This document shows, piece after piece, positions 1 through 64,000 of a stretch of 64,000 bases of DNA. The stretch spans positions 435,798,001 to 435,862,000 of the forward strand of contig NC_091283.1 in NCBI RefSeq assembly GCF_032444005.1, read 5' to 3'. Every line of letters begins with the position of its first letter. Position 1 is the stretch's first letter. Both the position numbers and the translations under genes were made by a program. A model generated the notes under the pieces. That model made no database searches and was not told the DNA's origin. It worked only from the letters and a program-made list of their open reading frames with translations. The DNA comes from Ranitomeya imitator. Taxonomy: Eukaryota.

Positions 1-30
1 TACCAGATAAAGTACACCCTATACATTAAG

Positions 31-1215
31 CAGGGCCGGCTCCAGGTTTTTGAAGGCCCCGGGCAAAAGATTCTCAGTGGGCCCCCCCCTTTAATACATA
101 CCACAATTCATGGTCGCATATAAACACAGCCATGTAGTATATAACACAGCCCACGTAGTATATTGCACAGCCACGTAGCATATAACACAGCCATGTAGTA
201 TATAACAGCCCACGTAGCATATAACACAGCCACGTAGTATATAGCACAGCCCATATAGTATATAGCACAGCCACATAGCATATAACACAGCCCACATAGT
301 TTATAGAACAGCAATCTAGTATATAGCACAGCCCACGTAGCATATAACAGCCCACATAGTATATAACACGGCCCACGTAGTATATAGAACAGCCATGTAG
401 TATATAGAGACACTTGCCCCATATAGTGCTGCACAAACGTTATGGCCCCATAGATGCTCCATACAGACACTTGCCCCATATAGTGCTGCACAAACGTTAT
501 GGCCCCATACAGACACTTGCCCCATATAGTGCTGCACAAACGCTATTGCCCCATAAGATGCTCCATACAGACACTTGCTGTTGCTGCGATAAAAAAAAAA
601 ATCACATACTCACCTCTCAGGCCCCCGGGACTTTCAATATTCACCTGTCCTCGTTCCAGCCGCCGCTCCATCTTCTTCAGCGTCTTCTGCACTGACGCTC
701 AGGCAGAGGGCACGCACTAACCACGTCACCGCGCCCTCTGACCTCAGCATCACTGCGCTGCGCTCCCCTCCCCGTTATACTCACCTGCTCCTGGCACTGC
801 GCAGTCCCTGCTTCCCAGCGCCGGCAGCTTCTTCCTGAATTGAGCGGTCACCATTACCGCTCATTACAGTAATGAATATGCGGCTCCACCCTCATAGGAG
901 GTGGAGCCGCATATTCATTACTGTAATGAGCGGTACCGTGTGACCGCTCAGTACAGGAAGAAGCTGGGGAGCCGGGGACCAGCAGGGACCGCGCCAGCCG
1001 GCAGGAGTAGGTGAGTACAATTAGACAGTCCCCGGCTGCTCCCCCTCCCCTGCCGAGTCAGCTCCATGATGTGCTGCTAGCTGAGGGCCCCTGGGGCAGC
1101 GGTGGTCTTAGGCACTGGCAGCTGCCTGCCCCTAACGCCGGTCTTGAATGGGCCCCCCTGTCTCACCAGGGCCCCGGCACTTGTCCGGGTATGCCGGATG
1201 CTGACGCCAGCCCTG
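31..1215. mobile_element. Non-autonomous hAT-type DNA transposon with internal minisatellites
   Basis: TIRs CAGGGCCGGC (31-40) and GCCAGCCCTG (1206-1215). Flanking 8-mers ACATTAAG (23-30) and ACATGAAG (1216-1223) match 7/8, as expected for an 8-bp hAT TSD. No transposase ORF. Confidence 0.8.
118..570. repeat. Minisatellites inside the hAT element: ~19-21-bp CACAGCCCACGTAGTATATA units, then longer GACACTTGCCCCATATAGTGCTGCACAAACG units
   Basis: Tandem units read directly. The first type is the reverse complement of the 28.8-34.4 kb satellite unit. Confidence 0.9.
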
Positions 1216-2479
1216 ACATGAAGGCACCAAAACGAAATTTGTTAAAATAATTCAAGCGTTATTAATGCTTCAAATATATAAGAAAATTAAGAAAAAAAAA
1301 GAAGGTATCAAAATTTTTTTTGTAGCAGATACATTTACCAGGTCTCTAAATACAGATCAATGTAATCACAAACATTTCATTATTATAGGTACAAATAAAT
1401 TAAATTCTATAAATTAGTAAAGTGCATAGTGCTATGATAAATGCAAGAGTTTTGCCTCAAAAATGTCAATGTTGTAATAATAACAGAATGGTGATAGAGC
1501 ACTACAAAGAAAGTGCTATAAACGTTGCCAAGGTTCAACCTGTTTTGTATCAGTTACAGTAGATACTGACATTTACCATACCACACTAAAAAAGAGGGGT
1601 CATGATAGAGCTCTGTATATTAGTATATAAAGTACAAGTGCCTTTCCTATTACCAGAGTTCCAAATAAAAATATGACCTCATTTATCACCAAAGGCAACC
1701 CAAAATATGAATCAAGAGAGCAAACATAACCAAAGTAATTACATGTTGTTACTGTTATAGCAAGATTGACCCATGTATGCCTGGGTTACCACTCCGACGA
1801 CACTGTTTCGCATTAGCTTTTTCAAAAGGGGCATTAACCATAAAGTGCCAAGATGCTCCTTAACCCCTTTACCCCCAAGGGTGGTTTGCACGTCAATGAC
1901 CAGGCCAATTTTTACAATTCTGACCACTGTCCCTTTATGACGTTATAACTCCGAAACGCTTCAACGGATCCTGGTGATTCTGACATTGTTTTCTCGTGAC
2001 ATATTGTACTTCATGATAGTGGTAAAATTTCTTTGATAGTACCTGCATTTATTTGTGAAAAAAACGGAAATTTGGTGAAAATTTTGAAAATTTCGCAATT
2101 TTCAAACTTTGAATTTTTATGCAATTAAATCACAGAGATATGTCACACAAAATACTTAATAAGTAACATTTCCCACATGTCTCCTTTACATCAGCATAAT
2201 TTTGGAACCAAATTTTTTTTTTGTTAGGGAGTTATAAGGGTTAAAAGTTGACCAGCAATTTCTCATTTTTACAACACCATTTTTTTTTAGGGACCACGTC
2301 TCATTTGAAGTCATTTTGAGGGGTCTATATGATAGAAAATGCCCAAGTGTGACACCATTCTAAAAACTGCACCCCTCAAGGTGCTCAAAACCACATTCAA
2401 GAAGTTTATTAACCCTTCAGGTGTTTAATAGGAATTTTTGGAATGTTTAAATAAAAATGAACATTTAACTTTTTTACAC

Positions 2480-4300
2480 AAAAAATTTACTTCAGCTCCA
2501 ATTTGTTTTATTTTACCAAGGGTAACAGGAGAAAATGGACCCCAAAAGTTGTTGTCCAATTTGTCCTGAGTACGCTGAAACCCCATATGTGGCAGTAAAC
2601 CACTGTTTGGGCGCATGGGAGAGCTCGGAAGGGAAGGAGCACCGTTTGACTTTTCAATGCAAAATTGACAGGAATTGAGATGGGACGCCATGTTGCGTTT
2701 GGAGAGCCACTGATGTGCCTAAACATTGAAACCCCCCACAAGTGACACCATTTTGGAAAGTAGACCCCCTAAGGAACTTATCTGGATGTGTGGTGAGCAC
2801 TTTGACCCACCAAGTGCTTCACAGAAGTTTATAATGCAGAACCGTAAAAAGTAAAAATAAAAAAATCATATTTTTTCACAAAAATTATATTTTTGCCCCC
2901 AATTTTTTATTTTTCCAAGGGTAAGAGAAGAAATTGGACCTCAAAACTTGTTGTCCAATTTGTCCTGAGTACGCTGATACCCCATATATGGCAGTAAACC
3001 ACTGTTTGGGCGCATGGGAGAGCTCGGAAGGGAAGGAGCGCCGTTTGACTTTTCAATGCAAAATTGACAGGAATTGAGATGGGACGCCATGTTGCGTTTG
3101 GAGAGCCACTGATGTGCCTAAACATTGAAACCCCCCACAAGTGACACCATTTTGGAAAGTAGACCCCCTAAGGAACTTATCTGGATGTGTGGTGAGCACT
3201 TTGACCCACCAAGGGCTTCACAGAAGTTTATAATGCAGAGCCATAAAAATAAAACAAAATTTTTTTCCCACAAAAATTATTTTTTAGCCCCCAGTTTTGT
3301 ATTTTCCCTAGGGTAACAGGAGAAATTGGACCCCAAAAGTTGTTGTCCAATTTGTCCTGAGTACGCTGATACCCCATATGTGAGGGGGAACCACCGTTTG
3401 GGCGCATGGGAGGTCTCGGAAGGGAAGGAGCGCCATTTGGAATGCAGACTTAGATGGAATGGTCTGCAGGCGTCACATTGCGTTTGCAGAGCCCCTAATG
3501 TACCTAAACAGTAGAAACCCCCCACAATTGACACCATTTTGGAAAGTAGACCCCCTAAGGATCTCATCTTGATGTGTTGTGAGAGCTTTGAACCCCCAAG
3601 TATTTCACTACAGTTTATAACGCAGAGCCGTGCAAATAAAAAATATTTTTTTTTCCACAAAAATTATATTTTAGCCCCCAGTTTTGTATTTTTCCAAGGT
3701 TAGCAGGAGAAATTGGACCCTAAATGTTGTTGTCCAATTTGTCCTGAGTACGCTGATACCTGATATGTGGGGGGGAACCACCGTTTGGGCGCATGGGAGG
3801 GCTCGGAAGGGAAGGAGCATCATTTGGAATGCAGACTTAGATGGATTGGTCTGCAGGCGTCACATTGCGTTTGCAGAGCCCCTAATGTACCTAAACAGTA
3901 GAAACCCCCCACAAGTGACCCCATATTGGAAGCTAGACCCCTCAATGAACTTATCTAGATGTGTTGTGAGAACTTTGAACCCCCAAGTGTTTCACTACAG
4001 TTTATAACGCAGAGCCGTGAAAATAAAAAATCTTTTTGTTTTCCCACAAAAATTATATTTAGCCCCCAGTTTTGTATTTTCCCAAGGGTAACAGGAGAAA
4101 TTGGTCCACAAAAGTTGTTGTCCAATTTGTCCTGAGTACGCTGATACCCCATATGTGAGGGTAAACCCCTGTTTGGGCACACGGGAGAGCTCGGAAGGGA
4201 AGGAGCACTGTTTTACTTTTTCAACGCAGAATTGGCTGGAATTGAGATCGGACGTGTTTGGAGAGCCCCTGATGTGCCGAAACAGTGGAAACCCCCCAAT
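2480..4300 (+). repeat. ~390-bp tandem subrepeats (about 5 units) inside piggyBac-like copy 1
   Basis: The motif GTAACAGGAGAAATTGGACCCC...GTCCTGAGTACGCTGATACCCCATATGTG recurs near 2521, 2921, 3313, 3700 and 4088. Confidence 0.9.
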
Positions 4301-4317
4301 TATAACTGAAACTCTAA

Positions 4318-4455
4318 TCTAAACACACCCCTAACCCTAATTCCAACGGTAACCCTAACCACACCTCTAACCCTGACACACCCCTAACCCTAATCCCAAC
4401 CCTATTCCCAACTGTAAATGTAATCTAAACCCTAACCCTAACTTTAGCCCCAACC
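4318..4455 (+). repeat. Degenerate telomere-like (CCCTAA)n tract running into the gap
   Basis: CCCTAACCCTAA variants read directly; N-run follows. Confidence 0.85.
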
Positions 4456-4691
4456 NNNNNNNNNNNNNNNNNNNNNNNNNNNNNNNNNNNNNNNNNNNNN
4501 NNNNNNNNNNNNNNNNNNNNNNNNNNNNNNNNNNNNNNNNNNNNNNNNNNNNNNNNNNNNNNNNNNNNNNNNNNNNNNNNNNNNNNNNNNNNNNNNNNNN
4601 NNNNNNNNNNNNNNNNNNNNNNNNNNNNNNNNNNNNNNNNNNNNNNNNNNNNNNNNNNNNNNNNNNNNNNNNNNNNNNNNNNNNNNNNNNN
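4456..4691. other. Assembly gap (N run)
   Basis: Run of n characters. Confidence 1.
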
Positions 4692-7600
4692 AAAATGGAA
4701 ATAAATACTTTTTTTTATTTTTCCCTAACTAAGGGGGTGATGAAGGGGGGTTTGATTTACTTTTATAATGAGTTTTTTAGCGGATTTTTATGATTGGCAG
4801 CTGTCACACACTGAAAGACGCTTTTTATTGCAAAAAATATTTTTTGCAATACCACATTTTGAGAGCTATAATTTTTCCATATTTTGGTCCACAGAGTCAT
4901 GTGAGGTCTTGTTTTTTGCGGGACGAGTTGACGTTTTTACTGAAAACATTTTCGGGCACGTGACATTTTTTGATCGCTTTTTATTCCGATTTTTGTGAGG
5001 AAGAATGACCAAAAACCAGCTATTCATGAATTTCTATTGGGGGAGGCGTTTATACCGTTCCGCGTTTGGTAAAATTGATAAATCAATTTTATTCTTTGGG
5101 TCAGTACGATTACAGCGATACTTCATTTATATCATTTTTTTATGGTTTGGCGCTTTTATACGATAAAAACTATTTTACAGAAAAAATAATTATTTTTGCA
5201 TCGCTTTATTCTCAGGACTATAACTTTTTTATTTTTTTGCTGATGATGCTGTATGGCGGCTCGTTTTTTGCGGGACAATATGACGCTTTCATATTCATGG
5301 TTATTTATATCTGTCCTTTTGATCGCGTGTTATTCCACTTTTTGTTCGGCGGTATGATAATAAAGCGTTGTTTTTTGCCTCGTTTTTTTTTTTTTTTCTT
5401 ACGGTGTTTACTGAAGGGGTAACTAGTGGGACAGTTTTATAGGTCGGGTCGTTACGGACGCGGCGATACTAAATATGTGTACTTTTATTGGTTTTTTTTT
5501 ATTTAGATGAAGAAATGTATTTATGGGAATAATATTTTTTTTTTTTCATTATTTTGGAATATTTTTTTTAATTTTTTTTTACACATTTGGAAATTTTTTT
5601 TTTAACTTTTTTACTTTGTCCCAGGGGGGGACATCACAGATCAGTGATTTGACAGTTTGCACAGCACTCTGTCAGATCACTGATCTGACATGCAGCGCTG
5701 CAGCCTTCACAGTGCCTGCTCTGAGCAGGCTCTGTGAAGCCACCTCCCTCCCTGCAGGACCCGGATCAGCGGCCATCTTGGATCCGGGGCTGGAGGGAGC
5801 AGGGAGGGAGGTGAGACCCTCGCAGCAACGCGATCACATCGTGTTGCTCCGGGGGTCTCAGGGAAGCCCGCAGGGAGCCCCCTCCCTGCGCGGTGCTTCC
5901 CTGCACCGCCGGCACATCGCGATCATGTTTGATCGCGGTGTGCCAGGGGTTAATGTGCCGGGGGCTGTCCGTGACCGCTCATGGCACATAGTGCCGGATG
6001 TCAGCTGCGATAAGCAGCTGACACCCGGCCGCGATCGGCCGCGCTCCCCCCGTGAGCGCGGCCGATCGGCTATGACGTACTATCCCAACCAGGGTCAGAT
6101 AAGCCCAGGGCACCTCGACGGGATAGTACGTCTAAGGTCACAGAGGGGTTAAATACCCATTCCACAAACGTGATTGGATGAGCCATCAGGAAGTCTATGT
6201 GTATCGGCACATGTAGCGTTTACATTCCCTCCTCCATTCAAAAGTGACTTTCGTTCACCTCGTTGGACACACAAGCTTGGAATACATAGTGCTCACGGTG
6301 AGCTGTGGCCCAAAGGGGAAAGGTCTATAAGGGATAATGTGAATAAAGTCTATTGTTCGTGACGCAACCTGTGGTTCTCGATCAGTAGGGACCGACGCCG
6401 CTTAAAAGGGTCCTCTGGGGTGATGGTGGGGCGGCTAGATGTTGACGCCTCCCAGAGGTGAAGCGGGGTCTCCAGGGCTTCCCAAGGGTATGGCACCGAT
6501 GATGTGGTGGATGATATAGTAAATAACAAGGACACAGGTTTGCAGTCTTTACCTGGTTTACTGATGAAAGCAGTCCTCAGTCCAGAGTACCAAGTGCAGG
6601 GAAGCTGTGGTCTGGCCGGCTTGGAGGCAATAGGAGATCCCTCTCCCAGGTGAGGTCCTTAAGCCTTTCCTACTTGTGCTAAGATGGCGAGGTCCCTGCG
6701 GCTTGAAGCTTAGTTGCAAAGTCCCCTCTCTCCTGTCCTAAGACAGATATCTGTACGATAGGCAGTGAAAGCCTGTTTATAGGATCTCTATCATGACACA
6801 GGCTCTCAAGTTACTGCTTCCCCTCAGACTTGGTGCAGGTAATTGACATACAATCCTATGCCCTCTGGTGCATCCAGGAGAACAACATGACCTCGGGCTC
6901 CCGGGACCCAGCTTCTGTGCTCTAGCTCCTAGGGTGTCCTTCCGCCGTTCACCTGCTGAGCCTCTTCCTCCTTTGTGCTTCTTCCCTCTAAGCTCCTCCA
7001 CTATTCAAGTCCTTCAAGTTATCACTCTTTCCAGGGATCGCAGCTCCCACATGGGTGCTCGACCCCTCTGTCTGTTTCAGACGTCCTTCTCATCTCCTCA
7101 CTTCTCTACAACTGTCTGACTCCTCCTCCAGACCAGGATACATAAATTCTAAGGAAGCACCCCTGAATATGAGTCCTGAGCTCCCCCTCCAGGCCTAGAT
7201 TCAGATGTGTTGAATGTGAGTGTCCTGATAGACAGAATCTCCCTTGCCTCCAAGCGTGACATCACCCTCCCCGAAAGGAAGGCAACATCACTGCAACAAC
7301 CGGTTACCTGGGATGTTGCACCCCCCCACCCGGTGACTCCAGTACTTCCGGACTGGGAAAAGGAACCATAAACAACAGTTTACAATATGCAAAATAAAAC
7401 ATTTTTGGAATGCTTAAGAACAGGTGTAACAAATTAACATAAACTTTGACTTCCCTTTATGGGAGGAATTAATATTTGAACGTTGCAAACATATTTAAAC
7501 CAATATACTAACTTTCAAAAATATATAACCGTACTATCACAGACTATGCAATTACCCTCTAAGGGTAGACTATCTTCACAATTAGAGTGCTCAACTTTTC

Positions 7601-8152
7601 TCATAACCGTCGACTACCTTTACAGGTATACTACATCAAATTTACTTAGTTCAAAAGTGCAAAGTTTAATCTACAAAACTCTCTAGCATATCAAAATTAA
7701 TTCTAACTTTCTAACTTTACTCAGTACTGAGGTAGTGCAATTGTTTCATCCAAACTAATATTCAAGTCCAACAATAACATTCTTGAACAGCAGCAACGAT
7801 GCGAGGGACCCGTTATCAACCCCCAAAGTAGGCTCAATGTGTTCTGCCGCGCCAATGGGTTTTTCTTCAGGTCCCTATGTAGGCAATCAACCGTTAAAGG
7901 CCACTTTGGAACAGTCTCTTTAAAGATTCCACGTAAAACCAGTAGAAAGCACCTAAGGAGGTGCCAACTATTTACAATACAGTTTTTGGAACATCCATTG
8001 ACCATGATCTCACTGTCTCTTTAAATTTTTGAAACTTCAAGGAACAGTGATTTCAACTTTCAAAAACAATCATTTGAACTTCCAAATGGAAACCTGGCCA
8101 GGTTAAACAAAACTTTTGAACTTTCATAACAGTCCACAGTCACATTATTTAT

Positions 8153-9273
8153 TCAGATTGAAGGCTTCTTCTTCCAAGGTAGTACCTGTGCATTTGGACG
8201 TATGCCAGGTACCACATAAAGTTCATCAATACTCAAAATGGGAGTTTGAGTGCTCCTTGAATTTTGTTCAAGTTCGGGTGCTCTGCTTGGGGCAGGTGTA
8301 GATGTCACCTTGCCAGGTGAGGGTGCTGTTGAACGAAGTGGGGCTGTTTGTGGTGGCTCAGGGTCATGTGCTGGTGACCTAGTTACTTTTGTAGCACATT
8401 TATGCACATGCAGGGCATACCACCCTTTTTCTCCCCAGTGTCTGGTGTAGGTGATGCGGTCACCGGGGTATGGGTCCCTGTCCGGGTGTCCCTCTTGTAG
8501 GTGGGGTTCCACATCATGCCTGGTGACGAAGATCTTCTGCTGCACGCATTGTTCTGTAATGCATCCCCAGCCGGTGTTAATGCAGAAGGCTACCACAGTC
8601 CCAATCCTCCATGGACCCCTTTCCTCATGGATTGCTCTCCTATTCTGCACTTTAGCCTGCAGGTTTTTTTCTTTTGCAGCTCTGCGCTGGAGTTCCTGCT
8701 CCTTGTCCTCCTGCTCCTGCTTGCTTGCCTGCTCCTGGCAGTACTTTCTCTGGCTGACAATTTCTAGGTATTCTCCCTCAGCCTGGCTCTCCCCGGGAAC
8801 CCAATCAGGTCAGTGCCGGAGTGCTTCTACTGGAAGGTCAACCATTCCCCGTGCACGTCTGGGGCCTCACTCGTTGGCTGTAGCGGGGCTTCAGTGGTTT
8901 GTAATGTCTCCCAGGACCATTCTCACTTGAGGAGGCTGCACACCCGGCTGGGTGGTAGGGGTGGTGGAGCGTCTACGGGCCCTAGCAGGGTGTCCTCGGC
9001 TACCGGGGCACGGTCGGTGTTATTACCTGCCACTGCGGCGTCTCCGGTGCCGGGCTCCTCCCCTGCAGGCTGGGATTCCAGAAGCTGGCTGAGCTGCTGC
9101 TTCCAGGCGTTTGTGGCTGTGCGGAACCAGGACCTCCGGAGCTGACGGCACAGCTCCTCCACTTCTGCATGGAGGACCTCTGGGTTCATTGGTGACAGCC
9201 AGTCTCCTTCCTCCGATTGGCTGCGACAGCTGTGGGCTTTCTCCCCCTCCTCCGGGTGACCTTCGCTTGCCAT
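8153..9273 (-). pseudogene. Disrupted ~370-aa ORF of the LTR element: N-terminal helical segment, charged coiled-coil, cold-shock (Y-box-like OB-fold) domain, Pro/Thr-rich tail
   Basis: ATG at 9273 (MASEGHPEEG...), in-frame TGA at 8925-8923 and a frameshift near 8830-8800. It then reads ...QEQEDKEQELQRRAAKEKNLQAKVQNRR...IGTVVAFCINTGWGCITEQCVQQKIFVTRHDV...PGDRITYTRHWGEKGWYALHV. This aligns with YBX1 LGTVKWFNVRNGYGFI..DVFVH..GEKGAEAANV with a single 1-aa gap. Confidence 0.7.
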
Positions 9274-9935
9274 CTTGCCAACCAGGTTATCTTCCGCGTC
9301 TTCCTGTTGGTTCTGCTCCTCCTCCTTTCGTGGGCGGTTTCTTCTCATCTTTCTCCCGCCATCCCAGACTAGAAGGCAGATCCCTTTCGTTGATGGGCAT
9401 ATCGCTCGAACATAATAGTACCTGTGAGGCGCGGCCATTATTTCCACGCCATTGTTCCAAGCTCTGCCCACGATAACACGCCCCACTCCTCCAACACGCC
9501 ACATGGTGCTGTAATGGCGGCGGTTTTGGCGGTATTTCAAAGTTAACAGTCTCTCAGCACAAAACAGTCTCTTAGGCGCACATGACCCATTTCAATGGTT
9601 CGGTCCATCCTGTTCGTGATGCCAAAATGGGTCGCCCGCCAAGGCCTTGGGGCACTCGGTACTGGGTTCGGTCTTAAAGGTGATGTTACGGTGGCTGCAA
9701 CCCGGTCCGTGGCCCTGGGCACCCAATTAAAGGGGAAAGGTCTTTAAGGGATATTGTGAATAAAGTCTATTGTTCGTGACTCCACCTGTAGTTCTTGGTC
9801 AGTAGGGATCGACGCTGCTTAAAGGGGTCCTCTGGGGTGATGGGAGGGCGGCTAGATGGTGACGCTTCCCTCAGGTGAAGCGGGGTCCCCAGAGCTTCCT
9901 ACGTGTATGGCACCGATGATGTGGTGGATAATATA

Positions 9936-11226
9936 CAGTACAGACCAAAAGTTTGGACACACCTCTCATTTAAAGATTTTTCTGTATTTTCATGACTATG
10001 AAAATTGTACATTCACACTGAAGGCATCAAAATTATGAATTAACACATGTGGAATTATATAAAGTGGGAAACAACTGAAATTATGTCTTATATTCTAGGG
10101 TCTTCAAAGTAGCCACCTTTTGCTTTGATGACTGCTTTGAACACTCTTGGCATTCTCTTGATGAGCTTCAAGAGGTAGTCACCGGGAATGGTTTTCACTT
10201 CACCGGTGTCCCCTGTCAGGTTTAATAAGTGGGATTTCTTGCCTTCTAAATGGTGTTGGGACCATCAGTTGTGTTGAGCAGAAGTCTGGTGGATACACAA
10301 CTGATAGTCCTACTGAATAGACTGCTAGAATTTGTATTATGGCAAGAAAAAAGCAGCTAAGTAAAGAAAAACGAGTGGCCATCATTACTTTAAGAAATGA
10401 AGGTCAGTCAGTCCGAAAAATTGGGAAAACTTTGAACGTGTCCCCAAGTGCAGTGGCAAAAACCATCAAGCACTACAAAGAAACTGGCTCACATGAGGGC
10501 CACCCAGGAAAGGAAGACCAAGAGTCACCTCTGCTTCTGAGGATAAGTTTATCCGAGTCACCAGCCTCAGAAATTGCAGGTTAACAGCAGCTCAGATTAG
10601 AGACCAGGTCAATGCCACACAGAGTTCTAGTAGCAGACACATCTCTACAACTGTTAAGAGGAGACTTTGTGCAGCAGGCCTTCATGGTAAAATAGCTGCA
10701 ACAGGCAGAAGAGACTTGTTTGGGCTAAAGAACACAAGGAATGGACATTAGACCAGTGGAATTTGTGCTTTGGTCTGATGAGTCCAAATTTGAGATCTTT
10801 GGTTCCATCCACCGTGTCTTTGTGCGATGCAGAAAAGGTGAACGGATGGACTCTACATACCTGGTTCCCACCGTGAAGCATGGAGGAGGAGGTGTGATTG
10901 TGTGGGGGTGCTTTGCTGGTGATACTTTTGGGGATTTATTCAAAATTGAAGGCATACTGAACCAGCATGGCTACCACAGCATCTTACAGCAGCATGCTAT
11001 TCCATCCGGTTTGTGTGTAGTTTGACCATCATTTATTTTTCAACAGGACATGGACCTCAAATACACCTCCAGGCTGTGTAAGGGCTATTTGACCAAGAAG
11101 GAGAGTGATGGGGTGCTACGCCAGATGAGCTGGCCTCCACAGTCACCAGACCTGAACCCAATCGAGATGGTTTGGGGTGAGCTGGACCACAGAGTGAAGG
11201 CAAAAGGGCCAACAAGAGCTAAGCAT
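9936..11226 (+). mobile_element. Tc1/mariner transposon, 3'-truncated, degenerate transposase
   Basis: TA|CAGTACAGACCAAAAGTTTGGACAC left end. Transposase fragments MARKKQLSKEKRVAIITLRNEG (10339), [33 protein letters not shown]. The right TIR is absent and the sequence joins LTR sequence at 11227. Confidence 0.92.
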
Positions 11227-12439
11227 CCCAGCTTCTGCGCTCTAGCTCCCAGGGCGTCTTTCCGCCATTCACCTGCTGAGGCTCTTCCTCCTCTATGTTT
11301 CTTCCCAGGGGTTGCAGCTCCCACGTGGCTGCTCGGCCTCTCTGTCTGTTTCAGACATCATTTTCCTCTCCTCACTCCTCTACAACTGGCTGACTCCTCC
11401 TCCAGACCAGGATACATAAAGTCTAAGTAAGCTTCCCTGAATCTGGGTCAGGAGCTCCCCCTCCTGGCCTAGATTCAGATGTGTTGTGTTGTGAATTCTG
11501 TGGCCAAGCTCCCTCCTGTGGTCGAGAGTGGTACTTCGGCTGGTTCTGTCTATGAGCTTCCTTTGGTGGATGAGAGTGGTACTGCGGCTTCTGAGTTTCC
11601 TTCCTCAGGTGATGAGGTTAAGTCGTTAGGTGCTGCTCTATTTAACTCCACCTGGTGCTTTGATCCTGGCCTCCAGTCAATGTTCTAGTATTTGTCTTGC
11701 TTCCTCCTGGATCGTTTCTGTGGCCTGTCTATCCTGCATAAGCTAAGTTTTGCTTGTGTTATTTTTGTTTGCTATTTTTTCTGTCCAGCTTGCTATGTTG
11801 GTTTTTCTTGCTTGCTGGAAGCTCTGAGACGCAGAGGGAGCACCTCCGTACCGTTAGTCAGTGCGGAGGGTCTTTTTGCCCCTCTGCGTGGTTGTTTGTA
11901 GGTTTTTGTGTTGACCGCAAAGCTATCTTTCCTATCCTCGGTCTATTCAGTAAGTCGGGCCTCACTTTGCTAAATCTATTTCATCTCTGTGTTTGTATTT
12001 TCATCTTACTCACAGTCATTATATGTGGGGGGCTGCCTTTTCCTTTGGGGAATTTCTCTGAGGCAAGGTAGGCTTATTTTTCTATCTTCAGGGCTAGTTA
12101 GTTTCTCAGGCTGTGCCGAGTTGCATAGGGAGCGTTAGGCACAATCCACGGCTACCTCTAGTGTGGTGTGTTAGGATTAGGGATTGCGGTCAGCAGAGTT
12201 CCCACGTCTCAGAGCTCGTCCTTTGTTTTTGGTAATTGTCAGGTCACTTTGTGTGCTCTGAACTTCAATGTCCATTGTGATTCTGAATTACCTGTTCATA
12301 ACAGTACTGGAGGCCCAAAGTACTAATGCTTCTCAATAGAGGGAAAAGAGAAGTTCTGAGACCATTTTTTTTTCTTTGCACTGTGTTCTGTCTTTCTTTT
12401 CCCCTTTACATCAGGGTGGTTCAGAACACAGGTGTGGAC

Positions 12440-13327
12440 ATGGACATTCAAGGTCTGTTCTCTTTGATGGATAATCTCGCTATAAATGTACAGAATATTC
12501 AAGATTTAGTGGTTCAGAATCCTATGTTAGAACCTAAAATTCCTATTCCTGAGTTATTTTCTGGAGATAGAGCTAAGTTTTTGAATTTTAGAAATAATTG
12601 TAAACTATTTCTGGCTTTGAAACCCCGCTCCTCTGGTGACCCAGTTCAACAAGTTAAGATCATTATTTCTTTATTACGTGGCGACCCTCAAGACTGGGCA
12701 TTTTCCCTTGCGCCAGGAGATCCTGCATTATGTAATATTGATGCGTTTTTTCTGGCGCTCGGATTGCTGTACGACGAACCAAATTCAGTGGATCACGCAG
12801 AGAAAAATTTGCTGGCTCTGTGTCAGGGTCAGGATGAGATAGAGATTTATTGTCAGAAGTTTAGAAAGTGGTCCGTGCTCACTCAATGGAATGAATGTGC
12901 GCTGGCAGCTATTTTCAGAAAGGGTCTCTCTGAAGCCCTTAAGGATGTCATGGTCGGATTTCCTATGCCTGCTGGTCTGAATGAGTCTATGTCTTTGGCC
13001 ATTCAGATCAGTCGACGCTTGCGCGAGCGTAAATCTGTGCACCATTTGGCGGTATCATCTGAGCATGAACCTGAGCCTATGCAGTGCGATAGGACTTTGA
13101 CCAGAGCTGAAAGGCAAGAACACAGACGTCAGAATGGGCTGTGTTTCTACTGTGGTGATTCCACTCATGCTATCTCCGATTGTCCTAAGTGCACTAAGCG
13201 GTTCGCTAGGTCTGCCACCATTGGTACGGTACAGTCGAAATTTCTTTTGTCCGTTACTTTGATCTGCTCTTTGTCTTCCGATTCTGTCATGGCATTTGTG
13301 GATTCAGGCGCTGTCCTATTCCATTGA
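12440..13327 (+). CDS. Gypsy gag with CCHC zinc knuckle, running into a truncated aspartic protease
   Basis: LEPKIPIPELFSGDRAKFLNFRNNC, LLRGDPQDWA, CFYCGDSTHAISDC and FVDSGA motifs. Confidence 0.85.
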   Translation: MDIQGLFSLMDNLAINVQNIQDLVVQNPMLEPKIPIPELFSGDRAKFLNFRNNCKLFLALKPRSSGDPVQQVKIIISLLRGDPQDWAFSLAPGDPALCNIDAFFLALGLLYDEPNSVDHAEKNLLALCQGQDEIEIYCQKFRKWSVLTQWNECALAAIFRKGLSEALKDVMVGFPMPAGLNESMSLAIQISRRLRERKSVHHLAVSSEHEPEPMQCDRTLTRAERQEHRRQNGLCFYCGDSTHAISDCPKCTKRFARSATIGTVQSKFLLSVTLICSLSSDSVMAFVDSGAVLFH

Positions 13328-13508
13328 GAGGAATTGATGCTGACCATGTGCATGGCTCCTGCGCACCAGGAGGATATTCGCTTTCTGGTGTTGCATAATC
13401 TGCATGATGTGGTCGTGTTGGGGTTACCATGGCTACAAGTCCATAACCCAGTATTAGATTGGAAATCAATGTCTGTGTCCAGCTGGGGTTGTCAGGGGGT
13501 TCTTTTTT

Positions 13509-15086
13509 GTGGCCAAGAAGGATGGTTCGCTGAGACCTTGTATTGATTACCGCCTTCTAAATAAAATTACGGTCAAATTTCAGTACCCCTTGCCGCTGCT
13601 GTCTGATTTGTTTGCTCGGATTAAGGGGGCTAGTTGGTTCACCAAGATAGATCTTCGTGGTGCGTATAATCTTGTGCGTATTAAACGGGACGATGAATGG
13701 AAAACAGCATTTAATACGCCCGAAGGCCATTTTGAGTACCTGGTTATGCCATTCGGACTTTCTAATGCTCCATCAGTGTTTCAGTCCTTTATGCATGACA
13801 TCTTCCGAGAGTACCTGGATAAATTCCTGATTGTATTCTTGGATGATATTTTGGTCTTCTCGGATGATTGGGAGTCTCATGTGAAGCAGGTCAAAATGGT
13901 GTTCCAGGTCCTGCGTGCTAATTCTTTGTTTGTGAAGGGGTCAAAGTGTCTCTTTGGTGTTCAGAAGATTTCATTTTTGGGGTTCATTTTTTCTCCTTCT
14001 ACTATCGAGATGGACCCTGTTAAAGTTCAGGCCATTTATGATTGGACTCAGCCAACATCTCTGAAGAGTCTGCAGAAGTTCCTGGGCTTTGCTAATTTTT
14101 ATCGTCGCTTCATCGCTAATTTTTCTAGCATTGCTAAACCGTTGACTGATTTAACCAAGAAGGGTGCTGATGTGGTCAATTGGTCCTCTGCGGCTGTAGA
14201 GGCTTTTCAGGAGTTGAAGCGTCGTTTTTCTTCTGCCCCTGTGTTGTGCCAACCAGATGTTTCGCTTCCGTTCCAGGTCGAGGTTGATGCTTCCGAAATT
14301 GGAGCAGGGGCTGTTTTGTCGCAGAGAAGTTCTGATTGCTCGGTGATGAAACCATGCGCCTTCTTTTCCAGGAAATTTTCGCCTGCTGAGCGAAATTATG
14401 ATGTTGGCAATCGAGAGTTGCTAGCCATGAAGTGGGCATTCGAGGAGTGGCGTCATTGGCTTGAAGGAGCTAAGCATCGCGTGGTGGTCTTGACTGATCA
14501 CAAAAACTTGACTTATCTCGAGTCTGCCAAACGGTTGAATCCTAGACAGGCTCGTTGGTCGCTGTTTTTCTCCCGTTTTGACTTTGTGGTTTCGTACCTT
14601 CCGGGCTCTAAAAATGTGAAGGCGGATGCCCTGTCTAGGAGTTTTGTGCCCGATTCTCCGGGTTTGTCTGAGCCAGCGGGTATTCTCAAAGAGGGGGTAA
14701 TTTTGTCTGCCATCTCCCCTGATTTGTGGCGGGTGCTGCAAAAATTTCAGGCTAATAGACCTGACCGTTGCCCAGCGGAGAAACTGTTTGTCCCTGATAG
14801 GTGGACGAATAAAGTTATCTCTGAGGTTCATTGTTCGGTGTTGGCTGGTCATCCTGGAATCTTTGGTACCAGAGATTTGGTGGCTAGATGCTTTTGGTGG
14901 CCATCTCTGTCGCGGGATGTGCGTTCTTTTGTGCAGTCCTGTGGGATTTGTGCTCGGGCTAAGCCCTGCTGTTCTCGTGCCAGTGGGTTGCTTTTGCCCT
15001 TGCTGGTTCCGAAGAGGCCTTGGACACATATCTCTATGGATTTTATTTTGGATCTCCCCGTCTCTCAAAGAATGTCGGTCATTTAG
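13509..15086 (+). CDS. Gypsy pol fragment: reverse transcriptase, RNase H and integrase zinc finger; integrase core truncated
   Basis: KKDGSLRPCIDYR, KIDLRGAYN, MPFGLSNAPSVFQ, FLDDILVFS, EVDASEIG, NYDVGNRELLA, TDHKNL, H-x4-H...C-x2-C, PWTHISMDFI; then stop and deletion into the 3' LTR. Confidence 0.93.
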   Translation: MAKKDGSLRPCIDYRLLNKITVKFQYPLPLLSDLFARIKGASWFTKIDLRGAYNLVRIKRDDEWKTAFNTPEGHFEYLVMPFGLSNAPSVFQSFMHDIFREYLDKFLIVFLDDILVFSDDWESHVKQVKMVFQVLRANSLFVKGSKCLFGVQKISFLGFIFSPSTIEMDPVKVQAIYDWTQPTSLKSLQKFLGFANFYRRFIANFSSIAKPLTDLTKKGADVVNWSSAAVEAFQELKRRFSSAPVLCQPDVSLPFQVEVDASEIGAGAVLSQRSSDCSVMKPCAFFSRKFSPAERNYDVGNRELLAMKWAFEEWRHWLEGAKHRVVVLTDHKNLTYLESAKRLNPRQARWSLFFSRFDFVVSYLPGSKNVKADALSRSFVPDSPGLSEPAGILKEGVILSAISPDLWRVLQKFQANRPDRCPAEKLFVPDRWTNKVISEVHCSVLAGHPGIFGTRDLVARCFWWPSLSRDVRSFVQSCGICARAKPCCSRASGLLLPLLVPKRPWTHISMDFILDLPVSQRMSVI

Positions 15087-17089
15087 GTGGTTTGTGATCG
15101 CTTCTCTAAGATGGTCCATTTGGTGCCCTTGTCTAAATTGCTTTGTTTTTGTTTATGGCAATTGTCAGGTCACTTTGTGTGCTCTGAACTTCAATGTCCA
15201 TTGTGATTCTGAATTACCTGTTCATAACAGTGTTGAATGTGAGTGCCTTACCTGATAGACAGAATCTCCCTTGCCTCCAAGCATGACATCACCCTCCCCG
15301 AAAGCAAGGCAACATCACTGCAACATCCGGTTAACTGGGGTGTTGCATGCGCATGACTGGAAGTCAAGAAGCATAGGGAATAGAGCATGCACATCATCTG
15401 GATATCGATACATGACTCTCAATGAGGGTCGCTCCACCCATGCGTAGTACAAAGGAGGCATGGTTCCGTAGTCGACGGTGCAGACGATTCCATATGAATT
15501 TTAAAAGGAATGCTAAATATCTAACATGCCGAGTAAAGCAGATCTGTGACAACAGGAATGTGAATGAACAGTGAAATAAGTATATAACAGATCAGACATG
15601 ATACTGTAAAAACTATTATAAACATAGGTATGTTAAGTGAGTAAATCAGATTGTAAATGAATACCAGAGCAGAAAGGTATCCATAAAATTGTTAGCTTAG
15701 AAATTTTTGAGGAAAGGGGTACAAATCACGATATTATTATTATTAATATTGCCTCTGAAGGTGTTAGATTTGCCACTTCTCTGCCACTTGAAATTATGGA
15801 TCTCAGACTTACAGTCTTTTTCTCAAAGCATTTCTCTGCTTTAAATACTTGGTCATTAATGGGAGCTCCTACTTCAATGGAGGTTGTAGTGTCAACTCTC
15901 AATCTCTCTTTTTCTTCCCCTGTTTTAATTACTTTTTCTCTCCCCTAGATATAATTAGTTTCTCTTTCCCAGCTATAATTAATCTCATATGTTCAATGTG
16001 AGGAGGACATGTTCCCTCCATGAAGATGTCTTATGGATTTTTAATTTCTCTTTTTGAGAGGTAGGATGTCTGATTCATGTCAGTGTGAGTATTCACCATG
16101 GAGGGTAGACTATGGTCAATATAAATATGGGCGGTCTCAGGTTCTGTTCTACTTAGAAGCCTACCACGCACCTCACCTAACATGAATCCCATGAAATATA
16201 TTCCCAGTATTTTAGCACAAACTATGGATTAAGCAGAAGAGACATAGCGCTGTAGATTCTAGAGTTAGGTTGGCTGGAGTCCCCCTGGTTCAATGACATG
16301 GTCGCCTCTGTGATGGACATGCTGCTATTATTCCCTTCAAATAATGGTTTTGTATTGGAATAGGAACTGCTGAGTGAGCAGAGCAGTCACAGACTATCTT
16401 AGCCTCCATGACCTCTCTGTACAGATGTGGTACTGTGTATCAGCGAGATCCATGACCTTGCCTTTTTATCTCTAGAAACTCTTCTTGGAGGCTGATAAGG
16501 ACTTTGATATTTCAGTTCATAGCTCCGAACCTGTCCAATCTGACTCACATCATATCCATCAAACAAAAGCCTGGATGCTGCAGCAGTAAAAAGGTTATTG
16601 AGGACATTTCTTTGGCAAGTCAAGGACTAAGTAGCAGTGATCAAGGCCGGTCAAACTGACAGGCTGAAAATAAGCCAGATCACAACAGGTCTGTGCGTCA
16701 TCACTGAGAACTCTCTACTCTTCGTTGCCAGGAAGTGGATAATACAAATATTATGAGTGACCTCTCTGGTACCTATGAAGCGGGGCTCAGGGCTGGTGCT
16801 GTGGGCCTGCTACTGCTTATATTCACACTGACACCCCACTAACATACAGTGTCCTATTCCATGTGTGCTGTGCTGTAAGGTTCACTCTGCACTCACTTGT
16901 AGGCCAGACGCCTCCCTACATCCATGTTCAGGGATCCAGGATCAGCCACGCACATATTAGGAGACACTTGGCACTTTTCAGCAAGTTTCTCTTTACTGGA
17001 CATTTCAGATACAACAGTCTGCAACATGCGGTATCTGGCACAGCACCCTTCGGTTGTTGTTCCGTTCACATAGTACAATGTAAGGCTAA

Positions 17090-17580
17090 GGCCCCTTTCA
17101 CACATCAGTTTTTTGCCATCAGTCGCAATCCATCGAATTTTGAAAAAAACGGATCAGTCGCAGATTGTGAAAAACTTATTCGAAGGATCCATTTTTTCGC
17201 CGGATCCGACTAGCTGATCCGGCTAATTAGATTCTAAAAAAATCGGAGCAGAATCCATAGACAGATTCCGTCATTTAATGGATCTGGCACCATAGGCTTC
17301 CATTCTAGAAAACGACGGAGGGTGACGGATCCGTTGCTGTCCGTTGTTTTGGCGGACACAAAAAACGTTACTTTGTCCGTTGTCTCCGGCCGCCTGACAA
17401 ACAATTTTCGACGAATCCGGCGAACAACAGATGAAACATGAGGTCATTCCTCACAATCTGTCGCTAATACAAGTCTATGAGAAAAAAAAAGGATCCAGCG
17501 GCATCAGTTGCCGGATCCGTTTTTTTTCAAAATTCAACGGATTGCGACTGATGGTAAAAAACTGATGTGTGAAAGGGGCC
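17090..17580. mobile_element. PIF/Harbinger-type MITE
   Basis: TAA|GGCCCCTTTCACACATCAGTT ... AACTGATGTGTGAAAGGGGCC|TTA; long TIRs with TWA flanks. Confidence 0.8.
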
Positions 17581-18014
17581 TTAGCCTCTGTTCTGCTTAG
17601 ACTGTCTCTACCTCAAGGGCTTCTGTTGGTCCTAGGGACTCCCCGCCAACCAGCAATGCAGCTTTTCTGATACCCGCCACCGTTCCCTCTCGCTTTTTCC
17701 CGTTCAGCCTCTTCAGCATCAAAAAGAATAAGACACGCATTCCAATACCTACAAGGATTTCCACAAGACTTTTGATGTGCTCTCATACTGCCCGATATGT
17801 ACTGGTAGTGCCCATCACAGCTTGCACCTGAACTTCCTCCTTGATCCTCCACTGTCTTAGACTCCAACTGACTAAACCAGGAAAAGCTCGCACTTTTCAA
17901 CTGATCTAATTCCTCCCATGCTGGGCTGGGCCCAAACACACTATCTGTATCCTAACTTACTCTGTCTGCCAGGGTTGTCTGTTGCTGGGGAAACATAACC
18001 TTTCACCTACTTAA

Positions 18015-18456
18015 AGGGAACCTGTCACCCCCCCCAGGCGTTTGTAACTAAAAGAGCCACCTTGTGCAGCACTAATGCTGCATTCTGACAAGGTGGCTCT
18101 TTTAGTTCGGGTCCCTGGCACTGCTGAAATAATCGTTTTTGAAATTTGTCCCTCATACCTTGAAATCGCCAGGGTGGCAGGTCTTTCCCCCTAAATCCAG
18201 ACGCCTCGCAGGGGTCACTCATGCCCTCTGTGTGCCGGGCGCCACCTCCTCTTCCTTTATTAGCGTTCCCGGTGCCTGCTCTGTAAGTTCGAAGGGCAGC
18301 GCAACTGCGCATGCCCGAAAAAAAATAAATAACAGCGCAGGCGCCGGGAACGCTAAAGAAGGAAGAGGAGGCCGCACCCGATGTGCAGAGGCCATGAGTG
18401 ACCCCTGAGAGGCGTCTGGATTAGGCCTGGGGGGAGAGGGGGGTGACAGGTTCCCT
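18015..18456. mobile_element. T2/Kolobok-type MITE
   Basis: TTAA|AGGGAACCTGTCA ... TGACAGGTTCCCT|TTAA. Confidence 0.85.
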
Positions 18457-20074
18457 TTAACTAGTATGCCCACTGAATATTTACCTTTCTTAATCTAACC
18501 TCTACATTATACCTTGTGCCCCAAACCTAACTCTCTGCTTTCCCTGTTTACTGCACATTATACATTAGTTACATTACAATATCAGAATTAATTAGTTCTT
18601 ATACAGTTCTACGCATTTTCACATATTACCACAGATATAAAACTACAATAACATGTCAGAACCATTTTGTAAACATTGTCTTTCGGAAAAGAACGCACGT
18701 GACATTCCCTGTCACCCTATAGTAAAAGGTCACATGCTGTGATCATGATGGGGGTGCATTTTTGGGACTCTCCCCAGAACGATAGCTAGGAAAGCTCTGG
18801 TGTTAGAGATAGCGGGCAGACAATCCCTGAGATTTTTTTTTATTAAGGTGTGGATGATGTCAAGAGAAGATGTGTATAATATCTGATACTCATATTTTAT
18901 CGGAGCCTGCCTCATTAATTAAAAGTAGTGAATGATACCTGTGCACTTGAATAACAAGGTTAAAACAATAAATACGTTTTACTGGGGGCAATGCGGGCAC
19001 AAGAAACAAACCATGACCTGCATGTTTTACACCGCTTCTTGATAAAATGCTGTTGTGAAAAATGTTTTGATTTAGCGCAATTGTGGGAGCACAGTACACG
19101 AGCGTAGGCGCTATCTGATGCTGAAAACTCAATCACCCTCAGCCCGACCTTACAACTTTATGTACACAGTTCACAATTACACAATTTACCTGCTCTGTTA
19201 TTTTACCAGAGCAGGGAAAGTTTTTTTTTTCCTGGCTTCCTGATAACGGGAGACAAGCCAACACAGGAGTCACAGATAACGGCACAATCACTTTCTTGTA
19301 GAAAACATTATCGAATTTCCTAAATATAATTTGTCACCAGTTTTATTCTGTCCCATCAAAGAGCAGAATAAAATAGGGACAGGGACCCTGATTCTAATTC
19401 TGGTGCCTCTTACTGGGCTTCTTGCTGTAGTCTTCATAAATCACATTTATATGCTGCAGCTCTGCTAGTGCTCTCACAGATGAGCTTCTGCTATGTAGTC
19501 CTCAGTACTAGTGAGATATCCATACCCCCACCACTAATTGGAAACTTTCTGCCTATGCACAGTGTAGGCAGAAAGCTGTCAATCAGTGGTGAGGGCAGGG
19601 TAATATAGAGACTATAATTTAGAGGACTAGCCAAGCTGCAGCGTTAAAATGGTAATTTATTCAAACTACAGCAAGAAGCCCAGTAATTGACCAAGCGCTG
19701 CAATCAGGGACTCTGCCTCAATTTTATGCTGCATTTCAGAAGAATAAACCTGTTGACAGATTCCTTTTAAAAACGTCTTTTTCACTCGTGCTTTAAAGAT
19801 TTGGACAGTGTCTCTATGGATCACAGCTCCAGTGGACTTGAGCACAGATCTGTTCTCTTCCATGGGCTCTCTATAGGAAAAATATACACTTTCCTTGAGA
19901 TTTTACCTATAGTAACAACAGGTTATCGGGATCCACAGTAGAAGACTCGTCCATCCAACATGATCAAGTGATTTTTTTACATCGACTTAAAAGCAGGAAA
20001 GTTATATATATAAACTCCTATAAATAAACAGAAGGAAGTGGAGTTGTTCTGCGCTGCTGAATTTATAAAAAAAC

Positions 20075-20412
20075 AGAATCCAGGACCAAGAACGGAAACC
20101 AAGACCAAGAACGGAATCCAGGACCAAGAACGGAATCTAGGACCAAGAGCAGAATCCAGGACCAAAAACAGAATCCAGGACCAGGAACGGAATTCATGAC
20201 CAAGAACGGAATCCAGGACCAAGAGCAGAATCCAGGACAAAACCGGAATCCAGGACCAAGAACGGAATCCAGGACCAAGAGCAGAATCCAGGACCAAAAA
20301 CAGAATCCAGAACCAGGAATGGAATTCATGACCAAGAACGGAATCCAGGACCAAGAACGGAATTCAGGACCAAGGACGGAATCGAGGTCCAAGAGCAGAA
20401 TCCAGGACCAAG
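20075..20412. repeat. Minisatellite, ~18-20-bp unit AATCCAGGACCAAGAACGG
   Basis: Tandem units read directly. Confidence 0.9.
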
Positions 20413-20709
20413 AATATTTTACAAGTGGTTGTCCATAGGAAGAAGTCGGGTTTACTTTCAAACAAATTGACAATAAACCACATTCATCCATTCTGGGACC
20501 TGGAATCCATCTTTTGTAAATTCAGCAGATCAGAACAACTCAACTCCCTTATGTTTATTCATACTACAATTCCTATGGATGCTGCAGCGGTTGTCATTTT
20601 TGCAGTGATAATGGTTGTGTCACACACAACCCCACCAATCTATTCACCAATCCTGTATAACTTAAAGGGCCACTGTCACCCCCCTCGGGCCGTTATAAAC
20701 TAAAAGAGC

Positions 20710-21335
20710 AAACAACCGCACTCAGACAATTTTTTGTATCAGAGATGTGAAGTATTTATTTGAGTAACACCACAGTGGTCAACAGAGTTCTGAGGTAACG
20801 TTTCGACCCGAAAGGTCTTTCTCAAACCTCACTTAGTGAATAGTGATAGAGGAAAGAGGAGGAGGACGATACTTGTCCGGTAAATGGAGACAGAGGCTCC
20901 ACAAATGGTCCAGAGAACAGGAGTACGAAGGTCCGGAACGGCACGGACAGGGCGCAGTGTCCCTAAAAGCACTGTGGGTCCTGCAAGGAGGAAGGAGGCG
21001 GTAGTGTCACTACCGCCTCCTTCCTCCTTGCAGGACCCACAGTCTCCAAGGATGGCTGGGACATCAGACGGCAGGACCCACAGGCGCAGTCTCCAAGGAT
21101 GGCTGGGACGTCAGACGGCCAGAGCTCACTGCGCCTGCCCCACACAGTTGTACACAGCGCAGGCGCCGGTTTTGAAGCGAAAAAAGCGTGGAGGGGGCGG
21201 CGCCGAAAGCCCCTGAAGGTGTGAGTGACGGCAGAGTACCGGTTCAAGCTGGGGAGTGAGGACCCGCTTCCATGGACAAAGAGAGGTATATTGGATAAGT
21301 TTCAAAACGCTTTATTTTGGGAATACATGAACAAA
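20710..21335 (-). mobile_element. Penelope-like (PLE) pseudo-LTR fragment with 13-bp TSD
   Basis: Flanked by direct repeats AAACTAAAAGAGC (20697-20709 and 21336-21348). Contains a minimal hammerhead motif followed by AATAAA on the - strand. No ORF. Confidence 0.65.
20791..20831 (-). ncRNA. Minimal type-I hammerhead ribozyme motif (U3-A8 core variant)
   Basis: - strand reads TGAGGT-TTGAGAA-A-GACC-TTTCG-GGTC-GAAA-C-GT-T-ACCTCA: 6-bp stem I, core UUGAGAA, 4-bp stem II, GAAA, palindromic ACGT stem III and a GUU cleavage triplet. Confidence 0.75.
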
Positions 21336-21770
21336 AAACTAAAAGAGCCACCTTGTTAGAATGCAGCATTACTGCTGCACAAGGTGGCTCTCTTAGTTTG
21401 TAACGGCTGGAGGGGGTGACAGTGGCCCTTTAAATAAGAACCAATTGCGCTATTTATTTCCCCTCTAACTTCAAACTTCTTTAAGTAGCATACTCCCAAC
21501 AAAATGTTATTACAGTAACTCAATTATTTAAGAGTCTCAGATGGCGCCTCAATTATAGTCCGTTGTAACGTTAGCCAATATTTTGATCGGAAAGAAAACA
21601 TTCTAAGACAGGTTTCTCTCAGTGAAACATGGTGGAGGCCATTTTTATAGTGATTACCTCTCTAGATTAAACCACTGTGATTTGCTAATTAAATGCATTT
21701 AGAAATGTATTTAAAATGTAATTTTCTTTAGTTATTGACTTTTTTCTATTCTCAGAGAACCCCTTGAAAT

Positions 21771-22206
21771 ACCTTATAAAAATCCCTGAGCTCCCCTGAT
21801 TCTGCTGCTTTTTTCCATTTTGTGCTACGTCGCTCTATCGCAGAGATATTCCCATTTGTTGTTTTTGTAGCGCAGTAAGTGAAATCTTTGCTTGTAGTCC
21901 AAATGGGCATTTCTTCAGAATTTTCTTGGGGGGTTGCATTTACTCCCATCCCAAATTCAGCCAATCACTTTCAGGCAGCCAAACTAGCAGTCTCAGACGA
22001 GCTGTGATTAGCAGCATCTTAAAGGGAGGGGTGAAGGTGCACGCCACCAGAGAAGACTCTGAAGAAATGCCCAGCTGGACTGCACAGCAGAGATTTCACA
22101 TAATGCTCTCCAAAAGAAACAAATGTGAATACCTCAGCAATGGAGTGATGCAGCGTAAAACGGGAAAGAGGGGCAAAATAAAGGGAGCTTGGGGATTGTT
22201 CTAAGG
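21771..22206. repeat. Old imperfect inverted repeat (arms ~21771-21947 and ~22028-22206)
   Basis: The reverse complement of the left arm aligns almost without gaps to the right arm (CTGAAGAAATGCCCA..TGGACT..AGATTTCAC..AAACAAATG.GAATA.CTC..GGGAGCT..GGGATT..TAAGG), about 74% identity over a 107-nt block counted by hand. Confidence 0.8.
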
Positions 22207-23309
22207 CATTTAACTCACTTTTTTCAGCAAGTGACAGGACATCTTAAGGAAAGTTGCCCAACCATGTAGTGGCCATGTGTGGTACTGCAGCCAGGGTTTT
22301 TTTCCTTTTACTCTAAGTTTTTATATATTTTGATTACTCTATTTAACCTATTTTGTCACAAGCTTCTTGGATAACGTTTATGGTGAATGTTTTGTCAGAT
22401 CTTTGCACTAAACATGGAGAGAGGTAATGTGCAGCTGCATGTGCAGTGTGTGGGTGAGCATCTTCTCAGTACTGTAAACGAGCAGTGACTGCCCCATAAA
22501 AGCTGTGATGTTCCCTCTGTAACGTGATGGAAGACGTCCAAGACTCCCACATTTTATTCATTGCACCATCAATGTGGATTAAAGTTCACGAGGTGAAGTC
22601 CTGATGGGTTCATCTCGTGGTTAGTGACCTTCATCATTGTGTTGACGCCGTACTATAAGGTATCATGATCCCATGTCACTTGTGTCTTTTGTCACTTCAT
22701 TGTTTGCCATTCAGGACACCAGACTAGCTGATTATTAACATTTTCTACAGCCGTCATTTTTAGTAATTTGACTGAAGACGAGTAAAAAGACACTGTGGTC
22801 TCCAAAGTATTTTTCTACCAGTCCCACCATCAGCACAGACTCCCCATTCATCCATCCACTACAGGGGTGCCAGGCTGCAATCAGCGCTCGTCACCCACAC
22901 TTCAACTCATGGCGGCGACGAGTGACCACAAGATGGAAATAAGCATGATGAGGTTCCAGCAATCCGCAGGAGCAGCAGACATTTCCCAGACTGAAATAGG
23001 ATTAATCCAGAAGTGTAAATAATCACGTCCATGGCCCCATCCTTTATTTGTATAGTAGGGTACGGGCCATAGTCTGAGAAACTCAGAAAGAAATACTGGG
23101 GAGAGTTGTCCTGCGTCTTAAAGGAGTTTTCTGACTTTCCATTTTATTACCCCAAATGCTTGCTCATCTTAAAAATAACAAATCATGACTTTTCTCTTAT
23201 TGTTTCAATACCCCCTCTCCACTGCACATTGTTAGTTTTTGTTGACATGGCTGCAGTGGTGTTGCGGTCCACCACAGCCACCCCACACAATATGATGGTT
23301 GGTCCTCCA

Positions 23310-25230
23310 CACTATATGATGATCCCACACAGCCCCTATATAGTATGATGGTTCCCCCACAGACCTCTATATAGTATTATGGTCACCCCAAAGACCTCTA
23401 TATAGTATTATGGTCCCCCCACAGACTTCTATAAAGTATGATGGTCCCCGCAAAGACCTCTATATAGTATGAAGGTCCCCCTAGAGACCTCTATATAGTA
23501 TGATGGTTCCCCCATGGACCTCTATATAGTATGATGGTCCCTCCACAGACCTCTACATAGTATGATGGTTCCTCCACAGACCCCTATATAGTATGATGGT
23601 CCCGCCACAGACCTCTATATAGTATTATGGTCCCCTCACAGACTTCTATATAGTATGATTGTCCCCCCAAAGACCTCTATATAGTATGAAGGTCCCCCTA
23701 CAGACCTCTATATAGTATGATGGTTCCCCCACAGAACTCTATATAGTATGATGGTCCCTCCACAGACCTCTACATAGTATGATGGTTCCTCCACGGACCT
23801 CTATATAGTATGATTGCAGCACCCCAGAGATCTGGTCGTTGCAGTAACGTCGCTCTGCCACTAAGGGGAGTGATGGTACGTCTGATGGCACTAAAGGAGT
23901 TCTACTGACCAGGTATCACCAAGCACACACTACACTTCACACTCCGGCCACTAGGGGGAGTAAAAGGCTTATTTATTGGGCCACTCCTCACATTGGTAAA
24001 ACTAGGGGTTGGACAGGAAGTTAGGCAGAACGAAGCCTGGGAGAGCTCCAGGGAGGACCTGTCAGAACTGGGAAATCTGACAGGTACCTAGCGAAAGGAC
24101 AGATTGTTACGGAACCGCGCCTGCACTACCTTGCGGCGGTATCCTAAGAAAGAGACACGAAGCGAAGGATATTGTGGAACAGTGAGAAACGAGATCAGCA
24201 CAAAGGAGATCCAGTAGGAGTCGTGCCCCAAGAACGGCAACATCTTACTGAGGCACATAGCCGGTGGCCGGAGCACCGAAGAAGTAACAGTCTCCACGCA
24301 TTACTTCAAACAGCGGCAGGACAGTTAATTACAGGTTGGCTGTCTACCATACAACACCTAAGAAGGACATAGGAGGCAATCGTGGGAGAGGGGCGACACT
24401 AGGGTTCCAGAATAACTCCAGGCCTACCTGTCATAAAGGTGCGTCCTAGCCATAACATACCTGGGGGATGGAGAAGAGAAAGATCTAGAAAGAACGAGAA
24501 CAGAAGTTGTGAAGACTATCCTGAATGCTCAGCAGGGAAGCACTACAACACACAGGCGCTAGTGGGTAGACACTGATTTCCACCTGCAAAGGGAACTCTG
24601 GATGTGCCTTCGGACCGGCCGGTCTCAGACAGCCCTGTTGACAGTGCTCTGGATTGAGGATCCTGAAACCTTCAGTAAAAGGTAAAGAAACTGAACCCTG
24701 TGTCCTCGTTATTCCTCGCACTACGCACCATCAACCTTTATTGGACGCCCCTTAGCAGGGTCACGGACCGGGTCTAGCCACCGTGACAGCCTCAGAACCG
24801 AACCAGAGAGGCCCGGTACCGAGAACTCGTGGCCCTGTGCCTGGGGGTGCTCCATGATGGTCCCCCCACAGACCTCTACATAGTATGATGGTTCCTCCAC
24901 AGACCTCCATATAGTATGATGGTCCCCCCAAAGACCTCTATATAGTATGAAGGTCCCCCTACAGACCTCTATATAGTATGATGGTTCCCCCACAGACCTC
25001 TATATAGTATGATTGTCCCTCCACAGACCTCTACATAGTATGATGGTTCCTCCACAGACCTCTATATAGTATGATGGTCCCCCCACAGAACTCTATATGG
25101 TATGATGGTCCCCCCACAGACCTCTGCATAGTATGATGGTTCCCCCACAGACCTCTAGATAGTATGATGGCCCCCAAAAGTACCCCAAATAGTATGATGG
25201 TCCCCTCAACAGCCCCCTACATGGTGTGAT
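23310..25230. repeat. Minisatellite, ~32-bp unit ACAGACCTCTATATAGTATGATGGTCCCCC, split by a solo LTR
   Basis: Tandem units at 23310-23814 and 24855-25230. Confidence 0.9.
23815..24854. mobile_element. Solo LTR (1040 bp)
   Basis: TGCAGCACCCC...GGGGGTGCTCCA termini; 4-bp TSD TGAT at 23811-23814 and 24855-24858; no internal coding region. Confidence 0.85.
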
Positions 25231-25668
25231 GATCCCCCAACAGCCCCATAAAAATGAAAAATCCATATACTCACGCAATCTAGACTGCTCTTCCTCTGCA
25301 GCCTCAGTCTTGTCATCTATCCAGTCTCGCAGAGGACGCTGGTGGCGCAATACAGTGACATCATCATGCAGCCACCATCCTTTGCGTTGTATCGGCATCC
25401 AGTACGCCACACACAGGAAGGAAGCTCGCATCCTGCCGGGGAAAGTGACGGAGCCAGCTGCTTTATGCTCCATCACATCTGTTAACAATATTGGCATCCA
25501 GAGGACAGCGATATTGTTAACAATGTAGTAAACAATGCGGCCCACAGCCGGACCAGCCCATTTGCCAGATTTACCATATGGCCAGTCCACCGCAGGTGCC
25601 AGACTACTACCTTTGGTGTTAGATCTTGCAGCCATATGTTAATCCACTTGAGAACCTGCAGACTTTAA

Positions 25669-25924
25669 AGGGACACTGTCACCTGAATTTGGAGGGAACA
25701 ATCTTTAGCCATAGGGACGGGGTTTTCGGGTGTTTGATTCACCCTTTCCTTACCCGCAAGATTGCCTTGTGCAGGCATGTACTACGGAGGACAGAGAATG
25801 AACTTCAATCCCATATTGCAGCCAGCATGCAGCCAGCAGGTAAGGAAAGGGTGAATCAAACACCTGAAAACCCCGCCCCTATGGCTAAAGATTGTTCCCT
25901 CCAAATTCAGGTGGCAGTGTCCCT
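25669..25924. mobile_element. T2/Kolobok-type palindromic MITE
   Basis: TTAA|AGGGACACTGTCACCTGAATTTGGAGGGAACAATC ... GATTGTTCCCTCCAAATTCAGGTGGCAGTGTCCCT|TTAA. Related copy at 46593-46799. Confidence 0.88.
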
Positions 25925-27044
25925 TTAAAACAGGGGTAGAAGGAGCAGAGAAAGTGAAGAACGTCTGCACTCACACTGGCTGATATTCAGAGCAGGTCTT
26001 CCAAGAAACGCTTGTTTCCCAATGACTAGTCAGTGTGAACAGGTTGGCAATCGCAAACTGCTCATTCATCGGGTGAAATAAATGATAAGCCTGCTGCAAA
26101 ATTGTCGTTCTGTGCAGCAGGACATGACATGTGCTACCAAGAACCATAGTAGTCTATGAGCACAGAACGGGATTCCGTCAGCAGGTTTTTGCCACCTAAC
26201 CTGAGAGCAGTATAATGTAGAGACAGAGATCCTGATTCCAGCGATGTGTCTAGTACTTACCTGCTTGTTGTAATTTTGAGAAAATCACAGTTTTAGCAGC
26301 AGGAAATTATCACTAGAGGACTAGTAAACCTAGTTTACTATATTCATGAGCTCTGTATAATCTCACCCTCACTTCTGATTGGCAGCTTTCTGTACACAGG
26401 AATCTGACAATCAGTGGTGTGGGAGGGGCTATGCAGAGCTTAGCATTTAGAGAACTGCTAGATGTGCAGCAGATAACACTGATTTTATCAAAATTACAGC
26501 AAGCAGCCCAGTAAGTGGCACATTGCTGGAATTATGGCCTCTGCTCCTACATTATGCTGCTCTTATGGAGTATCCTGGTGACAGATTCCATTGAAATGAC
26601 ATCCCATTGGCCAAAGATGTAGTAGTCGTTTCACTACTGGTGATCATAGTCTGTTACCATAGAAACACATAGGGTCTTTATTTTGATCAGAGTTTGGTCC
26701 TAGTGTCATCAGTTTTTCTTGTATGTGGAGAAAAAAATAAACATTTCTCTGCCTTCTCCTTTCTGACAGTCCGTGAAAATTGGACCACACTCGGATGTCT
26801 TTCGAGTGCAATCTGTTTCTCACTGGCTCATAGACTTGCATTGCCAATTTTGATCTCGGTTCACAAAAAATCGTGGGCATGTCAATGGCCCCTTAATATA
26901 TCACAAGGTGCAAGTTCTATAAGTGAAAATCACAGATAACACTTATACACAAAAATTGGACGTGTATATGAGGCCTTACAATGAGAATTCAGAAAACCTA
27001 AATTCATTACCAAGTTGATTAGTCATCAGCTTCTAATTCATTAA

Positions 27045-27428
27045 AGGGGTTCTCCGGTCCAAATTGATAAGTCTGCAATCATTCTGTGTGGCTGCAGACT
27101 TATGAATCCCTCTAGCGCACGCACGGTGTGGGATTCCCCAGCTTCTGAGCCATGACTAGAGGGTATGCGTGAGTTATACATACTCCCGGCCAGGACCCTG
27201 CAGTGGCGCGGCCTCGTTCCATACACTTGTACTGAGTGATGCTCCGCCCAGTCTACTGAGGCAGCCGTCCAGTGGGTGTGGTTGTCCAGTGGGCACAGCC
27301 TCGCTCAATACAAGTGTATGGAACAAGGCCACACCCATTTGTCGAGTTCTGGCCGGGAATATGTACAACTCATACATGTTGGGGGGATTCATAAGTCATA
27401 AGTTATCATTTTTGATAGGACAGCCCCT
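27045..27428. mobile_element. T2-type MITE (degenerate)
   Basis: TTAA|AGGGGTTCTCC ... GGACAGCCCCT|TTTA; internal inverted arms. Confidence 0.6.
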
Positions 27429-27605
27429 TTTAGCCCCTTCCTGACATCAGCCGTACAGAGTATCTGGGGTGCAGGTGTTTGCAGCGGGCTCAGGAGCTGC
27501 GCCTGCCCCATATACTGTACATCAGATGCAAGCTGACTGCGGCCAACCCCGATCGCTCCTGCAGAATCATGTAATGCTCTTGTCAATCTCTTACATGGTA
27601 TTTAA

Positions 27606-28335
27606 CCCCTTTCCGACATGTGCCGTAATAATACGCACATGTCAGATTCCCCATTTGTTGCAGCAGCACTGAGCCCGCACCATTCTGGGCACATGACAGC
27701 TGATCTATACAGTTGATATGTGCCCACAACAGCCGTGGGTGGAATCGTGATCCACCCACGGCTGTTAACTAGTTAAATGCTACTGTTAATCTCTGACAGC
27801 GGCATTTAACTTGCAATTACAGTAAGCTTGTCACTGGCTGCTGTACACGATATGTTAAAACCAATGGTGTTGTTCAAAAGTACAACTTGTCCGGCAGAGA
27901 ACAAGCCCTCACACAGCCCCGATCGCAGGAGAATGAAAACATTTCAGGTATCAGAAAAATGCGACATTTTATTTTTTAAAGTTCAGATTTTTTTTTTTAG
28001 CCACTAAAATGTATATTAAAAATCTACACAAGATTGGGGGTCTCCGTGACCGCACCAACCAGGAAACTCATGTCACTGGGTCAGGTTTACCACAGGAAGA
28101 ACGGTGAACAAACAAAACCCTCGAAAAAATGTCCGAGTTGCTATTTTTTCACCTATTGCCGCACTTTATATATTTTTTCACATCGTCCAGTACATTATGT
28201 GGTAAAATGAATAGTGTCATTCAAAACTACAACTCGTCCTGTATAATAACAAGGCCTTAGGGTGATGGAAAAATGAAAAAGAAGGGGAGAAAAAACGAAA
28301 GTGCCAAGATGTAAATTGGCCGCTGTGGGAGAGGG
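27606..28335. mobile_element. piggyBac-like MITE
   Basis: TTAA|CCCCTTTCC ... GGGAGAGGG|TTAA. Confidence 0.65.
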
Positions 28336-28428
28336 TTAATATAGTTGGAACCCTTTTAACCCCTCACTATCTGTAACAGATATGGCTAACTATGGATGAT
28401 ATATCTGGTTGTCCTGACAGGAGTGTAA

Positions 28429-31400
28429 TCTATCTATATAATTGTCTAAGGGGCACTTCCGTCTTTCTTTCTTTCTGTCTGTCTGTCCCGGATATTCATT
28501 GGTCGCGGCCAGCCAGTGGGCGTAGACAAAAGGGCAGGGGAGGCCAGGAAGTATGCAGAGCGAGTCCCCGCCCACACCGTACAGGCCCAGCCAGAAGCAC
28601 TGTAAAGGGGGCGGAGCCGGCTGGGACCATGGGCACTGTTGGGCCTACCGCGGCAAAAAGCCGGAGACTAAATTAGCGGCCGCGGCTCGTGGCCAGTCAG
28701 TACAGGCCTGGCCAGAAGCGCTGCAAAGGGGGTGGAGTCGCCGTGAGGAAGGCGGAGCCGGCCAGGATCATGGACACGGCTGGGCAATATACTACGTGGC
28801 TGTGCAATATACTACGTGGCTGGGCAATACAGTACGTGACTGGCCAATATACTACGTGGCTGGGCAATATAGCATGTGACTGGGCAATATACTACATGGT
28901 TGGGCAATATACTACGTGGTTGGGCAATATACTACGGGCTGTGCAATATACTACGTGGCTGGGCAATATAGTACGTGACTGGGCAATATAGTACGTGACT
29001 GGGCAATATATTACGTGGCTGGGCAATATACTACGTGACTGCTATATACTACATGACTGGGCAATATACTATGTGGTTGGGCAATATACTACGTGGCTGT
29101 GCAATATACTACGTGGCAGGTCAATATACTACGTGACTGGGCAATATAGCACGTGACTGGGCAATATACTATGTGGCTGTGCAATATACTACGTGGGTGG
29201 GCAATATACTACGTGGCTGCGCAATATACTACGTCACGTGACTAGGCAATATACTACGTGACTGGGCAATATACTACATGACTGGGCAATATACTACGTG
29301 ATTGGGCAATATACTACATGGTTGGGCAATATACTACGTGGGTGGGCAATATACTACGTGGCTGCGCAATATACTACGTCACTGGACAATATACTACGTG
29401 ACTGGGCAATATACTACGTGGTTGGGCAATATACTACGTGACTGGGCAATATACTGCGTGACTGGACAATATAGTACGTGACTGGCCAATATACTACGTG
29501 GCTGGGCAATATACTACGTGACTGGGCAATATACTACGTGACTGGGCAATATACTACGTGGCTGGGCAATATACTACGTGACTGGGCAATATACTACGTG
29601 GCTGGGCAATATACTACGTGGCTGGCCAATATACTACGTGACTGGGCAATATACTACGTGACTGGGCAATATACTACGTGGCTGGGCAATATAATACGTG
29701 GCTGGCCAATATACTACGGATGGAAGGTGAGTATATACTACTTGTGATGTGCTATATACTCTGTGGCTGTGCTATATACTACATTGCTGTGCAATATACT
29801 ATGTGGCTGTTCAATATACTATGTGGCTGTGCAATATATTACGTGGCTGTGCAATATACTACGTGGCTGTGCAATATACTAAGTGTCTGTGCAATATACT
29901 ATGTGGGCTGTGCAATATACTGCGTGGGCTGTGCAATATACTACGTGGCTGGGCAATATATTACGTGGCTGGGCAATATAGCAAGTGACTGGGCAATATA
30001 CTACGTGGTTGGGCAATATACTACGTGGTTGGGCAATATACTACGGGCTGTGCAATATACTACGTGGCTGGGCAATATAGTACGTGACTGGGCAATATAG
30101 TACGTGACTGGGCAATATATTACGTGGCTGGGCAATATACTACGTGACTGCTATATACTACATGACTGGGCAATATACTATGTGGTTGGGCAATATACTA
30201 CGTGGCTGTGCAATATACTACGTGGCAGGTCAATATACTACGTGACTGGGCAATATAGCACGTGACTGGGCAATATACTATGTGGCTGTGCAATATACTA
30301 CGTGGGTGGGCAATATACTACGTGGCTGCGCAATATACTACGTCACGTAACTAGGCAATACACTACGTGACTGGGCAATATACTACATGACTGGGCAATA
30401 TACTACGTAATTGGGCAATATACTACATGGTTGGGCAATATACTACGTGGGTGGGCAATATACTACGTGGCTGCGCAATATACTACGTCACTGGACAATA
30501 TACTATGTGACTGGGCAATATACTACGTGGTTGGGCAATATACTACGTGACTGGGCAATATACTGCGTGACTGGACAATATAGTACGTGACTGGCCAATA
30601 TACTACGTGGCTGGGCAATATACTACGTGACTGGGCAATATACTACGTGACTGGGCAATATACTACGTGGCTGGGCAATATACCACGTGACTGGGCAATA
30701 TACTACGTGGCTGGGCAATATACTACGTGGCTGGCCAATATACTACGTGACTGGGCAATATACTACGTGACTGGGCAATATACTACGTGGCTGGGCAATA
30801 TAATACGTGGCTGGCCAATATACTACGGATGGAAGGTGAGTATATACTACTTGTGATGTGCTATATACTCTGTGGCTGTGCTATATACTACATTGCTGTG
30901 CAATATACTATGTGGCTGTTCAATATACTATGTGGCTGTGCAATATATTACGTGGCTGTGCAATATACTACGTGGCTGTGCAATATACTACGTGGCTGTG
31001 CAATATACTATGTGGGCTGTGCAATATACTGCGTGGGCTGTGCAATATACTACGTGGCTGGGCAATATATTACGTGGCTCTGCAATATACTACGTGTCTG
31101 TGCTATATACTGCGTGGGCTGTGCAATATACTACGTGGCTGGGCAATATATTACGTGGCTGTGCAATATACTACGTGGCTGTGCAATATACTACGTGGCT
31201 GTGCAATATACTATGTGGGCTGTGCAATATACTGCGTGGGCTGTGCAATATACTACGTGGCTGTGCAATATACTACGTGGCTGTGCAATATACTACATGG
31301 ACTGTGCAATATACTGCGTGGGCTGTGCAATATACTACGTGGCTGGGCAATATGCTACATGGCTCTGCAATATACTACGTGTCTGTGTTATATGCTACGT

Positions 31401-34400
31401 GGTCTGTGCAACATACTACCTGGCTGTGCAATATACTACGTGGGCTGGGCAATATATTACGTGGCTGTGCAATATACTACATGGCTGTGCAATATACTAC
31501 TTGGCTGTGCAATATACTACATGGGCTGTGCAATATACTGCGTGGGCTGTGCAATATACTACGTGGCTGGGCAATATACTATGTGGCTCTGCAATATACT
31601 ACGTGTCTGTGCTATATACTATGTGGTCTGTGCAATATACTACGTGGGCTGGGCAATATACTACGTTGGCTGGGCAATATACTACGTGGCTGGGCAATAT
31701 ACTACGTAGGCTGGGCAATATACTACGTGGTCTGTGCAATAGGCTGTGCAATATACTACGTGGCTGTGCTATATACTATGTGGGCTGTGCAATATACTAC
31801 ATGGCTGGACAATATACTACGTGGCTGGGCAATATACTATGTGACTGGGCAATATAGCACGTGACTGGGCAATATACTACGTGGCTGGGCAATATAATAC
31901 GGGCTATGCAATATACTACATGGCTGGGCAATATAGTACGTGACTGGGCAATATAGTACGTGACTGGGCAATATACTATGTGACTGCGCTATATACTACG
32001 TGACTGGGCAATATACTACATGGTTGGGCAATATACTACGTGGCTGTGCAATATACTACGTGGCTGGGCAATATACTACGTGACTGGACAATATAGCACG
32101 TGACTGGGCAATATACTATGTGGTTGGGCAATATACTACGTGGCTGGGCAATATACTACGTGACTGGGCAATATAGCACGTGACTGGGCAATATACTATG
32201 TGGTTGGGCAATATACTACTTGGCTGTGCAATATACTACGTGACTGGGAAATATAGTACGTGACTGGGCAATATACTACGTGACTGGGCAATATACTACG
32301 TGATTGGACAATATACTACGTGGCTGGGCAATATACTACGTGGCTGCGCAATATACTACGTCTCTGTGCAATATAGTATGTGACTGGGCAATATACTACG
32401 TGGTTGGGCAATATACTACGTGGCTAGGCAATATACTACGTGGCTCTATGCTGTATACTACGTGACTGGGCAATATACTACGTGACAGGGCAATATATTA
32501 CGTGGCTCTATGCTGTATACTACGTGACTGGGCATTATACTATGTGGCTGGGCAATATACTACGTGGCTGTGCAATATACTACGTGGCTGGGCAATATAC
32601 TACGTGGCTGGGCAATATACTACGTGACTGGGCAATATACTACGTGGCTGGGCAATATACTACGTAGCTGGGCAATATACTACGTGGCTGGGCAATATAC
32701 TACGTAGCTGGGCAATATACTACGTTACTGGGCAATATACTACGTGACTGGGCAATATACTACGTGGCTGGGCAATATACTACGTAGCTGGGCAATATAC
32801 TACGTGGCTGGGCAATATACTACGTAGCTGGGCAATATACTATGTTACTGGGCAATATACTACGTGACTGGGCAATATACTACGTGGCTGGGCAATATAC
32901 TACGTGGCTGGGCAATATACTACGTAGCTGGGCAATATACTACGTGGCTGGGCAATATACTACGTAGCTGGGCAATATACTACGTGGCTGGGCAATATAC
33001 TACGTAGCTGGGCAATATACTACGTGGCTGGGCAATATACTACGTAGCTGGGCAATATACTACGTGGCTGGGCAATATACTACGTAGCTGGGCAATATAC
33101 TACGTGGCTGGGCAATATACTACGTGACTGGGCAATATACTACGTGACTGGGCAATATACTACGTGACTGGGCAATATACTACGTGGCTGGGCAATATAC
33201 TACGTGGCTGGGCAATATACTACGTAGCTGGGCAATATACTACGTGGCTGGGCAATATACTACGTGACTGGGCAATATACTACGTGACTGGGCAATATAC
33301 TACGTGACTGGGCAATATACTACGTGACTGGGCAATATACTACGTGACTGGGCAATATACTACGTAGCTGGGCCATATACTACGTGGCTGGGCAATATAC
33401 TACGTAGCTGGGCAATATACTACGTGGCTGGGCAATATACTACGTGACTGGGCAATATACTACGTGACTGGGCAATATACTACGTGACTGGGCAATATAC
33501 TACGTGACTGGGCAATATACTACGTGGCTGGGCAATATACTACGTAGCTGGGCAATATACTACGTAGCTGGGCAATATACTACGTAGCTGGGCAATATAC
33601 TACGTTACTGGGCAATATACTACGTGACTGGGCAATATACTACGTGACTGGGCAATATACTACATGACTGGGCAATATACTACGTAGCTGGGCAATATAC
33701 TACGTAGCTGGGCAATATACTACGTGGCTGGGCAATATACTACGTGACTGGGCAATATACTACGTGACTGGGCAATATACTACGTGGCTGGGCAATATAC
33801 TACGTAGCTGGGCAATATACTACGTAGCTGGGCAATATACTACGTAGCTGGGCAATATACTACGTTACTGGGCAATATACTACGTGACTGGGCAATATAC
33901 TACGTGACTGGGCAATATACTACATGACTGGGCAATATACTACGTAGCTGGGCAATATACTACGTAGCTGGGCAATATACTACGTGGCTGGGCAATATAC
34001 TACGTGACTGGGCAATATACTACATGACTGGGCAATATACTACGTAGCTGGGCAATATACTACGTAGCTGGGCAATATACTACGTGGCTGGGCAATATAC
34101 TACGTGGCTGGGCAATATACTACATGACTGGGCAATATACTACATCGCTGGGCAATATACTACGTGGCTGGGCAATATACTACGTAGCTGGGCAATATAC
34201 TACGTGGCTGGGCAATATACTACGTGACTGGGCAATATACTACGTGACTGGGCAATATACTACGTGACTGGGCAATATACTACGTGACTGGGCAATATAC
34301 TACGTGACTGGGCAATATACTACGTGGCTGGGCAATATACTACGTGGCTGGGCAATATACTACGTGGCTGGGCAATATACTACGTAGCTGGGCAATATAC

Positions 34401-34497
34401 TACGTTACTGGGCAATATACTACGTGACTGGGCAATACACTATGTGGACATGCATATTCTAGAATACCCGATGCGTTAGAATCGGGCCACCAACTAG
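28429..34497 (+). mobile_element. Non-autonomous Helitron with a giant internal satellite
   Basis: A|TC 5' end (TCTATCTATATAATTGTCTAAGGGGCACTTCCGTC). Subterminal hairpin CCCGAT-GCGTTAGA-ATCGGG. 3' end CTAG|T at 34494-34497. No TSD. Both termini match the copy starting at 55452. Confidence 0.88.
28785..34445 (+). repeat. ~5.7-kb tandem array of a ~20-bp unit GGCAATATACTACGTG(A/G)CTG
   Basis: Read directly. Near-perfect 20-bp phase from ~32580 to 34436; internal 1109-bp duplication. Confidence 0.97.
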
Positions 34498-34517
34498 TAA
34501 GTTTATAATGCACTGCA

Positions 34518-34830
34518 GAGGTCACGTGGTGCCTCCTCCTGCATTCTACGCAGCACATAGCGCCATCTGGTGGACAATGAGCGTATGGCGCTTCCTTCTC
34601 CCTATTCGTACAGATCGTTATTTGGACCGTACCATTTCACCCCCGTGTATCTTAATTTCACCACTTACAATAATGTAAAAGTGGACATGATGATAAATAA
34701 TAATAGTTCATTATTTTAATAAATATTGCTCCTGTATCAGATTTTTTTTCCCGGAATGCTATTTATTCATATAATGATGAGGTAATGTGCGTCCCTCTGC
34801 CGACAATGGTACAGTCCCAAGATGGCGGCC
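34518..34830 (+). promoter_or_regulatory. Probable PFDN4 proximal promoter/5' UTR with E-box, CTCF-like and YY1-like motifs
   Basis: GTCACGTGG at 34521-34529; TAGCGCCATCTGGTGGAC (CTCF consensus on - strand) at 34558-34575; CAAGATGGCGGC (YY1) at 34818-34829 overlapping the ATG. Motif matches only. Confidence 0.55.
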
Positions 34831-34845
34831 ACCATGAAAAAGACG
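34822..34845 (+). CDS. PFDN4: Prefoldin subunit 4, coding exon 1 (MAATMKKT)
   Basis: ATG GCG GCC ACC ATG AAA AAG ACG|GTGAGG matches human MAATMKKA; phase-0 donor. Confidence 0.85.
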
Positions 34846-36615
34846 GTGAGGCAGCTGGGGCCAGTATTTGGGGTGTTGGGGGGCTAATAGGGGGACCTTT
34901 TTGTGATTAAAGTAGTTGAGGGGAAGCGGGGACGATTCTGTGCGCAATTTAGCGACATTTTCTGTGTAATGGAGGAGGAATTGTTAATCTCCTCCCAGTA
35001 TGACCAAAACATGCAGCTCGCACATCCATAGGTCTTAGCATGACATACTGGAGGCACAAGGACGTGTAGCTTTCATTTGCAGCCCGTGGTTTATAGTATT
35101 TGGGGGGTTTTTAGCTGTTGTGGATCTATAACTCCCAGCTTGCCCAGGATGCCAGATTATTGGAAATTCTGGACTATCAGATGCAGAGAAATAATGTGAC
35201 ACAAGGCATAACAATGTTATTTGCGGGACTACAACATTAAGGCTAAATTCACACTAGGTATTTTTGCTGAGGTTTTTTTCTGCAGCCAAACCTGCACTCT
35301 TAGCAGAAAAGAAGCAGCGTAAAAGACTCATGTTTTGATGCGTTTGTGGTGAGTTTTTTTTGGTGCATTTTTCAGGATCCCAAAGTTCAGTTTTGCTTCC
35401 ATAACAGACGCATGAACACAGGTCACCAATACAGCATTTTTCACCCGTTGAAATGAATGGCTGGTGAAAAAAGGCACTAAAAACACGGATATGGTTCAAT
35501 GGTGGTGCGCGGATGTCAGGTTTTTCACACGGACCATTTGTGTGGAAAAACACGCAGACATGTCTTTTTTTTTTTCTTCCCGGCACCACAGAGGAAATGC
35601 GTGCCGCACACTGATGACACACGGATGACATTCTTGTGACATCTGTCTGACACCCAAATGAAACTCCGGCGGCTGGAGAAAGCAGTTCAGTTAGCACTTT
35701 TCACAGCCGCTGATTGCTGACTACAACTATCATCATCCTCACCTTGTCCCCCTGCAATCAGGGGAATAGTCGGTAGTGTCTGACAGACGCCTCTCCATAA
35801 CTAACCCCTGGGTTTAATGTCAGCAGACATTACACCGCTTGCCAACGCACTAGGGCAAGCGGGAAGAGCCGAGGCTAAGTGCCAGAATTGGCGCACCTAA
35901 TGTATGCACCATTTCGGGGGTGGCTGAGGACTGGTGTTATTAGTCTGAGATCCTTCCCAGCCTATTAAGATCATCCTCCGGCTGTCTGTTTAGCCTTTGC
36001 TGGTTATTAAAAATAGGGAGGACCCTATGTCATTTTTTTTTTTTTTTTAGAAACCAGCGAAGGATTTTTAATTCTGTAGTTTTTTGCTTGTTTCCTAGGA
36101 TACCAGCCACTGCTTCTTTCTATCAGAGGTGGATAATAGAACTTGCAAGTCCTTTACAATACATCTTATAAGTGCTGCTCTGGAGCTTCAGTTCAAACCT
36201 GTCTATAGTATCGATCCAGGAGTGCACAGGTCGGACTAGTGGTTCAGCCATACTGCTGGCCCGAACTGTCACTCATTAGGAGTGCCCCACTTTCCTTGGC
36301 AAGAAGGAAGCTTTGAAACTTGGGAGTGGTGTGCGCCTGAAGAATCAGCATGAGACAAACCTTTTGAACTAGTGTACAGAATTTCTGGCCATTGGGTGCC
36401 GTATTAGAGCTTATGAATATTGTAGCGTGGGTCTCCTAACTGACAATCCCCCCCCCCCCACCTGCCATGAGCCGATCTGCAGGACTCATGCTGGCCATGT
36501 ATTATACAGACAGCCTCTTGCGTCAGTGACTGGCACGTAATCCTTCATTTCCCCTGCAGTGGGCATCACATGTCTGTTGGTGTCCAAGAGGAAAACTGCT
36601 GGAATGTGGATTTAA

Positions 36616-37205
36616 AGGGAACCTGTCGCCCCCAAAATGGAAGGTGAGCTAAGCCCACCGGCATCAGGGGCTTATCTACAGCATTCTGTAACGCTGTAGA
36701 TAAGCCCCCAATGTAACCTAAAAGATGAGAAAAAGAGGTTAGATTATACTCACCCATGGGCGGTCCCGCTGCGGTCCGGGTCTGATGGGCATCGCGGTCC
36801 GGTCTGGGGCCTCCCATCTTCTTATGATGACATCTTCTTTTGGTCTTCACGCTGCAGCTCCGGCGCAGGCGTACTTTGTCTGCCCTGTTGAGGCGCGGGG
36901 AAAGGTCAGAGAGGCCCGGCGCTTGCGCACTGCAGTACTTTGCTCTGCCCTCAACAGGACAGACAAAGTACGCCTGAGCCGGAGCCACAGCGTGAAGACA
37001 AGAAGAGGACGTCATCTGATGAAGATGGGAGGCGCCGGACCGCAACGCCCATCGGACCAGACAACCCCTGGGTGAGTATAATCTAACCTCTTTTTCTCAT
37101 CTTTCAGGATACATCGGGGGTTTATCTGCAGCATTCCAGAATGCTGTAGATAACCCCTGATGATGGGCTTAGCTCATCTTCCATTTTGGGGGTGACAGGT
37201 TCCCT
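36616..37205. mobile_element. T2/Kolobok-type MITE (PFDN4 intron 1)
   Basis: TTAA|AGGGAACCTGTCGCCCCCAAAATGGAAG ... CTTCCATTTTGGGGGTGACAGGTTCCCT|TTAA. Confidence 0.88.
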
Positions 37206-37857
37206 TTAAGGTTTTATCAGTCCCTTTACCTCCCATGACACAATCTAGCCTGGAAAAGAAAGTGAGCAGGAAAGAAGAGCAATGGCTCTGTCTGCTGTCC
37301 AGTACAGTCTATAATAAAAGCCAGTGCTGGACCCCCGTATAGACTGTCCAGTCATCAGAAAGTATCTTATAAATAGACAGGATACAATCCATCCTAGGGA
37401 GGGCTCCTCATGGCTGCCATGAATAGATAGAATAGTTTTCCTGCATTAAGGCCAATCACTCTTTTAGACTATCACTTTAAAGAAGCACTCCATTACTGTT
37501 TTTACCCCCTAAACCTGTGTAAATGTTAGTGTAGTGTCAGTGTGTTAATATACTCACTGATCGCAGTCTTTTCCAGTATCCAGTGTCTGTCTGATCCTTG
37601 TTTGAGTCACATGAAGGCAATTCGGACTCTCCAGATCTCTCTGTGAGTGAGCCAGAAGTCTGTTTTACAATGTAAACCTATGGACCCTCGTTCTAAACTT
37701 ATATTGTAAAGGTGATGCAGAGGGTATCATAGTCTGGAGAGTCTGAATAGTCATCACGTGACTCAAGAGGATCCAAGCGGCACTGGATACCTGAGAAGAC
37801 GGCGATCGGTGAGTATATTAACACACTGACACTACACTAACATTTACGCTATTGTAA

Positions 37858-38185
37858 GGCTGGGTTCACATTGCGTTAAACCCGTCCGTTAGATGGACTA
37901 CGTTACACCGCGGCATAATGCGGTGTAACGCAGTCCGCTAACGCTGCCATTGAATCCAATGTCGGACGCATCGCCACAATGGGCGTGCGCTAGCGATGTG
38001 CCGTCATTGAGTGACGGACCCCGAGACGCGGGCTGCAGCGTTTCTGGGTCCGTCGCCGCTAGCGCAGATAGATCTAGCAGATGCTCTATCTGCGCTAGCG
38101 TGCTGCCATAACGGCACTTGTGTTAATAGCAGCCCGGTAACGTATGTGTTTAACGGGCTGCTATTAACGCAATGTGAACCCGGCC
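37858..38185. mobile_element. PIF/Harbinger-type MITE
   Basis: TAA|GGCTGGGTTCACATTGCGTT ... AACGCAATGTGAACCCGGCC|TAA. Related to 59101-59456. Confidence 0.85.
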
Positions 38186-38279
38186 TAAGGGGGAAAAAGT
38201 TCTGAGAGTGGAGGTTCGGGACTACTTGTCCCATCCATTGTTTCCCTCCTGTTTTACATCAGTTTCCTTTTTCTCTCAG

Positions 38280-38387
38280 GTTGCAGAAGATGTGAATGTC
38301 ACCTTTGAGGACCAGCAAAAAATTAACATCTTTGCAAGAAATACAAGTAGAATGACAGAGCTGAAGGATGAGATTGAAGTAAAGAAG
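38280..38387 (+). CDS. PFDN4: Prefoldin subunit 4, exon 2 (VAEDVNVTFEDQQKINIFARNTSRMTELKDEIEVKK)
   Basis: Polypyrimidine tract + CAG acceptor and AAG|GTAACG donor; 108 nt. Closely matches human AEDVNVTFEDQQKINKFARNTSRITELKEEIEVKK. Confidence 0.96.
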
Positions 38388-38858
38388 GTAACGCCCCCTC
38401 CTGGCCTTTAGATGTAATTACAGTAGTGGCTGCTATAAAGTTTAATTATTTACCCAGATTCTCTTTCCATCACAAAGACACTGTGAGATCATAGAAAGTG
38501 CCATAAAGTTGTCTAATACACTTTGCAACTGGAAAAATACAACTTTACCGCGACTACAATCTCAAGGCTGTGTTCACACTATCACTATTTGGTCAGTATT
38601 TTACATCAGTATCTGTAAGCCAAAACCAGGAGTGGGTGACAAATGTATGTAGAAGTGGTGCATATGTTTCTATTATACTTTTCCTCTAATTGTTCCACTC
38701 CTGGTTTTGGCTTACAAATACTGATGTAAAATACTGACCAAATACTGACCGTGGCGTTAGAGCAGAATCCACATCATCCCGAATTTTCCATCCTCATCGC
38801 ACTTTCAGTATCTGTTTGTTTATCCAATGATTTGCTATCACTCCTATTGAGACTATTA

Positions 38859-39052
38859 GGCCAAGATCACACATGCGAGAAATACGTCCGCGTCTCGCAT
38901 GGTAATACCCGCATTGCCGGCGTCACTCTGGAGCGGAGCGTCGGCTGCATAGCAATACATGGAGCCGTACGCTCCGCTCCTGAGTGACGGCGGCAATGCC
39001 GGGGATTACCATGCGAGACGCGGACGTATTTCTCGCATGTGTGATCCCAGCC
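38859..39052. mobile_element. PIF/Harbinger-type palindromic MITE
   Basis: TTA|GGCCAAGATCACACATGCGAGAAATACG ... CGTATTTCTCGCATGTGTGATCCCAGCC|TTA. Confidence 0.8.
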
Positions 39053-39409
39053 TTAGTTTCACCATAAGCAGTCATTACCTAGAAACACTGTCCCGAGTTT
39101 CCTTTAACCATTTCACCCCTGGGCAATTTTTAGTTTTTTATTGTTTCAGTTTTTTCCCTCCCCTTTTTCCAAGAGCCATAACATTTTTATTTTTCCATCC
39201 ATATAGCTGTATGAGGACGAGTTGTACTTTTGAACGATACCATTCTTTTTATCATGTGATGTACTAGAAAGAGAGAAAACAGTTCCTGTGTTGAAATTGC
39301 AAAAAAAAAAAAAAAAAGTGCAATTGCACAATTGTTTTCTATTTACCATGTTCACTGTATGGTAAAAGCAGGCGTTATGATTCTCCAGGTCAGTACAAGT
39401 AGGCATATA

Positions 39410-41716
39410 CAGGTCCTTCTCAAAAACTTAGCATATAGTGTTAAATTTCATTATTTACCATAATGTAATGATTACAATTAAACTTTCATATATTATAGAT
39501 TCATTATCCACCAACTGAAATTTGTCAGGTCTTTTATTGTTTTAATACTGATGATTTTGGCATACAACTCCTGATAACCCAAAAAACCTGTCTCAATAAA
39601 TTAGCATATTTCACCCATCCAATCAAATAAAAGTGTTTTTTAATAACAAACAAAAAAAACATCAAATAATAGTGTTCAGTTATGCACTCAATACTTGGTC
39701 GGGAATCCTTTGGCAGAAATGACTGCTTCAATGCGGCGTGGCATGGAGGCAATCAGCCTGTGACACTGCTGAGATGTTATGGAGGCCCAGGATGCTTCAA
39801 TAGCGGCCTTAAGCTCATCCAGAGTGTTGGGTCTTGCGTCTCTCAACTTTCTCTTCACAATATCCCACAGATTCTCTATGGGGTTCAGGTCAGGAGAGTT
39901 GGCAGGCCAATTGAGCACAGTAATACCATGGTCAGTAAACCATTTACCAGTGGTTTTGGCACTGTGAGCAGGTGCCAGGTCGTGCTGAAAAATGAAATCT
40001 TCATCTCCATAAAGCATTTCAGCCGATGGAAGCATGAAGTGCTCCAAAATCTCCTGATAGCTAGCTGCATTGACCCTGCCCTTGATGAAACACAGTGGAC
40101 CAACACCAGCAGCTGACATGGCACCCCACACCATCACTGACTGTGGGTACTTGACACTGGACTTCAGGCATTTTGGCATTTCCTTCTCCCCAGTCTTCCT
40201 CCAGACTCTGGCACCTTGATTTCCGAATGACATGCAAAATTTGCTTTCATCAGAAAAAAGTACTTGGGACCACTTAGCAACAGTCCAGTGCTGCTTCTCT
40301 GTAGCTCAAAAGTGGCTTTACCTGAGGAATGCGGCACCTGTAGCCCATTTCCTGCACACGCCTGTGCACGGTGGCTCTGGATGTTTCCACACCAGACTCA
40401 GTCCACTGCTTCCTCAGGTTCCCCAAGGTCTGGAATCGGTCCTTCTCCACAATCTTCCTCAGGTTCCGGTCTCCTCTTCTCGTTGTACAGCGTTTTCTGC
40501 CACATTGTTTCCTTCCAACAGACTTACCATTGAGGTGCCTTGATACAGCACTCTGGGAACAGCCTATTTGTTGAGAAATTTCTTTCTGGGTCTTACCCTC
40601 TTGCTTGAGGGTGTCAATGATGGCCTTCTTGACATCTGTCAGGTCGCTAGTCTAAAGGTACCTTCACACATAACGATATTGTTAACGATATCGTTGCTAT
40701 TTGTGACGTAGCAACGATATCGTTAATGAAATCGTTATGTGTGACAGCGACCAACGATCAGGCCCCTGCTGGGAGATCGTTGGTCGCTGAAGAAAGTCCA
40801 GAACTTTATTTCGTCGCTGGACTCCTGCTGACATCGCTGGATCGGCGTGTGTGACACCGATCCAGCGATGTCTTCACTGGTAACCAGGGTAAACATCGGG
40901 TAACTAAGCGCAGGGCCGCGCTTAGTAACCCGATGTTTACCCTGGTTACCATGCTAAAAGTTAAAAAAAACAAACACTAGATACTTACCTACAGCCGTCT
41001 GTCCTCCAGCGCTGTGCTCTGCACTCCTCCTGTACTGGCTGTGAGCCGGAAAGCGGAGCGGTGACGTCACCGCTCTGCTTTCCGGCTCCCAGCCAGTACA
41101 GGAGGAGAGCAGAGAAGCAGAGCGCAGCGCTGGAGGACAGACAGCGGTAGGTAAGTATCTAGTGTTTGTTTTTTTTACTTTTAGCATGGTAACCAGGGTA
41201 AACATCGGGTTACTAAGCGCGGCCCTGCGCTTAGTTACCCGATGTTTACCCTGGTTACCGGCATCGTTGGTCGCTGGAGAGCGGTCTGTGTGACAGCTCT
41301 CCAGCGACCAAACAGCGACGCTGCAGCGATCCGGATCGTTGTCGGTATCGCTGCAGCGTCGCTTAATGTGAAGGGGCCTTTACCCATGATGGGGGTTTTG
41401 AGTAATGAACCAGGCAGGGAGTTTATAAAAGCCTCAGGTATCTTCTGCATGTGTTTAGAGTTAATTAGTTGATTCCGAAGATTAGGGTAATAGGTCGTTT
41501 AGAGAACCTTTTCTTGATATGCTAATTTATTGAGACAGGTTTTTTGGGTTATCAGGAGTTGTATGCCAAAATCATCAGTATTAAAACAATAAAAGACCTG
41601 ACAAATTTCAGTTGGTGGATAATGAATCTATAATATATGAAAGTTTAATTGTAATCATTACATTATGGTAAATAATGAAATTTAACACTATATGCTAATT
41701 TTTTGAGAAGGATCTG
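39410..41716 (-). mobile_element. Tc1/mariner transposon with ~200-bp TIRs; disrupted DD34E transposase
   Basis: TA|CAGGTCCTTCTCAAAAA ... TTTTTGAGAAGGATCTG|TA. ATG at 41387 (MGKTSDLTDVKKAII..., interrupted by a MITE). C-terminal part 40233-39688 has [31 protein letters not shown] and FPTKY*. Confidence 0.95.
40656..41379. mobile_element. PIF/Harbinger-type MITE inserted in the first codons of the Tc1 transposase
   Basis: AGGTACCTTCACAC ... GTGAAGGGGCCT with TWA flanks. Same family as 43311-44032, in opposite orientation. Confidence 0.85.
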
Positions 41717-43310
41717 TACCAAACATGTATAGATTATTATTATTAGTAGTAGTAGTAGTAGTAGTAGTAGTATTTAAGTGGTGAAAAGAATTAGAAAATT
41801 TGTAAGAAAATTTTTTTTTTGCTTTTGTCTCTAGTTTCTGAGACTCAAAGCATTTTAAATTCTAGGGATCTGGGGTTGTGTGAGGGCTTATTTTTTGTGC
41901 CCCTTGCTGACACTTTACTGATAACCATTTTGGGGTACATGCAATGTTTTGATCTCCTCTTATTGCATTTTATTGCAGTGTTGCGGCAGCCAAAAAATGT
42001 TATTCTGCCATTTTGATTCTCATTATCGATTTTAACGACCAGATTAATTTACTTTATATTTTGATTTTAACGAACGCAGCGATACCAAACGTGTATTTTT
42101 ATTGTTTTATTTTCAATGGGGCAAAAGCATGTTGATTTGGTTTGTGTTTTTATTTTATATATATATTTTTTCCATATTTTAAAAACACTTTTTACTGTAT
42201 TTGTTAGTCACCTTAGGGGATTTGAAGCTGTGATCATCTGATAACTTATGTATAGAGAAAATCATGATTTCCTATGAATGCCAGCCATGGGCTGGCTTTT
42301 ACAGGAGGATCGTAATGACTGACATTGTTGTCATCAGCAGACCTCCGGCAGTAATGACAGCCCATCCGTACCCCACGATCATGTCCCAGGCGCATTGATG
42401 AAAGCGTGGAATGATGCGCTCCCTGCCGATACATATTAAATGCTGCTGCCAGAGATTGACAGCGACATCTAGCAGCTTAACAGCCTTGGGCAAAGCTCCG
42501 CTCCATCCATGACTGTTTAAAAGTATTGGCTGATTAAATCAGCCCACGTGTACTGGGAAAGAAGTGGGCTCGGCGTTTGAGCCCTCATCAAAGTCGGGGA
42601 CACGACTTTCGAATTACATGTACGTCAAAAGCCGTGACGGGGTTAAACCACAACCACATGTAGAACAGCACTGATGGCCCATTTTCCTCTAATTAGGGTT
42701 TTATATTTCTCATCAGAATAAATGAATTAAAATCACACAAACAATATATAAAACACTCGGGACGTTAGCGTCTGTTTGACTCTGGGTTTCACCTGTTGGC
42801 TTCTTCTTGGGTAATAATAGAACCCCAGTGGGAGGCAATTTGTCAATCAGTGTTGCTCTTTGTGCCGTTGTTCTTCAAGAGAAACTTGTGAAAGTATTGT
42901 TGACTGTGACTATTTGTGGAATTACTAGTCTCAGCAGGACTGATAGCGACATAACTGGATGAAATACATCTATACTCCAAGTGTGATGAGGATGGAAGAT
43001 TTTCTGTGATGTGAGTTTTGCTGTAAAGATCACAGATGCGGTAACGTTGTATTACATCCACCATACAATCTGTCCCCCACAGACTGTAATATACAGACAG
43101 GAATATCTCCTTCCTGTACTGTAAGTAGTGCAGATTTTAGATGTCACCACGTCTGTGACCGTACAAAGCACAAGGCCATAGCTCAGGAAACATCCACGAT
43201 CTTATAATGTTGCTCCTCAGCTGCTGCATAACCTCATTTTACAAAGGGAAGAGTGAGATTCACGTAACTCATATTAAAGACTGATTCACGTGAGCTGCCT
43301 CTCAGTGTTA

Positions 43311-44032
43311 AGGTACCGTCACACATAGCGACGCTGCAGCGATACCGACAACGATCCGGATCGCTGCAGCGTCGCTGTTTGGTCGCTGGAGAGCTGTCAC
43401 ACAGACAGCTCTCCAGCGACCAACTATCCCGAGGTCCCCGGTAACCAGGGTAAACATCGGGTAACTAAGCGCAGGGCCGCGCTTAGTAACCCGATGTTTA
43501 CCCTGGTTACCATCCTAAAAAGTAAAAAAACAAACGCTACATACTTACCTTCTGCTGTCTGTCCTCGGCGCTCTGCTTCTCTGCTCTGGCTGTGAGCGCA
43601 GCGGCCGGAAAGCAGAGCGGTGACGTCACCGCTCTGCTTTCCGGCTGACCGACGCTCACAGCCAGAGCAGGAGGAGTGCAGAGCACAGCGCTGGAGGACA
43701 GACGGCTGTAGGTAAGTATGTAGTGTTTGTTTTTTTACTTTTAGGATGGTAACCAGGGTAAACATCGGGTTACTAAGCGCGGCCCTGCGCTTAGTTACCC
43801 GATGTTTACCCTGGTTACCAGCAAAGACATCGCTGAATCGGTGTCACACACGCCGATTCAGCGATGTCTACGGGGAGTCCAGCGACGAAATAAAGTTCTG
43901 GACTTTCTTCCCCGACCAGCGATCTCCCAGCAGGGGCCTGATCGCTGCTGCCTGTCACACTGGACGATATCGCTAGCGAGGACGCTGCAACGTCACGGAT
44001 CGCTAGCGATATCGTCTAGTGTGACAGTACCT
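43311..44032. mobile_element. PIF/Harbinger-type MITE
   Basis: TTA|AGGTACCGTCACAC ... GTGTGACAGTACCT|TTA; internal palindromes (GTAACCAGGGTAAACATCGG). Confidence 0.88.
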
Positions 44033-44253
44033 TTAGTACAAGCTGAGGAGGTTAAAGCCGCACCTCCTATAGGATATCCTTCATAGATGTTCATTATATA
44101 ATACACGACACAAATGCGATTATACCTTGTAGGCCAGTGCCCCTCCCCACCCCCAAATTTCCATCTATGTGCCCTCTTGGACAGATGCTTTATATTTACC
44201 TCCTATAAGTTTCTTCTCCCTATGACCTAAACTAATTTGTGACAGGACCTTAA

Positions 44254-44559
44254 GGCTATGTGCACACGTTCAGGATTTCTTGCAGAAATTTCCTGAGCAA
44301 AACCGGACATTTTATGCGTTTTTGACGCTTTTTTTTCCGGAGCTTCCCAATGCATTAAATAGCGGGAAAACGTGAAAAATCCGCAAAATTAATGAACATG
44401 CTGTGTTTTTTACCGCGATGCGTTTTTTTCGCGGAAAAAACGCATCATGTGCACAAAAATTGCGTAATGCATTCTAAATGATGGGATGCATAATGTATGC
44501 GTTTTTTATGCGTTTTTATAGCGAAAAAATGCAAAAAAACGCAACATGGGAACACAGCC
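44254..44559. mobile_element. PIF/Harbinger-type MITE; provides the empty site for the DIRS insertion
   Basis: TAA|GGCTATGTGCACAC ... GGGAACACAGCC|TCA. Homologous to 49730-49836 + 54043-54210. Confidence 0.75.
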
Positions 44560-44607
44560 TCAGAGAGGAGCAGCTTCCATATGTAGTCAGAGCTTTGTAG
44601 CCATGGT

Positions 44608-46454
<1,847 letters not shown>

Positions 46455-48666
46455 TAAAAACACTGAACATATATATTATAACCTACATCAAGCTTCTGTT
46501 GTGACACGAAGAATTACTTATACATTTCTGATGGATGCATCTGCTGAACTATGTTAAAGGTGTTGTCCACTACTAGGACAACCCCTTCTTAAAGGGAACC
46601 TGTCACCTCTGTAGTACATGCCTGCGCAAAGTAATCTTACCTTGCGCAGGCGTGTACTATGGAAGACAGAGAATGAACTTCAATCCAATATTTCGGCCAG
46701 CATGCAGCCAGCAGGTAAGGAAAGGGTGAATCAAACACCCGAAAACTCCGCCCATATGACCCAAAACCAGTCCCGCCAAATTCAGGTGACAGGTTCCCTT
46801 TAAGCTAAATGTTTGGCCCCGATTAAAATAATAAAGCCTATACTCGCCTCCCATGCCTTTTGGCTCTATTCCAGTGGTGTCGCCACTCGTGTCCCCGGGG
46901 CTGTGATGTGGTGGAATGACACGTGGTGCCTGACGCCCAATCAGCAATGGCATCACTGTCTCCTTCGGACAAACTGAACATGAAGAGGAGCTCCAGCTGC
47001 AGCTGATCTGTGGCTTCCTCTTCATGTTCAGTTTGTCTGAAGGTGGAGATAGTGACGCCAGCTCTGTTTGAGCACGGAGTTGCGTGTTACAGCACCGCAT
47101 CATAGCCCCGGGGAGAGCGAATGCCAACACCACGGGAATGGCCCCGGTACGATAATTGAGTATAGGCATTGTTCTTTTATTACGGCCAAATATTTGGTTT
47201 AACCCCTTTCTACCATTGGACATACTATTCCGTCCATGTGGGGTGTGCCCTACTTCCCAAGAACGGAATAGTACGTCCAGCACGATCAACCGAGCTCACG
47301 GGGGGAGCGCGGCCGGGTGTCAGCTGACTATCGCAGCTGACATCCGGCACTATGTGCCAGGAGCGGTCACGGACCGCTCCTGGCACATTAACCCCCGGCA
47401 CAGTGCGATCAAAGATGATCACAGCATTCCGGTGGCATAGGGAAGCATCGCGCAGGGAGGGGGCTCCCTGCGTGCTTCCCTGAGACCCTCGGAGCAACGC
47501 GATGTGATCACGTTGCTCCGAGGGTCTCCTACCTCCTCCTCCCTGCAGGCCCGGATCCAAAATGGCCGCGGGGCTACTTCCGGGTCCTGCAGGGAGGTGG
47601 CTTACCAGCGCCTGCTCAGAGCAGGCGCTGGTAAGCCTGCAGCCCTGCCTGTCAGATCGCTGATCTGACACAGTGCACTGCAAAGTGTCAGATCAGCGAT
47701 CTGACCCTATAGTATCATGTCCCCCCCTGGGACAATGCCAAAAAGTTAAAAAAAAAAATTCACATGTGTAAAAAAAAATAAATAAAAAAAATAATTTCTC
47801 AATAAAGAAAAAATATTGTTCCAATAAATACATTTCTTTATCTAAATAAAAAAACAAACAATAACAGTACACATATTTAGTATCGCCGCGTCCGTAACGA
47901 CCCCACCTATAAAACTGTCCCACTAGTTAACCCCTTCAGTGAACACCATCACAAAAAAACGAGGCAAAAAACAACGCTTTATTATGATACCACCAAATAA
48001 AAAGTGGAATAACACGTGATCAAAAAGAAGTATATAAATAACCATGGTACCGCTGAAAACATCATCTTGTCCCGCAAAAAACGAACCGCCATACAGCGTC
48101 ATCAGTGAAAAAATAAAAAAGTTATAGTCCTCAGAATAAAGCGATACAAAAATAATTATTTTTTATATAAAATAGTTTTTATCGTATAAAAGCGCCAAAA
48201 CATAAATTATATAAATGAGGTATCGCTGTAATCGTACTGACTCGAAGAATAAAACTGCTTTATCAATTTTACCAAACGCGGAACGGTATAAATGCCTCCC
48301 CCGCCCAAAAGAAATTCATGAATAGCTGGTTTTTGGTCATTCTGCCTCACAAAAATCGGAATAAAGTGCGATCAAAAAAATGTCATGTGCCCAAAAATGG
48401 TTCCAATAAAAACGTCAACTCGTCCCGCAAAAAAACAAGACCTCACATGACTCTGTTGGACCAAAATATGGAAAAATTGTAGCTCTTAAAATGTGGAGAT
48501 GCATTATTTTTTGCAATAAAAAGCGTCTTTTAGTGTGTGACAGCTGCCAATCATAAAAATCCTCTAAAATACCCGCTATACATAGTAAATCAAACCCCCC
48601 TTCATCACCACCTTAGTTAGGGAAAAATAATAAAATTAAAAAAAATATTTATTTCCATTTTCCCGC

Positions 48667-49490
48667 TAGGGTTAGGGTTAGGGCTAGGGTTAGGGCTAGA
48701 GTTAGGGCTAGGGTTAAGGCTACAGTTAGGGTTGAGGCTAAGGTTAGGGTTGGGGCTAAAATTAGGGATAGGATTACATTTACAGTTGGGAATAGGTTTG
48801 GGTTGGGATTAGGGTTAGGGGTGTGTCAAAGTTAGGGGTGTGGTTAGGGTTAATGTTGGGATTAGGGTTAGGGATGTGTTTGGATTAGGGTTTCAGTTAT
48901 AATTGGGGGGTTTCCACTGTTGGGGCTAAAGCTAGGGATAGGGTTGGGGCTAGGGATAGGGTTAGGGTTGGGGCTAGGGTTAGGGTTGGAGCTAGGGTTA
49001 GGGTTGGAGCTAGGGTTAGGGTTGGAGCTAGGGTTAGGGTTGGAGCTAGGGTTAGGGTTGGAGCTAGGGTTAGGGTTGGAGCTAGGGTTAGGGTTGGAGC
49101 TAGGGTTAGGGTTGGAGCTAGGGTTAGGGTTGGGGCTAGGGTTAGGGTTGGAGCTAGGGTTAGGGTTGGAGCTAGGGTTAGGGTTGGAGCTAGGGTTAGG
49201 GTTGGGGCTAGGGTTAGGGTTGGAGCTAGGGTTAGGGTTGGAGCTAGGGTTAGGGTTGGAGCTAGGGTTAGGTTTGGGGCTAGGGTTAGGGCTAGGTTTG
49301 GGGCTAGGGTTAGGGTTGGGGCTAGGGTTAGTGTTGGGTCTAGGGTTAGGGCTACAGTTAGGGTTGGGGCTAAAGTTAGGGTTAGGATTACATTTACGGT
49401 TGGGATAAGGGTTAGGGGTGTGTCAGCATTAGGGGTGTGGTTAGGGTTACCGTTGGGACTAGGGTTAGGGGTGTGTTTGGATTAGGGTTT
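48667..49490 (+). repeat. Telomere-like (TTAGGG) tract with an expanded 18-bp higher-order unit GGGTTAGGGTTGGAGCTA
   Basis: Read directly; expansion at ~48920-49390. Confidence 0.95.
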
Positions 49491-50969
49491 CAGTTATAAT
49501 TGGGGGGGGGGTTTCCACTGTTTAGGCACATCAGGGGCTCTCCGAACGCGACATGGCTTCCGATCTCAATTCCAGCCAATTCTGCGTTGAAAAAGTAAAA
49601 CAGAGCTCTTTCCCTTCCGAGCTCTCCCGTGCGCCCAAACAGGGGTTTACCCCAACATATGGGGTATCAGCGTAGTCAGGACACATTTGACAACAACTTT
49701 TGGGGTCCAATTTCTCCTGTTACCCTTCCCTACCGCGTTTTTGACGCGTTTTTGGTACGTTTTTTGTGCGTTTTGTCCCAAATGCATAGAATTGCGGGAA
49801 AAACGCAGAAAATCTGCAAAAATAATGAACATGCTAATTTCTCCATCGTCTCATTGGGGGACACAGGACTGTGGGTGTATGCTATTGCCGCCAGGAGGCT
49901 GACACTAAGTAGACAAAAAAAAAAGTTAGCTCCTCCTCCATAGTATACACCTTGACACTGGCCCTGACAGCTCCAGTTTATGCTTAGTGTCGGTAGTAGG
50001 CACATCTCTGGGTTTTCCCAGATACATTCTACCTTGAGGATAAGATAGGGGCGACGGACCTTTTTGAAGGGGTCCGATCTCCCCAAACCAACAACGGGCG
50101 AGCACGTGTAAGTGTCGCCACCACGTATCCTTTCCCGCGACGTGGGATTGCCGGACTAAAAACCTGACCACCCTGAGGTAACGAAACCCTAGGTTGTACA
50201 GGCATTTATGCATTGTCCGTGCAGCCTCCACTTCAATCACCAATGCATTGGTCTGCGGTGCTTAAAGGAGGCAGACGGTCCCTCTCCTCACCTACTGAAG
50301 GGTGAAGGAGTTAGTGTGCCTGCACCGTCTTTTCCCATATGTATATTTATATATATATTTATATGTGGATTTACGTGTATGCCTCTTTTCTAACCTTGTG
50401 TGTTGTCAGAGGCTGCGGGGGGGGGGGGCTCCTGCTTCATTGCGCGGTCTCAGGGAAAGCCATGCTGCTCTCAGTGCGGTGCCGGTTCCAGGTTGTCTCC
50501 ATAGCTAAAGCACGGGCGGAAGTCCCGCCCCTAGCATCTTTCTTCCGGCGGCCCGCTGCATCATGGTCACTGTAGTTCCCTGCAGGATCATAGGCGGAAG
50601 TTCCGCCCCTAGCAACTTTCTTCCGGCGGCCCGTTGCATCATGGTCGCTGTAGTTTCCTGCAGGGTCGTGGGCGGAAGTTCCGCCCCCCTTCGGCAGCGC
50701 ATACTTCCGGTTTCGCGCTCCCAGCGTTTCTAGGAGAGCGCAGGTATGGGGAAAATCAAGTCCCCTGCTTTGGCCTTTGCACGATCCTTATGGCAGCTCC
50801 TCCCCCTTTTCATGATCTTCTTAAGGGAGGTTTTCTCTGCTCAGAGGTGTGGTGCTCAGAACCAACGGGGACACAGGACTGGGGTAAGTGCTACTTCCCT
50901 CAGCCTGACAGCAGTTTTTTGTTCTAGACCCAGTAGCTCATGAAGAGTTTCATAGCAGCAATAGTCATC

Positions 50970-51650
50970 ATGTCTAGAAGGACTAAGTCTCACACAGTCC
51001 TGTATACTTCATGCATTACTTGCCGGGTTTCTTTTCCGCATGCGCAAACTAGCCATTTCTGTGAAGCTTGCGATTCCGAACGCGCTCAGGAGCCCCCGCC
51101 TGCTATCCCGCCTGCTACCCCGCTTGCCATTCTGCCGGGTATGCCTGTTTCTGAGACTGCGGCACCTCCCCCTGAGTGGGTCGTATCCTTAACGCAATCT
51201 ATGGCGTCTCTAACAAAGGCGGTTGAGTCCCTTCAAGGACGCGGGGGAAGCCCTGTCAGGGACGTTCATCCATCTGTTCCGGAAAGATCCTCCGATTCTC
51301 AGGATCCTCCGGCCTGCAGGGGCCGTACTCCCTCTAGGCAGACGCGGGGGAAGCGTACCCATACAGCGTCTCCCGGTCCGTCAGGTGCATCTGCATCTGT
51401 GAATTCCGTCTCTCGGTCTCCCTCACCTGTGGGAGTGAATGAACATGGTTCGGACTTTGACTCTGAAGGGTCTTTTGATTTAGAAGCTCCTGATTATCAG
51501 GAATCAGTTGACAGTCTCATTGAGGCCGTTAACCAGTCTTTGGGAGTAGAGGATGTAGCCACCTTACCTTCAGGTCATAAGGTGTCTTTTAAAAGATTCA
51601 AGCAACCTCATAAGGTGTTTTCTTCTCATCCTGAGTTTGAGGATCTAGTT
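50970..51650 (+). pseudogene. DIRS gag-like ORF1, truncated by deletion
   Basis: MSRRTKSHTVLYTSCITCRVSF...FCEAC Cys motif; Ser/Pro-rich region; LIEAVNQSLG. Confidence 0.65.
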
Positions 51651-51759
51651 CACATGCTTCTCTCAACCTCCGTTGCCGTCTGTCTCCTCGGGTCAGGCAA
51701 TCTCTCATATGGTGGATGAGGAGCTCCTCTCTGCGGCAGGGGAAAGCCTTTTCTCCAGT

Positions 51760-52556
51760 CCATTGGCTGGTAGTTTCTACAGACGCCAGTCTTCTCGGTT
51801 GAGGAGCAGTGTTTCACCAACACACAGCACAAGGTGTTTGGTCTCCAGGGGAGTCAGCTCTTCCAATCAATCTGTTGGAGATAAGGGCAATTTGGCTGGC
51901 ACTTTCACCATCTTCTGGCGGGTCACCCGGTCCGGATCCAATCGGACAATGCCACGGCTGTGGCTTACGTAAATCATCAGGGGGGCACCCGCAGCAGGTC
52001 AGCCATGCGCGAGGTAGGACAAATCCTCCGCTGGGCCGAAAACAACCACTCCGTGATCTCGGCAGTTTACATCCCGGGCAAGGAGAACTGGGCAGCGGAC
52101 TTTCTGAGCCGTCAGGGTCTTGCGTTCGGGGAATGGTCTCTTCACCCCGACGTTTTTCGGCAGATTTGCCAACGCTGGGGTACCCCGGACGTGGATCTAA
52201 TGGCATCCGGGTGGAATGCCAAGGTCCCCAGGTTCGTAGCTCGTTATCGAGATCCAAGAGCTCTCGCCGTGGACGCACTGGTCCTTCCTTGGAACCAGTT
52301 TCGTCTTCCATATCTGTTTCCTCCTCTGGTGCTCCTCCCAAGGGTAGTCAGGAAGATCAAGATAGAGGGAGTTCCGTCAATTCTAGTCGCACCAGATTGG
52401 CCTCGGAGGTCATGGTACGCGGACCTCGTTCAGCTGATTGCCGGGGTTCCTTGGGAGCTTCCAATGCGGCCGGATCTTCTGTCGCAGGGGCCGATATTCC
52501 ACCAGAACTTAGGGGCCCTGCGTTTGACGGCTTGGCCGTTGAATCTTGGATTCTGA
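51760..52556 (+). pseudogene. DIRS RNase H plus DAM-methylase-like domain (stop and frameshift)
   Basis: VSTDASLLG*GA, INLLEIRAI, SDNATAVAYVNHQGGTRS, YIPGKENWAADFLSR, DLMAS..N, YLFPP, APDWPRRSWY. Confidence 0.85.
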
Positions 52557-53574
52557 CCCAGGCCGGTTTTTCTCAAAAAGTAGCTTCCACTATGATTAAT
52601 GCTCGAAAGACAGTTTCTGCGAGCATTTACCACCACACCTGGAAAGTTTTTCTCTCGTGGTGCAGGAAGAAGGGTCTTCCTCCTTTACGGTTCTCCGTTC
52701 CTAATATTTTAGCTTTTCTCCAGGCTGGGTTAGACTCAGGTCTTGCTCTAAGTACCCTTAGGAGGCAAATTTCAGCCCTATCGGTTCTTTTCCAGCGCAG
52801 AATTTCTTCCATTTCACAGGTCAAGACTTTTTTGCAGGGAGTCTCTCACATGGTCCCCCCTTACAGGGCCCCGCTAGAAGCTTGGGACCTTATCTGGTCC
52901 TAAGCGCTCTTCAGGAAGCCCCATTTGAGCCCTTCCAAGAAGTTTCTTTAACGTATCTTTCTTGGAAGGTTTTGTTTTTGGTAGCCATAACCTCCATTAG
53001 GCGGGTGTCGGAATTGGCGGCCTTGTCCTGCCAGTCGCCGTTTATGCAATTTCATCAGGATAAAGTAGTATTAAGACCAGTTCCCTCTTTTCTACCAAAG
53101 GTAGTTTCCTCATTTCACATCAATGAAGACATAGTCTTGCCTTCTTTTTCTCCTGCTCCTTCACACCGTGTGGAAAAAGCTCTCCTTACTCTGGACCTGG
53201 TGAGAGCGCTGAGAAGATATGTTTCTCGGACCGCTTCTTTTCGACAGACGGAGGTCCTGTTCGTTCTCCCTGTGGGTCACAGAAAGGGATTCGCAGCCTC
53301 TAGGTCGACCTTAGCCAGATGGATATGAGCCACCATTCAGGAGGCCTACCGCATCAAGGGTGCAGCCATCCCGGCTGGGATCAGGGCACACTCTACTCGA
53401 GCGGTAGGGGCTTCCTGGGCACTTCGGCACCAAGCTTCAGCAGAACAGGTTTGCAAAGCGGCAACTTGGTCTAGCCTGCACACTTTCTCCAAACATTATA
53501 ATATCCACACTCAGGCCTCTGCTGATGCAAGTTTGGGAAGAAAAATTCTTCAGGCTGCGGTATCGCACCTATAG
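52545..53574 (+). pseudogene. DIRS tyrosine recombinase (frameshift ~52895, stop 53326-53328)
   Basis: AITSIRRVSEL, AHSTRAVGAS and FSKHY give the R-H-R-Y catalytic tetrad. Confidence 0.9.
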
Positions 53575-54390
53575 GCGGTAAGTGCCTAAGGGTTTGTTCC
53601 AGTGAGTCTTTTTTCCCCACCCTGGGACTGCTTTGGGACATCCCACAGTCCTGTGTCCCCCAATGAGACGATGGAGAAACAGGGATTTTTGTGTTACTCA
53701 CCGTAAAATCCTTTTCTCCGAGTCATTCATTGGGGGACACAGCTCCCTCCCTATTTCTTTTTGTTATTTTTTTCTACGGGGTTGTTCAGACTGTAGTATT
53801 ATTCTAGACATGTTGTCTTTGCTCTAATGCTGTTTTGTTTTCTCTATCTCCTACTGCTTGTGCACCAAACTGGAGCTGTCAGGGCCAGTGTCAAGGTGTA
53901 TACTATGGAGGAGGAGCTAACTTTTTTTTTTGTCTACTTAGTGTCAGCCTCCTGGCGGCAATAGCATACACCCACAGTCCTGTGTCCCCCAATGAATGAC
54001 TCGGAGAAAAGGATTTTACGGTGAGTAACACAAAAATCCCTGTTTTTTTACCGCGATGCGTTTTTTACGCGGAAAAAAACCATCCATGTGCACAAAACAT
54101 GCAGAATGCATTCTAAATGATAGAATGCATAATGTATGCGTTTTTAATGAGTTCTTATAGCGTTTTTAGCGCGAAAAATCGCGAAAAAACCTGAATGTGT
54201 GCACATAGCCAAAAGGGACCGTGGTGAGAATTGTAAAAATTGGCCCGGTCATTAACGTGCAAACCACCCTTGGGGCTTAAGGGGTTAAGAAGGGGTTGTC
54301 TTAGTAGTGGACAACCCCTTTAATCAGAGTGGAGACTCGTTATCAATACTGTGATCAATAAATTAACATTAACTGTTTCTCAAATTATAG

Positions 54391-54528
54391 AAGGAGCTTC
54401 AGAACCTGGAAGACGCCTCTGACGACATAATGATGCTAGACGAGTCTCTGCTTATCCCTTATCAGATCGGAGATGTTTTTATTAGTCATTCCCAAGAGGA
54501 GACTCAAGATATGCTGGAGGGTGCAAAG
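54391..54528 (+). CDS. PFDN4: Prefoldin subunit 4, exon 3 (KELQNLEDASDDIMMLDESLLIPYQIGDVFISHSQEETQDMLEGAK)
   Basis: TATAG acceptor and AAG|GTTAGT donor; 138 nt, phase 0. Matches human KQLQNLEDACDDIML...IPYQIGDVFISHSQEETQEMLEEAK. Confidence 0.96.
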
Positions 54529-54574
54529 GTTAGTCACACAATATAAATTCTATAATTCCCTCGTATGTTCAAGA

Positions 54575-54905
54575 ATATGATTATTATAATACTGCCCCCT
54601 ACGTACAAGAATTTAACTAATATAATACTGCTCCCTATGTACAAGAATATAATTACTATAATACTGCCCCATATTTACAATCATATAACTACTATAATAC
54701 TGTGTCCCCATGTACAAGAATATAACTACCTACAATAATACTGCCTCTGAGTTCAAGAATATAACTTCTACAATACTGCCCCTATGTACAAGAATATAAC
54801 TGCTATAATACTGCTCCTATGTTGAAGAATTTTACTAATATAATACTGCCCCTATGTACAATAATATAACTACTATAATACTGCTATAATACTGCTCCCT
54901 ATGTA
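54575..54905. repeat. Minisatellite, ~32-bp unit TATAACTACTATAATACTGCCCCTATGTACAAGAA
   Basis: Tandem units read directly. Confidence 0.85.
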
Positions 54906-56052
54906 CACTCACTCGCTGTCAGTATTATATTGTCAGCTCTGACCTCACACTAAGCTTTATATCATTGTTTTATAATCTCCTTCGATCCACCGTCCGTTAC
55001 TTTTGCATTGATCTAAACAGTATATACAACTCCAGCTATGTGGAACCATGGTGACAATACAGGAGTGTGCACAGTAATCATTGTGAATCACTGACCTAGT
55101 TGATTCTGCCATGGACAAGCTGCGGTCTGCGCTTCTGGTGTTTGTAACTTCATTAAGGGCAGATCATCCTGCTCTGTGTCATAGGTTATAGCTCTGTACA
55201 ATGTGATCCTTCAGCATTGGCTACTGTATTGGATACGGGGAGTCTAGGACACATATCAGAACAATCTGTCCCCTACACAGTGATGAGAAAGCCGAACATG
55301 GCTGCTCCATGCCACTATTTAAGAGCAGTATCTGCTACGCCAGTGATTTAGAACAGCGAAGATTGTGCTCCCTCCTGTATTTTTATATAAAACGATGTAC
55401 ACTTTAAGAGATAATGGGAAATAAATGCAAACTTGTGTGTGTGTGTATATATCTATATACATTATTGTCTAAGGGGTACTTCCGTCTGTCTGTCTGTCAT
55501 GAATATTCATTGGTCGTGGCCTCTGTCTATCATGGAAATTCAAGTCGCTGATTGGTCGCCGCAAAACAGCCACGACCAATCAGCGACTGGCACAGTCCAG
55601 AAGAAAATGGCTGCTCCTTACTCCCCGCAGTCAGTGGCCGACGCCCGCTCCATGCTCCCCGCAGTGTTCCCAGGGCTCCACTATATACTCCCTGCAGTGT
55701 CCCCGGCGCTTCGCTATATACTCCCCGCAGTGTCCCCGGCGCTCCGCTATATTCTCCCCGCAGTGTCCCCGGCACTCTGCTATATACTCCCCGCAGTGTC
55801 CCCGGCGCTCCGCTCCATACTCCCCGCAGTGTCCCCGGCGCTCCGCTCCATGCTTCCCGCAGTCACTGTCCCCGGTGCCTGCTCCATACTCCCCTCCGGT
55901 CACCGCTAACACAGGGTTAATGCCGGCGGTAACGGACCGCGTTATGCCGTGGGTAGCGCACTCCGTTACCGCCGCTATTAACCCTGTGTGTCCCCAACCT
56001 TTTACTATTGATGCTGCCTACGCAGCATCAATAGTAAAAAAAGTAATGTTAA

Positions 56053-59000
56053 CCCCTTAAGCCCCGAGGGTGGTTTGCACGTTAATGACCGGGCCAATTT
56101 TTACAATTCTGACCACTGTCCCTTTATGAGGTTATAACTCTGGAACGCTTCAACGGATCTTGGCGATTCTGACATTGTTTTCTCGTGACATATTGTACTT
56201 CATTTTAGTAGTAACATTTATTCGATATAACTTGCGTTTATTTGTGAAAAAAACGGAAATTTGGCGAAAATTTTGAAAATTTCGCAATTTTCCAACTTTA
56301 AATTTTTATGCCCTTAAATCACAGAGATATGTCACGCAAAATACTTAATAAGTAACATTTCCCACATGTCTCCTTTACATCAGCACAATTTTGGAACCAA
56401 AATTTTTTTTTGTTAGGGAGTTATAAGGGTTCAAAGTTGACCAGCAATTTCTCATTTTTACAACACCATTTTTTTTTAGGGACCACATCTCATTTGATGT
56501 CATTTTGAGGGGTCTATATGATAGAAAATACCCAAGTGTGACACCATTCTAAAAACTGCACCCCTCAAGGTGTTCAAAACCACATTCAAGAAGTTTATTA
56601 ACCCTTCAGGGGTTTCACAGGAATTTTTGGAATGTTTAAATAAAAATGAATATTTAACTTTTTTTCACACAAAATTTATTTCAGCTCCAATTTGTTTTAT
56701 TTTACCAAGGGTAACAGGATAAAATGGATGCCAAACATTGTTGTACAATCTGTACTGAGTACGCTGATACCCCATATGTGGGGGTAAACCACTGTTTGGG
56801 CGCATGGCAGAGCTCGGAAGGGAAGGAGCGCCATTTGACTTTTAAATGCAAAATTGACAGGAATTGAGATGGGACACCATGTTGCGTTTGGAGAGCCACT
56901 GATGTGCCTAAACATTGAAACCCCCCACAAGTGACACCATTTTGGAAAGTAGACACCCTAAGGAACTTATCTAGATGTGTGGTGACCACTTTGACCCACC
57001 AATTGCTTCACAGAAGTTTATAATGCAGAGCCGTAAAAATAAAAAATCATATTTTTTCACAAAAATTATCTTTTCGCCCCCAATTTTTTATTTTCCCAAG
57101 AGTAAGAGAAGAAATTGAACCTCAAAAATTGTTGGCCAATTTGTCCTGAGTACGCTGATACCCCGTATATGGGTGTAAACCATTGTTTGGGCGTATGGCA
57201 GAGCTCGGAAGGGAAGGAGCGCCATTTTACTTTTCAATGCAAAATTGACTGGAATTGAGATGGGATGCCATGTTGCGTTTGGAGAGCCCCTGATGTGCCT
57301 AAACATTGAAATCCCCACAAGTGACACCATTTTGGAAAGTAGACCCCTTAAGGAACTTATCTAGAGGTGTGGTGAGCACTTTGACCCAACAAGTGCTTCA
57401 CAGAAGTTTATAATGCAGAGCCGTAAAAATAAAAAATCATATTTTTTCACAAAAATAATCTTTTCGCCACCAATTTTTTATTTTCCCAAGGGTAAGAGAA
57501 GAAATTAGACCACAAAAGTTGTTGTGCAATTTGTCCTGAGTGCGACGATACCCCATATGTGGGGGTAAACCACTTTTTGGGTGCATAGCAGAGCTCGGAA
57601 GGGAAGGAGCGCCATTTGACTTTTCAATGCAAAATTGACTGGAATTAAGATGGGACGCCATGTTGGTTTGGAGAGCCCCTGATGTGCCTAAACATTAAAA
57701 ACCCCCACAAGTGACACCATTTTGGAAACTAGACCCTCTAAGGAACTTATCTAGATGTGTTTTGAGAGCTTTGAACCCCCAAGTGTTTCACTACAGTTTA
57801 TAACGCAGAGCCGTTAAAATAAATTTATTTTTTTTTCGCAAAAATTTTTTAGCCCCCAGTTTTGTATTTTCACAAGGGTAACATAATAAATTGGACCCCA
57901 AAAGTTGTTGTCCAATTTGTCCTGAGTACGCTGATACCCCATATGTGGGGGGGAACCACTGTTTGGGCGCATGGCAGAGCTCGGAAGGGAAGGAGCGCCA
58001 TTTGGAATGCAGACTTAGATGGATTGGTCTGCAGGAGTCACGTTGCATTTGCAGAGCCCCTGATGTACCCAAACAGTACAAACCCCCCACAAGTGACCCC
58101 ATATTAGAAACTAGACCTCCCATGGAACTTATCTAGATGTGTTGTGAGAACTTTGAACCCCTAAGTGTTTCACTACAGTTTATAACGCAGACCCGTGAAA
58201 ATAAAAATTCTTTTTTTTTTCACAAAAATGATTTTTTAGCCCCCAGCTTTGTATTTTTACAAGGGTAACAGAATAAATTGGACCCCAAAAGTTGTTGTTC
58301 AATTTGTCCTGAGTACGCTGATACCCCATATGTGGGGGGGAACCACTGTTTGGGCTCATGGCAGAGCTCGGAAGGGAAGGAGCGCCATTTGGAATGCAGA
58401 CTTAGATGGATTGGTCTGCAGGCGTCACGTTGCATTTGCAGAGCCCCTGATGTACCCAAACAGTAGAAACCACCCACAAGTGACCCCATATTGGAAACTA
58501 GACCTCCCATGGAACTTATCTAGATGTGTTGTGAAAACTTTGAACCCCCAAGTGTTTCACTACAGTTTACAACCCAGAGCCGTGAAAATAAAAATCCTTT
58601 TTTTTCCCACAAAAATGATTTTTAGCCCCCCAAATTTTTATTTTCCCAAGGATAACAAGAGAACTTGGACCCAAAAAGTTGTTGTCCAATTTGTCTCGAG
58701 TACGCTGATACCCCATATGTTGGGGTAAACCCCTGTTTGGGCGCACGGGAGAGCTCGGAAGTGAAGGAGCACTGTTTTACTTTTTCAATGCAGAATTGGC
58801 TGGAATTGAGATCGGACGCCATGTCGCGTTTGGAGAGCCCCTGATGTGTCTAAACAGTGGAAACCCCCCAATTATAAATGAAACCCTAATCCAAACGCAC
58901 CACTAACCCTAATCCCAACTGTAACCCTAACCACACACCTAACCCTGACACACCCCTAATTCTAATCCCAACCCTAATCCCAACCGTAAATGTAATCCAA

Positions 59001-60882
59001 ACCCTAACCCTAGCCCCAACCCTAGCCCTAACCCTAACCCTAACCCTAACCGGAAAATGGAAATAAATACATTTTTTTTAATTTTATTATTTTTCCCTAA
59101 GGCTAGGTTCACATTGCGTTAGGGAAATCCGTTTAGCACTAGCGGATTGCGCTAACACAATGTCTTTTTAGGTGTCGTGTTTAGTGGTCGCGTTAACGTC
59201 CCCGCTCTGGAAGATCGGGGATCGGACCTCGGGCGCGCCGCGGACGCTGCAAGCAGCGTCTGAGGCGCGCCACAAAAGAATGGCACCTTGCTAGCGCGAG
59301 CCGAAAATGGCACGCTCTAGCGATGCGCTACACCTGAAAATCACATTGCTGTCAATGGTTGTGCTAACGGACCCGTTGCACGGCGTTAATTGTGACATTT
59401 TCGCCGTGCAACGCTGTCCGTTAGCGTTAACCCATTAACGCAATGTGAACCTAGCCTAACTAAGGGGGTGATGAAGGGGGGTTTGATTTACTTTTATAGC
59501 GAGTTTTTTAGCGGATTTTTATGATTGGCAGCCGTCACACACTAAAAGACGCTTTTTATAGCAAAAAAGTTTTTGCGTCTCCACATTTTGAGACCTATAA
59601 TTTTTCCATATTTTGGTCCACAGAGTCATGTGAGGTCTTGTTTTTTGCGGGACGAGTTGACGTTTTTATCGGTTACATTTTCGGACACGTGACAGTTTTT
59701 GATCGCTTTTTATTCCGATTTTTTTGTGAGGCAGAATGACCAAAAACCAGCTATTCATGAATTTCTTTTGGGGGAGGCGTTTATACCGTTCCGCGTTTGG
59801 TAAAATTGATGAAGCAGTTTTATTCTTCGGGTCAGTACGATTACAGCGACACCTCATTTATATCATTTTTTTTATGTTTTGGCGCTTTTATACGATAAAA
59901 GCTATTTTATAGAAAAAATAATTATTTTGGCATCGCTTTATTCAGAGGACTATAACTTTTTTATTTTTTTGGTTATGATGCTATATGGCGGCTCGTTTTT
60001 TGCGGGACAAGATGACGTTTTCAGAGGTAACATGGTTATTTATATCCGTCTTTTTGATCGCGTGTTATTCCACTCTTTGTTCAGCGTTATGATAATAAAG
60101 CGTTGTTTTTTGGCTCGTTTTTTTTTTTTTTTTCTTACGGTGTTCACTGAAGGGGTTAACTAGTGGGCCAGTTTTATAGGTCGGGTCGTTACGGACGCGG
60201 CGATACTAAATATGTGTACTTTTATTGTTTTTTTGTTTTTTTTTATGTAAAGAAATGTATTTATGGGAATAATATTTTTTTTTTTCTGCTTTATTTAGGA
60301 ATTTTTTTTTTATTTTTTTTTTTACAAGTGTGGAAATTTTTTTTTTTACTTTTTCACTTTGTCCCAGGGGGGGACATCACAGATCACCGATCTGACAGTG
60401 TGCACAGCACTCTATCAGATCGGTGATCTGACATACAGCCGGGCAGGATTAGAGCTGCAGCTGCAGCCTGATCCTGACCCGGAAGTGCTCCCTGCAGGAC
60501 CCGGATGCAGCCCGGCGGCCATTTTGGATCCGGGGACTGCAGGGAGAAGACGCTCGGTACACGGTGAGCACATCACCGTGTACCGATCGTCTCAGGGAAG
60601 CCCGCAGGGAGCCCCCTCCCTGCGCGATGCTTCCCTGCACCGCCGGCACACCGCGATCATCTTTGATCGCGGTGTGCCGGGGGTTAATGTGCCGGGAGCG
60701 GTCCGTGACCGCTCCTGGCACATAGTGCCGGATGTCAGCTGCGATAGGCAGCTGACACCCGGCCGCGATCGGCCGCGCTCCCCCCGTGAGCGCGGCCGAT
60801 CGCATATGACGTACTATCCCGTCCATGGGAATTAAGTCCCAGGTCACCTGGACGGGATAGTACGTCATATGGGATTAAGGGG
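56053..60882 (+). mobile_element. Large piggyBac-like element, copy 2 (most complete; six ~390-bp subrepeats, telomere-like tract at 58882-59050)
   Basis: TTAA|CCCCTTAA ... TTAAGGGG|TTAA (TSDs at 56049-56052 and 60883-60886); colinear with copy 1. Confidence 0.88.
59101..59456. mobile_element. PIF/Harbinger-type MITE
   Basis: TAA|GGCTAGGTTCACATTGCGTT ... AACGCAATGTGAACCTAGCC|TAA. The empty site TTCCCTAACTAAGGGG is seen in copy 1 at ~4721. Confidence 0.9.
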
Positions 60883-61400
60883 TTAAAAATAGTAAAAAAA
60901 AAAAACCTGCTATACTCACTTTCCGTTGTCCGCTGAGGCGCTCGCGCCTGCCGCCATCTTCCTCTCCCAGCGATGCATTGCGAAATTACCCAGAAGACCT
61001 AGCGGTCTCGCGACACCGATAAGTCTTCTGGGTAATTTCGCAATGCATCCTGGGAACGCAAGATGGCAGTCGCGCGCCCATCGGCACAGCGCCGTTGGAT
61101 CCCAGGAGGCGGAGAGACAGGACGCTGAGGAGCAGCGACCAGAACGGTGAGTGTGTTAAACAACTATGGGCCCTCGAATCGTTAGGTGAGTATGTTTATT
61201 TTTTATTTTTTAACCTGTGACATACGTAGCTGGGCAATATACTACGTCACTGGGCAATATACTACGTCACTGGGCAATATACTACGTGGCTCTGTGCTGT
61301 ATACTACGTGGCTGGGCAATATACTACGTGGCTGGGCAATATACTACGTGGACATGCATATTCTAGAATACCCGATGCGTTAGAATCGGGCCACCATCTA

Positions 61401-61432
<32 letters not shown>

Positions 61433-61675
61433 CTAGATGGTGGCCCGATTCTAACGCATCGGGTATTCTAGAATATGATGCGTTAGAATCGGGCCACCAT
61501 CTAATATATATATATATATATATATTATATATACTAGATGGTGGCCCGATTCTAACGCATCGGGTATTCTAGAATATGCATGTCCACGTAGTATATTGCT
61601 CAGCCACGTAGTATATTGTCCAGCCATGTAGTATACTGCCCAGTGATGTAGTATATAGCCCAGCCACGTAGTATA

Positions 61676-63653
61676 CAGTCATGGCCAAAAGTTTTGAGAA
61701 TGAGACAAATATTAATTTTTCCAAAGTCTACTGCTTCATTTTTTTCTAATGGCAATTTGCATATACTCCTGAATGTCAGAGTGATCAGCTTAACAGCAAT
61801 TACTGTACTTGCAAAGTCAATATTTGCCCAGAAAATGAACTTTAACCCCCAAAACACATTTCAACATCATTGCAGTCCTGCCTTAAAGGGAGCAGCTAAC
61901 ATCGTTTTAGTGATTGATCCATTAACACAAGTGTGGGTGTTGATGAGGCAGGGTTGGCGATCAATCAGTCATGATTAAGTAAGAATGACATCACTGGACA
62001 CTTTACAAGGAGGCTGGTGCTTGGTATCATTGTTTCTCTTCAGTTAACCATGGTTATCTCTAAAGAAACACGTGCAGCCATCATTGCACTACACAAAAAT
62101 GGCCTAACAGGGAAGAGTATCGCAGCTACAAAGATTGCATCTCAGTCAACAATCTATCGAATCATCAAGAACTTCAAGGAGAGAGCTTCCATTGTTGTCA
62201 AAAAGGCTCCAGGGCGCCCAAGAAAGACCAGCAAGCGCCAGGACCGTATCTTAAAACTTGTTTCAGCTGCGGGATCGGACTACCAGCAGTGCCGAGCTTG
62301 CTCAGGAATGGCAGCAGGCTGGTGTGAGTGCTTCTGCACACACTGTGAGGCGGAGACTCTTTGAGCAAGGCCTAGTTTCAAGGAGGGCAGCAAAGAAGCC
62401 ACTTCTCTCCAGAAAAAACATCAGGGACCGACTGATATTCTGCAAAAGGTACAGGGAGTGGACTGCTGAGGACTGGGGCAAAGTCATTTTCTCTGATGAA
62501 TCCCCTTTTCGATTGTTTGGGACATCTGGAAAACAGCTTATTCGGAGAAGAAGAGGTGAGCGATACCACCAGTCTTGTCTCATGCCAACTGTAAAGCATC
62601 CTGAAACCATTCATGTGTGGGGTTGCTTCTCAGCCAAGGGAATTGGCTCACTCACAGTCTTGCCTAAAAACACAGCCATGAATAAAGAATGGTACCAGAA
62701 TGTCCTCCAAGAGCAACTTATCCCAACCGTCCAAGAGCAGTTTGGCGCCCAACAATGCCTTTTCCAGCATGATGGAGCACCTTGCCATAAAGCAAAGGTG
62801 ATAACTAAATGGCTCATGGAACAAAACATAGATTTTGGGTCCATGGCCTGGAAACTCCCCAGATCTTAATCCCATTGAGAACTTGTGGTCAATCATCAAG
62901 AGACGGGTGGACAAACAAAAAACAACAAATTCTGGCAAAATGCAAGCATTGATTATGCAAGAATGGACTGCTATCAGTCAGGATTTGGTCCAGAAGTTGA
63001 TTGAGAGCATGCCAGGGAGAATTGCAGAGGTCTTGAAGAAGAAGGGTCAACACTGCAAATATTTAAGTAAATAAGGCAGCACACTGTAGCGCTGAAACAT
63101 GCAAATATGAAACACGAAAATTGAACTGCATTACTGCACTAGAAATATGAAAAATGAGAGCTTTTATCGCATAAAAATGGCCAATTTTATGTGTACCTGG
63201 TAGCCTCTTTACGGCATCTCTCTTATACCAGGTCCTAGACTTGCCTTTCCTCGCTGAGAATAAACGTCTCCATCTGAATGGGTACATGTGAAACCTCTTC
63301 TTAGACTGAAATTCTCTCTCTCTGTGGAGGGGTATTGGACCTGCTGTAATTAAAACACCTGTGGCTAGGAGGCGGAGTGCACGATCAGAAGGCTAGAGAA
63401 TACATTTCAAAAACCTGACCGGCACATCCAGGATGTGCCGGTCAGGTTTTTGAAACATAAACACTGCAAATATTGACTTGCTGCATTAACTCATTCTAAC
63501 TGTCAATATAACCTATTGGTACTCATAATATGATTGCAATTATATTTCTGTATGTGATATAAACATCAGACAAACACTAATAAAAACCAGAGGGCAGCAG
63601 ATCATGTGAAAATATAATTTTGGTGTCATTCTCAAAACTTCTGGCCATGACTG
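61676..63653 (+). mobile_element. Tc1/mariner transposon, near-complete transposase with two frameshifts
   Basis: TA|CAGTCATGGCCAAAAGTTTTGAGAATGA ... TCATTCTCAAAACTTCTGGCCATGACTG|TA. ATG at 62050 (MVISKETRAAII), [50 protein letters not shown]. Confidence 0.96.
63064..63459. mobile_element. Retroposed insertion (possibly Penelope-like) with 15-bp TSD and a terminal perfect hairpin
   Basis: AACACTGCAAATATT is duplicated at 63049-63063 and 63460-63474. TTTCAAAAACCTGACCGGCACATCC-A-GGATGTGCCGGTCAGGTTTTTGAAA lies at ~63405-63455. Confidence 0.65.
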
Positions 63654-63746
63654 TATAGCCCAGCCACGTAGTATATTGTCCAGCCACGTAGTATATTGCC
63701 CAGTGACGTAGTATATTGCCCAGTTACGTAGTATACAGCACATGAG

Positions 63747-63748
<2 letters not shown>

Positions 63749-63806
<58 letters not shown>
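63749..63806. repeat. (TA)n microsatellite
   Basis: Read directly. Confidence 0.98.
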
Positions 63807-63811
<5 letters not shown>

Positions 63812-64000
63812 CATGCAGTGAGATGTTGAGAACTGATGATCTTAAAGCCGAGAAGGCAAGAATGGAAACAACAAATGTAATAACCAATAGGAACCTCTAT
63901 TTTTACATCATATAGTCAGTATTCTGTAATTTAAAGGGAATCTGACAGCATGCCTTTGCTATGTAATCTGAGGCTTTGATCTTTGCATTGTATCACTTAT

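Follow-up and report, generated by a model that had tools for sequence, protein, structure and literature searches.

The 64,000-nt stretch of the Ranitomeya imitator genome analysed here (hereafter, the window) contains a decayed ORF that lies on the minus strand between two direct repeats. The question is what kind of gene this ORF derives from, and whether it was brought to its place as the only cargo of an LTR retroelement, as had been proposed from the letters of the DNA (the sequence-only reading). The features of the locus are listed in Table 1.

Cold-shock-domain family of poison frogs

The window ORF is a broken copy of a cold-shock-domain (CSD) gene family of poison frogs (Dendrobatoidea). 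Its sole close match was P0001, an intact R. variabilis protein of 382 aa. Two in-frame stops (8925-8923 and 8829-8827) and one frameshift (near 8782-8800) were located in the window copy, which bears out the earlier description of a single decayed ORF. In the family tree, the window branch (0.34) had about threefold the length of the branch of intact P0001 (0.12). The CSD-like peptide noticed by the sequence-only reading was present, and the domain is secured by the intact relatives.

Three of these relatives exceeded the curated threshold of 27 bits for the Pfam CSD (PF00313), namely P0003 (36.9 bits), P0004 (33.7 bits), and P0006 (32.1 bits), as did the excised domain of P0001 (28.0 bits). 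When a frog-only profile was run against the PDB, the top eight matches were the CSDs of YB-1 and YBX2 (E 3e-10 to 9e-10); bacterial Csp ranked behind them, and weaker matches were observed for CRHSP-24 (E 2.5e-4) and LIN28B (E 4e-3). An AlphaFold2 model of residues 205-300 of P0001, for which the input alignment contained true bacterial and protist CSDs, showed five strands with a pLDDT of 84. The top 50 matches of a Foldseek search against the PDB were all CSDs; their target-normalised TM-scores ranged from about 0.26 to 0.88, the lowest belonging to chains of multi-domain CSD proteins. Since relatives pass Pfam, the frog-only profile finds YB-1/YBX2 first, and the predicted fold matches only CSDs, the family domain is a genuine CSD (OB fold); profile and AlphaFold analyses agree in this with the sequence-only reading. 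RNP1 (G-W/Y-G-F-I) and RNP2 (V/I-F-V) were retained in most members, P0007, P0009, and P0032 deviating, and the RNP2 His and the Trp preceding the Phe of beta1 are replaced relative to Y-box CSDs.

Chance similarity in a random ORF was also considered, as the window copy alone gave only 12.8 bits and an E of 0.11 against the Pfam CSD. This explanation, whose probability is negligible, was refuted by the full-length intact homologue (66-69%), the members above the Pfam cut-off, the YB-1 match at E 3e-10, and the CSD fold.

Family members were gathered by an exhaustive phmmer search, which gave eight further frog representatives, and by a later profile search, which added P0032. We found at least 10 annotated loci in four dendrobatoid species (R. 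variabilis, R. imitator, Phyllobates terribilis, and Anomaloglossus baeobatrachus), several with intact ORFs, in accord with the earlier expectation of a family rather than a single copy. Protein databases hold only about 10 loci, and therefore the family is not a high-copy one. The intact members are intronless ORFs of 245-549 aa, and all six proved to be single-exon genes; the R. variabilis members are spread over at least three chromosomes. In the proteins, a variable N-terminal part of low complexity leads into a long charged helix and then a Y-box-type CSD, which fits the charged coiled coil and Y-box CSD described before, with YB-1/YBX2 nearest among solved structures. The CSD is strongly conserved, and the sequence around it is very divergent across the family.

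In RefSeq, the intact members appear as ordinary genes beside host genes (WD40, guanylate cyclase, and fibrinogen-like), and neither RT nor gag was found among their annotated neighbours within 10 kb. N-terminal pieces of the family also form the first exon in gene models that are otherwise unrelated, one for a V2R-like gene and one for a KRAB-ZNF gene whose splicing spans 85 kb. One such exonised piece, in the R. variabilis gene model P0008, includes leader sequence and keeps about 100 nt of the leader seen in the window (to 9375). Dispersal together with N-terminal exonisation is as expected for a dispersed, promoter-carrying unit. These loci represent a real, small, uncharacterised, and previously undescribed CSD gene family specific to poison frogs, the dendrobatoid-only distribution being that within the databases searched.

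Direct repeats and later insertions

Table 1. Features of the locus, with positions in the window.
Feature	Position	Strand	Remarks
Direct repeat A	6312-7320	-	1,009 bp, uninterrupted; minus strand begins TGCAAC and ends CCCCTTT
G-run	7321-7331	-	GGGTGGGGGGG; adjoins TG start of repeat A; polypurine-tract-like
AT-rich non-coding tail, 3' of ORF	7332-8152	-	about 830 nt; 31-45% GC
Decayed ORF, frog CSD family	9273-8153	-	collinear with all of P0001 (382 aa), 66-69% identity
Cold-shock domain in ORF	8602-8399	-	RNP1 reads GWGCI vs GWGFI in intact relatives
Leader, repeat B to start codon	9274-9728	-	455 nt
Repeat B, piece 1	9729-9935	-	89% identity to A 6312-6518
Tc1/mariner fragment	9936-11226	+	HTH_SB and DDE_3 remnants (transposase remnants 10339-11226)
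Repeat B, piece 2	11227-11486	-	vs A 6907-7212, 89% over aligned bases; 46-nt indel
Ty3/gypsy element	11487-15229	+	817-bp 5' LTR; gag with CCHC knuckle (12326-13327); RT, RNase H, and integrase zinc finger (13509-15086)
Repeat B, piece 3	15230-15347	-	vs A 7207-7320, 96% identity; outer end of unit

Repeats A and B have the same orientation and share 90.5% identity over 581 aligned nt, and B is broken into three pieces by a Tc1/mariner fragment and a Ty3/gypsy element. Since B has been entered by two younger transposons, the repeat pair is old. The Tc1/mariner fragment begins CAGTACAGACC and is preceded by TA; its 3' end is missing, together with B's counterpart of A 6519-6906. The Ty3/gypsy element is flanked by a 6-bp target duplication of its own (GTGTTG, 11481-11486 and 15230-15235) and has lost the integrase core and most of its 3' LTR. 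No further repeat copy was found in the window, and two words taken from the repeat had no match when metagenome and viral contigs were scanned.

The internal region between A and B (7321-9728, 2,408 bp) gave no gag, protease, RT, integrase, pol, or env signal on either strand. Hence the earlier statement that gag knuckle, protease, RT, and integrase are absent holds for this region, but not for the whole span, which includes the nested gypsy gag, RT, and integrase finger as well as Tc1. The AT-rich tail had no protein-family match and no second copy in the window. A LINE-mediated processed retrocopy that happened to land within an older LTR element, or in the gap between a pair of solo LTRs, would suit a family that is intronless and dispersed; however, the minus strand showed no poly(A) remnant or A-run 3' of the ORF, short flanking duplications were not seen, and no leftover internal sequence of such a host element was recognisable, so that we regard this origin as highly improbable.

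The sequence-only reading had called A and B paired LTRs. Direct repeats they are, but no 4-6-bp target-site duplication was found for the A/B unit: its flanks read TGGCCC (6306-6311) and TGCGCA (15348-15353), and a TGCGCA-type match sought in 6154-6311 was not found. Furthermore, the canonical dinucleotide occurs at one repeat end only (minus-strand TG, equal to plus-strand CA, at 7319-7320 and 15346-15347), and the second end is non-canonical in both copies (AAAGGGG on the plus strand and CCCCTTT on the minus strand, not CA). The proposed tRNA-Ser-type PBS was not recovered on the plus strand, where a C-run without TGG follows repeat A from 7321; two tRNA-Ser PBS 16-mers, of unreliable sequence, had no match in the window with up to three mismatches. 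No tRNA genes were found in the window. On the minus strand, a TGG sits 3 nt past the end of repeat B, and a reading by eye of the bases past repeat B gave no T-arm complement typical of a tRNA primer site. The proposed PPT was likewise not confirmed: the plus-strand purine run AAAGGGGAAAGG, probably the one meant, makes up the initial 12 nt of each repeat copy and does not lie only upstream of the 3' copy. Both signals had apparently been read on the plus strand, to judge from a description that named no strand; the ORF, by contrast, runs along the minus strand.

The best LTR-like signals are on the minus strand, which is the ORF strand. G/C-rich 11-mers like the G-run next to repeat A number four in the 64-kb window, and a TATAAA lies within repeat A on the minus strand (complement of ~6775-6782). 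Calling the A/B unit an LTR retroelement has the direct repeats as its only basis and is unproven.

Repeats of 1 kb, an LTR-like size, may also point to an endogenous retrovirus that lost gag, pol, and env by internal deletion and kept between its LTRs only one accessory gene, the CSD ORF. Extra ORFs of this kind are carried by complex retroviruses of fishes and amphibians, and the long leader, the minus-strand TATAAA in the repeat, and the ORF's lack of relation to gag or pol would be consistent with such a remnant. We nevertheless consider it highly improbable: the internal region has no trace of gag, pol, or env on either strand, a PBS was not recognised, one repeat end has no CA, and none of 1.8 billion protein representatives joins the family CSD to RT, gag, or env. 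To our knowledge, the CSD is not a usual retroelement domain; the sequence-only reading had said the same of retrotransposons, and in a viral fold library no retroviral protein was among the matches to the family CSD.

Origin of the repeat-flanked gene

The explanation that we tentatively prefer, at somewhat less than an even chance, is that the window copy came as the sole gene of a ~4.4-kb unit resembling a non-autonomous LTR element on the minus strand. In minus-strand order, this unit would comprise repeat B as the 5' LTR with the promoter, the leader, the CSD ORF, the AT-rich tail, the G-run as a putative plus-strand primer, and repeat A as the 3' LTR. Because the unit has neither gag nor pol, RT and integrase would have to be supplied in trans by an autonomous element. 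The protein may form a helix-mediated oligomer with a CSD that binds single-stranded nucleic acid and coats or chaperones RNA, by analogy the role of nucleocapsid or LINE-1 ORF1p. After insertion, the Tc1 and gypsy elements would have struck the upstream repeat, and the ORF would have decayed, gaining its stops and its frameshift and losing the phenylalanine of RNP1. We infer, rather than demonstrate, the LTR nature of the repeats, the mobilisation in trans, and the role of the protein; the captured chaperone replacing nucleocapsid, as the sequence-only reading put it, is likewise inferred.

Several observations argue for such a unit: the 1-kb direct repeats with their 90.5% identity lie close around the ORF, the TG start of repeat A is on the ORF strand and adjoined by a rare G-run, a TGG follows the end of repeat B at 3 nt, and the family behaves as a dispersed unit would. 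On the other side, a conserved CSD amid divergent flanks would suit a host gene equally well. The ORF could then be a pseudogene of an ordinary lineage-specific intronless host CSD family, multiplied by segmental or retrogene-type duplication, and the repeats, not being LTRs, would have arisen by local duplication or belong to a dispersed repeat that happens to lie there twice, with no role in gene movement. This origin is doubtful but has to be weighed seriously. The single-exon intact relatives, whose annotated neighbours are host genes rather than retroelement genes, the low annotated copy number, and the lack of a target duplication, of CA at one end, and of a tRNA-like PBS are all consistent with it. 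However, two same-orientation 1-kb copies within 0.5-0.8 kb of the gene are improbable by chance, and the G-run adjoins the TG end on the ORF strand. Moreover, neither a tandem gene array nor a second CSD match was observed in the window, and the use of N-terminal pieces as exons of unrelated gene models points to a dispersed mobile unit.

The LTR-type reading can be widened from this copy to the family. Poison frogs would then harbour an LTR-type family without gag or pol, mobilised in trans, whose single gene encodes a helix and a Y-box-type CSD; the protein would act as an RNA chaperone in place of nucleocapsid, as LINE-1 ORF1p does in function, and the host would have kept some copies intact and expressed, or domesticated them. 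This wider proposal draws on functional analogy and is unlikely, if far from negligible. Should the repeats be LTRs, the unit would be the first retroelement with its own CSD RNA-binding protein, as far as known or found in the literature. It would represent an independent solution to RNA coating and chaperoning beside gag/NC and L1 ORF1p, and a rare animal LTR element built around a host-type gene. Should they not be LTRs, the CSD genes nonetheless constitute a new family, intronless and fast-evolving, that is limited to dendrobatoid frogs and intact in several species. Because Y-box proteins mask mRNAs in frog oocytes, a lineage-specific offshoot would, by analogy, be plausible as a regulator of germline RNA or as a means of controlling transposons.

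Comparison with known systems

With the Y-box proteins (YBX1/YB-1, YBX2/MSY2, and FRGY2) the frog family shares a five-stranded CSD, in most members the G-aromatic-G-F-I and V-F-V motifs, and a GEKG-type turn. The long beta3-beta4 loop was aligned to that of YB-1/YBX2, with one single-residue gap over 68 residues. Identity to the Y-box CSD, which is itself otherwise near-invariant, is only about 27-30%, and two of the four residues that we take to be base-stacking in YB-1-RNA structures (the equivalents of Trp65 and His87) are replaced. Unlike Y-box proteins, the frog proteins have neither an A/P-rich N-terminus nor C-terminal alternating basic/acidic islands; a long charged helix lies ahead of their CSD, and the genes are intronless, multi-copy, and, in the databases searched, dendrobatoid-restricted. 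Since the likeness is confined to the CSD and the flanks are family-specific, the family counts as neither orthologous nor paralogous to YBX as these terms are usually understood. The CSD fold is also common to CARHSP1/CRHSP-24 (structural match rank 3), CSDC2, LIN28, and CSDE1/UNR, whereas the frog family differs from other single-CSD proteins in having no CCHC knuckles and another surrounding architecture.

Gene capture of the LTR type is represented by maize Bs1 and by acutely transforming retroviruses; for animal LTR retrotransposons, we know of few descriptions of host-gene capture. In rice and sorghum, LTR elements that capture genes have been described (PMC3726574). The A/B unit would have in common with gene-capturing LTR elements the long direct repeats around an intronless host-like ORF, the absence of gag and pol, and a dependence on a helper. 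Unlike them, it lacks a target-site duplication, CA at one end, a recognisable PBS, and a known helper.

LINE-1 ORF1p combines a coiled coil with an RNA-binding domain and acts as a nucleic-acid chaperone. Its likeness to the frog protein, and that of retroviral nucleocapsid, is a functional analogy only: there is no sequence relation, and LINE-1 ORF1p has an RRM and a CTD and nucleocapsid has CCHC knuckles, in contrast to the CSD/OB fold of the frog family. What they may have in common is that a unit resembling a mobile element encodes a predicted oligomerising helix followed by a small domain that binds single-stranded nucleic acid.

The decayed ORF and its flanking repeats

The minus-strand ORF between repeats A and B was collinear with the entire 382-aa protein P0001 (LOC143808358), an intact relative from Ranitomeya variabilis, with an identity of 66-69%. 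The ORF contained two in-frame stops and a frameshift, and its pieces were searched one by one without being joined. In addition, the Phe of RNP1 was replaced by Cys (GWGCI). In the family tree, the terminal branch of the window copy (0.34) had roughly three times the length of the P0001 branch (0.12), which fits relaxed constraint on the window copy.

The window is repeat-rich vertebrate DNA containing satellites, Tc1/mariner remnants, and one gypsy element. Repeat B was broken into three pieces by two nested transposons, and A showed 90.5% identity with the pooled B pieces over 581 aligned bases. The Tc1/mariner fragment in B was accompanied by loss of the sequence equivalent to A 6519-6906. 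The Ty3/gypsy element has gag with a CCHC knuckle, RT, RNase H, an integrase zinc finger, and an internal deletion, and is flanked by its own 6-bp target duplication GTGTTG (11481-11486 and 15230-15235); hence, the gag and pol within the A-to-B span came in with a separate insertion at a later time. The insertions nested in B also indicate that the A/B pair is old. The sequence-only reading had claimed the absence of gag and pol, and this holds for the 2,408 bp from A to B (7321-9728) but not for the whole span, in which the gag, RT, and RNase H of the nested gypsy element are found.

Coordinates of the features in the window
Feature	Position	Strand or orientation	Details
387-bp satellite, two arrays	2470-4298; 56659-58868		~5 copies each, 85% matches
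Run of N	4456-4691		236 N
~1.45-kb dispersed repeat	4710-6153; 59455-60887; 48635-47198	+; +; -	84-87% identity
Repeat A	6312-7320		1,009 bp, one uninterrupted segment
Decayed ORF	9273-8153	-	
In-frame stop 1	8925-8923	-	
In-frame stop 2	8829-8827	-	
Frameshift	near 8782-8800	-	
Repeat B, piece 1	9729-9935	direct to A	89% identity
Tc1/mariner fragment	9936-11226		nested in B, entry at a TA
Repeat B, piece 2	11227-11486	direct to A	89% identity over aligned bases, 46-nt indel
Ty3/gypsy element	11487-15229		nested in B, 817-bp 5' LTR
Repeat B, piece 3	15230-15347	direct to A	96% identity
20-nt satellite	28778-34447; also 61223-61351		unit GGCTGGGCAATATACTACGT, ~282 copies, 5.7 kb
Tc1/mariner transposase remnants outside B	39688-40233; 45639-46106; 62258-62869	-; -; +	HTH_SB, HTH_Tnp_Tc3_2, DDE_3
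Interstitial telomere-like degenerate array	48665-49470		18-nt unit with TTAGGG-type repeats, ~45 copies
GC-rich block	50940-52903	+	two long ORFs

Several other repeats were observed. At 30787-31864, three long ORFs that overlap one another and a positive GC skew are accounted for by the 20-nt satellite. The two arrays of the 387-bp satellite lie symmetrically around the region, and the telomere-like array adjoins a copy of the ~1.45-kb repeat, which had no protein-family match. The second ORF of the GC-rich block (51809-52903) weakly matched (E 0.01) the SAM-like N-terminal domain found in tyrosine recombinases, and the block is possibly an element of the DIRS or Crypton type.

Possible LTR character of repeats A and B

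The gap between B and the ATG is 455 nt, and that between the stop and A is 830 nt; independent insertion of two 1-kb direct repeats so close around a gene is unlikely. On the ORF strand, A opens with TG, immediately next to which stands GGGTGGGGGGG; the 64 kb contain only four G/C-rich 11-mers of this kind. TGG was found 3 nt beyond the end of B. These features, together with the old age of the pair, were counted for LTRs. Counted against them, the other repeat end was CCCCTTT instead of CA in both A and B, the A-B unit had no target-site duplication, no tRNA-like primer-binding site was recognised, and there was no further copy of the repeat within the window. The other DNA collections searched with repeat-derived words (metagenome and viral contigs) also gave no match. 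The tRNA-Ser primer-binding site proposed earlier was not found in the window, although the test words constitute weak evidence; the purine run probably meant as the polypurine tract sits inside both repeats.

A tandem LTR-internal-LTR array was also considered. Comparison of the sequence past the repeat ends (6154-6311) with the leader (9274-9728) gave scores at the shuffle level, and the resemblance of 9400-9730 to the 3' end of A, which looked like a junction, did not exceed shuffles. Neither an empty site nor a target duplication was obtained from the three copies of the ~1.45-kb repeat, one of which (4710-6153) lies 158 bp left of A; every copy ends at the same base (...GGGGTTAA), so that they provide no empty site. 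An Rfam scan of 5500-16000 yielded sub-threshold noise only.

The observation made from sequence was largely real, and its interpretation as an LTR retroelement is plausible: the 1-kb direct repeats stand, whereas two standard hallmarks, the target-site duplication and the CA at one end, fail. Our preferred reading, which we hold tentatively, is a non-autonomous LTR-type unit read from the minus strand, the single ORF of which would be the cold-shock domain (CSD) gene and which would have decayed afterwards. An LTR element encoding a CSD would be a possible novelty.

A dendrobatoid gene family

A phmmer search run exhaustively over 1.84 billion representatives returned 21 proteins. Besides P0001, eight of them were from dendrobatoid frogs: P0007, P0009, and the chimeric model P0008 from R. 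variabilis, P0004 and the chimeric model P0005 from R. imitator, P0003 from Phyllobates terribilis, and P0002 and P0006 from Anomaloglossus baeobatrachus. The remaining matches were multi-CSD proteins of dinoflagellate, bacterial, and metagenomic origin, the distant relative P0031 (see below), and P0012, an unrelated repeat protein of 3,055 aa. Word-indexed protein searches found almost nothing past P0001 because they require shared 5-mers; hence, the exhaustive search was the informative one. One more member, P0032 of P. terribilis, came from a profile search; it is a CSD-truncated family copy fused to a Harbinger-type (DDE) transposase. In the family alignment, the CSD and the preceding helix were conserved, and the N- and C-terminal parts were highly divergent and of low complexity.

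All six intact members were single-exon genes, with the gene range equal to the CDS in each. Insertion of a processed retrocopy among LTRs would also give a single-exon copy between repeats; we regard this as quite improbable. The intact genes of R. variabilis lie on at least three chromosomes, and intact family genes adjoin ordinary host genes. It is a serious, if somewhat doubtful, possibility that the window ORF is a pseudogene of such a host gene family and that the flanking repeats are not LTRs; the failing LTR hallmarks speak for it, and the close bracketing and the G-run next to the TG speak against it.

Chimeric gene models were found at 4 of the ~10 annotated family loci (P0032, P0008, P0005, and P0004). 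The first exon of P0008 consists of the N-terminal piece and a leader of ~100 nt, and the rest is an unrelated KRAB-ZNF gene with a splice span of 85 kb; its splice-out point corresponds to AG/GTAAT in the window copy. In P0005, the first exon is the N-terminal piece alone and the rest is a V2R-like receptor model, likewise unrelated, and P0004 spans 20 kb.

Furthermore, P0031 (350 aa; gene 384-1436 of Logan contig L001, run ERR14218477) was found to be a distant relative with the layout of the frog family, namely the 'NPDVL' helix followed by a CSD with a long loop. This protein would extend the family past the four dendrobatoid species. The contig shared no DNA with the window. We found no paper describing the frog family or a CSD-bearing retroelement. 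What stands securely is a CSD gene family that is new and specific to this lineage.

The cold-shock domain and its relation to Y-box proteins

The window ORF piece matched the Pfam CSD profile with 12.8 bits (E 0.11) over profile positions 3-65 of 66, which by itself is only suggestive of a CSD. P0001 scored 24.1 bits and its excised domain 28.0 bits, and P0003, P0004, and P0006 scored 32-37 bits, above the cut-off of 27. An earlier PDB search was discarded because its mixed alignment included true bacterial Csps, and a frog-only profile built from eight frog sequences was used instead. The best eight PDB matches of this profile were the CSDs of YB-1 and YBX2 (E 3e-10 to 9e-10), with bacterial Csp, CSDE1, CRHSP-24, and LIN28 ranked under them, and the long beta3-beta4 loop of the Y-box CSD was crossed with a single one-residue gap. 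Since a single-sequence AlphaFold model of P0001 was too poor (pLDDT 42), we used an alignment-based AlphaFold2 model of residues 205-300. This model (pLDDT 84) showed a helix followed by five strands, and its best 50 PDB matches were all CSDs. Indeed, the relatives above the Pfam cut-off, the frog-only profile, and the modelled fold bear out the earlier assignment of a Y-box-like CSD. A chance resemblance, for which the low score of the window piece might speak, is thus exceedingly improbable.

In a viral structure library, the CSD model matched only phage and giant-virus Csp-like proteins, and no retroviral protein was among the matches. A gag-like fold was considered for the N-terminal part of the family proteins, but this part had no Pfam match and was predicted to be mostly disordered except for helices. 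A deleted endogenous retrovirus with an accessory gene kept, which would also leave paired repeats around the ORF, is improbable.

Most probably, the family protein would bind single-stranded RNA or DNA as an oligomer. It may serve the element as a nucleocapsid/ORF1p-like chaperone, or the host, by masking mRNA in the manner of Y-box proteins or by controlling transposons. Judged from its sequence, the frog family gene is not a YBX gene. Its CSD shares ~27-30% identity with those of YB-1 and YBX2, no alignment is obtained outside the CSD, and two of the four residues that we take to be the stacking residues of YB-1 are replaced.
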